Positions 1 through 64,000 of a DNA stretch of 64,000 nt are shown one piece after another. Positions within the stretch are counted from its first letter, which is position 1; every line of letters begins with the position of its first letter. The stretch covers positions 169,929 through 233,928 of the forward strand of contig CAZQKK010000001.1 in the NCBI GenBank assembly GCA_964593885.1, read 5' to 3'. Both the position numbers and the translations under genes were made by a program. The notes under the pieces are model-generated. The model did no database searches. It was not told the origin of the DNA and saw only the letters and a program-made list of their open reading frames with translations. This stretch comes from an uncultured Candidatus Saccharibacteria bacterium. GTDB taxonomy: Bacteria; Patescibacteriota; UBA1384; CAILIB01.

Positions 1-254
<254 letters not shown>

Positions 255-279
255 CACGTATTAGCTCAAAGGAAGGGAT

Positions 280-816
280 ATGCGAGAACTCATGCTGTTT
301 GCCGCCGGTGCTAGTCTAGCCGCAACTATTTTTCTCGTGGCTGCACTTGAGCTCGTCTTTACCATAAAGCGTCGCAAGCTCCACGAGCAACTTGATGCCA
401 AGGTGAAGGAGATGAAGTCAAACTACAACCAGTCGGTAAACCAGCTGGTTATGGAAGAAGAGCAGAAGCTCCAAGAAGCTGATCAGCACGTTGAGACGGT
501 TACCAGCCAAGCAGAAGAAGAGAAAGAACAGATTGAAACTGAGTTCAAGGCTCGCATGGCTAAACTTGAAGAGGAGACCGAGAAGTCCCTAGCAAAGGCC
601 AAGGAACACGCCAAAAAGATGGAGCAGGAAGCGAAGCTCAAGGCTGAAGAGTACCTCGAGAGCCGGAAAGATGAGGTTGAGCAGGAGCTGATGAACCTTG
701 TGATGAGTGTTACCAAAAAGGTTCTCCCCCAGAGCCTCACCTACGAGATCCAGAAGGAGCTCGTCATTAACGCCTTGAAAGAGGCAAAGCTAGGTAACGG
801 TCACGCACATGAGTAG
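280..816 (+). CDS. atpF: ATP synthase Fo subunit b
   Basis: N-terminal TM helix followed by a long E/K-rich coiled coil. Its position lies between the c and delta subunits. Confidence 0.8.
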   Translation: MRELMLFAAGASLAATIFLVAALELVFTIKRRKLHEQLDAKVKEMKSNYNQSVNQLVMEEEQKLQEADQHVETVTSQAEEEKEQIETEFKARMAKLEEETEKSLAKAKEHAKKMEQEAKLKAEEYLESRKDEVEQELMNLVMSVTKKVLPQSLTYEIQKELVINALKEAKLGNGHAHE

Positions 817-1333
817 CCTTGCTCAAGAGCTTACCGGAAGCTTCATCAAGGCCGAACAGCTAGACCTCCTCTACCTCTCCATCATCAGCCTCTTGGACAT
901 GGTGAAGGACGGCGAGATTGACCTTGTCCTGGATCAAGATGGCAAGAGCGTCAAGCAGAAACGCCTGTTCATAGACAAGCTGGTAGATGGCATCCACTCC
1001 CCCGAACTCGCTGAACTCCTCCGCCAGCAACCCCTCGAGTTCTTCTACGAGAAGGACTTTGGACCCTTCTTAGAACAGCTCAAGAAAGAGGCTGATCAGT
1101 TTGAAATTGTGAGAATTACCGTCGCCCTCGAGTTTAAAGAAGCTGACCTGCGAGACATGACAGCTTTCCTCAGCGAAAAACTTGGGAAACCAACCGTGCT
1201 CAGTATCAAGGTAGACAGGAACCTCTTTGGCGGAGCAATAGTCCAACATGGTAGCTACCAGAGCGATTTTAGCCTCCACACCCAGCTTGATATTTTCAGG
1301 TCACGCTGGCACAAAGCGGTAGTAGCTCAGTAG
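809..1333 (+). CDS. atpH: ATP synthase F1 delta subunit (OSCP)
   Basis: Size and operon position fit, with a C-terminal ...LFGGAIVQHGSYQSDFSL motif resembling the delta consensus. Its end overlaps the atpF stop and the atpA start. Confidence 0.7.
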   Translation: MSSLAQELTGSFIKAEQLDLLYLSIISLLDMVKDGEIDLVLDQDGKSVKQKRLFIDKLVDGIHSPELAELLRQQPLEFFYEKDFGPFLEQLKKEADQFEIVRITVALEFKEADLRDMTAFLSEKLGKPTVLSIKVDRNLFGGAIVQHGSYQSDFSLHTQLDIFRSRWHKAVVAQ

Positions 1334-1335
1334 CC

Positions 1336-3066
1336 ATGCCAGTGCCACCAAAAGCAAAGCCCCTGAAGGCTAAACCTGCTGCCCCAAAGCGCGTCAACCC
1401 GGCAATCGCCATTACCGAGGATCTCAAGAGTAGCCTCCCAGAGCACCGCTCTGCCCCGGTAGTTGAGGAGATTGGCCAGGTAGTCTACATCGGTGACGGA
1501 ATCTGTAAGATTAGCGGACTTCCTTCGGTGAGAATGGAGGATATCGTTCAAATTGAGCCTGAAGAGGGCGACCCTATTCCAGCCCTAGTACTCGGTATGA
1601 GCGAGACGCTCATTGAGGCGGTAGTTCTCACTGACTACACCAAGATTCGGCAGGGTAACACCGTAAGGTCTAAGGGAGATGTCCTCACCATTGCTGGGGG
1701 CGAAGGAATGCTCGGGCGTATCGTCACCCCACTTGGAGAACCGCTAGATGGCAAAGGCCCCATCAACAGCCACACCCAGTACCCCGTTGAGCGACAGGCT
1801 CCAGGAGTTGCTAAACGCGCTCCCGTTGCAGACCAGTTTGAGTGTGGAGTTCTCGTGGTAGACACCCTCGTTCCACTTGGACAGGGTCAACGTGAGCTAG
1901 TGATTGGCGATAGAAAGTCTGGAAAAACCAGACTCATGGCAAACTTCATCATCAACCAGAAGGGTAAGGGGGTGTACTGCGTCTACGTTGCGATTGGCGC
2001 CCAGAAGGCAAAGATTCGTTCGCTCCAAGATATGCTGGTGAAAGCCGGGGCTATGGAATACACCTGCATCGTCATGGGTGGATCAGACTACCCACCTTCC
2101 CTCAACTACATCGCTCCCTACGCCGGGACCGCCATTGCTGAGAGCTTCATGTACGACGGCAAGCACGCCATCATCATCTACGACGACCTCTCTCGCCACG
2201 CTAAGGCCTACAGGCAAATGTCTCTCCTCCTCAAGCGCTCCCCTGGTCGTGATGCCTACCCAGGAGACATCTTCTACCTCCACTCACGCCTCCTTGAGAG
2301 GTCGGCTAAGCTGCACCCAAAGCTTGGTGGTGGCTCACTGACAGGATTCCCGATGGCCGAAACTCAGAACGGTGATAACTCTGAGTACATCGTGACCAAC
2401 TTGATGTCGATTACCGACGGCCACATCTACCTGGACGTTAACCTGATGCACGAAGGTGTGCTGCCAGCTGTTAACTCAGGATCCTCGGTATCACGCATTG
2501 GTGGAGGCGTGCAGCCACCGTGTCTACGTAAGACTGGTGAGCTGGCATCGTCCCAGATGGCGAGGTTTAACGAGGTTAAGTCATTTGAAACGCTCAACAC
2601 CGAGATTAACGAGGAAACTGAGCGTGAAATTAAACGTGGTAAACGGCTCCTCGTTATCTTTGGCCAGGACAGCAAGCTAGCACTTAGTAACGATGAGAAA
2701 ACTCTCCTGATGTACCTAGTCGTAACCGGCATGTCAGACAACGTTGAGGTGACAGATCTCAAGGTGGTCCGTGACGAACTCATCCCTTTCTACCGGGCAG
2801 GCTCATACACCGAGTACAAAGAGAAGTCTACCACTGAGAAAGACCTCAAAGCCCTAGACCCTTACATCAGAACTATCGTCACCGACTACCTGAAAACCTG
2901 TGAAGCCCCAACAGCCCGCTACCTCATTGAATCAATGGAGCAGCAGGCCGACGCTCTCCCAATCGTTCCCGATCCTGCCGCAGTAGCTGAAGCTGAGAAG
3001 CAGGCTGAGAAAGATGCCGCCGATGCCAAGAAAGCTGAGGAGAAACCAGCTGAAGAAAAGAAGTAG
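1336..3066 (+). CDS. atpA: ATP synthase F1 alpha subunit with N- and C-terminal low-complexity extensions
   Basis: P-loop GDRKSGKT and alpha-family core. 576 aa against a typical length near 510. K/P-rich N-terminal tail and K/E/A-rich C-terminal tail. Confidence 0.95.
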   Translation: MPVPPKAKPLKAKPAAPKRVNPAIAITEDLKSSLPEHRSAPVVEEIGQVVYIGDGICKISGLPSVRMEDIVQIEPEEGDPIPALVLGMSETLIEAVVLTDYTKIRQGNTVRSKGDVLTIAGGEGMLGRIVTPLGEPLDGKGPINSHTQYPVERQAPGVAKRAPVADQFECGVLVVDTLVPLGQGQRELVIGDRKSGKTRLMANFIINQKGKGVYCVYVAIGAQKAKIRSLQDMLVKAGAMEYTCIVMGGSDYPPSLNYIAPYAGTAIAESFMYDGKHAIIIYDDLSRHAKAYRQMSLLLKRSPGRDAYPGDIFYLHSRLLERSAKLHPKLGGGSLTGFPMAETQNGDNSEYIVTNLMSITDGHIYLDVNLMHEGVLPAVNSGSSVSRIGGGVQPPCLRKTGELASSQMARFNEVKSFETLNTEINEETEREIKRGKRLLVIFGQDSKLALSNDEKTLLMYLVVTGMSDNVEVTDLKVVRDELIPFYRAGSYTEYKEKSTTEKDLKALDPYIRTIVTDYLKTCEAPTARYLIESMEQQADALPIVPDPAAVAEAEKQAEKDAADAKKAEEKPAEEKK

Positions 3067-3069
3067 TAT

Positions 3070-3954
3070 ATGTCTACACTCAACGAGGTAAAGGAACAGA
3101 TGGTGGTAGTAAAGTCTGTTGGAGACTTTACTAACGCCCTCCAGCAAATTGCCACCATGAGAATGATGAAGCTTCGCGGAAAGGTGCTCCAGAGTAGACC
3201 TTTCGTGGAGGCAGCAACCAGCATCCTCAAGGAACTTCTGTCTATTAGGAATAGCCTGGACAGTGTCACCCTTATGAAACAGGATAAGAAGGGTAAAGGA
3301 GGTACTCAGGTGAAGGTTGAGACGCCTGTGTTTAACAAGCGCCGAGCAGTGATTGTAGTCACCTCAAACCAGGGTCTTTCAGGCCAGTACAACATTGAAA
3401 TCTACCGGAAGCTGGAAAAAGTGATGGCTGATGAGGCTTCTGCTGACTACTTCGTGATTGGTAAGAAAGGTCAAGAGTACTTTGCTTCAAACCGTAAGAT
3501 TAAGGTAGAAAACTTCCCCTACGAGGTAAAAGATAACTTCACCATTGAGGATCTCAAGCGCTTGATTGGGATGTTTGACTACTACGGCCACGTCACCCTC
3601 ATCTACTCACGTTTCATCAACACAGCTACCCGCGACGTAGTTGCAATTTCGATCATGAACCCCGTGCTTGAAGAGAGCGAAAAGGATAAGGAACAACCTG
3701 GAAAGTTCATCTTTGAACCTGAGCTCACCGAGCTCATTGAGGGAGTTTCCAAGAAGCTCCGTGCCGCCCTCTTCCAGCAGCAGATCTTTGATGCCCGTCT
3801 CTCCCAGTTCTCAGCTCAGATGGTGGGAATGAAAACTGCCTCAGACAACGCAAACAACCTCATCACAGACCTGAGGCTTGAGTACAACAAGGCAAGACGT
3901 AAGATGATCGATAAGAAGATTGGCGAGGTTTTCGCAGGAAGTTCCCTATGGTAG
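3070..3954 (+). CDS. atpG: ATP synthase F1 gamma subunit
   Basis: The N-terminus ...QQIATMRMMKLRGKVLQSRPF matches the gamma consensus, and the gene sits between alpha and beta. Confidence 0.9.
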   Translation: MSTLNEVKEQMVVVKSVGDFTNALQQIATMRMMKLRGKVLQSRPFVEAATSILKELLSIRNSLDSVTLMKQDKKGKGGTQVKVETPVFNKRRAVIVVTSNQGLSGQYNIEIYRKLEKVMADEASADYFVIGKKGQEYFASNRKIKVENFPYEVKDNFTIEDLKRLIGMFDYYGHVTLIYSRFINTATRDVVAISIMNPVLEESEKDKEQPGKFIFEPELTELIEGVSKKLRAALFQQQIFDARLSQFSAQMVGMKTASDNANNLITDLRLEYNKARRKMIDKKIGEVFAGSSLW

Positions 3955-4151
3955 CCAAGCAGAAGAGAAACCCCAAACACCTCTCCTACCTCATGTCGGG
4001 AACTGGCATGATTGTCTACTGGTGGGGCGTCTGGGGTATCCTAGAGCACTTTCTCCTCCCCGAACACCAGCTCATCAGCTACATCATTGGGATTAGTGCC
4101 GGCCTATCGCTCCTCTACCTGAACGATAAGAGCTTCCGAGAGCTTGGCTGA
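3948..4151 (+). CDS. small 2-TM membrane protein (67 aa) inserted between atpG and atpD
   Basis: The ORF exactly fills the 232-bp atpG-atpD gap. AGGAAG sits 6 nt upstream of the ATG. Two hydrophobic helices (IVYWWGVWGIL, ISYIIGISAGLSLLYL). Confidence 0.4.
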   Translation: MVAKQKRNPKHLSYLMSGTGMIVYWWGVWGILEHFLLPEHQLISYIIGISAGLSLLYLNDKSFRELG

Positions 4152-4179
4152 CGGAACCACCCCACATCACGTACAATAG

Positions 4180-5598
<1,419 letters not shown>

Positions 5599-5601
5599 CC
5601 T

Positions 5602-5841
5602 ATGGCACTCCAGGTAACCGTCATCAACCCTGACGAAGTCCTCTTTGAGGGTGAGGTGGAGTACATCTTAGCTCCCACCCCAAAGGGAACAGTGGGTATC
5701 TTACCTAATCATACCCCGATGTTTGCCGAGCTCAGGCCTGGTGAGGTAATCCTCCATGGAACCGAGGAGAAAAAATACACCATTGATGCGGGCCTCCTGA
5801 AAGTACGGGCTGACGAGGTGACCATTCTCATTGGATTGTAA
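5602..5841 (+). CDS. atpC: ATP synthase F1 epsilon subunit, short form (beta-sandwich domain only)
   Basis: 79 aa, ...VINPDEVLFEGEVEYILAPTPKGTVGILPNHTPMFAEL... The C-terminal helical hairpin is absent. Confidence 0.8.
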   Translation: MALQVTVINPDEVLFEGEVEYILAPTPKGTVGILPNHTPMFAELRPGEVILHGTEEKKYTIDAGLLKVRADEVTILIGL

Positions 5842-5858
5842 AAGCTTTGTATACCCTC

Positions 5859-5882
5859 GAGACTCCCATGAGTCTCTTTTTT
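5859..5882 (+). terminator. intrinsic terminator after the atp operon
   Basis: Stem gagactc / loop ccat / stem gagtctc, followed by tttttt. Confidence 0.6.
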
Positions 5883-6036
5883 GTAGGCTTCCAACTCTTT
5901 TGGATACCTCGCACTTCAATGTATATCTGGCAAAAGTGCGTCTCACCCAGTCTTTCTGGTTTCGGCTTCCAGATAGCAGAATTTCATACACCATCGTACG
6001 TTTAGGTTTTGCAACCTGACCTACACTGTTGACACC

Positions 6037-6066
6037 TATAAGCAAGCTCCCGTTTAATGGTTGTGT
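6037..6066 (+). promoter_or_regulatory. candidate sigma70-like promoter (TTGACA-N18-TTTAAT)
   Basis: This is the only good -35/-10 pair in the 270-bp intergenic region upstream of the 6161 ORF. Confidence 0.25.
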
Positions 6067-6160
6067 ATCTGTAATCTTTACAACTCGAACACCCAACTTC
6101 CCAACCTTTCCACCATTTCACCTTTTATTTGATCCCCTTTATCCGTAACTACCTGTCTCT

Positions 6161-7315
6161 ATGACAAACTTTCGTAAGGTAGTAAGCACGTTACTCTCAG
6201 TGAGTACCGCCCTTACCCTCACCGGCTTCAATTTGGCTGGTACCGCACAAGGTGCCCAGTTGAAAGAAGCGTCAGTATCCCTCGCGGACCCACGTCCAAG
6301 CACTAGTACTTCGCACACAATCACGTTTAAGATTGCAACAACAAACAACGTAGGAAGCCTACAGTTTGTCTACGCAAACACCGCTTCTGGTTCAGGTCTG
6401 CCAACTGGTCTTACCACCAACGCAAACACCACCATTACGACGTTCACCACACCTGCAAACGATGCAGCAAACTGGACCCGTACTAACCCTGCAAACGGCA
6501 CAATGCGTTTCTTCCGTTCTTCAGCTACCTCAGCTACCGCTAACGATACCTGGATTGTTACACTCCCAGCTATCACCAACAACAGCCAATCATCAGCTTG
6601 TGACGCTGTCTCAAACTCAGACTCCTGCTGGGTACAGATCACCACTTACTCAGATACTGGTTGGGCAACCCCAGTAGACAGTACCACCGCTACCTACACC
6701 ATTACAGACTCTGTAACAGTTACGGCTACGGTAGACCCAATCCTTACCTTCACCGTTGCAGCCGTTACCTCTGGTAACCTTGCATCAAACGACACAAATG
6801 CTGGTACTGGTACCACAGTAACTTCTACTGCTACCACCCTGCCATTTGGTAACGTTACCGTAGGTACTCCTAAGATGGCTCAGCACCAGCTGAACACCCA
6901 GACTAACGCTAACAACGGTTACACCATCTACGGTAAGTTCATCACTGCCGGAAATGAAGTAATGGTTGGAAACGCAGTCTCAACAAACAACATCGACAGG
7001 TTCACCGCTTCTTCCGCTACCTGGTCAAGTCCACAGACCTGGGCAGCACCAACTGGTTCAACTGCTAACGTAAACTCTGCTTGGCTTGGTGCTCGTACAA
7101 CCGACACCGACGTTGCAGGATTCAACGTTTCTGACAAGTACGGTCCTCCAGATATTCTTTCAGACTCTGGTTCAGGTAAGGCTGTCATGAGTTCAACAGG
7201 TCCTGATAACGGTTCAACCGCTGTCTACGTTACCTACAAGATTCAGGCAAACGCCTTCCAACCTGCTGACCTTTACACAGGAACATGGGTGTACAACGTT
7301 CTCGCTAGCTACTAG
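6161..7315 (+). CDS. secreted Thr/Ser/Asn-rich protein (signal peptide, low complexity), possible abundant surface or S-layer-like protein
   Basis: N-terminal signal peptide (..LAGTAQGA). Strongly biased T/S/N/A composition. Stand-alone transcription unit with its own terminator. Confidence 0.6.
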   Translation: MTNFRKVVSTLLSVSTALTLTGFNLAGTAQGAQLKEASVSLADPRPSTSTSHTITFKIATTNNVGSLQFVYANTASGSGLPTGLTTNANTTITTFTTPANDAANWTRTNPANGTMRFFRSSATSATANDTWIVTLPAITNNSQSSACDAVSNSDSCWVQITTYSDTGWATPVDSTTATYTITDSVTVTATVDPILTFTVAAVTSGNLASNDTNAGTGTTVTSTATTLPFGNVTVGTPKMAQHQLNTQTNANNGYTIYGKFITAGNEVMVGNAVSTNNIDRFTASSATWSSPQTWAAPTGSTANVNSAWLGARTTDTDVAGFNVSDKYGPPDILSDSGSGKAVMSSTGPDNGSTAVYVTYKIQANAFQPADLYTGTWVYNVLASY

Positions 7316-7333
7316 TTAGAACCTCTTGTCAGA

Positions 7334-7365
7334 AAAGCGCTCCCTCACGGGGGCGCTTTTCGTTT
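7334..7365 (+). terminator. intrinsic terminator
   Basis: aaagcgctccc-tcac-gggggcgcttt stem-loop followed by T-rich sequence. Confidence 0.55.
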
Positions 7366-7384
7366 AGTATATTTCGCCTATACT

Positions 7385-8158
7385 GTGCTCATGGAAGCAA
7401 GAACAAAGTCTATTCTCACCATTTCCCTAGGCGGGTCACTGCTCTTGGCGTTAATCCTTAGCTCTTGGCTCCCCCGATCATGCCCACTTCTCAGAGACCT
7501 GATAACCAACTGCCCTAAGCAAGTTGACCCAACATCACTGCTTTCCCCTGAGATTAAAGAGCTTAACCGTATCCCTCACCAGGATATCTTTAAAGAAACG
7601 GTAGACTTTTCAGTCCCTGCCCAGCCAAATCGTGAAGCTACCCAGGTGAGATTTACCTACCGCGGGAATTTAGAGAAACAGTTTGTCTACCTCAAAGTCA
7701 TAGAGGCAACTGGTGAGCGCGTTATCACCGTGGTTAACCACCCCCTCCTCTTCAAGCTCAACTGGCCGCGCATCTCCACCACACTCCCCAACGCTACCAT
7801 CTACCAGCGCAATCTCACCTACGCCTCTATTGATGAACTCAAGGCAAACCTCCCTAGCAAGGCTTTCTTTGCGGTAGATAGCGTCATTGCTAAAGAGTGG
7901 AACCTTAGCCCTGAGCAGTACACCCTCTTAGACTCACTCACCAGCCTTGATGGCATTGAAACCATAGCTACTAGCTACATCCCCCCAGAGCCTGACGGTG
8001 AGTGGTACAAGTTCTCCCAAACCTTCGATCTCACCAATGCATTTGTTGACGGAATTACCGGAAACCTCAAGTGGTTCCTCAAACTCCCCGGCAATAACGC
8101 AGAGGGTGAGCCATTCAGAATGAGCACCGTGAACGTCGGTTTTACCTCCAAGAAGTAA
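7385..8158 (+). CDS. hypothetical secreted / membrane-anchored protein
   Basis: N-terminal hydrophobic signal/anchor. No recognisable catalytic motifs. Confidence 0.5.
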   Translation: MLMEARTKSILTISLGGSLLLALILSSWLPRSCPLLRDLITNCPKQVDPTSLLSPEIKELNRIPHQDIFKETVDFSVPAQPNREATQVRFTYRGNLEKQFVYLKVIEATGERVITVVNHPLLFKLNWPRISTTLPNATIYQRNLTYASIDELKANLPSKAFFAVDSVIAKEWNLSPEQYTLLDSLTSLDGIETIATSYIPPEPDGEWYKFSQTFDLTNAFVDGITGNLKWFLKLPGNNAEGEPFRMSTVNVGFTSKK

Positions 8159-8223
8159 AAAAGCGCTTGCAAGCTCAAAAATTTCTGCTGATAATGGAAT
8201 TACCCAGTTCGTAGCACCCACCA

Positions 8224-9180
8224 ATGTTTCGCCTTACTCACTCTGTGGTTGGAAAGCTCCTCACCGTCTTTGCCGTAGCACTCACCCTCTTGGCGGTACC
8301 CAGTAAAACAAGCTACGCGGATACCGTTTCGGTTATCCCCCCGCGTTTTGAGCTCCGTGGTAATCCAGGCGACATCATCCAGGAAAAGCTCCGGGTCAGA
8401 AATGACAGCCAACAGAGCATTACCTACGCAATCCAGGTTGAAGACTTCCAGGCTAAGGATGATCAAGGGGGTGTAGACCTCATTGAAGGAGACGATGCCA
8501 CTGCAAAGGGTAGCTACAAGCTTGCTAGTTGGATTACTACAGACCCAGACAAAATTACCATTGCTCCAGGGGATGAAAAGGTTATCACCATCAACATCAA
8601 GATTCCAAAGACAGCAGAGCCAGGAGGTCACTTTGCCTCAGTACTCATCAAGCGTTCTGGAGGCGATGTCACCGGAGGTGCCTCTGTTGATAGCCGTATT
8701 GGAAGCCTCATTCTCCTCCGTGTCTCGGGAGCCATCACCGAGAGCGCGGCAGTAGACAGCTTCAAGGCAGAAGAGAGTATCTCACAGTACGGACCAGTCA
8801 CCTTTGCCCTAAGGACTAAGAATGATGGTAACGTACACGTCCAACCAAAGGGAACCATTGTCATCTACAACACCTTTGGAAAAGAGGTAACCAAGATCCC
8901 TCTCACCCAGGCAAACGTACTTCCAGGTTCAGCCCGTATCGTAAAGACAATCTGGGACGAAAAGAACCTCATCGGTAGGTACACCGCAACCCTTCAGGCT
9001 ACCTACGAGCAGAACACCCAACCAGGAATTGAGCCAAAGACCCTCACTGCCTCAACTACCTTCATCGTATTCCCACTCTGGCTGCTCTGGACCATTATTG
9101 GTCTCATCATCCTCATCTTCCTCCTCATTACTCAGAGAAAAGCTATCAAGAAGGCGCTCAACCGCCTCACGGCTGACTAG
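8224..9180 (+). CDS. cell-surface protein: signal peptide, beta-rich ectodomain, C-terminal TM anchor and short basic tail
   Basis: Signal peptide ..SYADTVS. The C-terminal ...FIVFPLWLLWTIIGLIILIFLLITQRKAIKK is a stop-transfer anchor. The architecture recalls DUF916/DUF3324-type (CscA-like) surface proteins, recalled from memory and not verified. Confidence 0.55.
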   Translation: MFRLTHSVVGKLLTVFAVALTLLAVPSKTSYADTVSVIPPRFELRGNPGDIIQEKLRVRNDSQQSITYAIQVEDFQAKDDQGGVDLIEGDDATAKGSYKLASWITTDPDKITIAPGDEKVITINIKIPKTAEPGGHFASVLIKRSGGDVTGGASVDSRIGSLILLRVSGAITESAAVDSFKAEESISQYGPVTFALRTKNDGNVHVQPKGTIVIYNTFGKEVTKIPLTQANVLPGSARIVKTIWDEKNLIGRYTATLQATYEQNTQPGIEPKTLTASTTFIVFPLWLLWTIIGLIILIFLLITQRKAIKKALNRLTAD

Positions 9181-9192
9181 CCCCGCAGCAGA

Positions 9193-10449
9193 ATGAGAGG
9201 GGTCCCACTGCTGCTTCGCCGCTTGATTGCCGGTAGCCTGATCACCCTGGCTACACTCTTCCCTATACTCCAACCACCGCAGGTTACCCACGCTGTGGGA
9301 GGGCTGGACCTGGCACGTGACTACATTGGAAGCCTCATTCCTGACGCTCCAAACATCTACCACGAGCTCTACTTCGTGCTACCAACAGGTTCAGAGCAGA
9401 TTAAGCCTGATGACTGGATTCTCATAGAGTTCCCCAACTACCAGCTGGTAGACATGGATGAAGCCATCTTCATTGGGAGCTTCAACACCCCAACAGTAAG
9501 CGTTGTAGGTACCACGGTAAGGATTACTGGACTAGCACTGCTGCCGGGAACCGGGGTAACCATCGCCAACGTAAAAGCCACCAACCCACCGGCTTTCGTG
9601 AGCACGGAAGTTAGGATAAAAGTTGCCGAAGATAACACTGGTTCGGTGGTGAGAAACCAAGCTACCATTATTCCTTCTGATACCAGGAGCGTGGTTAACG
9701 CAAGTGCTACCATTGAAACCCCCCTATCCTCACTCTCAATCAGTGGCTACACGGTTCCCTCAGCTTTCGTTACGGCTACAGAAAACGGAGGTGTAGCTGG
9801 TACCACCACCTCAAACGTAAACGGCTTCTTTACCTTCGTTATTACTGCCGCAGACCCTGGAAGTCATACGTACCTTATCTTTTCCACCGACCAAAATAAC
9901 CGCTCAACTGCACAGACCGCCGTCAACGTCTTCCTCATCGCCAATACCCTCACCACTGTTTCGCAAATCCTCCTCTCCTCTACCCTCGCCATTGATAAGG
10001 CTGAGATTGATCCTGGTGAGGTAATAACCTTCTACGGTACAGCAAAGCCAAACTCTCAGATTAACATCTTTGTTGAGGGTCCTCTCAGAACCTACTTCTC
10101 TAACTCCAACGCCGCAGGTGATTGGACCTTCACCCTCAGTGCCCTGGAAACCCAGGGGTATACCCCCGGTCAGTACCAGGTGTATACCATTGTGCAGGAC
10201 AACATTGGTAACCAGAGTATCACCAGTAACACGCTCACCTTCAAGGTGAAAAGCCAGGACAGTAACAACCCTGATCCTCTCTGCGATATTTCACGTGGAG
10301 ACCTCAACTGTAACAGCGTCACAAACCTAGTAGACTTTTCAATCCTACTCTACCACTGGGGCACAAATCACAAAGTTGCCGATATTAACAAAGACGGTGT
10401 GGTAAGCCTGGTAGATTTCTCGGTAATGATGTTCTACTTCACCAACTAG
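9193..10449 (+). CDS. secreted protein with Ig-like repeats and a C-terminal dockerin-like module
   Basis: Signal peptide. Two Ig-like repeats. The last 55 aa, CDISRGDLNCNSVTNLVDFSILLYHWGT...ADINKDGVVSLVDFSVMMFYF, are two calcium-binding D-x-N-x-D-G-x-V-x-x-x-D-F repeats typical of type I dockerin. Confidence 0.65.
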   Translation: MRGVPLLLRRLIAGSLITLATLFPILQPPQVTHAVGGLDLARDYIGSLIPDAPNIYHELYFVLPTGSEQIKPDDWILIEFPNYQLVDMDEAIFIGSFNTPTVSVVGTTVRITGLALLPGTGVTIANVKATNPPAFVSTEVRIKVAEDNTGSVVRNQATIIPSDTRSVVNASATIETPLSSLSISGYTVPSAFVTATENGGVAGTTTSNVNGFFTFVITAADPGSHTYLIFSTDQNNRSTAQTAVNVFLIANTLTTVSQILLSSTLAIDKAEIDPGEVITFYGTAKPNSQINIFVEGPLRTYFSNSNAAGDWTFTLSALETQGYTPGQYQVYTIVQDNIGNQSITSNTLTFKVKSQDSNNPDPLCDISRGDLNCNSVTNLVDFSILLYHWGTNHKVADINKDGVVSLVDFSVMMFYFTN

Positions 10450-10451
10450 AC

Positions 10452-11027
10452 ATGCAACCATCAGTCCTCTCTAAGCTCCCGAAAACACTCCTCTCATGGT
10501 GGAAACACCTGAGAAAGAAACACCGCCTGGTGATCTATGCACTGATCATTGCCCTAGTAACCCTCAGTGCCCCGAGTGTGATTCGTAAGGCTACAGGAGT
10601 GCTCCCAAGAACTGCCGAGTTCTACTTCCTGGATACAGGCACAAGCCTAATTACTGGACAGAGTTTCCCGGTTGAGCTCAGGGTAAAAACTGGTGAAATG
10701 CCCATTAACGCCATGGGCTTCACCATGAAGTTTGACCCCAATAAGATTGAGGTTCAGCGCATGACCACCGACAAATCTTTCTGCACCTTGTTCACCGATA
10801 ACATCTTTGACAACCAGCGCGGCACCGTCACCGTTTCGTGTGGGAGGCCAACACCTGGATTTACCGGAGACTCAATTGCCACGAGGGTAACCTTTAGAGC
10901 CAAGGTACCGGGAACTGCCACCATCTCCATTGAAGAAAGCAGCAGCCTCCTTTTGGCAAATGACGGAAAAGGAAGTAACATTAGTAAGGAAACTCCCAAG
11001 CTAACTCTGTCTATTCAACAGTTCTAG
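10452..11027 (+). CDS. type II membrane-anchored cohesin-like module protein (paralog 1)
   Basis: Basic N-terminus plus one TM helix. The ectodomain ...FPVELRVKTGEMPINAMGFTMKFDPNKIEVQRM...RGTVTVSCGRPTPGFTGDSIATRVTFRAKVPGTATISIE resembles cohesin-type beta-sandwich modules. Confidence 0.6.
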   Translation: MQPSVLSKLPKTLLSWWKHLRKKHRLVIYALIIALVTLSAPSVIRKATGVLPRTAEFYFLDTGTSLITGQSFPVELRVKTGEMPINAMGFTMKFDPNKIEVQRMTTDKSFCTLFTDNIFDNQRGTVTVSCGRPTPGFTGDSIATRVTFRAKVPGTATISIEESSSLLLANDGKGSNISKETPKLTLSIQQF

Positions 11028-11032
11028 TAGCG

Positions 11033-12178
11033 ATGCCAACGACCGTCTCCCGCATTACCGCTCTCGTAGCTAGCATTGCTCTCGTCTTTTTGGTTATTGT
11101 CTCGCCTAAGGTGAGCCGGGTTAGCGCTGCTGCCGATATGGCGGTGAGTACCAACAACACCGTCTACAGCTACGGTGATGTTGTTACCGTCACCATTAGT
11201 GTGAACACTGGTGGACAGTCAGCAAATGCCTTCCAGGGAAAGTTTACCTACCCTGCCAGTCTGTTTGAAGGAGTAAGTGGATCATTTAGCGGCTCAATCT
11301 GTTCGCTCCCTATCCAGGTTCCAGAACCCGTGGGTGGTTCTGCAAACTTCTCATGTGGGAAACCTTCTGGTTTTAATGGCACAGGAACAGTGGCAAGGGT
11401 TACCCTCAGGGTTATTGCTCAAGGTAACGCTGCTCTCCGAATTGATAACTGTGAGGTACTTGCAAACGATGGTCTCGGGACAAACATTACCGGTGGCTGT
11501 TCAGATAAGAACGTCGAAACCCTCGGGCCAAGTCCAAGCCCAACTATTGACCCTAACTATGTCCCAAGTCCTACCCCTACCCCAAAACCAAAGAAGTCAC
11601 CTACCCCCACTCCTTCTCCTACCATCAAACCTTCAAGTAGTGTTACCATCGCTATTGGTGGTCAGGTAACCCCAACCCCAACCATTACCCCACCACCAGT
11701 TGCAGAGCTAGGCGCCACAGAAACTCCTGCCCCTACCGATGAAGCCACAGCAGAGCCCGAGCAAGACCCCCAGAAGCGAACGGTTGGACAGGCAATTCAA
11801 GACATCTTCAGTGCTGGAAGGAATATCGGGAAGCTCGGTGGTAACCTCACCGGGGTAGTTGCCCTCCTCATTGCCGTTGTACCTTTCCTAGCGCTACTCC
11901 TAGCCATTCTCTACCTCGCCTACAGGCTCTACATGATGGAGCGAAGACGTAAGCGAACCCTGGATAGGCTCTTCGAGATGGAGCTCGCTGAACTGGCAGC
12001 CCTTGAAGGAAAGCTAGATCTCCTGGGCGAGAAGGGATCAAAAGGCAAGGCACAGTACCAAGAAGAGTTCAAACGAGCAAAAGAGAACATCCTCAGACAG
12101 CTCAAACCAGACTTTGCCAAACCAGTTGACGGCCCAAAGAAGAGCAAAGAAGAACCAAAGGAAAGTGAGAAGAAGTAG
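11033..12178 (+). CDS. cohesin-like module protein (paralog 2) with P/T-rich linker, C-terminal TM anchor and K/E-rich cytoplasmic tail
   Basis: Signal peptide. Module VTVTISVNTGGQSANAFQGKFTYPASLFEGV...ANFSCGKPSGFNGTGTVARVTLRVIAQGNAALRI. PSPTPTPKPK linker. TM VVALLIAVVPFLALLLAILYLAY followed by RRRKR and a coiled-coil tail. Confidence 0.6.
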   Translation: MPTTVSRITALVASIALVFLVIVSPKVSRVSAAADMAVSTNNTVYSYGDVVTVTISVNTGGQSANAFQGKFTYPASLFEGVSGSFSGSICSLPIQVPEPVGGSANFSCGKPSGFNGTGTVARVTLRVIAQGNAALRIDNCEVLANDGLGTNITGGCSDKNVETLGPSPSPTIDPNYVPSPTPTPKPKKSPTPTPSPTIKPSSSVTIAIGGQVTPTPTITPPPVAELGATETPAPTDEATAEPEQDPQKRTVGQAIQDIFSAGRNIGKLGGNLTGVVALLIAVVPFLALLLAILYLAYRLYMMERRRKRTLDRLFEMELAELAALEGKLDLLGEKGSKGKAQYQEEFKRAKENILRQLKPDFAKPVDGPKKSKEEPKESEKK

Positions 12179-12180
12179 CC

Positions 12181-13389
12181 ATGAGCCCACTCAAAAAAAC
12201 ACCAGCGAGACGCACACCAAGGCCAGCCAGGGAAACTCCTCCACAGGCTGAGGTTGCTTTCGTTTCACAACCTGAGGGCTCTCCAGATAGCAGTTTCCGC
12301 CTCCTTGATGAGCTCAGGCGTGAGCTGGAGAAGGGTAACCACCTCAACGAGCTTCGCGCCGACATCACCCGCTTAGAGGGCGAGAAGCGAAACCTCGAGC
12401 AGCAGGTTAGACACCTCGAGAGTAGGCTCCAGGCACAGCACGGCCAAGCCTCGGCAACCCTTGAGGCACTCAAGAACACCATCCGTGGACAGGTGCAGAG
12501 CCTGGACCAGCAGCTCCAAGTTTTCTCCCTAGACACCTCCCATAGCATTGAAGGACTCCTGGCAGTCCTCCACAGCGCAAGCATCCCAAATCCAGACCTC
12601 AATACCATCCCGGTGCACCACCCAGGTATCCAGCCTGAAAGCGTTGTGAGGCCCACTGCCTATGCACCTACAGCAGTTACCCACACCATCACCCCGCCTA
12701 TCCAACCTGAGCCAGTAGAGACCTTCTTTGAGCCTCTCATTGCAGAGCCTGCCCACCAAACGCACGCTCCAAACCGAAGGTTTAGGAAGATTGCCATCAG
12801 AACCTTCTTCTCTCTCCTTGGTATTGGTCTCATTGGTGGCGGCTACCTTTTCCTTCGCCCAACTACCAAAATCTACCAGGATGGCGAAGTTGCTGGCGCT
12901 GCAACAGGTGCACAAGCAACCCCTGAGCCAAGCACAAGCCCAGACCCGTACGCTGCATCGTTTGCAGAGGTTCCCTTTGAGAAAACCGAATGGGAGCTGG
13001 TAACCGATGCAGACTTCGGCATCGCCGTGCAGTTCCCATCAAATGCCTCTACCAAGGTGAAGGTAATTGGAGGTAACAACCTCTGGTTTGTCAGGAAGAG
13101 CACCTACCTCATGCGCTTCAGTAGAATTGCCACCGATGAAACGCTCGAGCAATGGTGGACCAAGAATTCCTCAACCTACACCGACCAGACCAAGGCAACC
13201 AAGATTACCTACAAGGGCAAGCCAGCAATGTACCTAGAATCCCTCGAGAAAACGCCAACTTCTGGGAGTAGCTACATCATCAAGCACGCTGGCAACATCC
13301 TCACCGTTTGGGTGAAGGATGAGCCCACTACCACCGACGACGGCAAACGCATCTCAAAGATGGTTGAGAGCCTTACCTTTACCAACTAG
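12181..13389 (+). CDS. bitopic membrane protein: cytoplasmic coiled coil, P-rich segment, TM helix, extracytoplasmic domain
   Basis: Heptad-like N-terminus (LRRELEKGNHLNELRADITRLEGEKRNLEQQVRHLESRLQ). TM IAIRTFFSLLGIGLIGGGYLFL. About 190-aa C-terminal domain. Confidence 0.5.
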   Translation: MSPLKKTPARRTPRPARETPPQAEVAFVSQPEGSPDSSFRLLDELRRELEKGNHLNELRADITRLEGEKRNLEQQVRHLESRLQAQHGQASATLEALKNTIRGQVQSLDQQLQVFSLDTSHSIEGLLAVLHSASIPNPDLNTIPVHHPGIQPESVVRPTAYAPTAVTHTITPPIQPEPVETFFEPLIAEPAHQTHAPNRRFRKIAIRTFFSLLGIGLIGGGYLFLRPTTKIYQDGEVAGAATGAQATPEPSTSPDPYAASFAEVPFEKTEWELVTDADFGIAVQFPSNASTKVKVIGGNNLWFVRKSTYLMRFSRIATDETLEQWWTKNSSTYTDQTKATKITYKGKPAMYLESLEKTPTSGSSYIIKHAGNILTVWVKDEPTTTDDGKRISKMVESLTFTN

Positions 13390-13401
13390 CAGAAAGGGAA
13401 G

Positions 13402-14607
13402 ATGGGGGCACTTCTCACCGGCTGGATACCTTGGGTAACTACCCCTCTCGCACTCTTTGCGGGGGCAGTTTTCCTGTACCTTAGCTGGTGCTCAGTTACC
13501 CACTGGTTAGCAAAGCGACAGCTCTTCCACCTGCTGCTCGCGGTACTCCTCCTTACCGCCGCTCCCCTCATATCTCTCACCATCTACATGAGCAACTGGG
13601 GCACCTTGCTTGGAATAGGGGTAGTGGGCTTTGCCAGTTTTGCCGTGAGAGATCTCATTGCAGCCAAGACAACCTACCACATCAGTTTTGTGAGAGGTCT
13701 CATCATTACAGCAGCCGTATGGATTGGACTCACCAGTCTCTTTTCGTACCAGCAGTACCAGAACTACCTCCTTCGGACCGATGAGAGGCTGAGTACCGCA
13801 ATAGAGGTGGTGAGTTCCCGTGAGCAGAAGGCTCGTGAGTTAGCTGCCAAGCTGAGTCAGGAAGACTTTGTCCTCCGCCTTGCACAAGGAGGATCACAAG
13901 CTGCTGCCATCACCGAGCTCCAGCGGTACATGGTGAGCAACCAACTCCAATTTGTTACCGTGGCTTCCACCCAGGGAACTGTACTGCTGAGAGCGCAGGA
14001 ATCAACACGGAGTGGTGATAACATCCTCGACTTCTCACCATGGGTACTCCCCGCCCTCGGCGGTGAAGTGGTGAGTGGAAAAGCTTACGATGAGCGAGGG
14101 CTGCCTACGGTTTCCGCAGCCGTTCCTGTTAGACGCGACACCGTCCCTGTAGGAGTAGTAATCCTTGGCTTCAACCTCAACCAGAACTTCGCCAGCGACA
14201 TCAGGAACCTTGGCCCTGGAGGAGTGGCCATTGGAACCGTTAGGGGTGTTAAGAGCCACAGTACTGGGAGCACCATAGAGAGTACCATTTACAGCTCGGC
14301 GGCTCTGGATGAAATTGTCAGGAAAGAGCTTGCCACTGTTGTCCAGGGTAAGAAACGTGAGAGCTTCAGCGCCCGACTCTACCTTGATAACGAGCCACAC
14401 TTGGTAAAAGCCACGGTACTGAGCACCCTAGTAACCAGCCAGCCAGTTGCAATCATTACCCTTGAAGTAGACAACAAGCTTCCCGTTAACCCGTACGCGC
14501 TCTCCCTCGTGATTATCATCCTGGGCACCGTACTCTTCAACCTCAAGATCTTCATCTCATTTGCTTCACAGCTCCCAACCATTACCCCAAGGAGGCGCCG
14601 TGGATAG
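13402..14607 (+). CDS. polytopic membrane protein with large extracytoplasmic domain (sensor-like)
   Basis: Four to five N-terminal TM helices, a domain of about 270 aa, and a C-terminal TM (LSLVIIILGTVLFNL). Confidence 0.5.
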   Translation: MGALLTGWIPWVTTPLALFAGAVFLYLSWCSVTHWLAKRQLFHLLLAVLLLTAAPLISLTIYMSNWGTLLGIGVVGFASFAVRDLIAAKTTYHISFVRGLIITAAVWIGLTSLFSYQQYQNYLLRTDERLSTAIEVVSSREQKARELAAKLSQEDFVLRLAQGGSQAAAITELQRYMVSNQLQFVTVASTQGTVLLRAQESTRSGDNILDFSPWVLPALGGEVVSGKAYDERGLPTVSAAVPVRRDTVPVGVVILGFNLNQNFASDIRNLGPGGVAIGTVRGVKSHSTGSTIESTIYSSAALDEIVRKELATVVQGKKRESFSARLYLDNEPHLVKATVLSTLVTSQPVAIITLEVDNKLPVNPYALSLVIIILGTVLFNLKIFISFASQLPTITPRRRRG

Positions 14608-15433
14608 GCTACGCACCATTACCACCCTCAGTTTCTTGCTCATTGGGGCCTTAGGGCTTCCCTACCTTGCTGAGCACAAAGATACCACCCTTAGCGTCGC
14701 AAGCACTGCTACGGTTGATCCTAAGCAGGCTGGGCGAACTGCCATCCTCTCACTGTTGCCACCTGTAGGTAAGCTAAACCCTACTAGCAACCAGAGCATC
14801 GCGGTGAAAATAGATACCGGTGGTAGCCTCGTCAAAGAAGTTGCCTTCAAAATCAGTTTCCCACCCGACCACGTAAAGGTTACCGATGTTTCTTTCGGTG
14901 ATTCATTCTGTACCATCTCACCTGTCTACAGCATCAATAACACGCTTGGGACGGTGACCCTCAGCTGCAAGTCAAATAGCCCTGGCCTCCTGGGTCAGCT
15001 TGGCACCGTTGCCACCCTCATCACTACCCCACTCCAGGCTGGCGGGGCAGCGTTCCAGTTTGACCAAACCGCTTCATCGGTAACCGCCCGGGTGAGCGAG
15101 AAAGATGTGCTCTCGTACGCAGTTGATAGAATTGTCACGTACGGAGACAGCCCTGATGACCACATTGTCGTAACCTCGGTAAGCCACCCAACAGGTAGCA
15201 GCTGCTCGTACAAATCCACCGCTGAGCTCGCCTGGCTCAAGCGAGAAGGTACCACCACCTTTGAGTACGGCTGGAACGAAGACCCTGCTGCTGAACCTGG
15301 TACCAGCACCACCTCAACAAGCATCTCTCTCCCAACAAAACCTGGGACCACCCAGTTCTTTACCGTGAGGAGCATTGGTGAGAAAGGGGTAAAGGGCAAG
15401 ATCACTAGCTACAGGGTAGTCAGTTGCCGCTAA
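14600..15433 (+). CDS. secreted cohesin-like module protein (paralog 3). The ORF-track ATG lies at 14561, and the GTG at 14600 reduces overlap with the upstream gene.
   Basis: Signal-like N-terminus LRTITTLSFLLIGALGLPYLA. Module SIAVKIDTGGSLVKEVAFKISFPPDHVKVTDVSFGDSFCTISP...LGTVTLSCKSNSPGLLGQLGTVATLIT. Confidence 0.55.
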   Translation: MDRLRTITTLSFLLIGALGLPYLAEHKDTTLSVASTATVDPKQAGRTAILSLLPPVGKLNPTSNQSIAVKIDTGGSLVKEVAFKISFPPDHVKVTDVSFGDSFCTISPVYSINNTLGTVTLSCKSNSPGLLGQLGTVATLITTPLQAGGAAFQFDQTASSVTARVSEKDVLSYAVDRIVTYGDSPDDHIVVTSVSHPTGSSCSYKSTAELAWLKREGTTTFEYGWNEDPAAEPGTSTTSTSISLPTKPGTTQFFTVRSIGEKGVKGKITSYRVVSCR

Positions 15434-15478
15434 ATCTGGTATCGTCACAGGTGTGATTTTGGTAACTCTCGTAGGAAT

Positions 15479-15553
15479 GGCAGGGTAGCTCAGGGGTAGA
15501 GCAGGAGACTCATAAGCTCTTGGTCGCGGGTTCAATTCCCGCCCCTGCCACCA
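15479..15553 (+). tRNA. tRNA with CAT anticodon, closest by eye to tRNA-Ile2 (lysidine, k2CAU) rather than elongator Met
   Basis: 75-nt cloverleaf: acceptor GGCAGGG/CCCTGCC, T-arm GCGGG-TTCAATT-CCCGC, anticodon loop CTCATAA, 3' CCA encoded. Anticodon arm and body are nearly identical to the E. coli ileX pattern (GAGCAGGNGACTCATAA...TTGGTCGC). Confidence 0.8.
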
Positions 15554-15556
15554 ATA

Positions 15557-15590
15557 TAAAAAGGCATACGAACGTATGCCTTTTTATATT
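15557..15590. terminator. bidirectional intrinsic terminator
   Basis: Stem aaaaaggcatacg / loop aa / stem cgtatgccttttt, flanked by an A-tract and a T-tract. Convergent genes end on both sides. Confidence 0.6.
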
Positions 15591-15634
15591 GCGCTAAAGA
15601 GGAAGGGAATTGAACGAGGAAAGGGTCGGAAAAC

Positions 15635-16105
15635 CTACGCTGCTGCAAGCTGCTGTCTCACCCGCCGGTGCTGCTCTCGCTCATGCAGCTTCTCTAGCTG
15701 GTAGCGCTCCAGGTGTTCACCACCAGGCATATCCTTGCTCACCTCAACACCATCGCCGCCTTTTTCAAGTGAGTGGTAGGAAATAATCATCGCTCCTACC
15801 CAGAATGGGTTCTGGAGAAGGGTGAGAAACTGAGAGCTCACACTCCCACCAAGCGTTTGTTGGAGTGCCTGGAGTTTCTCAGCACTCAAGACCCCCTGCT
15901 TCCCACTTGCTAGACCAGTGAGCACCACGTCCTCTTGGTTGCGCGCTTCTGTCTCGCTCTCATTCCAGGCATCAACCATCTTGAGAAAGTCCTTTCGCCA
16001 GGAGAGGTATTCTTCAAGAGGATCAGTCTCAGCTTCTTGGTAGTACGGCTCAGGCTCCGCGGCTGATTCGTATCGCTCTACAGAAAGCGTAAGGAACTCA
16101 CTCAC
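15635..16105 (-). CDS. hypothetical acidic protein
   Basis: ORF of 156 aa with no recognisable motifs. It is terminated by the bidirectional terminator. Confidence 0.4.
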   Translation of the reverse strand: MSEFLTLSVERYESAAEPEPYYQEAETDPLEEYLSWRKDFLKMVDAWNESETEARNQEDVVLTGLASGKQGVLSAEKLQALQQTLGGSVSSQFLTLLQNPFWVGAMIISYHSLEKGGDGVEVSKDMPGGEHLERYQLEKLHEREQHRRVRQQLAAA

Positions 16106-16147
16106 CTGGTATACTGACGGTACATCATACGTCTAGCATACCTCACC

Positions 16148-16642
16148 ATGCAGATTGCTGTCTTCTCAGACACCCACGACAACCTTGAAACCACTAAAGC
16201 TGCACTGGAAATGGTGAAGTCTCGTGGCATCACCCAAGGTATCCACCTGGGCGATTTTACCTCTCCTCCTACCATCATGCTCCTCGCAGAGTCGGGGCTT
16301 ACCTGGACGTGCGTCTGGGGAAACTGTGACGGCGACAAGTTGCTTGCCTACCGCAGAACTGAAGCTCTCGGCACCATGGACTTTGCCAACGGCGACTTTA
16401 GGGAGCACGAAGTTGAAGGTAAGAAACTCTTCCTCACCCACTACCCAGAGATTGCACGTATCGCTGCACTTTCCGGACAGTTTGATGCGGTATTCCACGG
16501 CCACAACCACCAGGCCTCAACTGAAACCATTGGGAAAACCCTCCTCGCAAACCCTGGTGAGCTCACGGGAATAAGGTTTGGGAAGCCAAGTTTTGGCATC
16601 TATAATCCCGCTGAAAACAGCCTAGAAACAATCTGGCTGTAG
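16148..16642 (+). CDS. metallophosphoesterase, YfcE/MJ0936-like
   Basis: Motifs VFSDTHDN, GDFTSP, GNCDGD and HGHNH are spaced as in calcineurin-like phosphoesterases. Confidence 0.8.
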   Translation: MQIAVFSDTHDNLETTKAALEMVKSRGITQGIHLGDFTSPPTIMLLAESGLTWTCVWGNCDGDKLLAYRRTEALGTMDFANGDFREHEVEGKKLFLTHYPEIARIAALSGQFDAVFHGHNHQASTETIGKTLLANPGELTGIRFGKPSFGIYNPAENSLETIWL

Positions 16643-16683
16643 CAAGGCTTCCCACAGCCTCAATAATCATCTATTGTGCGAAT

Positions 16684-17811
16684 ATGAGCACAGGATTTCG
16701 TGGCTTTTTTCGTATTCTCTGGCTAGGCTCCCTCTACAGCTTCGCCCTCATTGGTTTTGTCCTAACCAGTGGCTTTGTTGCGGTTAAGTTTGGCTGGAGC
16801 AACACAGCCGGAACTGTTGATACCGAGACCGAGACCTTCAATGAAACTGCCACAAAGGTTGCAAACCTTGCCAGCGCTGCAACGCCTGATGTTGTCGTAC
16901 TTGAAGACCAGCAGAATCCCACCGAGAAGCACGAGCTCTGTAAGGTAGCGATTATTGGAAAGGTTTCTGGTAAAACTGCCCACACCATCGCAACCACCTA
17001 CCAAACCCAAAACAGCCTCCCCCTCCTCATCAACATGGTGCAGGCTGCAGTCTTCAGGATGCCTGAGGATCGGCAGGCTACGCTTCGCTCGTGCGAGACC
17101 AGCACTGAACCTGTGGTACTTTCTGAACTCGTCTCAAGCCTGAACCCAGAAGGGCCATCCATCTTCGCGTGGCAGAACAGCACCCAGTGGCAGACTATCG
17201 AGAAGGCCATCCTCAAGGATGCCAAGGTTATTGCTTCTGCAGCATCCACCGCAGAGGTAAGCGAGAGATCTGTCTTGAGCGTCTGCCTCGTTGAGCAGCT
17301 GAGGCTCTACTTCACCCAGCGAGAGCTCTTTGAGAAGGTGTTTGCTCCCCTCTCCATTCTCAGTAGTGCTACCAAGAACGCTTGGGGAGTGATGGCCATC
17401 AAAGAAGAGACTGCTATCGCCACCGAAGAGCACCTCAAGGACACAAGCTCACCTTTCTACCTTGGGAGCGATAAAGCCAACCTCCTCAACTTCAGCACCC
17501 AAGATGTTGCCAGTGAAAGGTACAACCGCCTGACCAACGGGAGAGACCACAAGTACTCCTACCTCTACGGCTCGCTTTTCATTGCCCAACTACAAGCCCA
17601 GTGGGAGCGAGCTGGCCACCCTATTGCTAACCGCCCCGAGATCATGGCTACCCTCTTCAACCTAGGGTTCAAGAAGTCTAAACCAAAGGCTGACCCACAG
17701 GTTGGCGGTGCTGCTCTCACCATTGCCGATACCCAGTACAGTTTTGGCGGCCTCGCGTACGAGATCTACTACTCCGGAGTTCTCCAAGATACCTTCGCCT
17801 TTGACAAGTAG
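16684..17811 (+). CDS. hypothetical membrane-anchored protein
   Basis: N-terminal TM (ILWLGSLYSFALIGFVLTSGFVAV). No confident domain call. Confidence 0.45.
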   Translation: MSTGFRGFFRILWLGSLYSFALIGFVLTSGFVAVKFGWSNTAGTVDTETETFNETATKVANLASAATPDVVVLEDQQNPTEKHELCKVAIIGKVSGKTAHTIATTYQTQNSLPLLINMVQAAVFRMPEDRQATLRSCETSTEPVVLSELVSSLNPEGPSIFAWQNSTQWQTIEKAILKDAKVIASAASTAEVSERSVLSVCLVEQLRLYFTQRELFEKVFAPLSILSSATKNAWGVMAIKEETAIATEEHLKDTSSPFYLGSDKANLLNFSTQDVASERYNRLTNGRDHKYSYLYGSLFIAQLQAQWERAGHPIANRPEIMATLFNLGFKKSKPKADPQVGGAALTIADTQYSFGGLAYEIYYSGVLQDTFAFDK

Positions 17812-17812
17812 G

Positions 17813-19126
17813 CTACTTGAGCGAAAGTACCTCAGCCCTCGCCATGAAATCAATGATGGCAGGGTCAACGATAATGTGACGCGGACTGATAGGAGACTTG
17901 AGGTAGAGCCCCTCTAGGGTGGTACACCTACTGAGTGCCACGTACGTTTGCCCGTGGGCGAAGGCACCCTGACTGAGGTCTACAAACACCGCCTCGTACG
18001 TTTTCCCCTGAGACTTGTGCACGGTAATTGCCCAGGCGAGCCGCATGGGAACTTGGGTAAATGAGCTTGCCACATCTGCCTCAATAGTTTCATCTTCACG
18101 GTTGTACGAGTACCTCACCGTCTCCCAGGTTTCCCTGGGGATGAGGTGTTTTTTGCCATCAATGGTAACACCAACCTCGGTGTCGTTGAGCGCTGTAACC
18201 ACCCCAATTGAACCGTTCACCCAACGCTTCTCACGGTCATTCTTGAGGAGCATCACCTGAGATCCAACCTTGAGCTGGAGCACCGCCTCGGTGGGAAAGG
18301 CACTCTCCTGGAGAGCACCGGTTACCTTTGCGGTGTAGGTTTTGTGTTCCCCATGGAGGAGATTGAGCTTCTCGTGGTTGGTGCGCGAGACCACCGCGTT
18401 AGTACCGGCCAAGGTGACAAAGCTATCCTCAGGGAGCGGGACCCCCACCCGGGTGTTGAGCGTTTCGATAATCTCTTCGGTGATATCACCCTTCCTAATG
18501 GCGTTGAGAATGCGCCTGAAAGCTTCATCTTTCTGACGGAACATCGTGTTGAGCTCAAAGATACGAAGGTCTAGCCTCCGACAAGCCGGGGCATTAAAGA
18601 AGTAGATCCCCTCGTAGGTTTCGTAGAGGTACTGCGAAAGCGACTGATCAGTGACAATGGGAGGAAGCTGGTAGAGGTCGCCAAAGAAAATCATCTGCAC
18701 CCCACCAAACGGGAGGTGGGAGCCCCGGGCTAGCTGGAGCTTCCAGCTAATTGCCTCCATGAGGTCGGCGCGCACCATGGAAACCTCATCGATCACCACC
18801 ACATCTACATTCTTGAGGAGAGTACGAGTCTTATCATCTACCGTGATGTCTGCTTGGCGAAGAAGCGTAGGTGCCAGCTTGAAGAATGAGTGAATGGTTT
18901 GGCCACCAACGTTCATCGCAGCAACACCGGTTGGAGCAACTACCACCGTACGCTTCTTGGTTGTAGCGATGAAGTACTGGAGGAGGAGCGATTTCCCCGT
19001 CCCTGCTTTTCCGGTGATGAACATGGAGTCATTACCCTCTTCAATGTACTCAAGTACCTTCCGCTGCTCATCACTGAGTGTTACGTTGGTGAGGTCTGTG
19101 CTGGATGATGCTCTTCGTTTTGCCAC
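17813..19126 (-). CDS. Pif1/RecD-like superfamily-1 DNA helicase
   Basis: Walker A GKAGTGKS, Walker B VVIDEVSM, and C-terminal motif TVHKSQG. A 437-aa compact Pif1-type architecture. Confidence 0.8.
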   Translation of the reverse strand: MAKRRASSSTDLTNVTLSDEQRKVLEYIEEGNDSMFITGKAGTGKSLLLQYFIATTKKRTVVVAPTGVAAMNVGGQTIHSFFKLAPTLLRQADITVDDKTRTLLKNVDVVVIDEVSMVRADLMEAISWKLQLARGSHLPFGGVQMIFFGDLYQLPPIVTDQSLSQYLYETYEGIYFFNAPACRRLDLRIFELNTMFRQKDEAFRRILNAIRKGDITEEIIETLNTRVGVPLPEDSFVTLAGTNAVVSRTNHEKLNLLHGEHKTYTAKVTGALQESAFPTEAVLQLKVGSQVMLLKNDREKRWVNGSIGVVTALNDTEVGVTIDGKKHLIPRETWETVRYSYNREDETIEADVASSFTQVPMRLAWAITVHKSQGKTYEAVFVDLSQGAFAHGQTYVALSRCTTLEGLYLKSPISPRHIIVDPAIIDFMARAEVLSLK

Positions 19127-19235
19127 GGTATTTTCGGTACTTGTACGGTACTACCCACGTTACACTGTTTTACCGTGGATACGTAGGGGTTGGGAGTTGA
19201 ACGTCAGGATGTCCTCAGCGTAAAGCTTCGGAACA

Positions 19236-19345
19236 TCCTTCCTCGGAAACCCACGGTTTCCGACGGCTGCAAGCAGCCTGCTTTCCTCCACGGGAAAACT
19301 TCCGTTTTCCCGGCCCCTTTCCTGTTCAAATCCTGCCCTCTTTGT
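19236..19345. other. conserved structured element, copy A (hairpins ggaaacc-cac-ggtttcc, ggctg-caag-cagcc, cgggaaaac-N4-gttttcccg, then gcccctttc)
   Basis: Shares core blocks with 29134-29210, and compensatory stem changes are visible. It lies between the helicase start and the tRNA-fMet terminator. Confidence 0.4.
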
Positions 19346-19350
19346 AGTCA

Positions 19351-19387
19351 AAACAAAAGGACCATCAGCCGATGGTCCTTTTGTTTT
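19351..19387. terminator. bidirectional intrinsic terminator
   Basis: aaaaggaccatc-agcc-gatggtcctttt with flanking A-tract and T-tract. Confidence 0.55.
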
Positions 19388-19463
19388 GGTAGCGGGGGTT
19401 GGATTTGAACCAACGACCTTCTGGTTATGAGCCAGACGAGCTTCCAGGCTGCTCTACCCCGCA
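19387..19463 (-). tRNA. tRNA-Met(CAT), initiator-like (fMet)
   Basis: 77 nt. Nearly colinear with E. coli tRNA-fMet (GCGGGGT.GAGCAGCCTGG.AGCTCGTC.GGCTCATAACC.GAAGGTCGT.GGTTCAAATCC...CCCCGC.ACCA). Position 1:72 is unpaired (U:U). Anticodon loop CTCATAA. Confidence 0.8.
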
Positions 19464-19552
19464 ACAGATTTTCTCCTACTGACCTTACCTGATTTTCTCT
19501 CTATACTAGGTTGGAAGAGTACCTGAGTTGAATGTAAAGTAAACTTTACAAA

Positions 19553-19570
19553 CACAGTGCTTCTTGCCAT
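19553..19570. promoter_or_regulatory. perfect 18-bp palindrome TGTAAAGTAAACTTTACA upstream of ftsH
   Basis: 8-bp inverted arms with a 2-bp spacer, about 76 nt upstream of the ftsH start codon. Candidate operator. Confidence 0.3.
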
Positions 19571-19645
19571 ACTTACCTGGTATCGGTAGCCGGGAGTACC
19601 TAAGGAATATACCGTAAGTCATAAGATTCGTCAACCTCAAAACCC

Positions 19646-21574
19646 ATGGAACCAACCGGTAAACAGCCTCAGCAGAGCCAGAAACCCCAGCCACCACGCC
19701 GGCAAGGGTCCCCAAAGGGTAGGCCTCCAGTAATCCCAGGTATGCCTGGGCCAAACACCAACAAAAACTTCCTCTGGATTGTGCTCATTCTCATTGGTTT
19801 TGCTATCCTGTCAGCTTTCTACGCTCCGTCACGCCAGAAGCCTGAGGAAATTGGCATCTCAGATGTTGCCAACAAGGTTGCAAACAACGAGGTAAAGAAG
19901 GTTGTTGTTAAGAATGATACAGACCTCGTTATTACCCTCAAAGATGGAAAGGAACTCGTCTCTGCCATTCGTCAGGGAGATGATCTCAAAGACTTCGGCA
20001 TCACCCCAGACAAAACTGAGATTAGCATTACCTACGACAACAGCATTGCCCTCTGGCTTGCCATCCTCCAGATCATCGTTCCTTCGCTCATTATCGTAGG
20101 AATCATCATCTACCTATTCAGGGCATCTGCTGGTGCCAACATGAAGGCGATGAGCTTCGGGCAGTCCCGGGCTAAACTAGCTAACCTCTCCAAGATTCGT
20201 TTCAAGGATGTTGCCGGACTCAAAGAGGCAAAAACCGAGCTCATGGAAGAGGTTGAGTTCCTCAGAAACCCAGGCAAGTTCCTCTCACTGGGAGCCGAGA
20301 TCCCTAAGGGAGTGCTCCTCGTTGGACCTCCAGGAACCGGTAAGACCCTCCTCGCCAAGGCAGTAGCCGGCGAAGCTGGAGTACCTTTCTTCACCATTTC
20401 AGCCTCTGAGTTTGTTGAAATGTTCGTGGGTGTTGGAGCTTCACGGGTACGTGACCTCTTTGCCAAAGCCAAGAAAGCTTCACCATGTATCATCTTCATC
20501 GATGAGCTTGACGCCATTGGAAGGCAGCGTGGTGCCGGTCTCGGTGGCGGACACGATGAACGCGAGCAGACGCTCAACCAGATCCTCGTTGAAATGGACG
20601 GCTTCGAAACAGACGCAGGTGTCATCATCATGGCAGCCACCAACCGCCCAGACGTCCTCGATCCAGCCCTCCTCCGTCCAGGTAGGTTTGATCGCCGCGT
20701 TGTCGTAGATCTCCCAACCAAGTCAGAGCGTGAAGAGGTCTTGAAGATTTACGCCGCCAAAAAGCCCCTCGCTGAAGGTGTAGACCTTGCAGCCGTCGCT
20801 GGGCAAACCGCTGGACTCTCTCCTGCAGACCTCAAGAATGTCATGAACGAGGCAGCCATTCTCACCGCTCGCCGTGAAGAGAAAATTATCACCCAAGAAA
20901 TTCTCCACGAAGCTGTTGAGAAAATCCTCGTCGGCCCTGAGCGCCCTAGCCGGGTGCTCTCTGAGCACGAGAAGAAGGTTACCGCCGTCCACGAGGCAGG
21001 ACACGCCATTGTCGGACACGTCCTCCCTAATACGGATGACATCCACAAGGTTTCCATCATCAGCAGAGGGACAGCACTTGGCCTCACCTGGAGCCTCCCA
21101 CGTGAAGACACCCATCTCGTGAGCGAAAGTAAGTTTAAAGACGAGCTCGCCATGCTCTTGGGTGGAAGACTTGCTGAAATCCTCTACTTTAAGGAACCTA
21201 CCACTGGTGCTTCAAACGACCTCAAGCGCGCAACCGACATCGCCCGCCGCATGGTGGCAGACTACGGTATGAGCGAGAAGCTGGGTCTCAGAACCTACGG
21301 TGAGAAGCACGAGCAAATCTTCCTCGGCAGATCTATGGGCGAACAGCGAGACTACAGCGAAGAGCGCGCGCAGCTCATCGACATCGAGGTTACCCGCATC
21401 ATGAAGGAAGCTGAAGAAAAGGCTACCGAAACGCTCACCAAGTACCGCACCGCCCTCGATCACCTCACCGAACTCTTGCTCAACAAGGAAACGGTAAGTG
21501 GCAAAGAGCTCACTGAGATCCTCACCAACGACACCGGGATTAACAAAGACGGCGACGAAGTTTCGCAGGGGTAA
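19646..21574 (+). CDS. ftsH: ATP-dependent zinc metalloprotease FtsH
   Basis: TM region, AAA module [21 protein letters not shown] region, and zinc motif HEAGHAI. P-rich N-terminal extension. Confidence 0.95.
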
Positions 21575-23173
21575 ATGAAACGTCTCTGGGGGCTGTTCTT
21601 CGGGAAGTCATACACCGTCAAGCGGGCTAGCGCTCTCTTGGCGGTTACTGCTGTACTCAGCAACGCTCTAGGACTCTTCAGGAACATCATCTTCTACAGG
21701 CTCCTCCCGCCAGACCAGCTTGATATCTACTACGCAAGCTTCAGGATCCCTGACCTCATCTTCAACATCCTGATCCTGGGAGCTATCAGTAGCGCTTTCA
21801 TCCCAGTGCTTACCGAACACCTCGGGAAGCACCCCGAAGATGATGAAAAGTGGCGAAAGATTGCCAACCAAGTTATCAGTTGGCTCACGGCAATTCTCGG
21901 AGTACTAGCCCTCATCCTGGCTCTCATCATGCCGTGGCTGATGCAGGTTGTAGTAGCTGGCTTCGATCCGGTAAGGATGGAATCTGCAGTGCTCCTCAGT
22001 AGGATTCTCCTCGTCCAGAGTGTTTTCCTGGCTTGGTCTTTCTGTTTTGGTGGCCTCCTCAATAGCTTCAACCGGTTCTCTACCTACGCATTCGCACCGC
22101 TAGTCTACAACCTCATCCTCATTGCTGGTGGGTTTGTTGCCGCAAGCTACGGGATTACTGCCCTCGCCTACGCCGTGGTAGTAGGAGCTCTTGGCCACTG
22201 CGGTATCCAGTACCTGGAGACTAAGAGGCTAGGCTACAAACCAAAGATTGATTTCAGTGTTGGCAAAGAGCTCAAGGAAATCTTCAAGTTGATGGTTCCT
22301 CGGAGCCTCACCCTGGGTACCAGCCAGATCACGGCAATTGTTTACGTTGCTCTCGCCTCTGGTCTCACCGCCGGGTCTATCGCCATCTTCAGTGGCATGA
22401 ACGACCTCCAAACTACCCCAACAGTGATTGTGGCAAACTCCATCGCCATTGCCTTCTTCCCAACCCTCACCAAGCACCTCGCTGCGGGAGAGTGGGATTC
22501 GCTCAATACCCTGGTGCTCAAGGCAGTAAGGACAGTTCTCTTCCTCATTATTCCTACCGTTCTCCTAGGCATTATCCTACGTGCTCAGGTGGTAAGGCTC
22601 TACTTCGGTATTGGAGGAGCTGGCTGGACACTCACCGAAATTGCTATAGAAACTTTCGTCTTCTTCCTCATCGGCATCATTCCGGCTAGCCTCGTTGCCA
22701 TCCTCTTACGGATTTTCTACGGCCTCAAAGACACCCGAACCCCGCTCATCTACGGGAGCATTGCGGCGGCTGCTGGCATTATCACCGCCTACATTGGTAT
22801 CACCAAGTTTGGCGGAAACGTTGCGGTACTAGCACTTGCAACCACCGTGGTCTCAGGGGTGCAGTGTCTCTTACTCCTGGCGAAGCTCTACCAAGACAAC
22901 CGGTTTGAGCTCAGTGCCAAGATTGTGGTGAAACACTCGCTCAACTACCTCACCGGGGGGCTCATTGCCGCTGGGGTAAGTTGGTCTGTCCTCAACGTAG
23001 TGCACTGGTTCTACGTCACCACAGGCATCCTTGGAACCCAGTACATCATCGGACTCCTCATTCAGCTCGTTCTGGCTGCAACTGCTGGAGCCCTGGTATA
23101 CTACACCTACAATAAGGTACTCGGTAGCGAAGAACTCTCATGGCTCAAACGCAGCGCCTTCAAGAATCCATAG
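21575..23173 (+). CDS. murJ: lipid II flippase MurJ (MviN)
   Basis: 14-TM MOP-family protein with an N-terminus typical of MurJ (..ALGLFRNIIFYRLL..ASFRIPDLIFNILILGAISSAFIPV). Confidence 0.9.
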   Translation: MKRLWGLFFGKSYTVKRASALLAVTAVLSNALGLFRNIIFYRLLPPDQLDIYYASFRIPDLIFNILILGAISSAFIPVLTEHLGKHPEDDEKWRKIANQVISWLTAILGVLALILALIMPWLMQVVVAGFDPVRMESAVLLSRILLVQSVFLAWSFCFGGLLNSFNRFSTYAFAPLVYNLILIAGGFVAASYGITALAYAVVVGALGHCGIQYLETKRLGYKPKIDFSVGKELKEIFKLMVPRSLTLGTSQITAIVYVALASGLTAGSIAIFSGMNDLQTTPTVIVANSIAIAFFPTLTKHLAAGEWDSLNTLVLKAVRTVLFLIIPTVLLGIILRAQVVRLYFGIGGAGWTLTEIAIETFVFFLIGIIPASLVAILLRIFYGLKDTRTPLIYGSIAAAAGIITAYIGITKFGGNVAVLALATTVVSGVQCLLLLAKLYQDNRFELSAKIVVKHSLNYLTGGLIAAGVSWSVLNVVHWFYVTTGILGTQYIIGLLIQLVLAATAGALVYYTYNKVLGSEELSWLKRSAFKNP

Positions 23174-23202
23174 ATAGAACTCCTTACTCAGCCTGCTTTT
23201 TG

Positions 23203-23514
23203 GTGGCCCTCGTTGGGGTGTGCTGCTTTGTGATAGCCGCATACGCCCTGGTGAAGCTGGGTGGTGGGGCAAAGCACCTCTGGTTTACTCGCTCCACAAA
23301 CAGCAGTACCATCGATACCTCTGCAGCTTCAGATGCCCTAGAAGCAGCAAAGCAGAAAACCCAAGCCGCTGTTGACCAGGCGAAATCAGAGGCACAGTCT
23401 GCTGCCCAGAAAGAGCTTGAAGCCCAGAAGGCCGCTGCTGCAGAGGCAGCTATGGAAGCCGTGAAGCAGGAAACCCAAAAGCAGCTGGACTCATTCAAGG
23501 AAAGTTTGAAATAA
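23203..23514 (+). CDS. possible small membrane protein with Ala/Gln/Glu-rich coiled-coil tail. The start is uncertain (GTG 23203 or TTG 23200; the ORF-track ATG at 23140 overlaps murJ).
   Basis: One TM helix (LVALVGVCCFVIAAYALV) followed by a helical low-complexity region. It is followed by a terminator. Confidence 0.3.
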   Translation: MALVGVCCFVIAAYALVKLGGGAKHLWFTRSTNSSTIDTSAASDALEAAKQKTQAAVDQAKSEAQSAAQKELEAQKAAAAEAAMEAVKQETQKQLDSFKESLK

Positions 23515-23542
23515 AAAAACCTAGACGAAATGTCTAGGTTGG
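23513..23542. terminator. bidirectional intrinsic terminator
   Basis: aacctagac-gaaat-gtctaggtt with an A-run on the plus side and a T-run on the minus side. Convergent genes. Confidence 0.55.
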
Positions 23543-24280
23543 AAGAATGGGTTGCCACTCGCTCTCTTCCATTGGGTGGACGAGAGGGTTGAGACGCCTC
23601 ACCTGCTCCAGTTTGCCAGATTGACCACTCCTGAAGTGGAGGAAGTGTAAGTTATGCATCCCAGTGTGCTTGCAGATAACCGGCCAACCTTCCGGGAGTG
23701 CACCCGCAAGGACGTGTCTGATGACTTTGCTTATCTCGCCGTGTGACGAGATAACAACGGTGCCACCTCGGTGACTTTCCCCTAGCTCGGCTAGTAGGCC
23801 TTGCACCTCAGGAATGTGAGCTGTCACCGATCCACCCCCTTTACCAGGAATGAAGTCCGGATCTTGGTTGGCTTTCTTGACCATCTCGGCATGAGCCTTA
23901 CGGAACGCGTGCACACACTCGAAACCAAAAGAGGTGTCGCCCCAGTCTCGCTCTCTCACCCGGACATCTTCACGCCAGGTTACACCCGGAAAGACGATGT
24001 GAGCGGTTTGAGAGGCTCGCTCAAATGGCGAGGTGATGTAGGCGCTGGGTTCAAGTGGTGCAACGTACGTCTGGATAACTTCTGATGCAAGCCGCGCCTG
24101 TAGCAATCCTCTCCCAGTAAGGGGCCAGTGAGCATCGTCGGTAGTCATCTCAGACACCCTCCGTAGTTCCTGGAAAGCCCAGCTTAGGTTTTGGCAATCA
24201 CCCAAGAGTACCCTCTGGAGGATCTGGTTGTGGAGTGACCACCCATGACGAAACACTATCAAGTTCTCAAGTTCAATCAC
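23534..24280 (-). CDS. histidine phosphatase family protein (phosphoglycerate-mutase-like branch)
   Basis: N-terminal catalytic RHG motif (VFRHGWSLHNQ) and a conserved downstream His. Confidence 0.75.
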   Translation of the reverse strand: MIELENLIVFRHGWSLHNQILQRVLLGDCQNLSWAFQELRRVSEMTTDDAHWPLTGRGLLQARLASEVIQTYVAPLEPSAYITSPFERASQTAHIVFPGVTWREDVRVRERDWGDTSFGFECVHAFRKAHAEMVKKANQDPDFIPGKGGGSVTAHIPEVQGLLAELGESHRGGTVVISSHGEISKVIRHVLAGALPEGWPVICKHTGMHNLHFLHFRSGQSGKLEQVRRLNPLVHPMEESEWQPILPT

Positions 24281-24364
24281 GGAGAAACCCTACCAAAAAA
24301 TACTCGATATGGCAACCAGCTACCCCCTCGAAATAAACCTGAAAACCTGGTACACTCGGGGCTA

Positions 24365-26146
24365 ATGAACGCTCAAGAATCAATCAGGAACTTCTGTATT
24401 ATCGCCCACATCGATCATGGCAAGTCTACGCTTGCAGATCGAATGCTTGAGGTTACCCAAACGGTGCTCCAGCGGGAGATGAAAGAGCAGCTCTTGGATC
24501 AGATGGATCTAGAGCGCGAACGCGGCATCACCATCAAGCTCCAGCCGGTGAGGATGCTCTACAAAGATCACGTCCTCAACCTCATCGATACTCCAGGACA
24601 CGTAGACTTCTCCTACGAGGTTTCTCGCTCTCTTGCTGCGGTAGAAGGGGCAGTGCTTTTGGTAGATGCCTCGCAAGGTGTTCAAGCACAGACGCTCACC
24701 ACCCTCTACCAGGCCATTGACCAGGGGCTCACCATCATTCCGGTTATCAACAAAATTGACCTCCCCCACGCCGAGCCTGAGCGCCGCGCTGAAGAGCTCA
24801 TGAAGCTCCTAGGTTGCAAGCGCGAGGACATCCTCTTTGCCTCGGGAAAAACAGGCGTTGGGGTACCAGAAATCCTGGACCAGGTTATCAGAGACGTTCC
24901 CTCACCAAAGGGAGACCCGGAAGCTCCCCTCAGAGCCCTCGTCTTTGACTGCATCTTCGATGCCTACCGTGGGGTTGTCGCCTACATCAGGCTTGTAGAC
25001 GGAGCTCTCCCGGCCCACACAGACATTAAGCTCATCCAGGGGAACAAAGAAACCGAAGCGCTTGAGGTTGGCTACTTCCTCCCCCAGCGAAAAGCTTCAA
25101 AGGATATCAACCCAGGCGAAATTGGCTACGTGATCACCGGACTCAAAGAGGTGAGCGATATTGGGATTGGAGACACCTTCACCCTCAAGAAAACCACCAC
25201 CGATCCCCTCCCGGGATACCGCCAGGTTACCCCCATGGTCTTCGCCTCGCTCTACCCACCCGATGGTGACCAGTACACCACGCTCAGAGATGCCATCTCA
25301 AAGTACAAGCTCAACGACGCCGCCCTCACCTTCGTCCCCGAGCACTCCCCCGCTCTTGGCTTTGGTTTCAGGTGTGGCTTCCTGGGAATGCTCCACATGG
25401 AAATTGTGATCGAGCGCCTCCACCGTGAGTACAACGCCGATGTGTTTGCCACCGTTCCCTCGGTTGCCTACCAGGCTACCACCACCAGCGATGAGCTCAT
25501 CGAGGTGCAGAGTCCCGCCGAACTGCCAGATCCTTCGTCCACAAAGACAACCTCAGAGCCGTGGATTCAGCTTGAGCTGGTTTCGCCCCACGAGTACGTG
25601 GGAAACATCATGGAACTCTGCTCCCTCCACCGTGCTACCTACATCAACACCCAGTACCTGGACACAGACAGGGTTCTCCTCACCTACGAGGCTCCACTGG
25701 CCGAGATTGTTGTCTCGTTCTACGATGAGCTCAAGAGTGCCACCGCCGGTTACGCCTCCATGAGCTACAGCATGCTCGGCTTTAGAGAGGGCAACCTGGT
25801 AAAGCTGGATATCCTGATTGGGGGCGATAAGATGGAGCCGCTTGCCACCATCGTTCCTCGCTCACTGGCAGACTCCACCGGGAGGAGGCTCTGCGAGAAG
25901 CTCAAAGAGCTCATCCCGCGTCAGAACTTTGAGGTGGCCATCCAAGCAGCAGTTGGTGGAAAGGTGATCGCCCGTGAGACTATCTCAGCCTTCAGAAAAG
26001 ACGTAACAGACTACCTGTACGGTGGTGACGTTACCCGCAAAATGAAGCTGCTCAACAAGCAAAAAGAAGGTAAGAAGCGCATGAAAAAGTTTGGGAAAGT
26101 TGAAATCCCAAACAACGTCTTCATTGATCTCTTGAAGCGAACCTAA
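24365..26146 (+). CDS. lepA: elongation factor 4 (LepA)
   Basis: IRNFCIIAHIDHGKSTLADR G-domain, a C-terminal LepA-specific domain, and a K-rich end. The start is set at the internal ATG (MNAQESIRNF) to match the canonical N-terminus. Confidence 0.9.
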   Translation: MNAQESIRNFCIIAHIDHGKSTLADRMLEVTQTVLQREMKEQLLDQMDLERERGITIKLQPVRMLYKDHVLNLIDTPGHVDFSYEVSRSLAAVEGAVLLVDASQGVQAQTLTTLYQAIDQGLTIIPVINKIDLPHAEPERRAEELMKLLGCKREDILFASGKTGVGVPEILDQVIRDVPSPKGDPEAPLRALVFDCIFDAYRGVVAYIRLVDGALPAHTDIKLIQGNKETEALEVGYFLPQRKASKDINPGEIGYVITGLKEVSDIGIGDTFTLKKTTTDPLPGYRQVTPMVFASLYPPDGDQYTTLRDAISKYKLNDAALTFVPEHSPALGFGFRCGFLGMLHMEIVIERLHREYNADVFATVPSVAYQATTTSDELIEVQSPAELPDPSSTKTTSEPWIQLELVSPHEYVGNIMELCSLHRATYINTQYLDTDRVLLTYEAPLAEIVVSFYDELKSATAGYASMSYSMLGFREGNLVKLDILIGGDKMEPLATIVPRSLADSTGRRLCEKLKELIPRQNFEVAIQAAVGGKVIARETISAFRKDVTDYLYGGDVTRKMKLLNKQKEGKKRMKKFGKVEIPNNVFIDLLKRT

Positions 26147-26871
26147 ACCGCTCGGTGGGGAAACCTGAGAAAGAAGTCGGTTCCCTCGTGAATCTTGCTC
26201 TTGAAGAGTACCTCGCCTCCCATACTCGCCATGATGTGCTTCACGAGGACTAGCCCAAGTCCCGTGCCTTCGTAGGCAATCTCCTTTGCCTCTTCGCCCC
26301 GGAAAAACTCGGTGAAGAGTCTACTCTGCTCTGCTTCCGGAATACCAATACCTTGGTCTACCACGTGGATGACCGCGTAGTCTCCCTCAACGGCTGCGGT
26401 AACGGTAACCTGGCCGCCGGCTTTCGTGTACTTGATAGCGTTATCAACCAGGTTGAGAATGCACTGCTTCACGAGGGTCTTGGTGCCATAGACGGTTGGC
26501 AGCTTCTCAACGGTACCCTTCACCAGGTGCACCCCTTTGTTGTGCGAGTTGAGCTCATAGGTTGCGAGCACCTCTTCAATGAGCTCATTCAAGCTCACCG
26601 GTTCTGCCGTTGTTGTGTGCTTGCCACTCATCAACCTGAAAACCTGGAGCATATCGCCAATGAGGTGGCTCATGCTGTTAGCCTGTTCAAGGGACTTTTG
26701 GACGAGCTTCTTTGCCTCAGGATCGAGGTTCTGAATCTCGGTCATAGACTGGAGGCACCACTGCATAATTGCTACCGGTGACTTCAGCTGGTGCGAAGCC
26801 GTCAGAAAAAACTCAACCTTAGGGTCAACTGAGGGAGCGTCCAGAGCCGGAATAGGCAGTGTCGCCGGCAT
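26143..26871 (-). CDS. soluble histidine kinase core (HisKA + HATPase_c), no sensor or TM domain
   Basis: H-box FLTASHQLKSP, N-box LVDNAIKYT, and G-boxes DQGIGIP and GTGLGL. Confidence 0.8.
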   Translation of the reverse strand: MPATLPIPALDAPSVDPKVEFFLTASHQLKSPVAIMQWCLQSMTEIQNLDPEAKKLVQKSLEQANSMSHLIGDMLQVFRLMSGKHTTTAEPVSLNELIEEVLATYELNSHNKGVHLVKGTVEKLPTVYGTKTLVKQCILNLVDNAIKYTKAGGQVTVTAAVEGDYAVIHVVDQGIGIPEAEQSRLFTEFFRGEEAKEIAYEGTGLGLVLVKHIMASMGGEVLFKSKIHEGTDFFLRFPHRAV

Positions 26872-26879
26872 GCTGGGTA

Positions 26880-27533
26880 CTATACCTCTCTGTCTGAGGT
26901 GGCTGTTTCGTCAAAGAGAATAGCGATTGCAGCACCGCAGATTGCCCCCACAACTGGGAATGCAAGGTAGGTAAGGGAGTAGCTACCGAGGCCAAAAGCA
27001 ATTGCTGGGTTGAGGATACCACCGCCTGTGTGAGCACTGAGAATGAGCCCGAGCATGAGACCTCCACCAACCGTTGCTGGAACCATCGCAGCAGGAACAC
27101 GCTTGGTTACCGCTAGCATCACGGCAAAACTTAGAATCATCGTCCCAACAAACTCCCCCACAATGATTGATGTGTTGGTTGCAGTTACAGGGAGGGATGG
27201 AGCGCCAAGGAGGAGGTTTGCAAGTCTTACACCAACAAAACCACCGAGCAGCTGGCTCACGAGGTAGATACCTGCTTGCTGCAGCGAAATCTTACGGAAG
27301 AGTGCCTGTGAGATGGTAACGGCAGGATTTACGTGGGCGCCGCTCACCCAACCAAAGAACATGACGATGAGCATGAGCACCAAGCCAACCAAGAAAGGTA
27401 TAAAGGTGAACTCGTAGCCCTTAATACCAAAGTAGGCAGAGGTAATGAGGACAGCAACGGTACTTGAGAGAAATGCTGTGCCGAGGAATTCTGCGAGAAT
27501 CCAGCGAATGTAGGTAGCAGGAGCCTGTTTCAT
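26880..27533 (-). CDS. aquaporin / MIP-family channel
   Basis: Two NPA motifs (SGAHVNPAVT and GGILNPAIAFG), six TM segments, about 217 aa. Confidence 0.9.
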   Translation of the reverse strand: MKQAPATYIRWILAEFLGTAFLSSTVAVLITSAYFGIKGYEFTFIPFLVGLVLMLIVMFFGWVSGAHVNPAVTISQALFRKISLQQAGIYLVSQLLGGFVGVRLANLLLGAPSLPVTATNTSIIVGEFVGTMILSFAVMLAVTKRVPAAMVPATVGGGLMLGLILSAHTGGGILNPAIAFGLGSYSLTYLAFPVVGAICGAAIAILFDETATSDREV

Positions 27534-29020
27534 CGGTGAGGTTTCTTATGGCTTGTGTAGTGTTGTGAAGCGTAGATGCCACACGCGAGGGTAAGGATCG
27601 CAAACCCAACAAAGCCAACTGCCTGTTCAAGGGTACTGAGAGTTGGGAGATCAACGGCAAGGAATTGGAAGCTCGCCAGAATAATTGCTGCAGCACCGGC
27701 AACAACGCCAGCTGACTCATGGTGCATTCTACTGAGTGCGTAGAGCCAAATTCCCCAGACAGCGAAAAGAACAGTCTGGGTAAGACCAGTTGCTTCCTGG
27801 ACGAAGAGGATGAGGATGATTCCCCAAGCAGCAGTTGCAAGAGATCTTCGGATAATAGGTTGGAGGAGCGTCTCTCTTGGTTTAAGGTTCTGCTGCCACA
27901 AGCCGTACCACCAGTGCACGGTACCCAGTGTTGCCAGCATTACTGCTCCTAGCCAAACGCTGGTGTGCTGCCAAATTGGGCCGAAAACTGAGTAGATATT
28001 CCCCTGCACCATGAACAAAAAGTGGAGCGTAGCGAGTGACACTGCAGCAATACCCAGCATCCTAGCGGTGTAGCTTCCACCAAGGAATCCTGCCATGAGG
28101 CTCATGAGACCACCCGCAACAAGAGTGAGTACCACTGCTGTCTCATCGAGGTAGAGGTACACCCAGAGCATGGTACTTGCAGCGGCAACAGCGAGGAAGA
28201 ACTTCGCAAACGATTGCCTCGATACCTTTATCCAGGCACTTGCGGCATAGGCTAGGGATACTCCAGAGAGCGAAATAAAGGCAATCTGAAACGCCTGGTA
28301 GAGCGGATAGTTTGCGAGGAATCCAACGAGGGCGAGGTAAACCAGTGCTGTGGTAACTATGATGGTTATTCCCATCAAGTTGTTCTCGAGGGTTCGCCTC
28401 CAACCAGCAACCACCCAGAATGTCACCGCAAGGTAGGCAACGGCAAGGTAGGTACTGAGGATTCTCTCATCGGTAAATGCACCCGCTGGCTGGAGGAAGG
28501 AGATACTGGTGAGGAGGGTTGCGGCAGCCGTTGCAGTAGCGATCAGGAACCATCCCCTCCTGTTTTTCCCAGTTACGAGCATCACCACAATTGCTAGTCC
28601 GTTGATGAGGACAAGGAGCAGGCTTGGCGAGGCAACAAAGAGGAGGTTTAACCCAACGGTTAAGAACCCAACTCCAAAGAGGAGGAAGGCAGCAAGGATC
28701 ACTTGTACCTGGCTCTTATTGAGGAGGTGTACCTTTGGTTTGTGGTGCACGAGGTGAGCATGGCGCTTACCACTAGCATGGCGAAGCATGAGCTCACGAC
28801 TATCAGAAACGTCCCAGATGCCAGCCGCCCTCACAATGAGCCAGAGGGCAACGGCGGTGATGACACCGTACGCAACGTTAACTCCACCATATACCTGTAA
28901 ATCTGCGAGAAGTCCCAGGGAACCAACAGGCAAGAGGAACCAGCCTGCAATTCTTGAGGCGTTATCGCTCTTGATGAAGCGTATGAGTTGGTTGCTAGTT
29001 TTTGCGGAGAGGAGCCCCAT
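27530..29020 (-). CDS. large polytopic membrane protein (about 14 TM). The start is set at the internal ATG; the ORF-track start at 29080 lies inside the terminator repeat.
   Basis: Continuous series of hydrophobic helices. The first 20 ORF-track codons are encoded by a palindromic hairpin. Confidence 0.55.
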   Translation of the reverse strand: MGLLSAKTSNQLIRFIKSDNASRIAGWFLLPVGSLGLLADLQVYGGVNVAYGVITAVALWLIVRAAGIWDVSDSRELMLRHASGKRHAHLVHHKPKVHLLNKSQVQVILAAFLLFGVGFLTVGLNLLFVASPSLLLVLINGLAIVVMLVTGKNRRGWFLIATATAAATLLTSISFLQPAGAFTDERILSTYLAVAYLAVTFWVVAGWRRTLENNLMGITIIVTTALVYLALVGFLANYPLYQAFQIAFISLSGVSLAYAASAWIKVSRQSFAKFFLAVAAASTMLWVYLYLDETAVVLTLVAGGLMSLMAGFLGGSYTARMLGIAAVSLATLHFLFMVQGNIYSVFGPIWQHTSVWLGAVMLATLGTVHWWYGLWQQNLKPRETLLQPIIRRSLATAAWGIILILFVQEATGLTQTVLFAVWGIWLYALSRMHHESAGVVAGAAAIILASFQFLAVDLPTLSTLEQAVGFVGFAILTLACGIYASQHYTSHKKPHR

Positions 29021-29063
29021 ATGTAACCAGTGTACGGGTTTTTGGGGCAAAGAGACAAGACAA

Positions 29064-29118
29064 CTAAAAAAGACAGTCACTGACTGTCTCTTTTAGTTGG
29101 TGGGTCCACTGGGACTCT
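29064..29118. repeat. direct repeat copy 1: terminator hairpin plus 19-nt tRNA-Lys 3'-end fragment
   Basis: aaaaaagacagtcactgactgtctctttt..ttggtgggtccactgggactc is identical to 29234-29288 except for two compensatory positions in the extended stem. Confidence 0.65.
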
Positions 29119-29233
29119 CCGTCGCTTCGCTCCCAGAGAACCCACGGTTCTCTGCGCTCGCAAGCTCGCTACTCTCCTACACGGGAAAACACTGTTTTCC
29201 CGACCCCTTTCACTTTCGAGTCCCAGTCTAGTC
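29119..29233. other. conserved structured element, copy B
   Basis: agagaacc-cac-ggttctct, gcaagc block, cgggaaaac-N3-gttttcccg, acccctttc. Same order and spacing as copy A. Confidence 0.4.
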
Positions 29234-29269
29234 AAAGAAAAAAGACAGTCACTGACTGTCTCTTTTCTT
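29234..29269. terminator. bidirectional terminator (direct repeat copy 2) adjacent to tRNA-Lys
   Basis: caaagaaaaaagacagtca-c-tgactgtctcttttctttg, a near-perfect 19-bp stem. Confidence 0.55.
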
Positions 29270-29344
29270 TGGTGGGTCCACTGGGACTCGAACCCAGAAC
29301 CAATGGCTTAAAAGGCCACTGCTCTACCATTGAGCTATAGACCC
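29270..29344 (-). tRNA. tRNA-Lys(TTT)
   Basis: 75 nt: acceptor GGGTCTA/TGGACCC, anticodon loop CTTTTAA, T-arm CTGGG-TTCGAGT-CCCAG, CCA encoded. Confidence 0.85.
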
Positions 29345-29480
29345 GAAGCGAGCATGCAAGCGATGCTTGCATCAGCTTGTGATGCGAGCGAGGGTCACTG
29401 TCGCCGAAGGCGACTGAGACCTGATTTCATCCAAGCCACTCTACCAGATTAGCGACAAAAAAACACCCCCAGGAAGGGTG

Positions 29481-29735
29481 TTAGGAACGGCCAAGCGAGT
29501 CTGGCTCCTGAGGCTCAACTGTCGCAGCAGGCTGCTCGAAGAGAGTGATTACTTCTTGAGCAAGCTGATCGATCGAAAGCTCTTGGAGCCGGTGAAGTTC
29601 ATCAACGTCACCCACTCCCTCATGTGTGGCAATCTCCATCAGACGGGCAGCCTGCCAAACAGGCAAATCGGTGTCGCCTTCAGCAAGGCGCGCGGCGAGA
29701 ACAGCGAGTACAAGTTGTTTCTTCATATCTCTCAA
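29481..29735 (-). CDS. hypothetical small acidic protein
   Basis: 84-aa ORF. About 260 bp of non-coding sequence lies upstream of it. Confidence 0.3.
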   Translation of the reverse strand: MRDMKKQLVLAVLAARLAEGDTDLPVWQAARLMEIATHEGVGDVDELHRLQELSIDQLAQEVITLFEQPAATVEPQEPDSLGRS

Positions 29736-30007
29736 GTACGCTCAGTGCGCACGGAATCCTTATACCATATTCTGGTATTTCTTTCAAGAAGAACCATACC
29801 CCAGCCCTCTCACAACATATGTCTTGGCTACCTACTGTGAAAACAGGGTAATAAGTCTACGGATATGATAGAGACCCAGCACAAAGGCATGGGTCTCTCA
29901 AATCGAGTTCACTTATTCATAACCACATACCTCCACGAAGTTTGGCTAGGATTCCGAAGATCCCTAACGTAGGTCTCAGTTTACAACTCTTCCTAGAAGA
30001 ATCAACC

Positions 30008-30532
30008 TTAAGCTTCTTCTTCGCCGTAGATGCCAAAGTAAATCATCGCAAATACCGGGACCAAGAGTACCCACTCTCGCCACTGGTACACGTAAGGAGC
30101 AATCTTTGAGGCAGCAAGAATACTACTCCTCACCTCTTCAGGCATCAGGAGCAGTAGGAACATCGTGAGGAGAGAGACTGTAGCGATAGAGTAGACAACC
30201 ACTTCAAGCACACCATACCGGGAACGTCTCCCGCCTAGCTTCAGGAAAGAAGAGAGGAGGATGGTAAAGACAACCAGCAACCCCACCTGCACGGTGAAAG
30301 GAGTTGCGTTTGCCTTAAACCAAACACTATTGAAGAGCACCTGATCTCCACTAAAGAGACCAGAGACCCTTTCGCCCCAGGCAGTTGCAACAAAGTAGGA
30401 GATGTAGACGCTCACCAGGGTAGCCAGTGCTTTGTGTCGCCTAATGAGCAGACTGTACGCCAAAATAATGCCTGCGAGAGCGAGGATACCGATATCCCAA
30501 GTGATTCCTTGCATACCAGTAGTATGCGGCAT
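30008..30532 (-). CDS. small integral membrane protein (4 TM), CvpA-like topology
   Basis: Four hydrophobic helices in 174 aa. Last gene of the grpE-dnaK-dnaJ transcription unit. Confidence 0.45.
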   Translation of the reverse strand: MPHTTGMQGITWDIGILALAGIILAYSLLIRRHKALATLVSVYISYFVATAWGERVSGLFSGDQVLFNSVWFKANATPFTVQVGLLVVFTILLSSFLKLGGRRSRYGVLEVVVYSIATVSLLTMFLLLLMPEEVRSSILAASKIAPYVYQWREWVLLVPVFAMIYFGIYGEEEA

Positions 30533-30568
30533 GCTGCTTACTCAAGCAACAGGTTTACCTATGGAAGC

Positions 30569-31171
30569 CTAGGACTGGAGCTTTTTGAGCTGTTCGTACA
30601 GCTCACGTTCTCTCTTTGAAATACGACGTGGGATAACAACGCGGAGGAAAATGGTGAGGTCGCCCCTGCCACCACGGTACTGGTTTCCCTTACCCCTAAA
30701 GGTAATTTGCTGACCATCTTGGGTACCCGCTGGAAACTCAAGCTTAATCCTCTCTTTCCCAACTTGGAGCTCTAGGGTATCACCAAGAACGGCTTGAGGA
30801 ACGGTAATCTGCACCTCTGCCTGGACGTTTGCCATGGCTGCCCCAAACATATCTGAGAAGATATCGCCGAAGCCACCAAAGCCCCCGCCTCCAAAGTTGA
30901 AGTCGAAGCCTCCAGCCTGCCCGCTAAATCCTCCAGGACCTCCCCCAAAACCACCTGGACCGCCAGAAGCGCCGTACGTATCGTACTGGCGCTTTTTCTC
31001 TGGGTCAGAGAGGGTTTGGTAGGCTTCGTTTATCTTTTTGAATTCAGCCTCATCTCCTCCCTTATCTGGGTGGTGGGCGTGAGCCTTCTTCCTGAAGGCA
31101 CGCTTAATCTCGTCTGGACTTGCGTCAGTCTTTACCCCTAAGAGATCGTAGTACTCGGTGCTCCCAGCCAT
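30569..31171 (-). CDS. short DnaJ-family co-chaperone (J domain + G/F region + one C-terminal domain, no zinc finger)
   Basis: YYDLLGV...HPDK J-domain and a [12 protein letters not shown]-rich segment. No CxxCxGxG repeats. 200 aa. Confidence 0.75.
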
Positions 31172-31173
31172 TC

Positions 31174-33060
31174 CTAGCCTTGTGGCTCTGCGTCTCCCGA
31201 TGCTTTCTCGGCATCATCGGCTGGTTGCTCAGAAGCGCCCTGCTGGTACATAGCCATCCCAACTACCTGGAGTTTTTCAGAGAGTGCATTCCACTTCTCC
31301 TTAATCTTTGTAGCGTCATCTGAAGCGTGAACAGCTTTCAGCTCAGTGATGGCATCCTCTACTGCGCGGGTATCCTCAGGCTTCACATCCTTCTTTGCTT
31401 CAACAACCTCTTTCAAGGTTTTCTCGGCGGTGTAGATGAGGCTGTCTGCATCATTCCTTGCCTCAATGAGCTCTTTCTTCTTCTTGTCTTCCTCTGCGTG
31501 AGCTTCGGCATCCTGACGCATGCGCTCGACCTCTTCATCTGAGAGACCTGTGGAAGCGGTAATGGTTACCTTCTGCTCACGGTTTGTCCCTTTATCCATT
31601 GCCTTCACGTTGACGATACCGTTGGCATCGATGTCAAACGTAACCTCAATTTGTGGGACGCCACGTGGTGCTGGTGGCAGACCATCAAGCACAAAACGTG
31701 CGAGGGTTCGGTTATCAGCTGCCATTTCGCGCTCACCCTGGAGGACGTGAATTTCTACCTGGGGCTGACTGTCAGCTGCGGTAGAGAATACCTGGCTCTT
31801 GCTGGTTGGGATGGTGGTATTTCGCTCAATGAGCTTGGTCATTACTCCGCCGAGGGTTTCAATACCAAGGGAAAGTGGGGTGACATCAAGGAGGAGAACA
31901 TCTTTAACATCCCCGGCAAGTACGCCTCCGTTAACCGCAGCACCAATAGCCACTGCTTCATCTGGGTTTACTGAGCGGTTTGGCTCTTTGCCAAAGTAGG
32001 CCTTAACTGCCTCAATCACCTTTGGCATGCGGGTCTGCCCACCTACGAGGATTACCTCGTCAACCTCAGTTGGCTTGAGCTTAGCATCGGCAAGCGCCTT
32101 CTTCACCGGCTCCATTGAACGCTTCACCAAATCTTCGGTGAGCTGCTCAAACTTGGCACGGGATACCTTGAGCACGAGGTGCTTAGGACCTGATGCATCA
32201 GCGGTAATGAATGGAAGGTTTACCTCAGTTTCCTGAGCAGTTGAAAGCTCAATCTTTGCCTTTTCGGCAGCTTCCTTTACGCGCTGGATGGCGTCAATTT
32301 GGTTACCAAGATCAATTCCCTCCTGTGACTTGAACTCAGCCAGGATGTGATCCATGAGCTTCTTATCAAAGTCATCTCCTCCAAGGTGGGTATCACCGTT
32401 GGTGGCAAGTACCTCAAATGAAGCTTCACCATCGTGGCTTCCAAGCTCGAGGATGGTTACATCAAAGGTTCCGCCTCCAAGGTCGTAGACGGCAATCTTC
32501 TCGTTTTTCTTACGGTCAATACCGTAGGCAAGGGCTGCAGCAGTAGGCTCGTTGATAATGCGCTTCACCTCAAGACCGGCAATTTTTCCGGCATCTTTGG
32601 TAGCCTGACGCTGGGCATCGTTGAAGTAGGCAGGAACGGTGATCACCGCTTCTGTTACGGTCTCGCCAAGGTACGCCTCAGCATCAGCCTTGAGCTTCTG
32701 AAGGGTGAAGGCTGAAATCTCCTGTGGGGTGTATGACTTGTCTCCCATCTCAACTTCAACCATCCCGCCTTTACCACCTTTAATGGTGTAAGGTACGCGG
32801 GCTTTGTCTTCCTGGGTTTCTGGGTCATCAAACTTTCTTCCAATGAATCGCTTCACTGAAAAAATGGTGTTCTTGGCGTTGGTGGCAGCTTGACGTTTTG
32901 CCGGAATACCGACAACTCGCTCACCATCTTTCTTTACCGCAACCACTGATGGGACGGTGTTTGGACCTTCAGCAGAAGCAATAACCTTAGCGGTACCGCC
33001 TTCCATGACGGCTACTACAGAGTTGGTTGTCCCGAGGTCAATTCCGATAATTTTTGGCAT
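31174..33060 (-). CDS. dnaK: chaperone DnaK (Hsp70)
   Basis: [22 protein letters not shown], and an acidic C-terminus. Full length, 628 aa. Confidence 0.95.
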
Positions 33061-33074
33061 ATGGTTCCTCTCTA

Positions 33075-33569
33075 TTATTTAGGTGTTGGTTTGGTGTTGG
33101 TAGTGACAATGACTGGACGAATAACCTTTCCTTGCAGTTTGTAACCCCGCTGGTTTACTACCGCAACGGTATCCTCTGGAAGTTCTTCACTTTCCATGGT
33201 TCCAATTGCTTCGTGTACCTCGGCGTTAAACGGATCACCAGCCTTTACGGGAATCTCTTCCACTCCCCACTCAGCGAGAATATCGGTGAGCTGCTTTTGA
33301 ATGTGGAGAATTCCGGTAAGCCAACTTGAGTTCTGCTGATCAGCTGGAACGTGAGCCGTTGCCCGGTAGAAGTTATCCACAACGGGAAGGAGACTCTCAA
33401 CTGCTCCTGCAAGGGCGAATTGGGCGAACTGACGCTTCTCTTGCTCGAGACGTTTGCGCAGGTTTTCCTGTTCAGCTACTGAACGAAGGTAGAGTTCTTG
33501 GTAGTTTTGGGTAACCTCAGAAACATCCGGCGCACCTTCTGTCTCTTCAGTTTTTGCTTCTTTTTTCAT
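33075..33569 (-). CDS. grpE: nucleotide exchange factor GrpE
   Basis: Coiled-coil N-terminus and a C-terminal beta domain (...[37 protein letters not shown]). The start is set at MKKEAKTEE rather than the ORF-track upstream ATG. Confidence 0.85.
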
Positions 33570-33619
33570 CAAGTATGTTACGAATCTGCAGCCGCTACAT
33601 GTTTGAGGCTGCATAGAAA

Positions 33620-33649
33620 ATGTAAAGCATACTTGACATTGTGTCAAGT
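33620..33649 (-). promoter_or_regulatory. heat-shock operon promoter with overlapping palindrome: cTTGACAcaaTGTCAAg -N- TACATT
   Basis: On the minus strand, TTGACA-N17-TACATT about 50 nt upstream of grpE. The -35 element is half of a 7-bp inverted repeat (CTTGACA/TGTCAAG, 3-nt spacer). Confidence 0.5.
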
Positions 33650-33851
33650 CATCACCTATCCCAAACCTGTAGGCCTACTTCTTGTCGAGAACCTTCACCT
33701 TCTGGGTGTCCCCACTGGTGAAGTAGAAGATACAGCCAAGGATGAGGAGCACTATCCCAATTGGGACGAGGAGATCAATGAGGAGCTTTACACTGATGAA
33801 AATTACACCGGCGGTAATGAAGAGCTGCCAAGGCATGCGCATATGGGTAGG

Positions 33852-34979
33852 TTACAGGTGGTGAGATTGGGTAATGGTAAGGCGTACCGATGCGCCCACA
33901 ACCGGCACAACGAGGAACACGAAGCTTCCTATTGCAGCCAAGCCTGGGCCAATGTAAGGAATGAGACTAACAAGGGTTGGGATGAGCAGACCAATGGTGA
34001 GCGCCACGAAGAGGTCCTTGTTCTTCCGCTGGCTAATTTTAGTAAGCGAAGGAATTCGTGCCATCACCAGTTTACCCAGGAGTACTGCCCCAAACGTACC
34101 TGCAAGAAGTATGGCGAGCGCATAGCTTGCCATGAGCAGAAGCCCAACCCTCCAACCCAGGATGGTGGCAAAGAAGAGGATTGAGAGGAGAGGTAGTCCC
34201 AAGATGGTAGCAAGTCCCGTGGAGTAGGTTTTCCAACTCTCGGTGTAGGCTGCGTTTAGCACCAACCGAGTCTGCTTACCAAGGAAGAGGAGGATGAAAA
34301 AGCCAAAGAGGAGGAGGCTGAAGAAGTTGATAACTGCAAAGTTCCCGTAGGTTTCTTTCTTTGGGGTGTCTTTCGTCACAGAACCGGTAATTTTCACCAG
34401 CTCTTTACCGGTAAACTCATTTGGCGACGTGTAGTGGAGCGAACCTGCAATACTTCCACCCGTAAAGGTGAGGGTAGTAACGTTTGCTTCAACATTACCG
34501 GTTACCTTTGCCGAGCTTGCAATGGTACTGGCAGATACTGAAACATTTCCATCTACCATTCCCGCCAGTATCACCTCGCCAGCTGCTACAGAGAGGTTTC
34601 CCAAAATGTGTGCCGTATCCTTCATCGTAACCTTGCTGGCAACAATGAAGACATCTTGGCCAAATTCGCCATCAAGAACCACTTCCCCAGCGGCAACGTA
34701 TGAGTTGTAGGCAACTCCACCCAGGAGTTCAGCTTTTGAGGCTGCCACAAAGGCACTTCGCCCCACGGTCTTGGCTACGGTTACCGTTTCGCCCACCGCA
34801 AAAAGTTCACCCCTTACTGGCACTTTCATGGCAAGTGTTGTTGCCGAAAAGTAGGCATCTCCAGATACCTCTTCAGTTGGTGAGACAGTTACGCCTTGTT
34901 CAATGGTTGCGGCAAATGCTGAACCTGTCAGAAGAGTTGCAAGTACGAGACTGAGAAACACCTTGGTAAAAAACTTCAT
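33852..34979 (-). CDS. secreted beta-helical-repeat protein with C-terminal polytopic membrane region
   Basis: Signal peptide MKFFTKVFLSLVLATLLTGSAFAA. Repeated G-x-V/G-E-V motifs resemble bactofilin/DUF4097-like beta-helix repeats. Four to five C-terminal TM helices. The start is set at an internal ATG. Confidence 0.5.
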   Translation of the reverse strand: MKFFTKVFLSLVLATLLTGSAFAATIEQGVTVSPTEEVSGDAYFSATTLAMKVPVRGELFAVGETVTVAKTVGRSAFVAASKAELLGGVAYNSYVAAGEVVLDGEFGQDVFIVASKVTMKDTAHILGNLSVAAGEVILAGMVDGNVSVSASTIASSAKVTGNVEANVTTLTFTGGSIAGSLHYTSPNEFTGKELVKITGSVTKDTPKKETYGNFAVINFFSLLLFGFFILLFLGKQTRLVLNAAYTESWKTYSTGLATILGLPLLSILFFATILGWRVGLLLMASYALAILLAGTFGAVLLGKLVMARIPSLTKISQRKNKDLFVALTIGLLIPTLVSLIPYIGPGLAAIGSFVFLVVPVVGASVRLTITQSHHL

Positions 34980-35072
34980 TGGGTTGTTTAGGAGTAGCAT
35001 CCCTAGCATAGCACTTCTCAGAGCACCTGCCATACCTGGTTCATCTACGTTAAACGTAGTTTTGTGGGTATG

Positions 35073-36396
35073 GATGTCGCGCCTCACCTTCACCACCACC
35101 TGCCTAGCGTGCTTTGGGGTAGGAGTATGGCTGGGCACTCCTTACAGAGCTAACCTCCTTCTCCCAGAGCTACTCGCCGCTGTCATTCTCACCATATGTT
35201 CCTGGAGGAAGGCCTGGGTATCTTGTATTGGTTGGGGTACCGGCATCTTACTCGCTACCGGAATTGGTTTCTGTCACGTTGCAACCTACAGATCTAGGCT
35301 ACCAAAGCTCCCAGAACACATTAGGGTCTCTGAGCATGGCACCATTGTGGGATCCCCTGATAACCGTGATGACGAGAACAGACTCACCATTAGGACTAGC
35401 TACCAAGGAGTCTCGGTTACCATCCTGGTACACACACCACCTTTCCCAAAGTTTGCATTTGGGGACGAAGTTACCCTGACCGGCACAGCAGATAGGGCAA
35501 CTCGCATCGAAGACTTTGATTACCCCCTCTTCCTCGAGAGACAGGGGGTAACCCACACCATGAAACGAGCAAGAATCTCGTTTGTCAGCAAGGGAAAAGA
35601 AGGAATCACCAGCACTCTCTACAGCATCAGATCTCTCCTTGAAACAAGAATAGCCAACAGCATCCCAGAGCCTGAGGCATCACTCCTTAACGGTATCCTT
35701 CTCGGGAGCAGACAGCAACTATCAGAGGAGTTGGTGGTACAGCTACGCAAAACAGGAACAAGTCATGTTGTAGCTATTAGCGGAGCAAACATCACCATCG
35801 TGGTAGAGCTTCTCGTCCTACTCATGCCGCTCTACTCCCGTACCAGCCAGCGTAATGCAACCATTCTCATAGGTTTTGCTCTCAGCATTGCCACTGGGGC
35901 TTCGGCAAGTGTCGTGAGGGGAAGTCTTGCAGCTGCACTGGGTGCCAGTGTCAGAGCCGCCGGAAGGCCTAGGAACTCCCCCAACATCGTCCTGTTACCA
36001 GCTGTATGCATGCTGATTGCAAACCCGCTCTACCTCCGCGCAGACCCCAGCTTTCAACTCTCACTCGCAGCATACTCAGGCATCATCTTCCTCACTCCTC
36101 TGGTCCAGCGCGTTTTTTCACTGCCCCTCAAGTACATACCTGAAGTCTTGCGTGCTACCTTTACCGAAACCTCTGCAGCCACACTCGCAACCCTCCCAAT
36201 TAGCATCACAAGCTTCGGGAATGTCAGCTGGATAGGCCTGATTGCTAACCCAGCTCTGCTCTGGATGCTCCCACTCATCACTGCCTTTGGTGGAGCCTAC
36301 CTCGTGTTCCCAAACCAAGTAACTACCTCCATTCTCTGGATACTGCTCCACAGCTTTCTCAGTAGCATCCGTGTTTTTAGCAAGCTCCCATCATGA
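35073..36396 (+). CDS. comEC: competence protein ComEC/Rec2, membrane channel part (DUF4131 + competence domain)
   Basis: Polytopic protein. The region ...ISGANITIVVELLVLLMPL...SVVRGSLAAALGASVRAAGR matches the ComEC core. The start is set at ATG 35073. Confidence 0.75.
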
Positions 36397-37301
36397 AGAA
36401 AGCAATTATTACCATCATCGGAGCCCTTATTATCTCACTTTGCTTTCAGGGTGTAACTCGCCAAGAACCACACAGTGAAATCCGCCTCTGGATGCTCAAT
36501 GTTGGCCAAGGTGAAAGCATGCTCATACAGACACCCTCGGGGAAGTACCTCCTCTTTGATGGTGGTCCAGGTTCAGCGGTACTTGCTGAGCTTGGAGAGG
36601 TGCTACCCATCTGGAAACGCACCATTGATGTGGCTGTACTTTCACATCCACATGCCGATCACCTGCGTGGCCTCATTGCAGTTCTCGGTAGGTACCACGT
36701 TGATGAAATCTGGTCATCGGGGTCGCAGTACGAGAGCAGCGAATTCGCAACTTGGGTGCATCTCATTGCCGATAACCACATTCCATCACGCAACCTGGCT
36801 TTCCCAGATACTGCTTCACTAGGCGAGCTTGAAATCAAAGTACTCCACCCAACTAAACCGGTTGTGGGTAAGGTTCCAAAAGAAACACACGATGGGAACC
36901 TATCACTCCTCATCTCCTACGCTAGTCGCTCAATCTTACTTGCAGGTGACCTTGCTGAAAAACATGAAAGAGAGATAGCTAGCGCGTGCCAAAACAGTGG
37001 CTGTAGTTTAAGCTCAGATATCCTCCAAGTTGCACACCACGGCTCTGCCAGTGGTAGCTCAACTCCCTTCCTCAAGGAGGTTAGTCCTCTCGTTGCTTTG
37101 ATCCCCGTGGGCGAAGGCAACAAGTTTAAACACCCGAGAGCAGAAACCCTTGAAAGGCTCAGCAACTCTCACGCCGACGTATTTAGAACAGATAAAGATG
37201 GAAGGGTGCTCGTCGAAATTTCAGCAACCGAGATTACCGTTACCACTACATCCGGAAAGCGAGCTATTTACTCCCAAAAACCGCAACCTGCGCCGACGTA
37301 A
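36393..37301 (+). CDS. ComEC C-terminal metallo-beta-lactamase-fold domain encoded as a separate ORF
   Basis: HxHxDH motif (LSHPHADHLRGL) and ...VAHHGSASGSS. Own ATG overlapping the upstream stop (ATGA), and an N-terminal hydrophobic segment. Confidence 0.75.
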   Translation: MKKAIITIIGALIISLCFQGVTRQEPHSEIRLWMLNVGQGESMLIQTPSGKYLLFDGGPGSAVLAELGEVLPIWKRTIDVAVLSHPHADHLRGLIAVLGRYHVDEIWSSGSQYESSEFATWVHLIADNHIPSRNLAFPDTASLGELEIKVLHPTKPVVGKVPKETHDGNLSLLISYASRSILLAGDLAEKHEREIASACQNSGCSLSSDILQVAHHGSASGSSTPFLKEVSPLVALIPVGEGNKFKHPRAETLERLSNSHADVFRTDKDGRVLVEISATEITVTTTSGKRAIYSQKPQPAPT

Positions 37302-37758
37302 GCGCAATAGCTAGTGCATCAGCGGCATCATCTGGTTTAGGAATCTCTCGCAGGTTGAGAAGTAGCTGTGTCATGCGTTGCATCTGAGCCTTCTCTGCCT
37401 TCCCATAGCCAGTAAGGCCCTGCTTAACCTGTTGAGGGGTAAACTCCACAATTGGTAGCAGCGCTTGCTCAAGGACATACAGCAGTACCCCTCTCGCTTG
37501 GGATACCGTCATCACCGTTTTTTGGTTCTTGCTAAAGAAAAGCTTTTCAACCCCAACTAGCTCTGGCTTGTACTGGGCGAGGAGCGAAACAAGTCCCTGG
37601 CCAACTGCAACTAAACGCTGACTGTCAGTCATGCTCTTGTCGGTTGTAATGCAGCCGTACCCCAAGCACACTGCCTGGTCCACCCTATTAGCTTTCCCCG
37701 TATCAATTACACCCCAACCAACTAGCGCTGTACCTGGGTCGAGACCGAGAACAATCAT
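37264..37758 (-). CDS. ruvC: Holliday junction resolvase RuvC
   Basis: The N-terminus MIVLGLDPGTALVGWGV matches the RuvC catalytic-Asp signature. Confidence 0.9.
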   Translation of the reverse strand: MIVLGLDPGTALVGWGVIDTGKANRVDQAVCLGYGCITTDKSMTDSQRLVAVGQGLVSLLAQYKPELVGVEKLFFSKNQKTVMTVSQARGVLLYVLEQALLPIVEFTPQQVKQGLTGYGKAEKAQMQRMTQLLLNLREIPKPDDAADALAIALTSAQVAVFGSK

Positions 37759-38477
37759 TACTCTGAGAGGTTGGTATACACGCTCGTTACGTCATCGTGG
37801 TCTTCAAGCACCCCAATGAGGTTGGCAGCTGCTTCAAGATCAGCGTCACTCACCTCTATAGGTGTATTTGGCACCCACTCTATGTCAGCGCTCGTGACAG
37901 TAAACCCTGCAGCCTCTACCGCATCCCTGAGAGTATGGAGGCTGGAGCTGACTACGTAGACTATGCCGTGCTCATCGCCGATTACGTAGTCGTCAGCACC
38001 ACCCTCAATTGCAAGTTCCTCAAACCTCTCTACCTGGCTTTGAGGGAGGTCAACCCTAATCACGCCCTGCTGCCTGAAGAGGTACGCAACACCACCACCC
38101 TCGGCAAACCTCCCACCGTTCTTCGTTAAGATAGTTTTAATCTCAGGCGCAGTTCTGTTGCGGTTGTCGGTTAGTGCTGCAACGAGAATGGCAACATTGC
38201 CTGGTCCGAAACCCTCGTAGAGGAGCTCTTCTACCACGGCACCACCAAGCTCTCCGGTCCCCCGTTTAATTGCCCGCTCAACGTTGTCCTTAGGCATGTT
38301 AGCCTTGCGAGCGGTATCCACGGCTGTTCTCAGTGCTGGATTGAAATTAACGTCACCACCCCCTCGCCTCGCGGCAATCGAAATGGCGTTGGCGAGCCTC
38401 GTAAACACATTTGCCCGCTTTGCATCAGCCGCGGCTTTCTTGTGCTTGATTCCTGCCCACTTACTGTGTCCTGACAT
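37758..38477 (-). CDS. yebC: YebC/PmpR-family transcriptional regulator
   Basis: MSGHSKWAGIKHKK... N-terminus conserved across the family, 239 aa, upstream of ruvC as usual. Confidence 0.9.
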   Translation of the reverse strand: MSGHSKWAGIKHKKAAADAKRANVFTRLANAISIAARRGGGDVNFNPALRTAVDTARKANMPKDNVERAIKRGTGELGGAVVEELLYEGFGPGNVAILVAALTDNRNRTAPEIKTILTKNGGRFAEGGGVAYLFRQQGVIRVDLPQSQVERFEELAIEGGADDYVIGDEHGIVYVVSSSLHTLRDAVEAAGFTVTSADIEWVPNTPIEVSDADLEAAANLIGVLEDHDDVTSVYTNLSE

Positions 38478-38520
38478 ACGCGCTCCTAAGCTACTTCGTT
38501 ACTGCTGTTGTTGAGCCCCA

Positions 38521-40389
38521 CTACGTTCCTGCGGGTCGTTCCTTAGTTCCAACCATAAACTGTGCTGGCCAGGCTTTGTAGGTACTCCTGAAAACTTGGC
38601 GATTGATTTCTTTGCCGCCTCTCACAACGGTGTACGTGGCGATAGTTTTTGCGCCATCATGGGCTGACTCAATTTTCTGCTCTTCCCCAACAAAGAGAGT
38701 GTCAGTAGGAATGTATATTGGCGCACCTACAGGGAGTGTTTCAAGGATGACTGGTTTCTCAATGGTGGAGACTCTTCCGTCTGATGTTCCGTAGATTTCA
38801 AAAGTAAGGCTGTTTCCCTTGATAAATGACTGCACGAGGACTGCACTCGTAAAATCGTTTTTCCATCTGAAGTCTGGGTGGGGTCCGTAGATGGTAGCAT
38901 CAAGACCAGGCCCCACACCCCTTTCGTAGTAGCTCACCCGGTAGGAGTGGTTAGCACGCTCGGTAATCGGCAATCCAGCGTTGAGCACCGCTCTGAAGAG
39001 GGTGGTAGAAACCTGGCAGATCCCACCTCCAGCTTCCGGGACAGTACGGTTGTTCTTAATCACTAGCCCTACAGCAAACCCAGTGGACTCCTCAATGGGA
39101 CCAAGCTCATCTACCGTTGAATACACCTCGCCCGGCATCACCAGCTTACCGTTGAGGTTCTTTTGACCGAGGGTAATGTTGGTTCGACGGTTTGCTGGAC
39201 TACCCGTAAAGTCTGTTGTACCAGTACCCACCAACTGGGTGAGCCCAAGCGAAGCTAGGGTATCGCTTCGCACCGCCGGCTTTGCGGTTGTGATGATCCC
39301 TTTGATGTCTCTCTTCTCAGGAATGGTTGGGTTGAGGAGCGTGGTAGTTAGATTATTAATCGTTTCCTTCTGGTCAACCGCTGATCCGTTTGTCCCCTCA
39401 GCCACTACCACAACCTTTCCATCAACGATGCCAACCCTCCCGTTAGTTGCCCCCTTATCAAAGTTTTTCGCCCAATCAACAACCGCTTCTTCAACCAGTT
39501 TTGCATTTAAAGCGAGCTTGAGTGAAGTAGCCTTACCCGCTCCATCTCGAGCAACCTCGCTGGTAAGCCAACTAGCGAGCCTTGATGGTTCAATAACCCC
39601 GTTGCCTACATCACTAAATCTCACGTACCACGTATCAGCGAGCAATTTTTCCGCTTGCAACCTTGCTGCCTGTGCCTGTTCGGTGGAAAGCTCTGGCTGG
39701 AACGGCGATACCTCAAGTTCTACCTGTGGATTTCCGCTCACAAAAGCACGGTAGAGCGAGGCTTCAAATGTGGTATCGTTGAGGCGCTTTCCTGGCTTTC
39801 CGGCGAGAACGGTTACACTCCGAGAACTAATCGCAAGCGTGGTCTCGTTGTGACTTACCTCAATATCTTTAAGGACGTTACTGGCAAACTGCTTTCTTCC
39901 CTCTTCACTAAACGTCGTAAAACCTAGCTCTTCTCTGTGCTCAGAGAAAGGAGCGACTGCAAGCTTCTTGAGCTGTTGAGGGGTATCACCACCCTTCTCT
40001 GCTTCCCACAGACTGTCGAGAGCAGTAGTAACGGCAAAGGAAGTTCCAAGCTCTGCTGGACTCACTTCCCATTTCTTATCACCGAAACTGAGCTTGAGTT
40101 TACTCTCACCAAATTGAGAAGCCTTCGCCAGCAGCTTTGCCTCTGCTTCTTGTCGTGTGAGACTAGAAACCTCCACACCAGCCACGTAGGTTCTCGGAAG
40201 GTACCTATCTGCGTACCAAAAAGCGTAGGTAGCTGCAGCACCAACCACAAGGAGTAGGCTCCCTACTGCAATGAGGTAGGGAGAGCGCCAGGGAACCTGG
40301 GGAAGCTTCCCGAACATCAAAGCAGCCCGCTTTGCCGTGGGCACTTTCGCCTCCACCCTCTGCTGCTTTGCGTTACGCTGACTCTTCAT
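38521..40389 (-). CDS. VanW-family protein with N-terminal TM anchor and C-terminal G5-like domain
   Basis: The VanW core ...GGGICQVSTTLFRAVLNAGLPITERANHSYRVSYYERGVGPGLDATIY is clear. Single N-terminal TM. Confidence 0.75.
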   Translation of the reverse strand: MKSQRNAKQQRVEAKVPTAKRAALMFGKLPQVPWRSPYLIAVGSLLLVVGAAATYAFWYADRYLPRTYVAGVEVSSLTRQEAEAKLLAKASQFGESKLKLSFGDKKWEVSPAELGTSFAVTTALDSLWEAEKGGDTPQQLKKLAVAPFSEHREELGFTTFSEEGRKQFASNVLKDIEVSHNETTLAISSRSVTVLAGKPGKRLNDTTFEASLYRAFVSGNPQVELEVSPFQPELSTEQAQAARLQAEKLLADTWYVRFSDVGNGVIEPSRLASWLTSEVARDGAGKATSLKLALNAKLVEEAVVDWAKNFDKGATNGRVGIVDGKVVVVAEGTNGSAVDQKETINNLTTTLLNPTIPEKRDIKGIITTAKPAVRSDTLASLGLTQLVGTGTTDFTGSPANRRTNITLGQKNLNGKLVMPGEVYSTVDELGPIEESTGFAVGLVIKNNRTVPEAGGGICQVSTTLFRAVLNAGLPITERANHSYRVSYYERGVGPGLDATIYGPHPDFRWKNDFTSAVLVQSFIKGNSLTFEIYGTSDGRVSTIEKPVILETLPVGAPIYIPTDTLFVGEEQKIESAHDGAKTIATYTVVRGGKEINRQVFRSTYKAWPAQFMVGTKERPAGT

Positions 40390-40606
40390 CTTCTCGCATA
40401 ATTTGGTTGAGAATGGTCTTTGCTAGTTCTGTCTTTTCCATTTCAGCCTCTCGTTCCGGGAGTAGCTGAAAAACGTAGCGGGTACCCAAGGGTGAGATTG
40501 GCTCAACATCTTGCTTTGGAATCTTTACCTCCTGGCCATCCTCAAATGCAAAAACTGCATTGCCAGATTCGATTCTCTTGAGTTCTGCTGGAATACGGGT
40601 GAGCAT
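40373..40606 (-). CDS. small hypothetical protein
   Basis: 77-aa ORF overlapping the VanW start by 17 nt. No motifs. Confidence 0.3.
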   Translation of the reverse strand: MLTRIPAELKRIESGNAVFAFEDGQEVKIPKQDVEPISPLGTRYVFQLLPEREAEMEKTELAKTILNQIMREDEESA

Positions 40607-40614
40607 CTTGTGTT

Positions 40615-41217
40615 CTACTGCTGAGGAGTAACCAGGGCTTCATAGGTTCCCGATGCTCCCAACCTAGCGTATGAAGCAACAAGCCAGCCACCAGTACCGA
40701 CAGGGGCTTGTACCAACATCATGGTAGTTGTGACACTTGGGATATCCCTACCTGCTCTATCTACCCGATCCTCTTTGATGGTAAGCTTCCACCCTACCTG
40801 CTCCTTTTCAGCAGCGGTAAGAGTATGTCCACTCACCTTTTCACTCGCGTTGCTGGCCAAAAATAGCTTGCTGGTTTCATCACCTAGGAAAAGCTGCTTG
40901 TACGTGGCGGCGTCTTCAGTGGTCCTATCCAGCGTGAAGTAGCTAGCCAGCCGCTCAGCATCAGCGTCTGCATAGGCAGCATAAAAGTTTGAGAGAAATA
41001 CACTGACGCTCTCATCTACGAGTACCGCCTCGTCAACAGCAACAACTGCAGCTGTTTTATCTCGCCCACTCACCTTTTCGCTTGCCGGAATGACTGCTGG
41101 CCCCAGGACTACCCTACTACTAACAATTGCCTGCATAACAATCCAGAGCACCCCTGCAATTACCGCCACAATGGCGACAATGGCTGGAGCTGACGACCGA
41201 GATTGATTGGTAGACAT
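40615..41217 (-). CDS. hypothetical membrane-anchored extracytoplasmic protein
   Basis: N-terminal signal anchor (PAIVAIVAVIAGVLWIVMQAIV). Confidence 0.45.
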   Translation of the reverse strand: MSTNQSRSSAPAIVAIVAVIAGVLWIVMQAIVSSRVVLGPAVIPASEKVSGRDKTAAVVAVDEAVLVDESVSVFLSNFYAAYADADAERLASYFTLDRTTEDAATYKQLFLGDETSKLFLASNASEKVSGHTLTAAEKEQVGWKLTIKEDRVDRAGRDIPSVTTTMMLVQAPVGTGGWLVASYARLGASGTYEALVTPQQ

Positions 41218-41231
41218 TCTGTATATGTTAG

Positions 41232-41999
41232 CTAGTAGCTCCCTCGCTTCAACCTACGTCTAATGCCCGAAAGATCACGTAGTGCCCTGAAACCCGCCCT
41301 CACGGCTCGGAGCTTTGAGTCTCGAGAATCGTACCAATCAACCGGTACCTCTTTCACTGCATACCCTAGATGACGTGATATCGTCAAGGTTTCAACATCA
41401 AAGAGCCACCCTGCAACGTGCTGCTTAGAAAAGATTGCTGATGCTGCTGCGGCTGAGAAGAGCTTGAAACCGCACTGCGTATCCCGAATACCTGGGAGGA
41501 GCGAACTCTGAATCACCACGTTCCAAACGCGGGAGACAATTCGCCGTTTCAGCGGTTGCTTCACCTTAATACTGTCAGGTTTCAGGTAGCGCGAGCCAAT
41601 GATTACCTCAAAACTACCGGTGTGTACGAGCAGCTTTTCAACTTCTGCAATGGGAGTTGAGGCATCCGCATCCATGAAAAGCCTCCAGTCACCCTTTGCA
41701 GCAAGCATACCTTGGGCAACAACTGCTCCCTTTCCTCGGTTCACCTGGTTCTCAAGAAGGGTGAGCTGCTGAAAACGTTGTGAAATCTCACGTACTACCT
41801 TGGCAGTAGCGTCGGTACTCCCATCATCAACCACCAGCACCTCTACACTGAACTGCTGACGCTCAACCCAGTCCCTCACCAAAGCAAGCGTCTCTGGGAG
41901 ACGTTTCTCTTCGTTGTAGGCGGGAATGATGATAGAAAGGTGGACTGACATACCTTCAGGATACCAGAAGCTCAGCGTGATTCTATTCGTGATATCCAC
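41232..41999 (-). CDS. family 2 glycosyltransferase, polyprenyl-phosphate sugar synthase (DPM1/GtrB-like)
   Basis: LSIIIPAYNEE...VVDDGSTDAT... and a DAD motif (FMDADAS). Confidence 0.8.
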   Translation of the reverse strand: MDITNRITLSFWYPEGMSVHLSIIIPAYNEEKRLPETLALVRDWVERQQFSVEVLVVDDGSTDATAKVVREISQRFQQLTLLENQVNRGKGAVVAQGMLAAKGDWRLFMDADASTPIAEVEKLLVHTGSFEVIIGSRYLKPDSIKVKQPLKRRIVSRVWNVVIQSSLLPGIRDTQCGFKLFSAAAASAIFSKQHVAGWLFDVETLTISRHLGYAVKEVPVDWYDSRDSKLRAVRAGFRALRDLSGIRRRLKRGSY

Positions 42000-43459
42000 G
42001 TTTCCAACTGCTGTGGGAGCGAGTTTGAGAGTTTACCCAAGAAAAGGTAGGCCATAGCCACCATTGCACCGAGGCTCAACACGAAGAAGGCTTGGAGTAA
42101 CCTCGAGGTCTCAAGGAAGCTCTCGAGGAGTGCGCGGTCTAGGACTCCTTTTACAAGGTAGAGTGCGCCGCCAAACCCTAGCGCTAGCACGAGCATCGGC
42201 AGGTACTTCCTAATGGGAAGGTTTAGTCCTAGCTGGTATCTCGCCAACACGAGGAGGATCACCGTACTCAGCGTTTCAGTGGCAACGGTTACCCATGCTG
42301 CACCCATGTAGCCAAAGTGCGGGATCACAACCATGTTTGCAATGAGATTGAGGGCAAGCATGGTGAGCTTAACCTGCACCAGTAGTTTCTGCTTACGGGC
42401 AACCACGAGGATGTGACTGAGGAGGCTCCCCACAAACCATGCAATGAGCGCCAAGCTCAGCACCTGTAGAGCACTCGCAGCTTCAAAGATGTTTGCCCGT
42501 GTGAGAACGGCCATGATGTAGGGTGCAAAAAAGCCAACCAGTAGTACTATGGGAAGCACCGACCAGAGTAGGAGGCCTGCGGCGATCTCAAAGAGGTGAG
42601 AAAGTCTCTCGCTCTTTGCATCCACGGCTTCTGCAAAAGCTGGGAAGAGGCTTCCCACAAACATTGAGGGTAGCACCAGGAGAATCTCCATAATTTTGTA
42701 GCTATTTGCGTATATCCCCACCTCTACTGGGTTACGCAGCAGCACCAGGAGGAAGCTGTCTACCTTAAAGTGGAGTACGGTGAGAACTGCAAGTACTGCC
42801 AAGGGAGATACCTCACGGAGGAGCTTCTTGAAATCAGCGGCAGTAATCCCAAATCTAAGCTTCACGTAACGCCTCGAGAGTACGTACGAGATAGCCAGGT
42901 TAAGTAACCCACCACAGAGCACCACTGCTGTGGCAAGTACCAGCTGGTTGTCTGGAGATGCAGCCCTCACCACAACGAGCGTCAGGATGAGGATGAGTAA
43001 CCTACCAACAGCATCTCCAAAGCTTGCTCGAGCCATTGCCAACTCAAGCTGGAAGACGCTGACAAAGACCTGGTTAAGGAGGAGCACAAACTGCCCAAGT
43101 GAGATGAGGGCAACTGGCAAGATGAGCTGGTGGTAGGCAGGTATCACCATCGCAACGAGAGGAGCAAGGGCTAGCAGTACTGCGGCAGTTAGCACCCTGA
43201 AGGTAGCTACCTTTGAGGTGAGTTCGCGTCTACTGCCAGTAACTCGCGACCCTTCCCGTAGGTAGTAGGTGGTGAGACCCATGTCAGCCGCAACGGCAAA
43301 GAAGGTTCCAAAAAGGGTTACTGAACTGAGCAACCCCCAGCGCTCAGGCCCAAGTGAGGAGTTGAGAACTGAAACGGTAACCAGGGAGAGAACTGTGGTG
43401 ACGATTCTCCCAATAACCTGGGCGATGGTGTTACTTGCGACCTGGTTTGAGAGGCTCAC
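41972..43459 (-). CDS. polysaccharide flippase, Wzx-type (MOP superfamily)
   Basis: About 14 TM, 495 aa, MOP-like N-terminal helix pattern. Confidence 0.7.
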   Translation of the reverse strand: MSLSNQVASNTIAQVIGRIVTTVLSLVTVSVLNSSLGPERWGLLSSVTLFGTFFAVAADMGLTTYYLREGSRVTGSRRELTSKVATFRVLTAAVLLALAPLVAMVIPAYHQLILPVALISLGQFVLLLNQVFVSVFQLELAMARASFGDAVGRLLILILTLVVVRAASPDNQLVLATAVVLCGGLLNLAISYVLSRRYVKLRFGITAADFKKLLREVSPLAVLAVLTVLHFKVDSFLLVLLRNPVEVGIYANSYKIMEILLVLPSMFVGSLFPAFAEAVDAKSERLSHLFEIAAGLLLWSVLPIVLLVGFFAPYIMAVLTRANIFEAASALQVLSLALIAWFVGSLLSHILVVARKQKLLVQVKLTMLALNLIANMVVIPHFGYMGAAWVTVATETLSTVILLVLARYQLGLNLPIRKYLPMLVLALGFGGALYLVKGVLDRALLESFLETSRLLQAFFVLSLGAMVAMAYLFLGKLSNSLPQQLETWISRIESR

Positions 43460-43483
43460 CTGAGATTTGTTAGGCGGGAAATG

Positions 43484-44143
43484 CTAGTTAAAGAAACCTG
43501 AGTACTTTCCATCCGAGGTACTTTTCTTGTAGCTAGCAATTTTTGCACCTGAAAGAGTAAACAGCCTACGCCTCATGGTCTCAACTCCCTCTGAGGTAAC
43601 TGTTTCATCTACGGTTATGTTGGTTGAGGTTGCACTCACCAACGTCACCTTTGTGATGGTGAAGGTTACCGAGGCACTCTGGAAGAGTGTTGGCCCGCCA
43701 GGGATACCTTGCAGGTCTTTCCCATCCTTGAGGAGGCTCAGGAGCTCTCTCTCATCGTTTGTAGCAGGGGCGGTAAACTGCTGAAAGATGAGTTCAACGT
43801 TTTGCTGTCTGTAGGCACTATAGAAAGTAGTAACCACCGCTGGAAGCTCAGCCGAAACGCTGGCACTAGGAGTTGGGGTTGGTGTTGATATGGGAGTAGC
43901 GGAAGGACTGGGAGTTGGGCTACTAGAGGGCGTAGACGAAACTACGGGGGTTGGGGTTGGTGTTGATGTGGGAGTACCACCAAAGCTTCCTTTAGTTACA
44001 ACCAGTGTAAGTGAAGCCACCGCTAGGAAGCAGATAACATAGGCTGAAATGGGCACGAGTTGCCGAGAATGGTGGCGCATCTGAAAGAATTGGAAGGTTA
44101 AACAGCTTACCTCTATGGTACACAAATCTGTGAGCTTTGCCAT
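43484..44143 (-). CDS. hypothetical membrane-anchored protein with T/P/S-rich linker
   Basis: TM followed by a TPTSTPTPTP linker and a C-terminal domain. Confidence 0.4.
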   Translation of the reverse strand: MAKLTDLCTIEVSCLTFQFFQMRHHSRQLVPISAYVICFLAVASLTLVVTKGSFGGTPTSTPTPTPVVSSTPSSSPTPSPSATPISTPTPTPSASVSAELPAVVTTFYSAYRQQNVELIFQQFTAPATNDERELLSLLKDGKDLQGIPGGPTLFQSASVTFTITKVTLVSATSTNITVDETVTSEGVETMRRRLFTLSGAKIASYKKSTSDGKYSGFFN

Positions 44144-44242
44144 GAAAGTCTCCTGACAACCCTTGTGAGGAGGAGCGCATCAGGCTACCGTAATACTGAT
44201 AGTTTTTGCACTTCAAGCAAGTCCCTTCGTAACATCGCCCCC

Positions 44243-45337
44243 ATGAAACGTGTTGCCGTTGTCTTTGGAACGAGACCAGACGCCATTAAAATGGCTCCCA
44301 TTCTCTTGGAGCAGCCAAACTTCCCAGATCTTGAACTGATCCCAATCTCAAGTGGCCAGCACAAGGAGATGCTGCAGCCGGTACTCTCACTCTTTGGCAT
44401 TACCCCGGCTCACGATGCGGCAATTATGGATCACAACCAGTCACTGGATACCCTTACAGCAAAAGCAATCACTGGACTAGGCAAGATTTTTGATGAGGTT
44501 AAGCCTGACATCGTGCTCGCTCACGGTGATACTACTACCGGATTTGCAGCCTCAGTCGCAGCATTCTATCGGGGTATTCCCGTAGGTCACGTGGAAGCAG
44601 GGTTGCGCACACCAACCATTAGAAACCCATTCCCAGAAGAGATGAACCGCCGGGTCATCGACCAGTTGAGCACCTTCCACTTCGCTCCAACCAGCTGGGC
44701 TGCTGACAACCTCGTCCGCGAAGGGTTCTCGCCAATCACTACTGGCAATACCGTCATTGATGCCCTCCACTTTGTCAGAGCGGGCAACCCACAGCTTCCA
44801 GATTCACTTGAGGCACTTGCACACGACCACAGGGTTATCCTCCTCACCACCCACCGGAGAGAGAATATTGGTGAAGGCATGGAGCACATCTTTGAGGCAG
44901 TGAGGGACATTGTAGAAGCTAATCCTGATGTCAGTGTTGTCTTTCCCATTCACCTCAATGCAGCGGTGAGGAACATCGCCTCCTCAATTTTGAGTAACCT
45001 ACCTCAGGTTCACATCATTGAACCTCTCGCATACCCAGAACTCGTTTCACTCCTCTCACGCGCATACCTTGTCATGACCGACAGTGGTGGCATCCAGGAA
45101 GAAGCTCCAGCATTTGGAAAGCCAGTTATCGTACTCCGAGAAACTACTGAGAGACCTGAGGTAATATCCGCAGGCTGCGGCAAGCTTGTTGGTTCAAATA
45201 GAGAGCTCATCTCCTCCACCGTGAATAACCTGTTGCAAAACCGGGATGCCTACGATGAAATGGCAGGATCAGAGAATCCCTACGGCGAACCAGGAGCCTC
45301 AACTAAAATCCTCCAAACCATCCTAGACCATGATTAA
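44243..45337 (+). CDS. wecB: UDP-N-acetylglucosamine 2-epimerase (non-hydrolysing)
   Basis: MKRVAVVFGTRPDAIKMAP... HTGFA-equivalent and the full epimerase_2 layout. The start is set at the internal ATG. Confidence 0.9.
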   Translation: MKRVAVVFGTRPDAIKMAPILLEQPNFPDLELIPISSGQHKEMLQPVLSLFGITPAHDAAIMDHNQSLDTLTAKAITGLGKIFDEVKPDIVLAHGDTTTGFAASVAAFYRGIPVGHVEAGLRTPTIRNPFPEEMNRRVIDQLSTFHFAPTSWAADNLVREGFSPITTGNTVIDALHFVRAGNPQLPDSLEALAHDHRVILLTTHRRENIGEGMEHIFEAVRDIVEANPDVSVVFPIHLNAAVRNIASSILSNLPQVHIIEPLAYPELVSLLSRAYLVMTDSGGIQEEAPAFGKPVIVLRETTERPEVISAGCGKLVGSNRELISSTVNNLLQNRDAYDEMAGSENPYGEPGASTKILQTILDHD

Positions 45338-46625
45338 AAAGGCGCTCGGTACCGCTAGACGCCTTGCTTTCTCGGAGTCTGGGAAGAACACTGGAATAGT
45401 TTTTTTTAGCAACCTTGTTGCATCTGCACTTGGTTTCTTCGCCACCCTCTTCGTCACCAGGGCACTGGGGCCAACCAGTTTTGGGGTTGTAGCCACCGCT
45501 ATCGCCCTCATGACCACCGTTGTGGCAATGACCGATCTAGGACTCAGTACCACTGGGGTACGATTCATTTCGGAGCACCTCAGCAAAAACATCCCCCGCG
45601 CTCACGCCTTCCTCAAGGTTATCTTCAAAATTGAAATTGGCATTGGTCTCATCATTCTTACTGCCGGGATTCTTGGAGCTCCCATTATTGCCAACCTCAT
45701 TGGCCAGGGAAACAACCCAAACCTTGCACTCCTCGCCCTCATTGGAGCCGCAGCACTCTCCACAGGAGCCTTCTACACCATTACCCTCCAGGCCTACCAG
45801 AGGTTTGCCTTCTTCTCAATCCTTGGGATCATCAATGGCGCAAGTCGGCTCATCATCCTTGGGCTGCTCTTTGCAAACGGAAGCTTCACCATCATGAACG
45901 TTTTGGCGGCGTACGCTCTTGCCCCACTAGTTGGACTGGTTGCAGGCTACTTCTTCATCCCCCGCGACTTCCTCAAGTCACACGAACCAAAACTCGAGCG
46001 CGAGGTCATCCCCGAGATTGTCTCGTTTGGAAAGTGGACGATGCTCTCCTTCTTCGTGATGAGTCTCGTTTCCCGCCTCGATGTGATAGTACTCGGCAAG
46101 CACGCTGCAGCGGCTGATGTCGGACAGTACGGTGCCGCAATACAGCTCATCACCGCTATGCCACTCCTGGTTGGATCGATCACCTCGGTACTCCTCCCTA
46201 AATCAGGCACCATGGGCAGCATCCAGCAGCTGCGCAGCTTTGTGAAGAAGAGTCTAGCCGGCAGCACCATGGTCTTCATCTGCCTCCTTCCTTTCGTCAT
46301 CTTTTCGGGTCCACTCATTACCCTCCTCTTTGGGAGCGAATACAGCAGCGCCACCCCCCTCTTCCAAATTCTTGCCTGGGGGTACATGCTCTCACTCTTC
46401 ATTAACCCAGCGAGCATCATCCTCTTTAGGCTCAATAAGCCCCAGTACGCAGCTCTCAGCAACGGGGTGCAGTTTCTCGTTGGAATCGTACTCTACACCA
46501 CGCTTATCCCTCACTTCGGTGCTCTTGGTGCTGCTTGGTCAAATGCGGCCGTCTCAATTTCAGGATCAATCGTAATTATTCCAGCCGTCATCATACTCCT
46601 GAGACAGCCCGATCGCGAGATCTAA
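45330..46625 (+). CDS. second polysaccharide flippase/transporter, Wzx-type (MOP superfamily)
   Basis: Polytopic, 431 aa, MOP-like. Confidence 0.65.
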   Translation: MIKKALGTARRLAFSESGKNTGIVFFSNLVASALGFFATLFVTRALGPTSFGVVATAIALMTTVVAMTDLGLSTTGVRFISEHLSKNIPRAHAFLKVIFKIEIGIGLIILTAGILGAPIIANLIGQGNNPNLALLALIGAAALSTGAFYTITLQAYQRFAFFSILGIINGASRLIILGLLFANGSFTIMNVLAAYALAPLVGLVAGYFFIPRDFLKSHEPKLEREVIPEIVSFGKWTMLSFFVMSLVSRLDVIVLGKHAAAADVGQYGAAIQLITAMPLLVGSITSVLLPKSGTMGSIQQLRSFVKKSLAGSTMVFICLLPFVIFSGPLITLLFGSEYSSATPLFQILAWGYMLSLFINPASIILFRLNKPQYAALSNGVQFLVGIVLYTTLIPHFGALGAAWSNAAVSISGSIVIIPAVIILLRQPDREI

Positions 46626-46627
46626 GC

Positions 46628-47677
46628 TCAGTAGTTCTCCCAGAGTTTCAGGTAGCACTGGGTGAGCGCCTCGTAGGTTGCAGCCTCAGCAAATTCTCTC
46701 GACCGCCTCCTTGCTTCGCCACTCAGGTGGTCAGCCGTCTCAAGTGCCGCAGCAAGCTGATCTACCGTAGTAGTAATGAAAATATCTGCAGCGTAGGGTG
46801 CTGAGGATAGGTAGTCAACTTTGAGTGGGTTATCAGCAAACGAAACCACAGGTTTTTCGGCGTAGAGTGCCTCAAGAATGCCAAGGTACCCGCTGGTCAA
46901 AACAACCTGTGTGCCGGAGGTATAATCAGCTGGATTGGCAACCATCCCAAGGAAAGAAATCTGCAACCCCTCCACTTGCTCCTGTAACCTAGACTTGAGT
47001 GGGCCATCACCGCAGATTATCGCACGCTTCTCAGGATGCTGCTTCAAGTGCGAAGCCAGTGCCTCAATGTAGGCTTCACAGCCAGTATCTGGCGAAAGCC
47101 TCCCAACAAAACAGAAATCAGAAGGTATCGGCTCAACATGAGCTGGTGGTGCATAGGCCCCCCATTCCACCACATCACACGTCACCCCAAACCACCTTTC
47201 AATGAAGGATCCTGCACACATGGCTCCTTGAACCGTAGCTTGCATAGCCAGCTTTCGCTCCCTACTCTCATCAGTTACCGGGTAGCCTTCAAAGCCGTGG
47301 AAGGTGAGGTAGCGTCTGGCAGCAGGAGCGAAACGCTGCAGCGCCTTGAGCACCACATCGTGGCCGTGGATGATATCGTACGTTCTCATCAGGCGTGCAT
47401 GCTGCAGCGCCCAGGCAGCGGCCTGGAGCTGGCCGTTCCTAGTGGGCCCACTCCCGAGGAGCCTGAACACCCTCACCCCTTTTTCAACCGATTCTCTAGG
47501 TGGTTTTTGACGGTGCGAAAAGTGGCTTGAGTCGTTTCGCTCCAAACCTTCCCGCTGGAACGTGAGGACGTCAACGTGGTGACCAAGCTGCTGCAGCTCG
47601 GCACAAACTCCCGCGAGGTGACGCTCAACCCCACCAGTGTAGGGAGCGTAGCTTGAGGTGACCATGAGAATCTTCAT
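46628..47677 (-). CDS. family 1 (GT4-like) glycosyltransferase
   Basis: MKILMVTSSYAPYTGGVERHL... N-terminal GT-B pattern. Confidence 0.8.
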   Translation of the reverse strand: MKILMVTSSYAPYTGGVERHLAGVCAELQQLGHHVDVLTFQREGLERNDSSHFSHRQKPPRESVEKGVRVFRLLGSGPTRNGQLQAAAWALQHARLMRTYDIIHGHDVVLKALQRFAPAARRYLTFHGFEGYPVTDESRERKLAMQATVQGAMCAGSFIERWFGVTCDVVEWGAYAPPAHVEPIPSDFCFVGRLSPDTGCEAYIEALASHLKQHPEKRAIICGDGPLKSRLQEQVEGLQISFLGMVANPADYTSGTQVVLTSGYLGILEALYAEKPVVSFADNPLKVDYLSSAPYAADIFITTTVDQLAAALETADHLSGEARRRSREFAEAATYEALTQCYLKLWENY

Positions 47678-47802
47678 ACGCCTATGCTAGCAGGTTCTCT
47701 CGTTTTCTACCCAGTTGAAAGGTCTACTACTTGAGCCTCTCTCGATTGCTACCAGGTCTGATTCTGTGTATCATCAGGTAAGTATTCTTCATAACAACTC
47801 CC

Positions 47803-48417
47803 ATGCAGCAACCTCCTCTCACCAAGGTTATCCTCAAAAATATTTGGATTATCGCTGTGGCAATTGTCGCCTCTGTTGGCACCTTCGCCTACTACAGCAG
47901 CCAGAACGTCCCCCAGTACGCCATCGCCAGCATTACCATTATCCCAGACAAGGATATCCCTTCAATCAGTGCGGTTTCAGGTCAAGATGTTCTCAATTCT
48001 GCAGGATACTTCAGTAGTGTGGTGAGGAGCTGGTTTGTTACCCCCACCTTCACCAAAGATGTGTACACTGCAGCAGGTGTATCTCTCTCAGATGCTGCCC
48101 TCGCCAAGGCTCCTTTCACCCTCCAGTCACTCCAGAGCCCACTTGCCTACCAGGTTCAAAACCGGGTCTACCCAGATTCAAAAGCAGACGACATCAAGCT
48201 CGTAGATGCCGCTGTCTACCAGCTGAAGCAGCGAGTTACAGACTTCAATCTCAGCGCTGAAAGGAGCCTCAAGTTCAGCATTGCTGCAGAGGAAACCATC
48301 GTGGTAACCCGTGACAGTAGCGCCACTCTCGTCAAAATGGTTGCTCCTATCTTCGGACTCTTCCTTGGAATCTTCGTTATCATCATCCGCGAGACCACCC
48401 GCCGACGCGCCAAGTAA
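47803..48417 (+). CDS. Wzz-like chain-length-regulator topology protein (short)
   Basis: TM near the N-terminus, periplasmic segment of about 150 aa, C-terminal TM followed by RRRAK. Confidence 0.4.
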   Translation: MQQPPLTKVILKNIWIIAVAIVASVGTFAYYSSQNVPQYAIASITIIPDKDIPSISAVSGQDVLNSAGYFSSVVRSWFVTPTFTKDVYTAAGVSLSDAALAKAPFTLQSLQSPLAYQVQNRVYPDSKADDIKLVDAAVYQLKQRVTDFNLSAERSLKFSIAAEETIVVTRDSSATLVKMVAPIFGLFLGIFVIIIRETTRRRAK

Positions 48418-48420
48418 CCT

Positions 48421-49380
48421 ATGCGCGTCAGCCTGATCACCACGGTCAGGAATGAGGCTCTGACTATCTCCTCATTCCTGGAAGGACTCTTCAAGCAAAC
48501 TCGCCAACCGGATGAGGTTGTCATTGCTGACGGTGGTTCAACCGATGGTACCGTTGCCGCCATTACCAAGTTTGCCAAACAGCATCCCCACATAAAGGTC
48601 ATTGAGGCCCCGGGTAACATTGCGGTTGGCAGAAACGCTGCCATTGCGGCTGCAACCCACGACATCATCGCCGTTACCGATGCTGGCAGCACAGCTGACG
48701 CCTCGTGGCTTGAGGAAATCCTCAAACCTTTCTCTGACAAAAATGTGAGCGTCAGTTCAGGCTATTTCCAGGTTGCGCCCACCAATACCTTTGAGGCAGT
48801 CTCAAGTGCCTTGATCAACCAAACCGCTGCAGAGCTCAACGACGACTGGCTTCCATCATCGAGGAGTATCGCTTTCACTAAATCCGCCTGGGAAGCGGTT
48901 GGCGGCTACCCTGAGCACCTTACCCTCGCCGGTGAAGACACCCTCTTCGACCTCAACCTCAAACGCAAAGGTTTCGTCTTTAAGTTCGCCCCAAAAGCAG
49001 TAGTATTCTGGCAGCCAAGGAGTAATCTCAAGGCGTTCTGCAAGCAACAGTTCAGCTACGCCAGAGGCGATGGCCAGTACTGGCCTGGTTCTGTGGGGTA
49101 CGGAAAGAAGCTACTGTTCTACGTACTGCTCGCAGCCACTAAGATTGCATCCCTCATACTGGTCATCCCAGAGCTCTACCTTGCCGTTGTCGTGATCTAC
49201 CTGGCGTACCTCCTGTTCAGGGTGCGAAAAACCTGGATGCGTAGCCACAATGCTTGGTACACCATTGCCTCTATTCCCCTCGTTGCCATCTTTGATCTCA
49301 CCAACCTCGCAGGCTTCCTGAAGGGGGTTTTTGAGTGGTGCCGGTACCCTAAGTACCGCAAGGAGTCACATGCAGGGTAA
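48421..49380 (+). CDS. family 2 glycosyltransferase
   Basis: VSLITTVRNEA...VVIADGGSTDGT and a DxD region. Confidence 0.8.
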   Translation: MRVSLITTVRNEALTISSFLEGLFKQTRQPDEVVIADGGSTDGTVAAITKFAKQHPHIKVIEAPGNIAVGRNAAIAAATHDIIAVTDAGSTADASWLEEILKPFSDKNVSVSSGYFQVAPTNTFEAVSSALINQTAAELNDDWLPSSRSIAFTKSAWEAVGGYPEHLTLAGEDTLFDLNLKRKGFVFKFAPKAVVFWQPRSNLKAFCKQQFSYARGDGQYWPGSVGYGKKLLFYVLLAATKIASLILVIPELYLAVVVIYLAYLLFRVRKTWMRSHNAWYTIASIPLVAIFDLTNLAGFLKGVFEWCRYPKYRKESHAG

Positions 49381-50098
49381 GATTTCAGCCGTCATTATCG
49401 CCCGTGACGAAGAGGAAACCATTGAGAGCTGCCTCCGTTCCCTGAAAGGATGCCCGAGCATCGGTGAGTGCATTGTACTCATTGACGATAGAACCACGGA
49501 TGCAACCGAAGTAAAAGCAAAGATGCTAGCGGATGTGGTAAAAACAGCCACCTTCGAAGACTTCTCACAGATGAAGAATGCCGCCCTCGCCCTCGCTACA
49601 AAGCCGTGGTCACTCCTTATAGACGCAGACGAGCAGCTCAGCCCCGAGCTCTCCCACGAGCTTCAGCACCTCAAACCAGAAGGTCACACCGCCTTCCTCA
49701 TTCCTGAAAAGAACTACCTCGGCACCAAGTGGCTTAGGTACGGCGGCCTCTACCCCGACTACCACATCAGGTTATTTAAGACTGGAAGTGCCACCTACAA
49801 GGGAGCAGTCCACGAAACCCTCACCTACGCAGGTTCAACTGGCAAGCTCACCGGTGCCTTCCTCCACGCAACCTACCGCGATAACTCTGAGCTCTTCGCA
49901 AAGGTGAGAAAGTACGCCGCGCTTGAGGGTGAAGGTGTAGCGAAGAGCTTGAAAAAAGCCTACTTCATGGGGGTAAAGCGTTTCTTCGGCGTCTACGTAA
50001 AAGATCTGGGCATGTTAGATGGCGTAGCCGGGCTTACCCACGCGTACGCCCTCGCCTACTACCAGGTGCTGAAGTACCACCCTAAGAGGAAAGGCTAA
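49370..50098 (+). CDS. family 2 glycosyltransferase
   Basis: ISAVIIARDEEETIESCL...LIDDRTTDAT. Start at ATG 49370 (AGGAGT RBS) rather than the ORF-track 49331. Confidence 0.75.
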   Translation: MQGKISAVIIARDEEETIESCLRSLKGCPSIGECIVLIDDRTTDATEVKAKMLADVVKTATFEDFSQMKNAALALATKPWSLLIDADEQLSPELSHELQHLKPEGHTAFLIPEKNYLGTKWLRYGGLYPDYHIRLFKTGSATYKGAVHETLTYAGSTGKLTGAFLHATYRDNSELFAKVRKYAALEGEGVAKSLKKAYFMGVKRFFGVYVKDLGMLDGVAGLTHAYALAYYQVLKYHPKRKG

Positions 50099-50100
50099 CC

Positions 50101-51192
50101 ATGCGTATCGCACAGGTAAGCATCAGCTACAAACCTATCCTTGGCGGTCAAGAGGTCTACATTGATGAGCTCAATGGTGTTCTGGAACAGGCAGGTCACA
50201 CCACCCACACCTTTCAGCGCGATAACGGCTACGTTGACCCCAAGGTAACCCTGGTATCCCACCCAAGCTTCTTGAGGCCAGTCATGGGTTTCAACCTCGG
50301 TCTCCTCAAACACACCAAGTCACTGAAGTCGTACGATAGGTTGGTCATCCACTACCCAGATCACTACCCAACTCTTAACTGGCACAAGGGTGCTGTGGTT
50401 CTCACCCACGGGGTGAACTGGGAACTTGATCCTCCAAAGAAGCGCTCAAGGCGTATCCAGCTCGCCCGCTACGCGCTCAAGCGAGCGCCGATTCTGGTTG
50501 CAAACGATACCCACTTCTACCGCACGCTCGGGATTGAGGTTGCACCTGGTACCCACGCTTTCAGTGAGGTAGCCCCCAACCGCTGGTACATCCCAAACTG
50601 CGTTGATACCACAACCTTTTCACGTACCACCCCCCACCAGAAGCTGCCAGCAGGTAAGTGCATTGTGGTGCCCAGGAATGTCACCCCTGCTCGCGGAGTT
50701 GACCTTGCCGTATCTGCTTTCATCGCTATAGCTGATGAGTTTCCTGAAACTAACCTTGTCATTGTTGGACAAGCTCTCCCAAACTTGGAGTCAGAAGCCT
50801 ACCTCAACGACATCCACGAGCAGGTAGCTGCTGCCAACCTCAAAGAACGGGTGATCTTCCTTGGCTCCATTCCACACCATGAAATGCCAGCTATTTTTTC
50901 AGGAGCTGTTCTCACCGTAATCCCAACCCGCGCTAACGAGGGAACCGCTCTCTCCGCCCTTGAGAGTATGAGCTGCGGCACGCCAACGGTAGTAACTGCT
51001 GTTGCAGGTCTCCAAGACCTCCCTGCCACCCAAGCCCTCCCAACCCCCGATTCCCTGGCTGAGGCAATGCGTGGTGCCCTCCATAACCCAACGGTGGGAG
51101 CGATCCAGCAGGAAACGGTGCGTGAAAGCTTTAACCTTGACCTCTGGGCCAAAGCGTGGCGCAATGTACTTGAAACACCTCCCCATGCGTAA
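50101..51192 (+). CDS. family 1 (GT4-like) glycosyltransferase
   Basis: C-terminal GT-B donor-binding region ...EGTALSALESMSCGTPTVVT. Confidence 0.8.
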   Translation: MRIAQVSISYKPILGGQEVYIDELNGVLEQAGHTTHTFQRDNGYVDPKVTLVSHPSFLRPVMGFNLGLLKHTKSLKSYDRLVIHYPDHYPTLNWHKGAVVLTHGVNWELDPPKKRSRRIQLARYALKRAPILVANDTHFYRTLGIEVAPGTHAFSEVAPNRWYIPNCVDTTTFSRTTPHQKLPAGKCIVVPRNVTPARGVDLAVSAFIAIADEFPETNLVIVGQALPNLESEAYLNDIHEQVAAANLKERVIFLGSIPHHEMPAIFSGAVLTVIPTRANEGTALSALESMSCGTPTVVTAVAGLQDLPATQALPTPDSLAEAMRGALHNPTVGAIQQETVRESFNLDLWAKAWRNVLETPPHA

Positions 51193-52582
51193 GCTCGCCC
51201 AATTTCTCGCCAACCCCACTGGCGCCGTAATCGCTACGGTGCTCGTAGTAGCTATGGGAAGCTACCTCTACTTCAATGGCTTGGGCTTCCTGACCGATGT
51301 CCTGATTGCGCTCGCTACCGCCCTCCTCCTCACCTTCCTCTACGAAAAGCCAGAGTGGTGCCTCTACCTCCTCATCTTCGCCATTCCTTTTAATGGGAAG
51401 GATATTGTTGGACCAATCCGCCTCACTGAGATTGTTACCCTCCTCACCATCATCGTCTTCACATTGAGGTACCTTCGCGGCAAGCAGCCTGATGGGGTAA
51501 GGCCAACATTTCTCTTCCTGGTACTTGGTGCTTTCCTGCTGAGTAACGCCATCTCTGCCTTTGGATCAATTGTGCCCCAGGTATCTGCCCAACGTATCCT
51601 GGTCTTAGGCTACCTGATAACCCTCAGCTTCCTCGTAGGACAGCTTGTGACCAAGCGTGAAGCTCTAGAAAAGCTGGTAAAGGTCTTGCTCATTTCGTTC
51701 ACTACCTTTGGGGTGTACGGCATCGCCCAGTTCCTCAGTCCTTGGTACCGTACCGTCGCCTTTGCTAACGTTTGGAATGTGAACGGACTCCCCCGCGTTA
51801 CCCTCTTCTACGGCGACCCTAACTTGGTTTCAGGCTACATGGTGGTTGCCATCCTGTTCTGCCTCTCGCTCTACCTCAACAACCTCTACCGGAAAGGCTG
51901 GCTACTGAGAATCGCTCTCGTGAGCATGACACTGTCAGTGTTCCTCACCTTTTCAAGGAGTGGCCTGTTAGCGCTTGCGGTAGGGGTAGCCTTCCTCTTA
52001 GCAATGCACCTCCGTCCTACCGTTGTGAAGCGAACGCTTCAGCTCTCAGGTACGGCACTCCTAGTACTTGTTCTTGCCTACAACACCGTGAAGCCAGTGC
52101 AGAAAGTGCTCCAGCCAGTGGTCTTGAGGATTACCCAGATTACGGACACTAAAGTTGAGTCTGTTGGTGCTCGCTTCGTAGCATACGAAACAGCAATTGA
52201 AATGGTGAGAGACCACCCATTCTTTGGGGTTGGTCCTGATGTTTTCCCCTACGAGTACGATGTGAGAACTGGGGTAACTGCTCCCGAGCCCCACGTTGTT
52301 CCCCACAACCTACTCCTTGAGATCATTTCTGAAAAAGGCTTAGTTGGCCTCTCGCTCTACCTCGCTTTCATTCTTACCCTCATCTACGCGGTGAGGCGCT
52401 CGCTTCAGCAACTTACTCCAGAAGAAACCACCACCCGTGCGGTGCTCCAGTGGATTCTCGCCTGGCTTCCTGCCTTCTTCACGCTCACCCTCTTCCTTAC
52501 CGGTATGTACGAGGTCTACTTCTGGTTCCTCACCGGTATCGTATACGCAATTGCTAGTCGGCTACCGTGGCACCAGCAATAG
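51186..52582 (+). CDS. O-antigen ligase/polymerase-like (Wzy_C-type) membrane protein
   Basis: Polytopic protein with ...LTFSRSGLLALAVGVAFL... and a periplasmic loop. Start at ATG overlapping the upstream stop (ATGCGTAAG). Confidence 0.6.
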
Positions 52583-53736
52583 TAAGCTTCGTTACCATCC
52601 TCTTTCTCCCAGCGTATGAGCTGCGTTTCTCGCTTGCTGGTATCCGGTTCAATGCCCTAGACCTCATCCTCCTTGCCGCATCTATCTTCCTGCTCCTCAG
52701 CAATAGGGGGGCGAAACCAACCAACCCACTCCCAAAAAGGGTGATGGTGCCAGCACTCGTACTTACCTTTGCAGCAGCGGTGAGCGTAGCCTTTGCCCCA
52801 GACAGCAGCTCAGCCCTCGGTATCCTCAAGAGCTGGTTCATCCTCCCTACAGTGTTTGCCTACGCCATCTGGCGAGAGGAAATCCCCCTCAAAAATCTGA
52901 GAGCTGCCCTCACTGCAAGTGGTGCCATTGCGGCTACCTACGCAATCTTCCACTTCTACCTCACTGATGCCTGGGTAGACTACGAGGGAGTAAAACGGGC
53001 TGTTGGGTTCTTTAGCCAGCCAAACTACCTCGCCCTCTTCATCGCCCCCATTCTCACCCTCGCCATAGCAGGATTACGTGAGAATACCGGCAAGCTGCAG
53101 CGGAGCTTTACCGTTGCTGCAATCCTCAGCATGGTAGTTGCAGTGATCCTTTCATACTCTCGTGCAGGCATCCTCACCGTTGCCATTTGTATCCCGCTCA
53201 TCGCCCTTTTCCAGTACGGTTGGAAGCAACTCACACTCAGTCTCGGTATCGGAGCGATGCTCTTTGCAGCCGCTTACGCCAGCATCCCATCTTTCCAGAA
53301 ACGCTTTGTCAGCATCTTAGATACCAAGAGTCAGACAACCAGTAGAACGAGGGTGGAGATTACCCAAGCATCCCTCAACATGCTTGAAGCTCACCCATTA
53401 ACCGGGATTGGCCTCGGGGGGTACCAGGATGCATACAGCACCTATAGGATCCCCAATGCCCTCGAGCAAGAGGTGCTCCACCCCCACAACGTCTACCTCG
53501 CTTTCTGGACACAGACAGGAATCCTCGGCCTCTTAGCTTTCATTACCCTTGCAGCCACAGCTTTCCTCAAGAAGCTCAGGAGTAGCAGTGGCGAAGTGCG
53601 TGCGGCAGCACTCGCGGGAGTGAGCATCTTGCTGATCGGCTTCTTCGATACCGCCTACTGGAAGAACGACCTCTCCCTCGTTTTCTGGATTCTCGTCGCC
53701 ATGACGAGCTTTAAAGCAAGGAGCTCCCGTGGGTAA
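52567..53736 (+). CDS. second O-antigen ligase/polymerase-like membrane protein
   Basis: Polytopic, ...LSYSRAGILTVAICIPL... Wzy_C-like region. Confidence 0.6.
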   Translation: MAPAIVSFVTILFLPAYELRFSLAGIRFNALDLILLAASIFLLLSNRGAKPTNPLPKRVMVPALVLTFAAAVSVAFAPDSSSALGILKSWFILPTVFAYAIWREEIPLKNLRAALTASGAIAATYAIFHFYLTDAWVDYEGVKRAVGFFSQPNYLALFIAPILTLAIAGLRENTGKLQRSFTVAAILSMVVAVILSYSRAGILTVAICIPLIALFQYGWKQLTLSLGIGAMLFAAAYASIPSFQKRFVSILDTKSQTTSRTRVEITQASLNMLEAHPLTGIGLGGYQDAYSTYRIPNALEQEVLHPHNVYLAFWTQTGILGLLAFITLAATAFLKKLRSSSGEVRAAALAGVSILLIGFFDTAYWKNDLSLVFWILVAMTSFKARSSRG

Positions 53737-54853
53737 GCTGAGGATTGGCATCGACGCCCGGGTTTGGCGAATTGAGACAGGTGGCATTGCACGCTACACC
53801 CAGGCACTGGTACGAGGACTCCTGGAACAAGACAAGGTGAACGAGTACACCATCATCGTCAACAAGGAAGACGCCAAACACCTCCACATCTCAGCTCCCA
53901 ACCTCAAGGTTCTCAAGGTAAACATCCCCCAGTTCTCGGTGGCAGAGCAGCGTGAGTTTCTCCACATCCTCAACCAGGAGAAGTTTGACCTCGTCCACTT
54001 CACCAACTTCAACCACCCCATTCAGTACCGAGGCAAGTTTGTCGTCACCATCCACGATCTCATCATGTACCGCTTCCCCAGTGGTGCCCAAACCAAGTCG
54101 CTCATCCGTAAGCTAGCGTACCGCCTGATAGTGAGGCACACGAAGCGTGCCCTCAAGGTGATCGTCCCGAGCACCGCCACCGCCGAAGACTGTGTAGCAC
54201 TCCTTGGCCTCAAAGATTCTCAAATGGTGGTCATTCCCCACGGTGGACCAACTCACGTCACCGTCTCACCTAGCGAGATCACCAAGGTTCTCACCAAGTT
54301 TGGTATTGGCAAAGACTACATCCTTTTCGTGAGCAGGTGGGAGCGATACAAGGGTCTCGATACCCTCCTGGAGGCCTTCGCCATCCTTCGCCAATCCTTC
54401 CCAGACCTCACCCTTGTTGTCTGCGGAAAACCTGTTGCCACTAGTCCAGACGTTGCCGGCTTGGTGCGGATTGCCCAAGAGGCAGACCTCAAGGTGGTTA
54501 CCCCAGGCTTCGTCACCGATGCTGAACTAGGCGCCCTCTACCAAGGAGCGAAGGTATACGTGCACCCAAGCCGTTACGAAGGCTTTGGCCTTATGATCCT
54601 GGAGGCCTTCGCTGCGGGCACCCCGGTGGTTACCAGTAACGTTTCGTGCCTCCCAGAAGTTGCGGGAAACGCCGCAGTCCTCGTTAATCCAACAGACCCA
54701 GTTGAGCTTGCTGAAAGCATTAGGAGTATCCTCAAAGACCCCGCCCTAGCTGAAAAGCTACAGCATGCTGGTCTAGCGCGTGCTGCCATCTATACCTGGA
54801 AGAAAACCGCCGCCTCCACCCTCAGTACCTACCTGCAAGCCCTAACAAAGTAG
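53729..54853 (+). CDS. family 1 (GT4-like) glycosyltransferase
   Basis: ...VHPSRYEGFGLMILEAFAAGTPVVTSN... EX7E region. Confidence 0.8.
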   Translation: MGKLRIGIDARVWRIETGGIARYTQALVRGLLEQDKVNEYTIIVNKEDAKHLHISAPNLKVLKVNIPQFSVAEQREFLHILNQEKFDLVHFTNFNHPIQYRGKFVVTIHDLIMYRFPSGAQTKSLIRKLAYRLIVRHTKRALKVIVPSTATAEDCVALLGLKDSQMVVIPHGGPTHVTVSPSEITKVLTKFGIGKDYILFVSRWERYKGLDTLLEAFAILRQSFPDLTLVVCGKPVATSPDVAGLVRIAQEADLKVVTPGFVTDAELGALYQGAKVYVHPSRYEGFGLMILEAFAAGTPVVTSNVSCLPEVAGNAAVLVNPTDPVELAESIRSILKDPALAEKLQHAGLARAAIYTWKKTAASTLSTYLQALTK

Positions 54854-54854
54854 C

Positions 54855-55721
54855 ATGCCCCCACTCCTTAAACTCCTCAGGCCTAGACACTGGATTAAGA
54901 ACTTCCTCCTTGCTGCCCCCCTTGTATTCGCGGGAAGGTTCTTGAGCGTAGACCTGAGTAACCTACTCCTCGCCTTCGTTGCCTTCTGTGCAGTGGCAAG
55001 CAGCATCTACGTGGTAAACGATATTGCCGATGCACCCCAAGACAGGAAACACCCCGACAAAAAACACCGCCCCATTGCCGCCGGCACCGTTTCACCAACT
55101 ACAGGGTGGATTACGGTTGTTGTCCTGCTCCTTGCCGCCACAGCTGTTTCCCTAACACTACCAACAAGTTTCCAGGTCACACTCCTCACCTACGGAATCA
55201 TTAATGCCGCCTACTCTTTCTCCCTGAAGCACAAGCTGATTATCGACGTGATGATTCTCTCATTTGGCTTTGTCCTCCGTGTCATTGCCGGTGGCTTTGC
55301 GGTTGGCATCGCCCTTTCTAACTGGATCATTCTCTGTACTTTCTTCGGAGCCCTCTTCATCGGCTTTGGGAAGCGAAAGAACGAGACAGATATCTTGCAG
55401 GATGAGTCCAGAGAACACCGAAAGGTTCTCGAGAACTACACCACCAGCTTCATCAACCAGCTCCTGGGAACCACCGCCGCAATGACCATCATGAGCTATG
55501 CGCTCTACACCATTGACCCAGCCACCTCCCGCCACTTTGGCACTACCAACTTGGTCTACACCCTACCGTTTGTGGTCTACGGTGTTTTTAGGTACTTCCA
55601 CCTCATGTACAACCGCACCGCAGGTGCTGACCCAACCAAAATTTTCTCGAGAGACCGCGCCATCCAGCTCTGCTTCATCGCCTGGATTATCACCTTCTAC
55701 ATCGTGATTAAACTTGCGTAA
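54855..55721 (+). CDS. UbiA-family prenyltransferase, decaprenyl-phosphate phosphoribosyltransferase-like
   Basis: The N-terminus LLRPRHWIKNFLLAAPLVFAG... and the Asp-rich motif VNDIADAPQDRKHP match the DPPR-synthase subgroup as I recall it. Confidence 0.7.
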   Translation: MPPLLKLLRPRHWIKNFLLAAPLVFAGRFLSVDLSNLLLAFVAFCAVASSIYVVNDIADAPQDRKHPDKKHRPIAAGTVSPTTGWITVVVLLLAATAVSLTLPTSFQVTLLTYGIINAAYSFSLKHKLIIDVMILSFGFVLRVIAGGFAVGIALSNWIILCTFFGALFIGFGKRKNETDILQDESREHRKVLENYTTSFINQLLGTTAAMTIMSYALYTIDPATSRHFGTTNLVYTLPFVVYGVFRYFHLMYNRTAGADPTKIFSRDRAIQLCFIAWIITFYIVIKLA

Positions 55722-55726
55722 ATCGT

Positions 55727-56689
55727 ATGAAGGCAAACTCCCGAGCCGTTTTTCTCTCTATTGCCGCTGCTGCCTGCATCTACCTAGGTCTTGCGGTTTG
55801 GAGCAACTTCCACGATGTCAGTGAAGCATTTGAGCAGTTTACCTGGTGGTACTTCCCAATTATTCTCACGCTCACCTTCAGCAACTACCTCATCCGTTTT
55901 GGTACCTGGCAGTTCTACCTCTCGCGCCTCGGGATTACCTCCATCCCCCGCAGAGATTCCTTCCTCATCTACCTCTCGGGGTTTGCGATGTCGATTACCC
56001 CAGGGAAACTGGGCGAAGTTATCCGCGCGTTCCTCCTCAAGCGATCTCACGGCATTCCGGTAAGTAAGACCGGGGGACTGGTGTTAGTAGATAGACTCAC
56101 CGACCTCGCCGCCCTCGTAATCATCGCCACGGTAGGAGCGATTCAGTTCTCCTACGGCACGAAGCTCTTGGTTGGGGTAGCCATTGCCATCTCGGTGGTG
56201 CTCTTCGTTATTTCGCACCAAGCTACCGCTGAAAAAGTACTAGCTCTCTTGGGTAGGATACCCGCGCTCGGGAAGCGGAGCGAGAAGCTCAATGAGCTCT
56301 ACAAGAGCACGGGCGTACTCCTTCGCCCCAAGAACCTCATTCCCATCCTCATCTTCTCTACTGTTTCCTGGAGCTTTGAGGCCCTCGGTTTCTGGCTAGC
56401 CATGCAAGGCCTAGGACTTGAGACTAGCATCTGGAGTGCCGCTTTCATCTACGCTTTCTCAACCGTTATTGGCGCACTCTCAATTCTTCCCGGAGGCCTT
56501 GGGCTCACCGAGGGGAGCATGGCCGGGCTCCTCGTGCTCATCAATGTTCCTAAGGCTGCTGCCACCGCCACTACCTTCATCATCAGGGTGGCAACCCTCT
56601 GGTTTGGGGTAGCCATTGGCGCCATCTCGCTCGCCATCTTTGAGAAACGCTTCAAGCCCCAGGGTGAAGCTGGTATGATGGCCGAGTAA
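55727..56689 (+). CDS. LPG-synthase-TM / UPF0104-family membrane protein (putative lipid-linked sugar flippase)
   Basis: 8-TM pattern with ...GFAMSITPGKLGEVIRAFLLK... characteristic of the family. Confidence 0.6.
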   Translation: MKANSRAVFLSIAAAACIYLGLAVWSNFHDVSEAFEQFTWWYFPIILTLTFSNYLIRFGTWQFYLSRLGITSIPRRDSFLIYLSGFAMSITPGKLGEVIRAFLLKRSHGIPVSKTGGLVLVDRLTDLAALVIIATVGAIQFSYGTKLLVGVAIAISVVLFVISHQATAEKVLALLGRIPALGKRSEKLNELYKSTGVLLRPKNLIPILIFSTVSWSFEALGFWLAMQGLGLETSIWSAAFIYAFSTVIGALSILPGGLGLTEGSMAGLLVLINVPKAAATATTFIIRVATLWFGVAIGAISLAIFEKRFKPQGEAGMMAE

Positions 56690-56711
56690 GCAACCCGATA
56701 AAACTTCAGCT

Positions 56712-57758
56712 ATGTCAGAATCTAAAACCGTTTTCATTACCGGAGGAGCTGGGTTCCTCGGTATCAACCTTACCCGCCACCTCCTTGGTAAGGGTTACAA
56801 GGTAATCAGCTACGATGTTCTCCCGTTTGACTACCCAGAAAAGGACCAGATTACCGCAGTAAGTGGCGATATTAGAGACGCTGCAGCCCTCAAGAAAGCA
56901 ATGCAGGGAGCTGACTTTGTCGTGCACACCGCAGCCGCCCTCCCCCTCTACACACCAGAGGAAATTTACACCACAGATGTTGAGGGAACCCGTAACGTCC
57001 TTCAAACTGCCTTAGACCTCAAGGTTGAGCGTTTTGTCCACATTTCCTCAACCGCCGTCTACGGTATCCCCGACCACCACCCCCTCTGCGAAGACGACAG
57101 GCTAGACGGAGTTGGACCCTACGGCGAAGCAAAGATCCTAGCAGAGTACGAGTGTCTCAAGTACCGAGCAAAAGGAATGGTTACCAGCATCATCAGGCCT
57201 AAGTCATTTGTAGGACCAGAACGCCTCGGTGTATTTGCCCTCTTCTATGACTGGGCAAAGGACAAGAAAGGCTTCCCAATGATTGGGAACGGCAAGAATC
57301 GCTACCAGCTCCTAGACGTGGAGGATCTCTGCGAGGCAATTTGGCTCTGTCTCACAAAACCTGAGGACAAGGTAAACGATGTCTTCAACATTGGCGCCAA
57401 GGAGTTTACCACCATGGCCGAGGACTACCAGGCTGTCCTTGATGAAGCTGGCCACGGCAAGAAGATTAAGGGTCTCCCCGCCAGTCCAATCATCATGATT
57501 CTCCGTGCCATGGAGGCCATGAAAGTTTCACCTCTCTACAAGTGGGTGTACGAGACTGCCTCAAAGGACTCCTTTGTCTCAATTGAGAAAGCTGAGAGGC
57601 AGCTAGGCTACAAGCCAAAGTACTCAAACAAAGACGCCATGATCCGTAACTACCGCTGGTACGTGGCAAACGTTGAGAAGTTTTCCAAGCAGTCTGGAGT
57701 TACCCACCGCGTGCCATGGAAGCAGGGCGCTCTCGGGTTCTTCAAGATGTTCTTCTAG
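56712..57758 (+). CDS. NAD-dependent epimerase/dehydratase (extended SDR)
   Basis: TGGAGFLG Rossmann motif and a YxxxK-type catalytic region. Confidence 0.85.
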   Translation: MSESKTVFITGGAGFLGINLTRHLLGKGYKVISYDVLPFDYPEKDQITAVSGDIRDAAALKKAMQGADFVVHTAAALPLYTPEEIYTTDVEGTRNVLQTALDLKVERFVHISSTAVYGIPDHHPLCEDDRLDGVGPYGEAKILAEYECLKYRAKGMVTSIIRPKSFVGPERLGVFALFYDWAKDKKGFPMIGNGKNRYQLLDVEDLCEAIWLCLTKPEDKVNDVFNIGAKEFTTMAEDYQAVLDEAGHGKKIKGLPASPIIMILRAMEAMKVSPLYKWVYETASKDSFVSIEKAERQLGYKPKYSNKDAMIRNYRWYVANVEKFSKQSGVTHRVPWKQGALGFFKMFF

Positions 57759-57763
57759 AGTGT

Positions 57764-58435
57764 ATGAAAGTTAAGGCCGAGCTCCACTGCCACAGCGAGT
57801 ACTCAAGGGATAGCTCGGTTTCGCTTGAGGCCATTATCCAGCGGTGTAAAGAAGAGAACATCAGGGTCATCGCCCTCACTGACCACGATGAAATTGCGGG
57901 AGCAGTGCGTCTCAAGGAAATCGCCCCAAAGTGGCTTAAGGTAATTATTGGCGAAGAAATTGCCACCGCCCAGGGAGATGTCATTGGTCTCTTCCTCAAG
58001 GAGCGCATCGCCCCACGCCAGGGCATCAAGCAGACCATCCACCAGATTAAGGAGCAGGGAGGAGTTGTCCTCCTTCCCCACCCTTTCGACAGGATTAGGA
58101 GAGAAGCAGTGGGCGAAGTTACCGCCTCGCGCATTGTGAGAGACATTGATTTCCTCGAGATCTTCAACTCACGTTGCGTCTTTGGGGGCGATAACGCTAA
58201 GGCAACCATCTTTGCAGCGGAACAGAGCCTTCCCGTGTTCGTCGGTTCTGATGCTCACACGCTACCGGAGTACGGGCGAGCCACCAACCTCATGGAAGAG
58301 TTCAGTACCCCAAAAGAGTTTGTGGCAAACCTCAAAGACGCCACCTTTGAAATGAGGAAGTCTCCTCTGAAAGTGCACCTTACCACCAAGTTTGTAAAAA
58401 TTGCGAAGAAACGCGCAAAGAAGCACTCTCACTAG
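57764..58435 (+). CDS. PHP-domain phosphoesterase (possibly CpsB-like)
   Basis: ELHCHSEYSRDS...LTDHD...HP... His/Asp motifs of the PHP fold. Start at the internal ATG. Confidence 0.7.
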   Translation: MKVKAELHCHSEYSRDSSVSLEAIIQRCKEENIRVIALTDHDEIAGAVRLKEIAPKWLKVIIGEEIATAQGDVIGLFLKERIAPRQGIKQTIHQIKEQGGVVLLPHPFDRIRREAVGEVTASRIVRDIDFLEIFNSRCVFGGDNAKATIFAAEQSLPVFVGSDAHTLPEYGRATNLMEEFSTPKEFVANLKDATFEMRKSPLKVHLTTKFVKIAKKRAKKHSH

Positions 58436-58477
58436 CTGACCAACTTCTCTCGTTTTGTCTTCTGCTAGTATGGGCAC

Positions 58478-60292
58478 ATGCGCAGACGCTACCTGGTACT
58501 TACCGCCTTCGTTGCTTTTCTCTTCTTTGCTTCGGTAGCCGCAGCAACAGCTTCCTACCGAAGCCTCGAGTACGTTCTCGTTGGGGTAAGGCAGCTTGAG
58601 AGTGGAAAAAATCTCCTCATCAGCAACCCACCCGAGGCACGGCAAGCTTTCACCAGCGCATCTGCCTCATTCAAGATTGCCTCAGGCATCCTCCTCGCCA
58701 GCCCTTGGTACGGCAAGCTTCTCACCCCCATTCCTCCTTTCAGGTGGCACGTCCAACTCATGCGGGCTAGCAACGAGCTAGCAAAGATGGGTGAGGTAGC
58801 TTTGGTGCTCAGTGAAGATTTCCCAGCTGTTGCCTTAGATCAACCCGACGTCAGCACCTTAGTTAGCCAACTGAGTAGTACCTATGTGAACTGGGAAACG
58901 AGAAACCAGGGAAACCTCAACGAACTTGAACTGAGGACCAAACGCGCAGAGGAAGAACTCTCTCACATTCCTTACTGGGTGTTCCTTGATAAACGCAATG
59001 AAGTTGCATCTATCAGGAACAATCTGAAGACCCTCACCACAGGTATCCCTGAAATCAGAACAACAAGCAGCGAGCTGCAGAGGGTACTTGGCAAGGGTGA
59101 CAGCAATCCTCACCAGGTTGCCGTTCTCTTCCAGAATAGCGCTGAGCTTAGACCATGCGGTGGGTTTCCTGGTAGCTTCGCCTACCTCAATGCGAGTGGT
59201 GGTACCATCAGACAGTTTCAGTTCGGTCCAAACGTCTACAAGCTCGACAGGCCATACGAGCGGGTAAGCGGAAAGACACCCCCCATTCCCCTCCAAACCA
59301 TCACTGCATTCTGGGGCTTCGTGAACAGCTGCTCAGGAGATGGTTTTCTGGAAAGCTACAGCCCGCGCGTCAACGAGATGTTCTCAGCCGCATCCGGCAC
59401 GTCCCCGGAAGGTCTCATCTACGTGAACAGTAGCATTCTCAGCAACCTCCTCGAGATCACCGGTCCGGTCAAACTCCCCAACGGAGTAACAGCAACCAGC
59501 GAAACGATTAGCACCGAACTCACCCGAGAAGTAGAGCTCAACTACTTTAAGAAATCCGAAAACGTGACGGTAAATGAGCCAAAGAGCATCCTCAATGAAC
59601 TCATCCCCGTTCTCCTCAGGCAGCTGAGCAAGCAAGAGAACGTTGGAACCAAGGTTACCACCCTCGTGCAAGATGCCGTTCGTTCAAAGTCTCTCCAGCT
59701 CTGGTTCAAAGATCCTATCCTCATGCAGAGCCTGCGGCCACTCACCCCACGTGACACTCCTATTTCAGGCACTTCCTGGCTCAAGCTCGTAAACTCAAAC
59801 CTTGCTGGCATGAAATCTTCGGAAAAGATGCTCCAGACCACCCACATTGATGTTGCTAAGCCCTTCTTTGGTGAAGAAGCTACCTACACCGTTACAATCA
59901 CGAGAACCCACACTGGGGATGGTATCTGGCCAGACGCCATTAATCGCAACTACCTTGAAGCCTACCTTCCCCCCGAAGCAACCATTACCAAGCAACCCAC
60001 GCCTATTGGGGGTGATTACACCATTGATGGCGGGCTACTCATGCAAAATAAGCTTGTACCAGTTGACCAAAGCTCTGTCAGAATTGAGGATGGTACGGGG
60101 TGGAAACGTATAGGGTGGTGGGCAACTACCGCAATCAGCGGATCCACAAACTACACATTCAGTTACAAGCTACCAATTGCGATCTACCCTCCTGACAGCT
60201 TTGCGTACCTCAAACAGAGTGGAAGTAACGATACACTCGAAATGTTTGGAACAAGCCACATAGTGAGCACCAACCTGTACTTGAAAAGGTAG
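58478..60292 (+). CDS. membrane-anchored extracytoplasmic protein, DUF4012-like
   Basis: N-terminal TM. About 600 aa with the ...LRPCGGFPGSFAYL... motif I associate with DUF4012 proteins of glycan loci. Family assignment is from memory. Confidence 0.45.
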   Translation: MRRRYLVLTAFVAFLFFASVAAATASYRSLEYVLVGVRQLESGKNLLISNPPEARQAFTSASASFKIASGILLASPWYGKLLTPIPPFRWHVQLMRASNELAKMGEVALVLSEDFPAVALDQPDVSTLVSQLSSTYVNWETRNQGNLNELELRTKRAEEELSHIPYWVFLDKRNEVASIRNNLKTLTTGIPEIRTTSSELQRVLGKGDSNPHQVAVLFQNSAELRPCGGFPGSFAYLNASGGTIRQFQFGPNVYKLDRPYERVSGKTPPIPLQTITAFWGFVNSCSGDGFLESYSPRVNEMFSAASGTSPEGLIYVNSSILSNLLEITGPVKLPNGVTATSETISTELTREVELNYFKKSENVTVNEPKSILNELIPVLLRQLSKQENVGTKVTTLVQDAVRSKSLQLWFKDPILMQSLRPLTPRDTPISGTSWLKLVNSNLAGMKSSEKMLQTTHIDVAKPFFGEEATYTVTITRTHTGDGIWPDAINRNYLEAYLPPEATITKQPTPIGGDYTIDGGLLMQNKLVPVDQSSVRIEDGTGWKRIGWWATTAISGSTNYTFSYKLPIAIYPPDSFAYLKQSGSNDTLEMFGTSHIVSTNLYLKR

Positions 60293-60344
60293 CAACTACA
60301 GATAGTCAATCTTACAACTACGAGGCGCATACGCTACTATAGAC

Positions 60345-61763
60345 ATGATGCTTCAACGTATACTCACCTGGTTAAAGCGTGAATGGATTATTGTCGCCCT
60401 CTTCGTAGGGTTTACTGTTTTGTATAGTGTCTATTCCATAGTGAGACACGTCAATTTCCAGAGTGGCTATGACTTAGGTATTTTTAACCAGGCCATGTGG
60501 CTGTACAGTCACTTCTTAGAGCCCTATATTACCGTTCATCAGCGATTTATCCTTGGTGAGCATTTTCACCCAATTCTCATCCTCTTCGTACCCATCTACT
60601 GGTTATCCCCTCGCGCAGAGACACTCCTGGTTATACAAGCCGCAGCTGTTTCAGCAGCGATATTTCCGATCTACTACTTCTCACGTTCCCGTTTAGGTCA
60701 GATCCCAGCATATCTTGTCTCTGTTGCAGCTATTTCATACTGGGGCCTGCAAATCGGGGCGGCGTTTGATTTTCACGAGGTAGCCATTGCAGTGCCGTTG
60801 ATTGCTGGGATGATTTGGGCACTAGATGCTAAACGATGGACCTACTACTGGATATTCCTTGCTGGAGTTTTGCTGTGTAAAGAAGACTTATCCCTCCTGA
60901 TCGCAGCCACGGGGTTGGTACTCCTGGTGAAAAAAGAATGGTGGAAGGGCTTGCTCACCACAGGGATTGGGATTGGCTGGTTCTTTTTGCTTACGAAGAC
61001 CATTATGCCCTACTTTGCTGGAAATGCTTACGGTTTTTGGTCATACAATAACATTGCTCCAGATTTACCTAGCGCGGTCAGAGTTCTGATAAAAGATCCA
61101 AACTTCATTTACCAAACCTTCATTACCCCTGAAGTTAAGTTGCATACGCTCATCTTTACGTTTGCAGGTGCTCTCTACCTTTTCCTCTTCTCTCCCTACC
61201 TCATTATGATGGTACCGCTGCTAGCAGAGCGCTTCTTATCAGGAATTGATAGCTATTGGATAGTCAACTACCACTACACCATGACACTAGCCCCAGTTAT
61301 TGCCATGGCGGCAATAGATGGAATCTATACAATTGGTAAGGCTCTCGGAAAAGTACGGCCAAAACTAAAAGTAGCGTTCTGGTGGGTTGGAGCAACTAGC
61401 TTCATTGCAGCATCTATCTTTATTACACTCGAAAAAGGTATGCCCCTTTCTGCCTTCACTCGTCGAGCCATTTACCGATATGCTCTTCACCCATTTAAAG
61501 GAGGACCGGAAGCACTTTCACGTATTCCTAAGGACGCCGTCGTAGCAGCTCAAGATGCACTAATTCCGCACCTCAGTAGTCGTGAAAAAATATATGAACT
61601 TCTGGACCCTACAGCTGATCCCGATTACTATATTGTGAACTACGAGCTTGCAGCCTGGCCCTATTTCCCTGATCAAATTGCAAAGCACATGCTTGATGAA
61701 CAGAACAATGGGTACGTCAGCATTTACAAGGTTGATAACTGGGAAATTCTCAAAAAACAGTAG
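60345..61763 (+). CDS. polytopic membrane protein, DUF2079-like (GT-C-fold candidate glycosyltransferase)
   Basis: ...FQSGYDLGIFNQAMW... near the N-terminus. About 10 TM followed by a C-terminal soluble domain. Confidence 0.5.
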   Translation: MMLQRILTWLKREWIIVALFVGFTVLYSVYSIVRHVNFQSGYDLGIFNQAMWLYSHFLEPYITVHQRFILGEHFHPILILFVPIYWLSPRAETLLVIQAAAVSAAIFPIYYFSRSRLGQIPAYLVSVAAISYWGLQIGAAFDFHEVAIAVPLIAGMIWALDAKRWTYYWIFLAGVLLCKEDLSLLIAATGLVLLVKKEWWKGLLTTGIGIGWFFLLTKTIMPYFAGNAYGFWSYNNIAPDLPSAVRVLIKDPNFIYQTFITPEVKLHTLIFTFAGALYLFLFSPYLIMMVPLLAERFLSGIDSYWIVNYHYTMTLAPVIAMAAIDGIYTIGKALGKVRPKLKVAFWWVGATSFIAASIFITLEKGMPLSAFTRRAIYRYALHPFKGGPEALSRIPKDAVVAAQDALIPHLSSREKIYELLDPTADPDYYIVNYELAAWPYFPDQIAKHMLDEQNNGYVSIYKVDNWEILKKQ

Positions 61764-61818
61764 CAACCCTAGCCTACCTGTGGCATTACTCAACACCTCT
61801 CTCTCAAGCAAGTACTAA

Positions 61819-61845
61819 AAAAGCTCCCTACATGAGGGAGCTTGG
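61819..61845. terminator. bidirectional intrinsic terminator
   Basis: aaaaaagctccct-acat-gagggagctt. Confidence 0.55.
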
Positions 61846-61860
61846 AATGTGGTGCGGCAA

Positions 61861-62409
61861 CTACTTCTTCGCGGTCTCCTTGATGAGGTCCTCAAGGAGT
61901 ACCCTGTCAGCTTCCCCAAGGGTCATGAGAAACGCTTGTGTTTCCTCGGGGTTAATCTGATAGCCCTCATCATCACTTCCGCTGGGGCGGAAGTTGATAG
62001 CGCCATGTGGATTTGGCCACATCGCCGGGCTTTCAGTTGGCCAGGTGACATCTGCCACCCAACCTGAACGCGTCTGGGTTTCATCACGCCAGTTGATGGT
62101 GTAGGTGTCACCATCAGGGAGCGTGACCCGGCCTTCCTCATCTGCCTGATGCAGTGCGAGAATCAGCTTGAACTGCTCAAAGTGCAAGTTGTTCGTGCCA
62201 GAGTGACAGAGTAGGCTCCACCCTTCAGAATTCCTCAACTTCTTGAGGATCGATCCTGTTTTCACCGTCACCTTTTCAAAACGAGAGTGATTCTCCTGCG
62301 CAATTTTTGCGATTTGCGCTAACGCTTCTGGACTAAGATGCATCGTATTCCCAACCTTGTCCCTCTGTACGAGGTAGGCGAAGCATACCAAAATACCCCG
62401 TAAAGTCAA
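61861..62409 (-). CDS. hypothetical protein
   Basis: 182-aa ORF with no motifs. The true start is probably the internal MHLSPEA. Confidence 0.4.
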   Translation of the reverse strand: MTLRGILVCFAYLVQRDKVGNTMHLSPEALAQIAKIAQENHSRFEKVTVKTGSILKKLRNSEGWSLLCHSGTNNLHFEQFKLILALHQADEEGRVTLPDGDTYTINWRDETQTRSGWVADVTWPTESPAMWPNPHGAINFRPSGSDDEGYQINPEETQAFLMTLGEADRVLLEDLIKETAKK

Positions 62410-62429
62410 TTACCTTTTGCCTCGGAACG

Positions 62430-62455
62430 AAAAAAGCGTCCACAGAGGACGCTTT
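62430..62455 (-). terminator. intrinsic terminator (minus strand)
   Basis: On the minus strand: gcgtcc-tctgt-ggacgc followed by tttttt. Confidence 0.5.
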
Positions 62456-62461
62456 GAAATG

Positions 62462-62872
62462 TTACACCTTCTCGAAGTCTGCAATGGTTACAACTCGGTA
62501 GTAACCTTTATCAGACCTCAGGTGAAGCTCGTACCGCTTATCAGGAGGAGGCGGCACTCCACCCACGCACATCTTTTTCCTCAGCTTCGGCACTACCGCG
62601 AGAACCCAGTGCTTGTACCCAAGGTACTGTAGCTCAGTTCCAACAGGGTATCGCATCTGCATCTCTCGGATTTCCTGGAGACGCTGCCTTTCTGTCATGC
62701 ATAGGAACCTGGTGTCATAGTGATTGCGAAACCACTTAGCAACCGATTCGTTCTGAAGAGGCAGGAGAAGACAAATGTTCTCTCGCTGCGCCTTGATGAC
62801 CAGTGGCTGAACAACCAGAGGAAATGTCTCCACCTTATTCCGCGATGTTGCCAGCATGTTAAGTTCACGCAT
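62462..62872 (-). CDS. hypothetical protein
   Basis: 136-aa ORF with its own terminator. Confidence 0.4.
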   Translation of the reverse strand: MRELNMLATSRNKVETFPLVVQPLVIKAQRENICLLLPLQNESVAKWFRNHYDTRFLCMTERQRLQEIREMQMRYPVGTELQYLGYKHWVLAVVPKLRKKMCVGGVPPPPDKRYELHLRSDKGYYRVVTIADFEKV

Positions 62873-62981
62873 ATTGCCAACCTACGCCGCCTTTCTACCA
62901 TATTTCGCACTAATTGTCCAGGTACTTGGTAGGATAAGCTGCAAAATACAAAAATTCCTGGTATAGTCCGTAACGTACCTA

Positions 62982-63067
62982 GGAAGGGTGGCAGAGTGGT
63001 CTATTGCAACGGTCTTGAAAACCGTCGAGTGAAAGCTCCGTGGGTTCGAATCCCACCCCTTCCGCCA
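62982..63067 (+). tRNA. tRNA-Ser(TGA)
   Basis: 86 nt with a long variable arm. Acceptor GGAAGGG/CCCTTCC, anticodon loop CTTGAAA, T-arm TGGG-TTCGAAT-CCCA, discriminator G, CCA encoded. Confidence 0.85.
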
Positions 63068-63075
63068 ACGTAAAT

Positions 63076-63103
63076 GGTCAACCGAAAGGTTGGCCTTTTG
63101 CGT
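63076..63103 (+). terminator. intrinsic terminator after tRNA-Ser
   Basis: ggtcaacc-gaaa-ggttggcc followed by ttttg. Confidence 0.5.
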
Positions 63104-63138
63104 TTGAGAATACCAGGTTAGAGCCGTATACTGGTTGC

Positions 63139-64000
63139 ATGGGTTGGATTACCTATTCCCTTATCACCTCGTTCCTCATCTCAGCGGTAACCATTTCTGA
63201 GAAGCACGTCCTTCATGACAGGAGTAGTGCTTCGTATACCGCCGTTCACTCCATCCTCACCTGTATTATTTCGCTCCCACTCCTCGCCCTAGCTGGGTTC
63301 CCCTCATTCACCGTTATTTCTTTCTTTGCGGTACTCTTCGTTGGTATCATCGCCTCTTTTGCCCTCTTCCTCAGCATCAAATCTCTCAAAGAGATGGATA
63401 TTAGCGTAACCGCACCACTCTTTGTACTCACACCTGCACTCACTTCTCTCCTTGCAGCCTTTTTTCTTGGAGAGCATCTCTCGTACCTCCAGACAACAGG
63501 ATTGTTTGTGATTATTCTCGGGACGTACCTACTTCAATTGAGACCCCATGATCACATCCTTACCCCGCTAAAGCGCATCTGGGCATCCCCAAAGTTGCAC
63601 CTCGTATTTCTAGCGCTTCTTATTTACAGTGTCTGTTCGCTTACCGATAGGTTCATCCTCACGAGAACTTCACTCACTCCAATGCAGTACCAGGTCACCG
63701 TGCAGATTTGGTTTGCGATATTCCACACCGCCTACCTAGTAAAGCTGCGCGGAAGCTTCAAGCCGGTCATCACTGCTCTCAGGCAGAGTACGTGGGAAAT
63801 GCACGGCGTCGCTCTCCTCACCGTAGCTAGTAGGCTAGCTCAAGCAACCGCAACCTCTATCGCTCCAGCAGTAGGCCCTGTCATCGCAATAAAACGAAGC
63901 GGATCCCTCTTCACAACCTTAGTTGGAGGCGAACTCTTCCACGATAAGTTTCTCTTCCAGAGGGTTGGGGCATGTGGTGTGATGCTGATTGGTATTGTTC
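63139..64000 (+). CDS. EamA/DMT-superfamily transporter (3'-partial, runs off the window)
   Basis: My own translation: MGWITYSLITSFLISAVTISEKHVLHD... about 10 TM with a duplicated EamA-like helix pattern. No stop codon before the end of the window. Confidence 0.65.
   Translation, partial: MGWITYSLITSFLISAVTISEKHVLHDRSSASYTAVHSILTCIISLPLLALAGFPSFTVISFFAVLFVGIIASFALFLSIKSLKEMDISVTAPLFVLTPALTSLLAAFFLGEHLSYLQTTGLFVIILGTYLLQLRPHDHILTPLKRIWASPKLHLVFLALLIYSVCSLTDRFILTRTSLTPMQYQVTVQIWFAIFHTAYLVKLRGSFKPVITALRQSTWEMHGVALLTVASRLAQATATSIAPAVGPVIAIKRSGSLFTTLVGGELFHDKFLFQRVGACGVMLIGIV

Follow-up and report, generated by a model that had tools for sequence, protein, structure and literature searches.

Residues 364-418 of the protein encoded by ORF 9193 are a genuine dockerin, in which a unit of Ca2+ loop and helix (F-hand) is duplicated, and the gene belongs to a surface-protein operon that is conserved across the Patescibacteria (CPR). 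The window, that is the whole stretch of 64,000 nucleotides that was analysed, comes from an uncultured Candidatus Saccharibacteria bacterium. We consider it likely that the dockerin plugs the secreted Ig-domain protein onto membrane-anchored cohesins encoded in the same operon, giving a non-enzymatic complex for display or adhesion at the cell surface. The identity of the domain is itself not new, since orthologues of ORF 9193 already carry "dockerin protein" names in NCBI and UniRef. A description of this operon was not found in the literature.

Table 1. Genes and domains of the dockerin-cohesin cluster (window coordinates; res, residues)
Feature	Coordinates	Strand	Remarks
Secreted protein, 384 aa (ORF 6161)	6161..7315	+	Ser/Thr-rich; N-terminal domain common to the dockerin protein
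257-aa protein	7385..8158	+	N-terminal hydrophobic anchor, no fold assigned; syntenic in 21/86 loci
DUF916/WxLIP-like protein, 318 aa (ORF 8224)	8224..9180	+	signal peptide, WxLIP_PGBD, second domain, C-terminal transmembrane helix res 285-303
Dockerin-bearing protein, 418 aa (ORF 9193)	9193..10449	+	ORF and translation
Signal-peptide-like N-terminus of ORF 9193			res 1-34
N-terminal head domain of ORF 9193	9292..9717	+	res about 34-175; homologue of the N-terminal domain in ORF 6161-type proteins
Ig-like stalk of ORF 9193, two domains	9733..10248	+	Big_6-like res 181-244; Big_13 res 279-352
Dockerin module of ORF 9193	10282..10446	+	res 364-418; Ca loop 1 10300..10335, Ca loop 2 10381..10416, helix after each
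Cohesin protein 1, 191 aa (ORF 10452)	10452..11027	+	predicted N-terminal transmembrane helix res 26-44, cohesin about res 54-191
Cohesin protein 2, 381 aa (ORF 11033)	11033..12178	+	signal peptide, cohesin about res 34-154, Pro/Thr-rich linker, predicted transmembrane helix res 275-293, charged cytoplasmic tail
402-aa protein (ORF 12181)	12181..13389	+	charged coiled-coil-like N-terminus, probable transmembrane segment; syntenic in 24/86 loci
Multi-pass membrane protein, 401 aa (ORF 13402)	13402..14607	+	dCache_3-like extracellular domain, without output domain
Cohesin protein 3, probably 277 aa (ORF 14600)	14600..15433	+	predicted N-terminal hydrophobic anchor, cohesin, C-terminal domain

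The dockerin module and the protein that carries it

The product of ORF 9193 (TAG stop at 10447-10449) consists of a signal-peptide-like segment, a head domain, two Ig-like domains and a C-terminal dockerin (Table 1). The preliminary description had called it an Ig-repeat protein, and Pfam agrees, as Big_13 scored 33.7 bits (cut-off 27) and Big_6 gave a weak match of 19.1 bits; the two domains were found in 30/40 and 35/40 orthologues, respectively. A profile search of the PDB matched this region to an Ig domain of a biofilm-associated surface protein (7dm0). Pfam and PDB sequence searches returned no match to the head domain, and hhalign related it to the head domain of the ORF 6161 family (probability 95.8%, E 6.8e-9, 157 columns). 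We collected 231 homologues of ORF 9193, of which the full-length orthologues have about 415 aa. No catalytic domain was found in the protein with Pfam.

The C-terminus reads CDISRGDLNCNSVTNLVDFSILLYHWGTNHKVADINKDGVVSLVDFSVMMFYFTN, which is the exact translation of its stretch of DNA. As the preliminary description had it, two Ca-loop and helix segments are present, with loops of 12 residues each, DLNCNSVTNLVD (D370-D381) and DINKDGVVSLVD (D397-D408), and D, N or S fills positions 1, 3, 5, 9 and 12 in both. Pfam Dockerin_1 (PF00404) matched residues 369-415 with 22.7 bits (E 1.1e-4), 0.2 bits below the gathering cut-off of 22.9, and it matched 40/40 orthologues at E <= 0.01, the best at 3e-10. 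When a profile built from the last 63 aa was searched against the PDB, all 15 best matches were dockerins (5nrm_B, 4.6e-7), and the CelS dockerin of C. thermocellum (1daq/2mte) was matched at 1.7e-4. The NCBIfam GC-type dockerin was also considered as an identity; ORF 9193 is not a member, as it scored 13.7 bits where the cut-off is 29.

The AlphaFold2 model of the module (pLDDT 94) contains both loop-helix units, with helices at residues 379-387 and 406-415. When this model was searched with Foldseek, the 30 best PDB matches were all dockerins, the first being 2y3n_B (TM 0.75/0.78, rmsd 1.4 A). We looked for the outcome that would speak against the identification, namely no HMM match and a model without the two loops, and found both the match and the loops. 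An alternative would see in the module no dockerin, only an EF-hand-like motif for Ca2+ binding that is generic or arose by chance. EF-hand_8 of Pfam is indeed weakly matched (E 0.032), and loop 1 reads N-S at positions 5-6, off the D-x-N-x-D-G consensus. However, the matches of the model to EF-hand proteins all have E above 3 and TM 0.30 or less, and they rank behind the 30 dockerins. In the six-frame translation of the window (82,979 residues) a loose Ca-loop pattern occurred 4 times, and the sole pair of loops lying 20-45 residues apart is the one in ORF 9193, where about 0.005 pairs are expected by chance. Moreover, the module is close to invariant over 40 orthologues, and the family shows no variation at Cys364 and Cys373. 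We therefore regard a generic motif as extremely improbable. It had also been claimed that the window holds no other dockerin; in agreement, an HMM of the family C-terminus found the ORF 9193 module alone (123.5 bits), the next best hit having 3.3 bits. We infer that the dockerin binds Ca2+.

The label "type I" that had been given to the module fared less well and is not specifically supported. Type I dockerins of C. thermocellum recognise cohesins via Ser-Thr at positions 10-11 and Lys/Arg at positions 17-18. Where cellulosomal dockerins have these residues, the ORF 9193 dockerin is hydrophobic, with L-V at positions 10-11 of both repeats and L-Y and M-F at positions 17-18, and the orthologue consensus is likewise hydrophobic at these sites. 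Aligned to 2yik, the two repeats are joined by a linker that is shorter by 7 residues. The other mark of type I, a dockerin borne by a carbohydrate-active enzyme together with a multi-cohesin scaffoldin, was not found either: the protein lacks a catalytic domain, the window ORFs scanned include no glycoside hydrolase, and the three cohesin proteins carry one cohesin apiece. Moreover, the best structural match, 2y3n_B, comes from an entry titled type II cohesin-dockerin complex.

Cohesin domains encoded downstream

The preliminary description placed the dockerin immediately upstream of three cohesin-like genes. All three are present, but just two of them, ORFs 10452 and 11033, lie directly 3' of the dockerin gene (ORF 10452 begins 2 nt past its stop), and ORF 14600 follows after two non-cohesin genes, 4.1 kb downstream. 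A cohesin-family HMM found exactly three domains in the window, in ORF 10452 (220.8 bits), ORF 11033 (81.2 bits) and ORF 14561/14600 (65.6 bits), which we read as paralogous cohesin domains. The probable start of the third gene is the GTG at 14600 after AAGGAGG, the mechanical ORF start being 14561; its orthologues P0136 and P0137 have 277 aa, and its cohesin domain would cover about 14726..15076.

Pfam Cohesin (PF00963) matched ORF 10452 with 22.2 bits (cut-off 24.1), and a direct Pfam match was absent for ORF 11033. Compared by hhalign with the ORF 10452-type cohesin profile, ORF 11033 gave a probability of 98.2% (E 4.4e-14); for the cohesin domain of ORF 14600 hhalign gave 96.9% (E 1.8e-10). 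At E <= 1e-3 the family comprises 9,588 representatives, and 7 of the 10 relatives scanned exceeded the Pfam Cohesin cut-off, such as P0148 with 124.5 bits and P0146, a protein with 9 cohesins and one dockerin, with 275 bits. ORFs 10452 and 11033 can be tied to the Cohesin family because of these hhalign links and of the relatives above the Pfam cut-off. We also noticed that the window copies of dockerin and cohesin both lie just under the Pfam gathering cut-offs.

A search of the PDB with the cohesin-family sequence profile gave no meaningful match, designed Ig proteins coming first at E 0.15, so a comparison of folds was needed, and it was made with a model of one of the three domains, that of ORF 10452. 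The AlphaFold2 model (pLDDT 93) shows a long N-terminal helix followed by nine strands of at least 3 residues. Foldseek returned cohesins as all 44 best PDB matches, with E down to 2.7e-9 and the highest TM, 0.79, to 2vo8. ORF 10452 is thus predicted to have the cohesin fold, a nine-stranded beta-sandwich. Hydropathy further predicts that all three cohesin proteins are anchored in the membrane.

A conserved operon and the probable partner of the dockerin

Genes 8224 to 15433 are spaced by 2-12 nt or overlap by 8 nt. Upstream of the dockerin gene, and separated from it by 12 nt, ends ORF 8224, which matched WxLIP_PGBD (PF06030) with 33.3 bits (cut-off 27.3). Pfam Cohesin was also faintly matched by this protein (E 0.057); the possibility of a hidden cohesin was rejected, as hhalign with the cohesin profile gave a probability of 0.6%. 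ORF 6161, with relatives in 49/86 loci, is followed at its 3' side by a terminator-like hairpin with a 13-bp stem (7332..7361). Pfam WxL was found in 0/30 members of the ORF 6161 family and in 0/10 of their C-terminal halves even at E <= 10, and the assignment of this family to the WxL proteins is left without sequence support and kept as a structural hypothesis only. Among the genes between the cohesins, ORF 12181 is not cohesin-like and its C-terminal domain has no known fold, and ORF 13402 has five hydrophobic segments, a dCache_3 match of 33.5 bits (cut-off 25.7) and conserved synteny in close relatives. A C-terminal LPXTG signal was found in none of the nine cluster proteins, and LPxTG-like strings are internal only (LPGTG at residue 117 of ORF 9193, LPRTA at residue 51 of ORF 10452).

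In 86 related loci the genes follow the order head-domain paralogue, DUF916/WxLIP-like, Ig-dockerin and cohesin gene or genes, and the operon occurs in hundreds of species-level genomes. A DUF916-like gene lies directly upstream on the same strand in 81/86 loci, and a cohesin gene is found on the same strand in 72/86 (65 downstream, 7 upstream), making the DUF916-like neighbour the more constant companion. In 45 of the 65 downstream loci the cohesin domain begins <400 nt past the stop of the dockerin gene. The DNA scanned holds no cohesin in 14/86 loci, including CPR2-type loci with full 8-kb flanks, in which the dockerin is fully conserved. Linkage to the ATP synthase operon (14/86 loci) is confined to closer lineages and was therefore treated as inherited synteny.

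Gene adjacency by itself suggests that cohesin and dockerin pair within the operon, and the preferred mechanism can be laid out as follows. The ORF 9193 protein would be exported through its N-terminal signal peptide, and the dockerin would fold around two Ca2+ ions. It would then bind non-covalently to the cohesin of ORF 10452, ORF 11033 or ORF 14600, where ORF 10452 may hold it by an N-terminal transmembrane anchor and ORF 11033 by a C-terminal one behind a Pro/Thr-rich spacer. The head domain would thus be presented at the cell surface on an Ig stalk, and the operon would add to this a head-domain paralogue, ORF 6161, and the DUF916/WxLIP-like membrane protein ORF 8224. The surface location of the ORF 9193 protein is presumed, as is its part in display or adhesion. 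Neither a fold nor a function is known for the head domain, so what the complex does in the cell is a guess.

It is also conceivable that the dockerin fold is real and that its partner is other than the neighbouring cohesins, be it ORF 8224, a distant cohesin or a host-cell ligand, or that the module is only a Ca2+-stabilised C-terminal cap. The constancy of the DUF916-like gene beside the dockerin gene (81/86 loci, against 72/86 for cohesins) would fit such a partner, as would the CPR2-type loci, which retain the pair of DUF916-like and dockerin genes with cohesin absent within 8 kb, and the faint Cohesin signal of ORF 8224. On the contrary, the profile comparison found the cohesin family and ORF 8224 to be unrelated, all characterised dockerin partners among the structure matches are cohesins, and in most loci the gene after the dockerin gene is a cohesin gene. 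On balance we hold a partner other than these cohesins to be unlikely, and keep binding to the operon cohesins as the favoured reading.

Membership in a cellulosome-like multi-enzyme complex that breaks down polysaccharide appears very unlikely. Cellulosomal enzymes are the source of the Pfam family name and of the best PDB matches, and the cohesin relatives include scaffoldin-like multi-cohesin proteins such as P0146. However, the dockerin protein has no catalytic domain, each cohesin protein combines one cohesin with its own membrane anchor, and the recognition positions are unlike those of type I dockerins when aligned to C. thermocellum. The scanned window ORFs have housekeeping and envelope functions with no glycoside hydrolase, and no carbohydrate-active enzyme domains were found in them or in the dockerin protein; we therefore regard this as a non-cellulosomal anchoring system.

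Little is known of how the ultra-small Patescibacteria construct their surface and attach to host cells, and most of their envelope proteins are unannotated. The dockerin-cohesin pair represents a known binding chemistry in a widespread operon, and it offers a way to approach the head domain, which is unannotated, and the DUF916-like partner. In turn, the cohesin-dockerin field would gain a compact, Cys-containing clade with a hydrophobic interface that is used for membrane anchoring and not for enzyme assembly.

Comparison with cellulosomal, non-cellulosomal and WxL systems

Like the cellulosomal dockerins of Cel48S/CelS (1daq/2mte), Xyn10B (1ohz_B) and B. cellulosolvens (2y3n_B), the ORF 9193 dockerin is C-terminal and has a duplicated 12-residue loop, with D/N at positions 1, 3, 5, 9 and 12 and a helix after each. 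The model shares the fold of 2y3n_B from Bacteroides cellulosolvens (TM 0.75, rmsd 1.4 A) with 37% identity, and its TM to Xyn10B of C. thermocellum is 0.54-0.59. It differs from cellulosomal dockerins in that its cargo is not an enzyme and a scaffoldin is absent. Moreover, the family has the invariant Cys364 and Cys373, and loop position 4 is Gly in canonical dockerins.

The ORF 10452 model is best fitted by compact non-cellulosomal cohesins (2vo8 and 2jh2 of C. perfringens, 2xdh of Archaeoglobus fulgidus), with TM-scores of 0.79, 0.73 and 0.71, and the fourth-best dockerin match of the ORF 9193 model is 2ozn_B from the NagJ-NagH complex of C. perfringens (2ozn). Non-cellulosomal cohesin-dockerin modules, which Peer et al. 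reportedly surveyed in 2009 across the three domains of life, have in common with the present pair a use outside cellulose degradation. Unlike in those modules, the dockerin and cohesin genes are here operon neighbours, each cohesin protein would be self-anchored in the membrane, and the arrangement is conserved over a whole phylum-level radiation.

The upstream part of the operon recalls the WxL/Csc clusters of Firmicutes, which comprise WxL proteins (at least two), WxLIP (DUF916, DUF3324 and a transmembrane helix) and a small LPXTG protein. ORF 8224 shares the layout of WxLIP, in which a signal peptide is followed by two domains and, at the C-terminus, by a transmembrane helix (PMC10599100), although DUF3324 was not recognised in its second domain. 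One or two genes for paralogous secreted proteins precede the DUF916-like gene, just as two WxL proteins accompany WxLIP. Unlike in the WxL/Csc clusters, sequence searches found no WxL domain in the ORF 6161 family and no C-terminal LPXTG signal, and the DUF916-like gene is succeeded, in the window and in the related loci scanned, by one whose product has a C-terminal dockerin, with cohesin anchors encoded next.

In a tentative reading, possible and somewhat doubtful, the Patescibacteria of the loci scanned share a modular operon for surface assembly that puts one type of head domain on two different anchors. The C-terminal half of ORF 6161-type proteins, possibly WxL-like, would go with the DUF916/WxLIP-like protein, and the dockerin would sit in dedicated membrane-bound cohesins. 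The cohesin-dockerin pair would then stand in place of the sortase and LPXTG of the Firmicutes WxL clusters, and the whole may serve an epibiont in holding its host or in organising its envelope.

In a cultivated Saccharibacterium, structure-based annotation lists a trio of WxL-like, DUF916-like and LPXTG-protein-like genes (PMC10633639 supplement). Among the envelope proteins of the Saccharibacterium Southlakia epibionticum, SEML1_0315 is an essential one with a dockerin domain (PMC10633639). Its gene has 2,784 nt (about 927 aa) and stands alone, without DUF916-like or cohesin neighbours, so that its size and context rule it out as an orthologue of ORF 9193. What SEML1_0315 shares with the ORF 9193 protein is that it is likewise an Ig-rich, dockerin-bearing surface protein of a Patescibacterium.

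Dockerin module at the C-terminus of ORF 9193

A type I dockerin module on an Ig-repeat protein had been proposed in the preliminary description, and translation of 10282..10446 returned exactly the peptide quoted there. In ORF 9193, the 418-aa protein that ends in this module, two 12-residue loops, DLNCNSVTNLVD (residues 370-381) and DINKDGVVSLVD (residues 397-408), have D, N or S at positions 1, 3, 5, 9 and 12, and a hydrophobic helix follows each of them (LVDFSILLY after loop 1, LVDFSVMMFY after loop 2). Six-frame translation of the whole window (82,979 residues) contains only four matches to a loose form of the loop pattern; the only pair lying 20-45 residues apart was that of ORF 9193, against about 0.005 expected by chance. 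Pfam Dockerin_1 (PF00404) matched residues 369-415 (E 1.1e-4) with 22.7 bits, 0.2 bits below the gathering cut-off of 22.9. We found 231 homologues by database search; the full-length orthologues (about 415 aa) derive from metagenome bins of Patescibacteria/CPR. All 40 of those aligned matched PF00404 at E <= 0.01 (best 3e-10), and conservation along the protein is highest in the dockerin module. When the last 63 residues were made into a profile and compared with the PDB, the best 15 matches were dockerins, among them DocCel5 of A. cellulolyticus (4.6e-7) and that of CelS from C. thermocellum (1daq/2mte, 1.7e-4). Pfam, the orthologues and the PDB profile thus agree, identifying the C-terminus at the sequence level as a dockerin.

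Structure prediction gave the same picture. The AlphaFold2 model of the last 63 residues (mean pLDDT 94) has two helices at the expected places, and its top 30 Foldseek matches in the PDB were dockerins without exception, led by 2y3n_B (TM 0.75/0.78, rmsd 1.4 A, 37% identity). An absent HMM match together with a model devoid of the loops would have spoken against a dockerin; what we found was a PF00404 match and a model that Foldseek places among dockerins. A chance EF-hand motif is poorly supported: EF-hand proteins appeared among the Foldseek matches at E > 3 and TM <= 0.30 only.

The dockerin of ORF 9193 also differs from textbook type I dockerins. Alignment to 2yik shows an inter-repeat spacer shorter by 7 residues, and 47 residues cover 54 positions of the Pfam model. 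Dockerins of C. thermocellum carry Ser-Thr and Lys/Arg at characteristic positions, whereas L-V and L-Y / M-F stand there in ORF 9193. Cys364 and Cys373, invariant across orthologues, may form a disulfide; Cys373 occupies loop position 4, which is Gly in aligned canonical dockerins. Considering the spacer, the recognition positions and the cysteines, we keep "type I" as the name of the Pfam family and do not read it as a demonstrated subtype. The two repeats share 8/22 identical and 15/22 similar residues by inspection, as would fit a dual binding mode.

"Ig-repeat protein" was a fair description of the remainder, as a Big_6-like and a Big_13 domain precede the dockerin. The N-terminus resembles a Sec signal peptide, and the head domain had no match in Pfam or, by sequence, in the PDB. 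This head and the N-terminal domain found in the family of ORF 6161, a Ser/Thr-rich secreted protein, are homologous (hhalign 95.8%, E 6.8e-9), and a 6161-type domain stands at the start of the dockerin protein in Parcubacteria-type loci. No WxL domain was detectable by sequence in the ORF 6161 family. The strong terminator-like hairpin behind ORF 6161 would fit high expression of this gene with partial read-through. Two 6161-type genes are frequent in related loci, some of which encode small proteins corresponding to the N-terminal or the C-terminal half alone. The head domain of ORF 9193 also contains an LPGTG string (residues 117-121, 9541..9555) whose P and G are conserved among orthologues; a role as sortase signal is improbable, because the string is internal, not C-terminal, and lacks a hydrophobic tail.

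Features of the dockerin-cohesin cluster (window positions)
Feature	Position	Strand	Basis or remark
ORF 6161, Ser/Thr-rich secreted protein	6161..7315	+	N-terminal domain in common with ORF 9193
Terminator-like hairpin, strong	7332..7361		directly 3' of ORF 6161, within the cluster; 13-bp stem, 8 G-C pairs
Head domain of ORF 9193	residues ~34-175 (9292..9717)	+	homologous to ORF 6161 N-terminal domain
Big_6-like Ig domain of ORF 9193	residues 181-244	+	Pfam
Big_13 Ig-like domain of ORF 9193	residues 279-352	+	Pfam, 33.7 bits, over cut-off
Dockerin module	10282..10446	+	C-terminus, residues 364-418 of 418-aa ORF 9193..10449
Cohesin protein 1	10452..11027	+	family HMM; Pfam Cohesin 22.2 bits; AF2 fold
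Cohesin protein 2	11033..12178	+	cohesin at N-terminus; family HMM, hhalign probability 98.2%
Cohesin protein 3	14561..15433, start probably GTG 14600	+	cohesin at N-terminus; family HMM, hhalign 96.9%

The cohesin-like genes

Searching the window with a cohesin-family HMM, we found exactly three domains, in ORFs 10452, 11033 and 14561. The count of three cohesin-like genes in the preliminary description therefore stands; their position right after the dockerin gene holds for the first two but not for the third, which lies 4.1 kb away with two other genes between. ORF 14561 probably starts at GTG 14600, behind AAGGAGG, giving 277 aa as in its orthologues. ORF 12181 (402 aa) and the DUF916/WxLIP-like membrane protein ORF 8224 were also considered and are not cohesin-like by family HMM and hhalign.

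For ORF 10452 the evidence from the predicted fold is stronger than that from sequence. Pfam Cohesin scored it under the 24.1 cut-off, and a sequence profile of the family found no cohesin in the PDB. Its AF2 model (pLDDT 93) starts with a long helix, behind which come nine strands of at least 3 residues; the best 44 Foldseek matches were cohesins only, of types I, II and III, and the top TM-scores belong to non-cellulosomal cohesins of compact type (2vo8 of C. perfringens, 0.79; 2xdh of A. fulgidus, 0.71). An exhaustive profile search yielded 9,588 representatives at E <= 1e-3, and 7 of the 10 relatives scanned passed the Pfam cut-off. The top-scoring relative, a 2,276-aa metagenomic protein (P0146), looks like a scaffoldin because it combines nine Pfam cohesins with a C-terminal dockerin; it also contains Big_7 and fn3 domains.

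Gene order and conservation of the locus

Genes 8224 to 15433 are arranged as in an operon, with intergenic distances of 2-12 nt or an 8-nt overlap. Topology was read from hydropathy and inspection of translations: ORFs 10452 and 14600 have an N-terminal anchor (transmembrane in the former, hydrophobic in the latter), and ORF 8224 has a signal peptide at its start and a transmembrane helix at its C-terminus. In ORF 11033 the cohesin follows a signal peptide; a spacer rich in Pro and Thr then leads to a transmembrane helix, which a charged cytoplasmic tail follows. Each extracellular module of the cluster has paired cysteines. As these are closely spaced and, in the dockerin and cohesin families, invariant or nearly so, they suggest disulfides in the predicted extracellular proteins. 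Such pairs occur in ORFs 6161, 7385, 9193, 10452, 11033 and 14600 (e.g. C147/C156, C33/C43, C364/C373, C111/C130, C90/C108). A multi-pass membrane protein with a dCache_3-like extracellular domain and no kinase or other output domain is encoded at 13402..14607 (+), after the second cohesin gene and before the third; its counterpart in one relative matches CHASE4.

With one genome per GTDB species, we obtained 348 loci with relatives, labelled Berkelbacteria, CPR2, Microgenomates, Saccharibacteria, WWE3, Parcubacteria, Kerfeld-, Uhr-, Woese-, Woykebacteria and others, some as deposited Gammaproteobacteria, Pseudomonadales or Pirellulales. Gene order was examined in 86 related loci. Cohesin genes, between one and five per locus, occur in 72 (65 downstream, 7 upstream); of the 65 loci where they lie downstream, 45 have the cohesin domain starting less than 400 nt past the dockerin stop. 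The main alternative to pairing with the cohesins of the cluster is a dockerin partner located elsewhere, e.g. the DUF916-like protein: in 81/86 loci the gene immediately upstream, in the same orientation, is related to ORF 8224, and the available sequence of 14/86 lacks a cohesin, some being short contigs and others CPR2-type loci with full flanks. This DUF916/WxLIP_PGBD-like protein (8224..9180) accompanies the dockerin gene more constantly than any other neighbour; ORF 6161 has relatives in 49/86. The cluster adjoins an F-type ATP synthase operon (280..5841), as in only 14/86 loci (L001-L007, L018, L022, L024, L031, L033, L038, L039), following atpC in the lineage of the window and preceding the atp genes in CPR2-type loci.

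A cellulosome-like enzyme complex is poorly supported. The window ORFs scanned encode ATP synthase, FtsH, MurJ, LepA, DnaK/DnaJ, ComEC and polysaccharide synthesis, with no glycoside hydrolase among them; the dockerin system is therefore, judged by these genes, not cellulosomal. The polysaccharide-synthesis cluster (41972..53736) comprises two Polysacc_synt flippase-like genes, a UDP-GlcNAc 2-epimerase, a GT4 glycosyltransferase and two adjacent Wzy_C (O-antigen-ligase-like) genes, and in close relatives a Wzy_C gene lies within the dockerin cluster itself. GC skew is negative in nearly all 2-kb bins of 1..64000, falling steadily to a cumulative -2.78, yet most genes are on the + strand. A bactofilin-domain ORF (33852..35138, -) and a ComEC-like ORF (34903..36396, +) overlap by ~235 nt on opposite strands in the mechanical listing, so that one or both start codons are probably assigned wrongly.

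Proposed tether and comparison with known systems

The analysis shows the identity of the dockerin and the cohesins, the membrane anchors and the conserved linkage of the genes. Beyond this, we infer that the secreted head-Ig-Ig-dockerin protein would be tethered, by non-covalent and Ca2+-dependent binding, to membrane-anchored cohesins of its own operon, with one or more of the three as partner. The biological role would be display of the head domain at the surface of the Patescibacterium.

Non-cellulosomal cohesins and dockerins are already known, and several ORF 9193 orthologues already carry the database name "dockerin type I domain-containing protein". In the literature covered by our full-text searches, we found no paper describing the operon or tying cohesin-dockerin or DUF916/WxL genes to Patescibacteria, which is not proof of absence. 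Wang et al. 2023 discuss a dockerin protein of a cultivated Saccharibacterium, SEML1_0315, a different, stand-alone gene that we rejected as a counterpart of ORF 9193; their supplement lists a trio of WxL-like, DUF916-like and LPXTG-protein-like genes, all non-essential there (PMC10633639). ORF 8224 scores 33.3 bits against Pfam WxLIP_PGBD (DUF916; cut-off 27.3), a family otherwise described from Firmicutes WxL clusters. Its layout is the one described for WxL-interacting proteins of Firmicutes, in which two Ig-like domains are combined with a transmembrane helix at the C-terminus; such proteins are normally clustered with two WxL proteins (PMC10599100).

Follow-up and report, generated by a model that had tools for sequence, protein, structure and literature searches.

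The 64-kb stretch of DNA analysed here (‘the window’) comes from an uncultivated, ultrasmall bacterium of the Patescibacteria (CPR) and encodes three copies of a ~130-amino-acid module, each of them a divergent cohesin domain of non-cellulosomal type. The modules have the cohesin fold, are homologous to recognised cohesins, are paralogous to one another, and sit in a conserved gene order with a dockerin-bearing protein. Taken as a whole, and with some reserve, we favour an explanation in which they would serve as non-cellulosomal cohesins at the cell surface, each with an intradomain disulfide, that bind the dockerin of the protein g4. A preliminary description of this DNA had centred on a pair of cysteines shared by the modules; in our view those cysteines matter less than two features on which it did not remark, the neighbouring dockerin gene and the conserved operon.

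Layout, fold and homology of the three modules

The module, with its two aligned cysteines, is common to three open reading frames on the plus strand: g5 (10452..11027; 191 aa), g6 (11033..12178; 381 aa) and g9 (14600..15433; 277 aa). All module pairs align far beyond chance in pairwise BLASTP (E-values of 3e-10 for g6 versus g5, 7e-11 for g9 versus g5, and 6e-6, over 85-149 residues) and, at only 23-30% identity between paralogues, both cysteines are kept and occupy the same alignment columns. The strings from which the preliminary description had deduced paralogous modules with an equivalent Cys pair are all present: KSFCTLF...VTVSCGRPTPGFTGD in ORF 10452-11027, GSICSLP...ANFSCGKPSGFNGTG within ORF 11033-12178, and DSFCTISP...VTLSCKSNSPGLLGQ within ORF 14561-15433. 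The last of these had been read from a TTG at 14561; an AGGAGG at 14590-14595, 4 nt ahead of a GTG at 14600, along with orthologues that begin MDR or MGR, makes this GTG the most likely start instead. A profile built from the three copies, as had been proposed, brings up no fourth in any of the window’s six frames.

Each gene presents the module in a different setting. In g5, an N-terminal signal-anchor helix (aa 22-47, with KHLRKKHR just before it) leads into an extracytoplasmic module (aa 56-185; nt 10617-11006) that carries C111 (10782-10784) and C130 (10839-10841). The g6 protein runs from a signal peptide, through its module (aa 35-165; nt 11135-11527) and a Pro/Thr-rich linker, to a TM helix (~aa 262-295) and a basic coiled-coil cytoplasmic tail, and is related to, but shorter than, the P0083/L035 architecture (cohesin, Ig, Big_13, TM, coiled coil); its first Cys pair is C90 (11300-11302) and C108 (11354-11356), its second C140 (11450-11452) and C156 (11498-11500). 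In g9, numbered from GTG 14600, an N-terminal anchor helix is followed by the module (aa 48-180; nt 14741-15139), with C104 (14909-14911) and C123 (14966-14968), and by a C-terminal ~90-aa beta domain; a second pair is formed of C202 (15203-15205) and C276 (15425-15427). Signal and anchor sequences, together with the positive-inside rule, place all three modules outside the membrane. We suggest that a different anchor would keep each of them at the outer surface of the cytoplasmic membrane: for g5 its N-terminal signal-anchor; for g6 the Pro/Thr linker, C-terminal TM helix and cytoplasmic coiled-coil tail; and for g9 its N-terminal anchor, g9 being perhaps one half, now separate, of a dCache-cohesin membrane protein.

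The AF2 model of g5 (pLDDT 78) shows the helix at 22-47 and then nine strands, arranged in the jelly-roll beta-sandwich characteristic of the cohesin family. When this model was compared with the PDB using Foldseek, ranks 1-33 were all cohesins (E 3e-10 to 5e-6; TM 0.64-0.80), the non-cellulosomal cohesins 2xdh, 2jh2 and 2vo8 among them, whereas other beta-sandwiches, such as the BslA-type Ig-like hydrophobin (4bhu) and the CLIPPER adhesin domain (9ifr), fell at ranks 34-48 with TM values of 0.37-0.50, and have neither sequence homology nor a dockerin context. Fold matching rests on the g5 model, that of g9 having a pLDDT of 42.9. At the level of sequence, g5 scores 22.2 bits on the Pfam Cohesin family (PF00963) against a gathering threshold of 24.1, and g6 and g9 give no match to it; homologues with the Cys pair mostly score 0-26 bits, usually just under the threshold, with P0083 alone passing at 26.0. 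The link to accepted members of the family is made by profiles: our A4 profile matches P0022, itself a 124.5-bit Pfam Cohesin hit, at E 2e-54, and in hhalign the g6-type and g9-type alignments match an alignment of non-Cys cohesins (nine rows, five of them Pfam-positive) at 99.6% (E 3e-24) and 97.9% (E 5.5e-13), respectively. The cohesin-like beta-sandwich of the preliminary description is therefore borne out by both structure and profile comparison.

Its suggestion of a distinct and undescribed family goes too far. Judged by sequence, the Cys-pair modules are a subfamily of the non-cellulosomal cohesins and not a separate family, since they are continuous with the ordinary members, the same profile matches Pfam-positive cohesins, and between full-length orthologues C,C as against F,G is the sole distinction; we found no description of either the subfamily or its operon in the searchable literature. 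The subfamily is seen only in loci labelled Patescibacteria, or in those with uninformative or doubtful labels.

The dockerin protein and the conserved gene cluster

Directly upstream of g5 lies g4 (9193..10449, plus strand; 418 aa), which consists of a signal peptide, Ig-like domains (Big_13, 33.7 bits in Pfam, and Big_6) and a C-terminal dockerin (aa 364-418; nt 10282-10446). The latter has the two tandem F-hand Ca-binding repeats (D-x-N/D-x-D/N-x6-D, then helix) expected of a dockerin (PF00404), namely DLNCNSVTNLVDF and DINKDGVVSLVDF at aa 374-413, and carries a Cys pair of its own, C364/C373. It scores 22.7 bits on Dockerin_1 against a cut-off of 22.9, and a Saccharibacteria homologue passes at 25.7 bits. 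No other double Ca-loop motif occurs in any of the six frames of the window, which thus holds three cohesins and one dockerin. Across CPR loci, 50 of 52 g4 homologues end in the same two-repeat dockerin, immediately upstream of one to three cohesin genes; the gene order WxLIP-like / Ig-dockerin / cohesin / cohesin is found repeatedly in different CPR classes.

Because the cohesin genes stand beside a dockerin gene in a widely conserved operon, we propose that g4 and the cohesin proteins probably assemble at the cell surface into a cohesin-dockerin complex of non-cellulosomal type. Synteny suggests that the C-terminal dockerin of g4 would be bound by the cohesins, which might also receive dockerins encoded elsewhere in the genome; such binding would tether g4 to the cell surface in a non-covalent, Ca-dependent manner, giving a minimal ‘scaffold-and-anchor’ system without enzymes. 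A possible, though somewhat unlikely, alternative is that the modules share the cohesin fold but act as stalks or spacers, or bind some other ligand (a host glycan, peptidoglycan or a cluster protein), with the g4 dockerin binding elsewhere and the disulfide still structural. The excess of cohesins over dockerins would fit this, as would the position of all three modules under the Pfam Cohesin cut-off and the fusion of one cohesin class to a dCache ligand-binding domain in place of a scaffold; to our knowledge, moreover, many non-cellulosomal cohesins have no known partner. Set against these points is the tight adjacency of the C-terminal dockerin gene and the cohesin genes, which persists across CPR classes despite divergence to 26-40% identity and would be hard to explain otherwise than by a functional link.

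The proposed cohesin-dockerin pair belongs to a conserved nine-gene envelope cluster (g1-g9, with g5, g6 and g9 as its cohesin genes), which is intact in distinct genomes down to 36-44% identity. The core block opens with g3 (8224..9180, plus strand; 318 aa), syntenic with g4 in many CPR loci, whose product has a signal peptide, a WxLIP_PGBD (DUF916-type) domain (33.3 bits, above the Pfam cut-off of 27.3), a second beta domain and a C-terminal TM anchor, this being a hydrophobic helix followed by a basic tail. Between g6 and g9 lie two further conserved genes on the same strand. The 402-aa product of g7 (12181..13389) comprises an N-terminal coiled-coil region, one TM segment and a C-terminal extracytoplasmic domain; its only Pfam matches are weak coiled-coil ones, and orthologues take the same position in loci L001, L003, L005 and L008. 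The multi-TM product of g8 (13402..14607; 401 aa) bears an extracytoplasmic dCache_3 domain (Pfam 33.5 bits) and no output domain. With an overlap of 8 nt, g8 and g9 are the split form of ~680-aa fused proteins (dCache, TM, TM, Cys-pair cohesin), represented by P0085, P0098, P0071 and the C-terminal half of P0029. Upstream, the cluster of the window’s lineage includes g1 (6161-7315, plus strand; 384 aa), secreted and T/S/N-rich with Cys pair C147/C156, and g2 (7385-8158, plus strand; 257 aa), with an N-terminal TM segment and Cys pair C33/C43; neither of these genes (6161..8158 together) gave a match in Pfam, PDB or PHROG, and both have orthologues in L001, L003, L005 and L008, including tandem g1 paralogues.

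The cysteine pair

Conservation of the cysteines in homologues, on which the preliminary description had made its reading depend, is strict: both are invariant in 16 g5 orthologues, all four in seven g6 orthologues, and all four in six g9-type sequences. Among 289 homologous domains at nr90, 126 have both cysteines, 160 have neither and three have just one (Fisher p = 2e-79, phylogeny ignored); a caution here is that a rough NJ tree with Fitch parsimony suggests only ~7 changes of state. By MI-APC, no two columns are coupled more strongly than those of the Cys pair (rank 1 of 8001, z 15.8); the couplings that follow, 59-75 and 59-73, set segment 55-59 alongside strand 73-75, and coupling 35-73 recovers the known contact between strands 3 and 6. 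In Cys-less orthologues the columns hold I, L, V or F plus G, and this exchange can be seen between full-length orthologues that align at E 1e-73, P0083 having C,C where L035 has F,G. As had been claimed of canonical cohesins, none of the canonical and Pfam-positive cohesins that we examined has the pair (4ums_A has K and F there).

Invariance in orthologues, all-or-none occurrence, the top coupling and the swap with a hydrophobic residue plus glycine together make it likely, on these covariation grounds, that the conserved pair forms a disulfide, and the ‘disulfide-stabilised variant’ suggested earlier fares well, all-or-none covariation being what such a bond predicts. The bond would close a ~19-residue loop by joining the stretch immediately following strand 4 to the C-terminus of strand 6. 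The hairpin of strands 5 and 6 would thereby be enclosed; it lies at the edge of what is, in canonical cohesins, the dockerin-binding sheet. One point counts against the bond: in the g5 model C111 is part of a coil, and plain hairpin pairing of strands 5 and 6 would set residue 115 opposite C130, which means that an irregular loop is required. We propose that the disulfide replaces the hydrophobic-plus-glycine packing pair of the Cys-less orthologues, and that it may lend thermodynamic or mechanical stability to a load-bearing surface tether. Paired cysteines run through the operon’s exported proteins, each of which has 0, 2 or 4 cysteines in close pairs, with those of g1 and g4 likewise all-or-none among homologues; this suggests that the lineage oxidises exported thiols.

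It is improbable, in our estimation, that the cysteines are instead free thiols, a metal site or partners in intermolecular disulfides, such as might lock a module covalently to the paired cysteines of the g4 dockerin. All 10 loci with Cys-pair cohesins do encode a Cys-pair dockerin, and our non-exhaustive scan of ~30 ORFs in the window identified no Dsb- or VKOR-type oxidase; however, 25 further loci combine a Cys-pair dockerin with Cys-less cohesins, which argues that the dockerin pair is independent of the cohesin pair. Two cysteines alone would also make a poor metal site, the interchange with hydrophobic-plus-glycine packing and the couplings that set both segments side by side speak for an intradomain bond, and the close, all-or-none pairs of the operon’s other exported proteins point the same way. 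That the shared cysteines are a chance or purely phylogenetic trait of three recent paralogues, with no structural role, is scarcely credible: one operon does hold all three copies, which may share ancestry, and the NJ and Fitch analysis is rough, but the pair survives at the low identity of the paralogues and extends over the 126 nr90 domains in at least four architectures, with decay to a single cysteine in three cases only.

A broader and quite unlikely conjecture, which we put forward as speculation, would make the WxLIP-like / Ig-dockerin / membrane-anchored cohesin block an undescribed, phylum-wide surface apparatus of the Patescibacteria. Here the tether would hold an Ig-repeat fibre or adhesin, possibly fed by secreted g1, and be coupled to the dCache sensor, so as to attach epibionts to their hosts; the Cys-pair cohesins would then be an oxidation-adapted, mechanically reinforced version found in lineages of oxic habitats.

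Relation to known surface systems

Cellulosomal cohesins of types I, II and III (PF00963) share the nine-stranded beta-sandwich (Foldseek E 3e-10 to 1e-6; for example C. acetobutylicum CohA2 6kgf, A. cellulolyticus ScaC 4uyp and C. thermocellum OlpC 4dh2); their homology to our modules is detectable with profiles and, as in those systems, a dockerin-bearing partner gene is present here. The differences are considerable: the system described here has no enzymes, CBMs or SLH/sortase anchoring, has a single cohesin per protein with its own TM helix, and belongs to a CPR bacterium as against a cellulolytic Firmicute, whilst the modules themselves have the Cys pair and score below the Pfam cut-off. 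There are no GH or CBM matches in the cluster, and the sole dockerin protein has Ig-like domains and no catalytic domain. Within the cluster a cellulosome is ruled out, there being no dockerin-bearing glycoside hydrolases and no multi-cohesin scaffoldin with a CBM.

Non-cellulosomal cohesins are said to have been surveyed by Peer et al. in 2009. Those of Archaeoglobus fulgidus (2xdh) and of the glycoside-hydrolase/toxin complexes of Clostridium perfringens (2jh2, 2vo8, 2w1n) include the best TM-scores to the g5 model (2vo8 TMt 0.80, 2xdh 0.73) and, like our modules, are used outside plant cell-wall degradation, with a presumed role in protein-protein tethering. They differ in not being membrane-anchored singletons in a conserved operon with WxLIP-like and dCache proteins and no Cys pair is reported for them. 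The Peer et al. 2009 paper is cited in PMC10066038.

Finally, the Csc / WxL clusters of Lactobacillales consist of a DUF916/WxLIP protein, WxL proteins and a small LPXTG protein. The first of these components, with its C-terminal TM anchor, is present here as g3; no Pfam match to the WxL domain (PF13731) was found in g1, g2, g7 or nine g1 homologues, the cluster ORFs showed no protein with an LPXTG motif, and full membership of this class can be set aside for want of both. Still, both the Csc / WxL and the g1-g9 clusters are operons whose surface proteins assemble non-covalently, in envelopes of monoderm type, and what appears to set the present one apart is an assembly based on cohesin and dockerin.

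Three divergent cohesin modules

The preliminary description had reported three paralogous β-sandwich modules carrying an aligned pair of cysteines, and this observation is real. The quoted strings are present in three same-strand open reading frames (ORFs), at 10452-11027 (191 aa), 11033-12178 (381 aa) and 14561-15433, which are genes g5, g6 and g9 of a nine-gene cluster. The modules resemble one another at 24-31% identity (pairwise BLASTP, E = 3e-10, 7e-11 and 6e-6), and both cysteines, encoded at 10782-10784 and 10839-10841 in g5, 11300-11302 and 11354-11356 in g6, and 14909-14911 and 14966-14968 in g9, fall among the only 14 invariant columns of the three-copy alignment. Searching the six frames of the window with an HMM of the three modules revealed no fourth one. 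The most likely start of g9 is the GTG at 14600, rather than the TTG at 14561, as AGGAGG at 14590-14595 precedes it and the resulting N-terminus matches those of orthologues, which open MDR.../MGR...

Direct family assignment was marginal: g5 scores 22.2 bits against the Pfam Cohesin cut-off of 24.1, g6 and g9 have no Pfam Cohesin match, and none of the three proteins has a match in NCBIfam. An AlphaFold2 model of g5, computed from an input of 16 orthologues (mean pLDDT 78), predicts an N-terminal helix at aa 22-47 followed by nine strands. In a Foldseek search of the PDB with this model the top 33 matches are all cohesins, the best being C. acetobutylicum CohA2 (6kgf; E 3e-10), with target-normalised TM-scores of up to 0.80; non-cellulosomal cohesins are included (A. 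fulgidus 2xdh; C. perfringens 2vo8, 2jh2). Identity as a BslA-like hydrophobin or a generic Ig-adhesin can be set aside, BslA and a CLIPPER domain appearing first at rank 34 and with lower TM-scores. The model of g9, from a 6-sequence alignment, was unusable (pLDDT 42.9), and the fold search rests on that of g5.

A 12-sequence module alignment, used as a profile in an exhaustive search, yielded thousands of related cluster representatives (8,911 at E <= 1e-3; 2,980 at E <= 1e-10), including strong Pfam cohesins such as P0022 (E 2e-54 with the module profile; 124.5 bits on Pfam Cohesin) and P0029, whose N-terminal domain scores 45.6 bits. The g6 module retrieved nothing at E <= 1e-3 in a word-index homologue search, and its orthologues were taken from related genomic loci; in profile-profile comparison with an alignment of Cys-less cohesins, these g6-type orthologues match at 99.6% (E 3e-24) and those of g9-type at 97.9% (E 5.5e-13). 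Searching PDB sequences with the module profiles gave marginal cohesin matches only (E 0.08-0.9), and no solved Cys-pair cohesin. Since fold matches and profile homology to Pfam-positive cohesins coincide, the modules are almost certainly genuine, if divergent, members of the cohesin family, constituting neither a separate fold nor a separate family; the earlier proposal of a distinct cohesin-like family was thus too strong, and what is new here is a Cys-pair subfamily of a known domain.

Four architectures carry the Cys-pair domain in the best 150 representatives: a g5-type of ~185 aa, consisting of anchor plus cohesin and the most numerous; a g9-type of ~275 aa; a g6/P0083-type of ~400-550 aa (cohesin, ‘THPxxxxWY’ domain, Ig, TM, coiled coil); and a dCache class of ~680 aa (TM, dCache, TM, TM, cohesin, ‘SHPxxxxWY’ domain). 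The genes g8 and g9, which overlap by 8 nt, are a split form of this last class (P0085, P0098, P0071, P0029), broken in a short cytoplasmic loop between two TM helices. The fused proteins join a ligand-sensing domain to a cohesin, without a cytoplasmic output domain. The ~90-aa domain behind the cohesin recurs in many CPR (Patescibacteria; ultrasmall bacteria) proteins, starting S-x-(T/S)-H-P-x4-W-Y and ending ...YYFH(V/I)...ID..PP; it is seen in P0083 (aa 186-270), L035:9947-11683 (aa ~190-280), P0085, P0098 and P0029, with weak fn3 and DUF7743 hints in Pfam, and the C-terminal domain of g9 (nt ~15160-15430) is a diverged copy with its own Cys pair, C202/C276.

The cysteine pair

The preliminary description had suggested a disulfide-stabilised variant, a reading that a lack of conservation in homologues would have undermined; both cysteines are invariant in 16 g5 orthologues (at identities down to 37%), 7 g6 orthologues and 6 g9 sequences. 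Across a wider set, comprising domains from 168 search-derived proteins and 60 genomic loci reduced to 289 at 90% identity, both cysteines are present in 126, neither in 160 and one in 3, an all-or-none association with a Fisher p of 2e-79 (uncorrected for shared ancestry). The two columns also rank first of 8,001 column pairs by MI-APC (z = 15.8). The next couplings, 59-75 and 59-73, place segment 55-59 beside strand 73-75, and coupling 35-73 reproduces a contact already known in the cohesin sheet, between strands 3 and 6, a result that lends some confidence to the method.

Cys-less domains carry I/L/V/F/P in the first column and G/A in the second, a large-plus-small packing pair. P0083 (SICSLW...RFSCGLPNPGY) and a Wolfebacteria protein of locus L035 (SIFSLW...NFEGIALNPGF) can be aligned along the whole ~560 aa (E 1e-73), and the swap from C,C to F,G therefore occurs inside one orthologous architecture. 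With both Cys columns masked, a rough NJ tree distributes Cys-pair domains over several clades (g5-type, g6-type, g9/dCache-type), with ~7 parsimony changes of Cys state, although this is weak evidence.

In the g5 model, C111 is placed in the coil that separates strands 99-105 and 118-120, and C130 at the end of strand 125-131. A C111-C130 bond would close a 19-residue loop holding the strand 5-6 hairpin, a loop that, going by published cohesin topology, would adjoin the sheet which binds dockerin in canonical cohesins. We consider it likely that the pair forms such an intradomain disulfide, one that would replace the hydrophobic/Gly contact and tie the crossover segment between strands 4 and 5 to the far end of strand 6. 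The structural interpretation first offered is probably right.

An extracytoplasmic location is predicted for each of the three modules: in g5 a basic stretch precedes the anchor helix, g6 combines a signal peptide with a C-terminal TM and, behind it, RRRKR, and g9 is anchored at its N-terminus. The exported proteins of the cluster each contain 0, 2 or 4 cysteines, mostly as close pairs (C147/C156 in g1, C33/C43 in g2, C364/C373 in g4, C111/C130 in g5, C90/C108 and C140/C156 in g6, and C104/C123 besides C202/C276 in g9), and the pairs of g1 and of the g4 dockerin are likewise all-or-none among homologues. No Dsb or VKOR-like oxidase was found among the scanned ORFs, part of one 64-kb window. 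A CxxC-containing ORF, at 34903-36396, is ComEC, which is divided between two adjacent ORFs (34903-36396, the Competence/DUF4131 part; 36393-37301, the metallo-beta-lactamase part); a minus-strand ORF with a bactofilin domain (33852-35138) overlaps the first of these, and both it and ComEC are unrelated to the cohesin finding.

A cohesin-dockerin operon conserved across CPR lineages

The more interesting aspect, missing from the preliminary description, is that the modules belong to a conserved CPR cohesin-dockerin envelope operon. The nine same-strand genes (6161-15433) lie just downstream of the F-type ATP synthase operon and are followed by tRNA-Met. By Pfam assignment, g3 (8224-9180) is a WxLIP_PGBD/DUF916-type protein (33.3 bits, above cut-off) with a C-terminal TM; g4 (9193-10449) has Ig-like Big_13/Big_6 domains and a C-terminal dockerin; cohesins 1 and 2 follow as g5 and g6; g7 (12181-13389) comprises a coiled coil, a TM and an outer domain; g8 (13402-14607) is a multi-TM dCache_3 protein without an output domain; and g9 (14600-15433) is cohesin 3. 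Preceding these are a secreted, T/S/N-rich protein, g1 (6161-7315), and g2 (7385-8158), with an N-terminal TM, neither of a recognised family; NCBIfam, PHROGs and Pfam gave nothing informative for g1, g2 or g7.

The g1 protein (384 aa) has no PDB match either. Its extreme C-terminus is conserved (QPADxYxGTxVYxVxAxY), a motif that may resemble the final strand in subunits of fimbrial, SCPU or WxL type. Homologues lie at L003:2831-3985, L003:4041-5126, L005:1-1128, L005:1064-2281, L008:4480-5739, L008:5802-6902 and L014:6271-7449, with tandem paralogues in three related genomes; the L014 homologue lacks the cysteines as a pair. Highly charged cytoplasmic coiled-coil tails stand behind the TM in g6 (aa ~296-381), P0083 (aa 480-554) and at the C-terminus of the 579-aa L035 protein, and a cytoplasmic coiled coil stands ahead of the TM in g7; the coiled coils of cohesin anchor proteins and g7 might pair on the cytoplasmic side.

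The dockerin of g4 (nt 10282-10446), adjacent to the cohesin genes, is genuine. It scores 22.7 bits against a Pfam cut-off of 22.9 and has two canonical F-hand repeats, DLNCNSVTNLVDF and DINKDGVVSLVDF, the sole double F-hand motif in the six frames of the window; a two-repeat dockerin stands at the extreme C-terminus in 50 of 52 g4 homologues, with the consensus ...DLNxDGxVNLVDFSI..YW...DLNxDGKxDLVDFSIMAYYWTG.

The whole cluster recurs, in the same order, in distinct assemblies (a soil ‘PAT4’ MAG, a 946-kb ENA scaffold, an EBPR Patescibacteria MAG and a lake MAG), g5 identity across cluster-bearing assemblies being 36-80%. Scanning one genome per GTDB species gave 56 loci, most with the gene order g3-like, g4-like, cohesin protein, cohesin protein. 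The labels of 38 name Patescibacteria or a CPR lineage (Saccharibacteria, Paceibacterota/Parcubacteria, Berkel-, Jorgensen-, Falkow-, Wolfe-, Doudna-, Uhr- and Taylorbacteria, Gracilibacteria), those of 6 read just ‘bacterium’, and those of 12 ‘uncultured Gammaproteobacteria’. The last are TPA bins with the same operon (L009, L010, L012, L013, L016, L019, L029, L033, L048, L050, L057, L058; one contig is 772-kb), and their label is doubtful and looks wrong. Pfam bears out this order at one Wolfebacteria and one Saccharibacteria locus, finding in succession weak WxLIP_PGBD, Big_6 with Dockerin_1 (25.7 bits) and Cohesin (24.9 bits) with Big_13, Dockerin_1 and Cohesin being above cut-off.

Beyond the window’s own lineage, the operon cohesins are of the Cys-less type. 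The dockerin tails of the 52 g4 homologues (L001-L060) contain 0 or 2 cysteines, placed either as C-x8-C around Ca-loop 1 or with one upstream and one in the inter-repeat linker. Dockerin and cohesins are both free of Cys at 17 loci, the dockerin alone has a Cys pair at 25 and both have one at 10, with no locus combining Cys-pair cohesins and a Cys-less dockerin, such that the pair is met more often in dockerins than in cohesins (35 loci vs 10). An obligatory intermolecular cohesin-dockerin disulfide is unlikely given this nesting, since 25 loci pair a Cys-pair dockerin with Cys-less cohesins; the nested states fit a capacity, or a requirement, for disulfides in exported proteins at the level of the lineage.

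A putative surface tether and its relation to known systems

Cohesin-dockerin pairs are best known for cellulosome assembly and as very strong protein tethers; to our knowledge, CPR envelopes and host-attachment machinery are largely unknown. We propose a model in which the Ig-repeat protein g4 is captured through its dockerin by the cohesins anchored in the membrane, forming a non-enzymatic surface complex, with the disulfide lending stability to the tether in a lineage where the thiols of exported proteins become oxidised. Binding of the g4 dockerin by these cohesins is slightly favoured, and to the combined reading (disulfide, dockerin capture and tether stabilisation) we would give moderate credence. 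Were the operon to encode such a tether, it would give a candidate element of CPR surface architecture that can be put to the test, along with orthogonal cohesin-dockerin pairs as a set and a template from nature for stabilising cohesins by disulfides; were the pair a mere stabilising disulfide in an ordinary non-cellulosomal cohesin, the gain would be a modest improvement in annotation. The Cys-pair cohesins described here are a naturally occurring subfamily whose two cysteines covary, encoded in an operon spanning CPR classes (Saccharibacteria, Paceibacterota, Gracilibacteria, Doudnabacteria and others).

The cluster and cohesin proteins are all ‘hypothetical’ in the databases checked, and in the literature searched on cohesin/dockerin with CPR, Patescibacteria or Saccharibacteria neither the operon nor Cys-pair cohesins are described; where it speaks of disulfides or cysteines, a 2025 structural review of cellulosomes mentions engineered disulfides only, and no native ones. 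Cultivated Saccharibacteria require several surface adhesins for epibiotic growth, including an essential dockerin-domain protein of 927 aa, SEML1_0315, identified by Tn-seq (PMC10633639). The present cluster could not be linked to this Southlakia epibionticum protein: SEML1_0315 lies in another genomic context, and no orthologous cluster was found in the Tn-seq supplements on searching for cohesin, dockerin and Pfam accessions.

The closest relatives of the modules are the type I-III cohesins of cellulosomes, and functionally the closest are non-cellulosomal cohesins (Peer et al. 2009, cited in PMC10066038). Unlike a cellulosome, the cluster has no enzymes and no CBMs, with one cohesin per protein. 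With the Csc/WxL surface-protein clusters of Lactobacillales it has a DUF916/WxLIP component in common, but the WxL and LPXTG proteins found there are absent from it.

Follow-up and report, generated by a model that had tools for sequence, protein, structure and literature searches.

An apparent family of RNA-shaped insertions at the ends of tRNA and other conserved genes in Patescibacteria

The window, by which we mean the whole 64,000-nt stretch of DNA analysed, contains two full copies of a structured element, both on the minus strand. Copy A (19182–19333) lies 3′ of tRNA-fMet and copy B (29098–29227) lies 3′ of tRNA-Lys. They are 75% identical across 52 nt (repeat family D4) and 79% identical across an 85-nt core. 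The family was searched by an exact pattern scan, followed by a covariance model (R1) on the loci found. Within the window R1 finds A and B as the only full copies, the next match having E = 0.56, and the two similar elements described in the initial annotation are present where it had placed them. A third, truncated copy (C) is not called by R1 over the window. The features are as follows.

15604–15634, plus strand: copy C, a truncated stump behind tRNA-Met (15479–15553); 5′ arm AGGGAAUUGAAC, antisense to the T-loop of that tRNA, then GAGGAAAGGGUCGGAAAAC
19182–19202, minus strand: copy A 3′ arm, which repeats the 3′ end of tRNA-fMet in direct orientation and degenerate form (GUUCAACUCCCAACCCCUACG versus GUUCAAAUCCAACCCCCGCUA)
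19207–19238, minus strand: further hairpin of copy A, GGAUGUUCC...GGACAUCC, lying in the variable P4 region, from folding
19239–19323, minus strand: copy A core (R1 78.5 bits, E = 2e-20; RNA fold z = −3.5), with J1/2 AGGAAAGGGGC, P2 19291–19312, J2/3 UGGAGGAAAG and P3 19244–19262
about 19263–19290, minus strand: copy A optional hairpin GGCUGC-UU-GCAGCC within J2/3
19324–19333, minus strand: copy A 5′ arm GGAUUUGAAC, reverse-complementary to positions 53–62 of tRNA-fMet (GUUCAAAUCC, T-loop region)
19350–19386, minus strand: terminator-like hairpin T1, set between an A-tract and a T-tract and separating copy A from tRNA-fMet, from the sequence and alignment with its copy B equivalent
19387–19463, minus strand: tRNA-fMet (CAT), intact, preceding copy A; ARAGORN, Rfam tRNA 62.2 bits
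29053–29097, minus strand: second terminator T2 of copy B, the rest of direct repeat copy 2 (29053–29117); terminator scan 29099–29061
29098–29117, minus strand: copy B 3′ arm GAGUCCCAGUGGACCCACCA, identical in direct orientation to positions 57–76 at the 3′ end of tRNA-Lys, forming P1 with the 5′ arm
29118–29133, minus strand: copy B 3′ linker GGAGCGAAGCGACGGA, containing a GCGAAGC mini-hairpin
29130–29213, minus strand: copy B core (R1 70.4 bits, E = 4e-18; RNA fold z = −3.4 with a 10-bp P1), with J1/2 GUGAAAGGGGU, P2 29182–29202, J2/3 UGUAGGAGAG plus a degenerate optional hairpin, and P3 29134–29154
29215–29227, minus strand: copy B 5′ arm ACUGGGACUCGAA, the exact reverse complement of tRNA-Lys positions 54–66 (UUCGAGUCCCAGU)
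29234–29269, minus strand: tRNA-Lys terminator T1, hairpin 29243–29261, within direct repeat copy 1 (29225–29289)
29270–29344, minus strand: tRNA-Lys (UUU), intact, preceding copy B; ARAGORN, Rfam tRNA 76.9 bits

The T1 hairpin behind tRNA-fMet reads as a terminator on either strand; a simple terminator scan made no call at 19350–19386. The inner end of the copy A 5′ arm is at tRNA position 53, the endpoint found in 39 of 57 family members. The arms of copy A are decayed, and their pairing gives a closing stem P1 just 6 bp long (UUGAAC/GUUCAA). Its P4-region hairpin stands where other copies have variable hairpins. In copy B the 3′ end of tRNA-Lys and its terminator are doubled as a 65-nt direct repeat (29053–29117 and 29225–29289, 89% identical; repeat search, family D3), and the outer stem of the terminator shows a compensatory difference, AG..CU in T1 against CU..AG in T2. 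The linker of copy B recurs identically at four other loci (L073, L091, L092 and L099), with a GCGGAGC variant at L123. Copy C gives way to the 3′ end of an ORF on the minus strand (15635–16105).

On the tRNA-sense strand the core reads GGAAAGGGGUC, a 9-bp hairpin, GUGGAGGAA and an 8–11-bp hairpin. The consensus order is rGGAAAGGGGUC, the 9-bp P2 helix, GUGgAGGAAg, an optional hairpin, the 8–11-bp P3 helix with a GNRA-like loop, and variable hairpins; GCGAAGC is often found among the latter, often followed by GUGAGAU. The core is a three- or four-way junction of about 70–110 nt with two conserved hairpins. P3 is the first hairpin of the initial annotation, whose compensatory differences between A and B are now backed by more than 80 homologues. 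The long hairpin described there is P2, which is likewise confirmed, and its fourth block is the conserved junction GAAAGGGGYC. The block centred on gcaagc does not stand as a shared one, being the loop of the optional hairpin, which folds in A and is degenerate in B; the GCUUGC motif is absent from the other copies aligned. While the core had been placed correctly, the extent given was too short, missing the 5′ arm and the 3′ arm that copies the gene end.

The pairing is general over the family. In total 92.4% of cells are paired, with changes on both sides in 14 of 17 pairs; none of 500 shuffles reaches any of these measures, and slid controls are 44–66% paired. P2 has compensatory variants and G.U pairs with no A.C, and P3 has 12 G.U pairs together with its GNRA-like loops. 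Both helices show multiple compensatory differences between copies located behind identical tRNA-Lys genes. The P1 arms pair better with their own partners than when swapped (mean −20.7 versus −16.5 kcal/mol, p = 5e-12). RNAalifold recovered P2 alone from a MAFFT alignment of full elements, owing to misalignment of the arms and inserts; for P1 and P3 custom scripts were used in its place. Covariation that includes G.U pairs argues for a folded single strand rather than a duplex operator or protein-binding site. From the G.U pairs and the GNRA-type loops, the strand that folds is the tRNA-sense one, which is minus in the window, so the element sits downstream of the tRNA and its terminator, and not convergent with a tRNA on the opposite strand as had been proposed.

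At least 120 loci match the exact pattern. Among the matches listed, the full conserved junction is found in about 100 of 124, the covariance model gives 111 full-length copies at 100 loci, and the hosts are nearly all Patescibacteria (among them Saccharibacteria, Parcubacteria/Paceibacteria, Microgenomates, Berkelbacteria, Kazan and WS2). Intact copies have a uniform layout, are 110–200 nt in length and encode no protein.

The comparison with Rfam gave no family for either copy. In the window only the tRNAs pass the Rfam 15 gathering threshold. At E ≤ 10, two 360–430-nt regions around the copies gave sub-threshold chance matches only, such as various miRNA models and the ylbH leader, the latter with 23.5 bits against a threshold of 50. 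On 18 further loci Rfam found tRNAs and one tmRNA elsewhere, and nothing on the element. The element is not assigned by Rfam 15 to any riboswitch, T-box, tmRNA, RNase P, 6S, SRP, 5S, self-cleaving ribozyme, intron or HEARO/omega RNA. Viral contigs scanned with three patterns gave zero matches, BLAST against phages and plasmids gave none, and no description of the element was found in the literature searched. Resemblances to RNase P CR-I (GAGGAAAG), to the tmRNA 5′ region (GGAUUCGAC) and to 5S loop E (GAGAGUAG) were dropped, unsupported by Rfam scores or helix order, as were those to the hammerhead, the hairpin ribozyme, box C/D and the integron attC site (RYYYAAC). A, B and stump C are best read as members of a previously uncatalogued, RNA-shaped insertion family.

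A and B lie ∼60–115 nt upstream of minus-strand ORFs for a PIF1-like helicase and a 14-TM protein, and the initial annotation had considered a shared 5′ leader or operator. As a leader, riboswitch or operator for these downstream genes, or as the product of a local duplication, the element is very improbable. A terminator copy (29061–29099) splits B from the 14-TM gene, and the genes downstream of the 111 copies are unrelated. The constant neighbour is the upstream gene end, to which the element is tied; no constant position upstream of a class of regulated genes was found, and Rfam gave no riboswitch or T-box match. A recent local duplication, which the annotation had named as an outcome that would undo its claim, is excluded by the hundreds of copies in other genomes; the covariance-model search that it suggested has found further copies in abundance.

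The layout of the arms is constant. The end of the adjoining gene recurs in the element twice, in antisense as the 5′ arm and in direct orientation as the 3′ arm, and the two arms pair as the closing stem P1; the 3′ arm is usually followed by its own terminator. The arm sequences are specific to the site, with ACUCGAA at tRNA-Lys, AUUUGAA at tRNA-fMet, AAUUGAA at tRNA-Met, and coding sequence at typA and rplO. At tRNA sites G53 is where the antisense arm stops in 39 of 57 copies; the outer end of the arm varies between positions 59 and 79, and P1 imitates the acceptor/T-arm helix. The direct repeats are 8–112 nt in length. Among the pseudo-3′ ends, 47 of 62 have at most one mismatch across 10 nt of the acceptor strand, and the trailers are unrelated; at five loci (L002, L017, L018, L080 and L082) the whole trailer is within the repeat, with 12/12 identity. 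A mature tRNA as the template of the 3′ arm is ruled out, since CCA is missing from both gene and repeat in 35 of 47 cases; it is present in the repeat and not the gene in only 5.

Of the 161 tRNAs in the loci, 65 are followed on their own strand by a copy no more than 150 nt away, and these cover 18 amino-acid specificities. The spacer between tRNA and element is just 12–25 nt in many loci, which implies co-transcription, and no promoter-like site of the element's own was found. The non-tRNA targets comprise the 5′ ends of typA, lepA and EF-G and the 3′ ends of ribosomal-protein genes; rplO, an rpmG-like gene and a UVR-domain gene are among the protein genes targeted. The layout at these sites matches that at tRNA genes (sense, antisense, sense). 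At typA, lepA and EF-G an RNA in the sense of the element would be antisense to the start of the mRNA. At every site the complete gene end is kept.

The second gene-end copy at protein genes is a different, coding-constrained allele. It diverges from the live gene by 16–26%, with 42 synonymous and 5 non-synonymous codon differences where 20% synonymous would be expected (p = 2e-24), and the similarity does not extend past the start or stop codon. It is the adjoining live gene that the antisense arm matches, and not the second copy; in L003 only about half of the arm's positions match the second copy. Differences that are near-exclusively synonymous show that the second copy is not a decaying target-site duplication, and a simple model of that kind is ruled out.

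This bears directly on a SINE-like origin, in which a retroposon would be inserted by target-primed reverse transcription from a nick opposite T-loop position 52/53, with the repeat an ordinary target-site duplication of variable length. The fixed inner junction with a variable outer junction and repeat length (8–112 nt), the structured sense RNA, the dependence on a strong upstream promoter and the repeats that include a whole trailer would all fit. Eukaryotic SINEs, Dictyostelium TRE and yeast Ty3 are similarly non-autonomous, rely on host promoters, choose tRNA genes for safe insertion and are flanked by repeats of variable length. However, those are eukaryotic and driven by reverse transcriptase, whereas here the copies share no 3′ tail, A-rich or otherwise, no reverse transcriptase was found in the flanks, and the repeats are allelic where a duplication would start identical and decay randomly. 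In addition the stumps lose the 3′ end and not the 5′ end, and the antisense arm would require an extra snap-back step. We consider this origin improbable.

A history of movement is suggested by several observations. Identical or near-identical tRNA-Lys genes are filled in the window and at L123 and L129, and are empty at L130 and L132, these being separate loci that do not have the same flanks. There are tandem arrays at four loci (L002, L018, L080 and L092) and stumps in which the 5′ end is kept and the 3′ end lost (copy C and one at L123). Together with the 18 specificities and the non-tRNA targets, these favour the option of the initial annotation that the element is the core of a miniature tRNA-targeting mobile element. 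A and B are closer to each other than to the L123 and L129 copies. In general, however, the 20 same-genome pairs are not more alike than cross-genome pairs (p = 0.23), so there is no sign of recent bursts. The three copies at L109 are 54–57% identical and retain P2 and P3.

No reverse transcriptase, transposase, recombinase or integrase gene is recurrent in the 8-kb flanks of the 100 loci. The only clustering among neighbouring genes is that of translational GTPases, which are targets and not partner proteins. TnpB/IscB omega RNA, IS110 bridge RNA and retron ncRNA were rejected as relatives, as no cognate gene recurs beside the copies.

tRNA-targeting integrative elements and their remnants share much with the family. 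They use tRNA 3′ ends or the ends of conserved protein genes, carry a replacement end that keeps the gene intact, leave imperfect, allelic-looking direct repeats of the gene end, and accrete in tandem. SXT, for instance, inserts into the translational GTPase gene prfC at its 5′ end and provides a new N-terminus. The copies could accordingly be scars of att sites, i.e. cis-mobilizable remnants of integrase-driven islands or prophages in which the repeats are attL and attR and the core is the attP arm region. Direct repeats of tRNA 3′ ends do flank the insert, with the equivalent at protein-gene sites; an intact gene end is always restored, and an allelic second copy is what an incoming replacement end would leave. 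Yet an attP normally serves a single site, while here one core is shared by at least 18 tRNA specificities and by typA, lepA, EF-G, rplO, the rpmG-like and the UVR-domain genes, and no integrase recurs in the flanks; both points speak against an integrase-driven element. Intact copies are small, uniform and gene-free, the covariation, G.U pairs and GNRA-like loops indicate a folded single strand, the ever-present antisense arm has no counterpart in att sites, and the phage and viral collections gave no match. That the family consists of att scars thus seems a slim prospect.

Bacterial MITEs (Correia/NEMIS, ERIC, RUP, BOX and REP/REPIN) are also short, non-coding, multi-copy intergenic sequences that fold as RNA, are co-transcribed with their neighbours and can be processed by RNases. 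Their terminal inverted repeats are borne by the element and identical between copies, whereas the 'inverted repeats' here are derived from the target and differ at every site. MITEs make short, fixed target duplications (2–10 bp), unlike the allelic repeats of 8–112 nt, and the core here is conserved over a superphylum rather than one genus. In these respects the family departs from MITEs.

Group I and II introns are structured RNAs conserved for their own propagation that home to highly conserved sites, tolerate wobble positions and have a guide segment complementary to the exon beside the junction; they are abundant in CPR. The 5′ arm, antisense to sequence that starts at the junction, resembles a P10-type pairing, though it also pairs with the 3′ arm of the element. 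In contrast to introns, the element lies outside an intact gene and carries a duplicate gene end, its ∼70–110-nt core is far too small for a catalytic core, and Rfam gave no intron match. Splicing cannot account for the element at the GTPase sites, where it runs antisense to the gene. A group I intron was rejected for want of a P1–P10 core of ∼200 nt or more, with the adjoining tRNA complete. The known CPR tRNA introns are different, sitting in the anticodon loop at position 35/36 (PMC13011429).

The most serious alternative is a family of host-beneficial small RNA genes. Each copy would give a stable RNA, closed by a tRNA-like helix and working in cis or in trans, that selection preserves site by site; mobility would be ancient or incidental. 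The small-RNA option was already raised in the initial annotation and appears compatible with the covarying structure. Such an RNA, expressed from the tRNA transcription unit, might be a mimic or decoy of the tRNA end, or an antisense regulator of the adjoining tRNA or mRNA end. Sequence and structure of the core are strongly conserved over the whole superphylum, divergent copies in the same genome keep P2 and P3 (L109), compensatory changes separate copies behind identical tRNA-Lys genes, and the acceptor strand is kept in 47 of 62 pseudo-3′ ends despite unrelated trailers. The antisense orientation at typA, lepA and EF-G would also fit. There is precedent in the 3′ external-spacer RNA of E. 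coli leuZ and in the plant tRNA-snoRNA dicistrons processed by RNase Z. These RNAs, with mascRNA-type ends and tmRNA, resemble the element in lying directly 3′ of a tRNA, and in a closing helix that mimics the acceptor/T-arm with its discriminator (and CCA in some), a potential substrate of RNase P, RNase Z or RNase III. They are however single host genes, whereas the element exists in many copies, has arms matched to its targets and also occupies non-tRNA sites. Occupancy is patchy (65/161), with empty sites behind identical tRNA-Lys genes, and there are tandem arrays and stumps. The targets (tRNAs, the 5′ ends of GTPase genes in antisense, the 3′ ends of ribosomal-protein genes) are unrelated, the arms of copy A are decayed with a P1 of 6 bp, and the allelic second copy needs DNA of a different ancestry, which a purely vertical gene does not explain. 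On balance we regard a host gene family as unlikely, but a genuine contender.

The explanation that we favour, to which we give about an even chance, is that of a non-autonomous, horizontally spreading structured-RNA insertion element that sits at conserved gene ends without breaking them. It would be selfish, and would occupy the ends of tRNA, translational GTPase and ribosomal-protein genes without inactivating them, as the complete gene end is always kept. Transcription would probably occur by read-through from the tRNA promoter, and P1 may act as a processing stem, a substrate of RNase P/Z or RNase III. The gene-end copies may serve as homology or guide segments that steer integration to a fixed boundary. 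The most likely route would be a nucleic-acid intermediate with snap-back copying, in which the antisense arm is made from the resident gene. Several points count against the insertion element. No partner enzyme gene recurs in the 8-kb flanks, and copies from the same genome are not in general closer. Divergent copies that keep their structure could equally reflect host selection on each copy. A second copy that has diverged by 16–26% would pair poorly as a guide, truncated copies retain the 5′ end, which LINE-type truncation would remove, and with a terminator between the tRNA and each of A and B, expression there requires read-through.

More tentatively, and in our view less probable than not, the family may represent a new class of self-guided RNA mobile element. 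The core, as a small ribozyme or a protein-binding RNA, would act with the antisense and sense arms to recognize both strands of a gene end, insert at the edge of the matched segment, supply or preserve the full gene end, and spread horizontally through Patescibacteria without a gene of its own. The synonymous-only divergence would then reflect selection to match target positions that are invariant in any host. Guide-RNA scaffolds similarly combine a conserved scaffold with variable target-matching segments, a resemblance that is functional only. TIGR-Tas arrays are unrelated 36-nt repeats (PMC12045711).

If confirmed, this would be a widespread RNA family of the CPR superphylum, numbering hundreds of copies, supported by covariation and absent from Rfam. 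Its layout of gene end, antisense copy, structured core and allelic sense copy is produced by none of the mobile-element types compared. CPR genomes are very small, and a protein-less element at up to three of the four tRNA genes in 64 kb needs explanation; it may be a highly successful parasite whose integration chemistry is possibly guided by RNA, or a domesticated, tRNA-linked regulator. The core provides a convenient sequence marker of CPR contigs, and the family makes DNA exchange in CPR, their tolerance of many RNA elements, and nucleic-acid-guided insertion without a dedicated nuclease in cis open to test.

The window holds two full copies of the element, A and B, together with a truncated stump, C:

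19182–19333, minus strand: copy A
19182–19202: 3′ arm of A, a degenerate copy of the tRNA 3′ end
19387–19463, minus strand: tRNA-fMet (ARAGORN, Rfam)
29098–29227, minus strand: copy B
29270–29344, minus strand: tRNA-Lys (ARAGORN, Rfam)
29053–29117 and 29225–29289: 65-nt direct repeat of the tRNA-Lys 3′ end plus terminator (89% identity, repeat search)
15479–15553, plus strand: tRNA-Met, followed by a terminator and then stump C
15604–15634, plus strand: stump C, an antisense T-loop arm AGGGAAUUGAAC followed by GAGGAAAGGGUCGGAAAAC

A and B lie downstream of their own tRNA on the minus strand, beyond a hairpin that is terminator-like whichever strand is read. Starting at the 5′ end, each begins with the reverse complement of the T-loop region of that tRNA (GGAUUUGAAC versus GUUCAAAUCC in A, ACUGGGACUCGAA versus UUCGAGUCCCAGU in B). 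The strand then passes through a core containing the hairpins P2 and P3 and ends in a direct repeat of the 3′ end of the tRNA. This 3′ arm is exact in B, where it continues through a second terminator; the outer stems of the two terminators differ by a compensatory change (AG..CU to CU..AG), so both look functional. The two arms form the helix P1, which closes the fold with 10 bp in B and 6 bp in A, and fold z-scores are −3.4 to −4.8 on either strand. The common order of blocks described in the initial annotation is borne out by direct reading and alignment, the copies being 75% identical over 52 nt in a repeat search of the window and their cores 79% identical over 85 nt. The covariance model R1, derived from homologues, gives bit scores of 78.5 for A and 70.4 for B, and detects no further copy in the 64-kb window (next match E = 0.56).

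Stump C is reduced to its antisense T-loop arm, the junction GGAAAGGG and one half of P2, and adjoins the stop codon of a minus-strand ORF (15635–16105). With A, B and C, the window has three of its four tRNA genes occupied. C has in common with A an AAAGAGG motif, which in C is upstream of the arm. Beyond the T-loop the 5′ arm of A, AAAGAGGGCAGGAUUUGAAC (19324–19345, minus strand), does not match tRNA-fMet and would suit a tRNA with the T-stem CCUGC, which suggests that it was inherited from a copy at another tRNA. The neighboring genes (FtsH, MurJ, LepA, DnaK/DnaJ and a PIF1-like helicase) identify the window as bacterial chromosome. The helicase gene (17813–19126, minus strand; Pfam PIF1, E = 1e-32) is directly downstream of A, and no link between it and the element was found in the other loci. 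Elsewhere, at 43869–43976 on the plus strand, there are two G/T-rich 30-nt repeats GGRGTTGGGGTTGGTGTTGATRTGGGAGTA, 78 nt apart.

The consensus, read 5′ to 3′ on the tRNA-sense strand, is as follows:

5′ arm, then rGG-AAAGGGGUC
P2, CGGGAAAAC / GUUUUCCCG
UG-gA-GGAAg after P2
an optional hairpin, often with a GCGAAGC-type loop
P3, nnnnAACC, loop GUG or GNRA-like, GGUUnnnn
variable hairpins, then often (A)GUGAGAU, then the 3′ arm

In the model-based alignment 92.4% of cells are paired and 14 of 17 pairs have two-sided changes; none of 500 shuffles reaches any of these measures, and slid partners pair at 44–66%. P2 has compensatory variants (GGAGGGAAC/GUUCCCUCC, GGGGAGAU/AUCUCUCC and GGGAGACC/GGUCUCCC), with G.U pairs present and A.C pairs absent. 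The outer half of P3 is rich in covariation, in accord with that seen initially between A and B, and includes 12 G.U pairs; its loops are GUG, GAG, GCAA, GAAA and GUGA, and its tip tolerates insertions of 30–60 nt. Together these features identify the folded strand as the tRNA-sense strand, the minus strand of the window. The initial assignment of the tRNA to the opposite strand therefore does not stand. P1 is specific to each copy, with a mean duplex energy of −20.7 kcal/mol for the own partner versus −16.5 for swapped partners (p = 5e-12). In many copies 5′-UCGAAC and GUGAGA-3′ would form a helix with a tandem G.A motif. The conserved, covarying core says that the object of selection is a folded RNA (or single-stranded DNA), and in this the element is like mobile introns.

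Two variations on this plan were seen. One copy (L011, 447–700, plus strand) has an insert of ~100 nt between P2 and P3, comprising a second core-like unit without P3 and GUGAGU-C-UUCGAAC, that is the 3′-end motif directly before the 5′-end motif; it could be a nested insertion or a circle-junction-like permutation. A sub-class (L004/L022, L019, L033, L061 and L106) has conserved domains of its own in place of the tRNA-derived arms, GUCUCCCUU..GGGAGUACCCGU plus a hairpin at the 5′ side and GCAAAUCU.AUUUGC-GACGGGGGAGGG at the 3′ side; the L033 and L061 copies lie among restriction-modification, Fic and Bro-N/PDDEXK genes.

The comparison with Rfam suggested in the initial annotation yielded no family matching A or B, and literature searches did not find the element described. 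An exact pattern from P2, GGGAAAACN{3,6}GUUUUCCCGUG, matched at least 120 stretches in species-representative genomes. About 100 of the 124 matches listed contain the full conserved junction GAAAGGGGUC, and these fall in Saccharibacteria, Parcubacteria/Paceibacteria (Nomura-, Kaiser-, Jorgensen-, Colwell-, Taylor-, Morani- and Nealsonbacteria), Microgenomates, Berkelbacteria, Kazan and WS2. The remaining matches listed (Rhodobacterales, Verrucomicrobia and elsewhere) are palindromes alone, the junction being absent. Those of Roseicyclus and other Rhodobacterales (L026, L027, L037, L044 and L085) are clustered GGGAAAAC-N4-GUUUUCCC-type palindromes unrelated to the element; they adjoin similar CGAAAAAC/GUUUUUCG palindromes in alphaproteobacteria and look like a different repeat family. 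In 100 loci R1 detects 111 full-length copies, including divergent ones beyond the reach of the pattern, and none was present in the viral contigs, phage genomes and plasmids searched. The original observation is thus confirmed and enlarged to a superphylum-wide, uncatalogued structured element, and its distribution excludes both a shared 5′ leader or operator and a local duplication.

Of the 161 tRNAs in the loci, 65, representing 18 amino-acid specificities, are followed on the same strand by a copy no more than 150 nt away; no upstream tRNA was called for 48 of the 111 copies. The antisense arm tracks the T-loop variant of the adjoining tRNA. In 39 of 57 cases it stops opposite tRNA position 53; the position of its outer end ranges between 59 and 79. 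Direct copies measure 8–112 nt and begin at position 53, 57 or 60. CCA is encoded by neither gene nor repeat in 35 of 47 cases, so the repeat stems from the gene or primary transcript, and the mature tRNA is ruled out as its source. Tandem arrays are seen or implied in L002, L018, L080 and L092, and a few copies immediately precede a tRNA or tmRNA gene (L056, L066, L088 and L092). A copy immediately 5′ of the tmRNA gene (L056, 30–330, plus strand) and another in the intergenic region just upstream of rpoA (L110, 5810–5881, minus strand) show further conserved-gene contexts. The element is unrelated to the CPR tRNA group I introns, which occupy the anticodon loop (PMC13011429).

Metagenomes were scanned with the 3′ end of the window's tRNA-Lys:

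L123: identical tRNA-Lys, element downstream
L129: identical tRNA-Lys, element downstream
L130: identical tRNA-Lys, no element downstream
L132: tRNA-Lys differing by 1 nucleotide, no element downstream

At the occupied sites (window, L123 and L129) the trailers differ, the repeats are 65, 16 and 9 nt respectively, and the cores are only 67–74% identical, with several compensatory pair differences in P2 and P3. B is closer to A (79%) than to the copies behind this tRNA in other loci; in a comparison of 20 same-genome pairs, copies from one genome are not in general more alike. Beyond the tRNA-Lys element and terminator of L123 is a second stump (~1100–1180, minus strand), whose arm UGGUGUGCAACAGAGGGGGCUCGAAC is complementary to the whole 3′ end of a different tRNA, CCA included; no such tRNA gene is adjacent.

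Copies without a tRNA are built in the same order, with a sense copy, the antisense arm, the core and then a second sense copy. They are located at the 5′ ends of typA, lepA and EF-G, in antisense orientation relative to these genes, and at the 3′ ends of rplO, an rpmG-like gene, a UVR-domain gene and another gene. Over eight non-tRNA sites the gene-end copies differ at 55 of 357 nt. Read in the true frame, 42 changed codons are synonymous versus five that are not (p = 2e-24; neutral expectation 20% synonymous), and four of those five are the junction codon. The synonymous changes include arginine CGC/AGA and stop TGA/TAG swaps, and beyond the start or stop codon the copies are no longer alike. 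This rules out a target-site duplication that is decaying in place: the second copy is a version of the gene end that has evolved differently and under coding constraint. It is the adjoining live gene, and not this second copy, that the antisense arm matches. The two terminators of B present an analogous pattern. At GTPase-gene sites (L013, 6372–6533, minus strand; L003, L006, L047 and L104) the second copy retains the start codon and first ~10 codons (M-D/E-I-R-N-I-A-I-I-A), opening a ~50-codon ORF that extends through the element in reverse complement; in L003, L013 and L047 (typA and lepA-like genes) the junction codon changes from His to Pro. Scars left by an integrase would account for the allelic repeats, but leave the many specificities, the folded-strand covariation and the antisense arm unexplained. 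A plain SINE-like retroposon is contradicted by the synonymous-site result and by stumps that are truncated at the 3′ end.

The insertion anatomy fits none of the mobile-element or RNA families compared in this analysis. A host small RNA, acting as a tRNA-end mimic or antisense regulator, is a serious rival, given that divergent copies retain structure and the pseudo-3′ ends are well preserved. We favor a mobile, non-autonomous element over a fixed host feature, as in the tRNA-targeting option of the initial annotation, because occupancy is patchy, and identical tRNAs can be followed by an empty site; there are arrays and stumps; targets are diverse, extreme conservation being their sole common trait; there is no consistent downstream gene; and the second gene-end copy is allelic. 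In the flanks of the copies, no gene for a reverse transcriptase, transposase or integrase is found repeatedly. The element has no promoter-like site of its own that we could find and spacers from the tRNA are often only 12–25 nt, which points to expression from the tRNA promoter, with P1 as a probable processing stem. The fixed inner boundary, variable outer end and templating of the antisense arm by the resident gene suggest that synthesis may run up to a break at the boundary and then snap back on that gene. That the second copy is allelic suggests that a segment of the gene end may accompany the mobile element, either to provide homology or guidance or to serve as a replacement gene end such as integrative elements carry.
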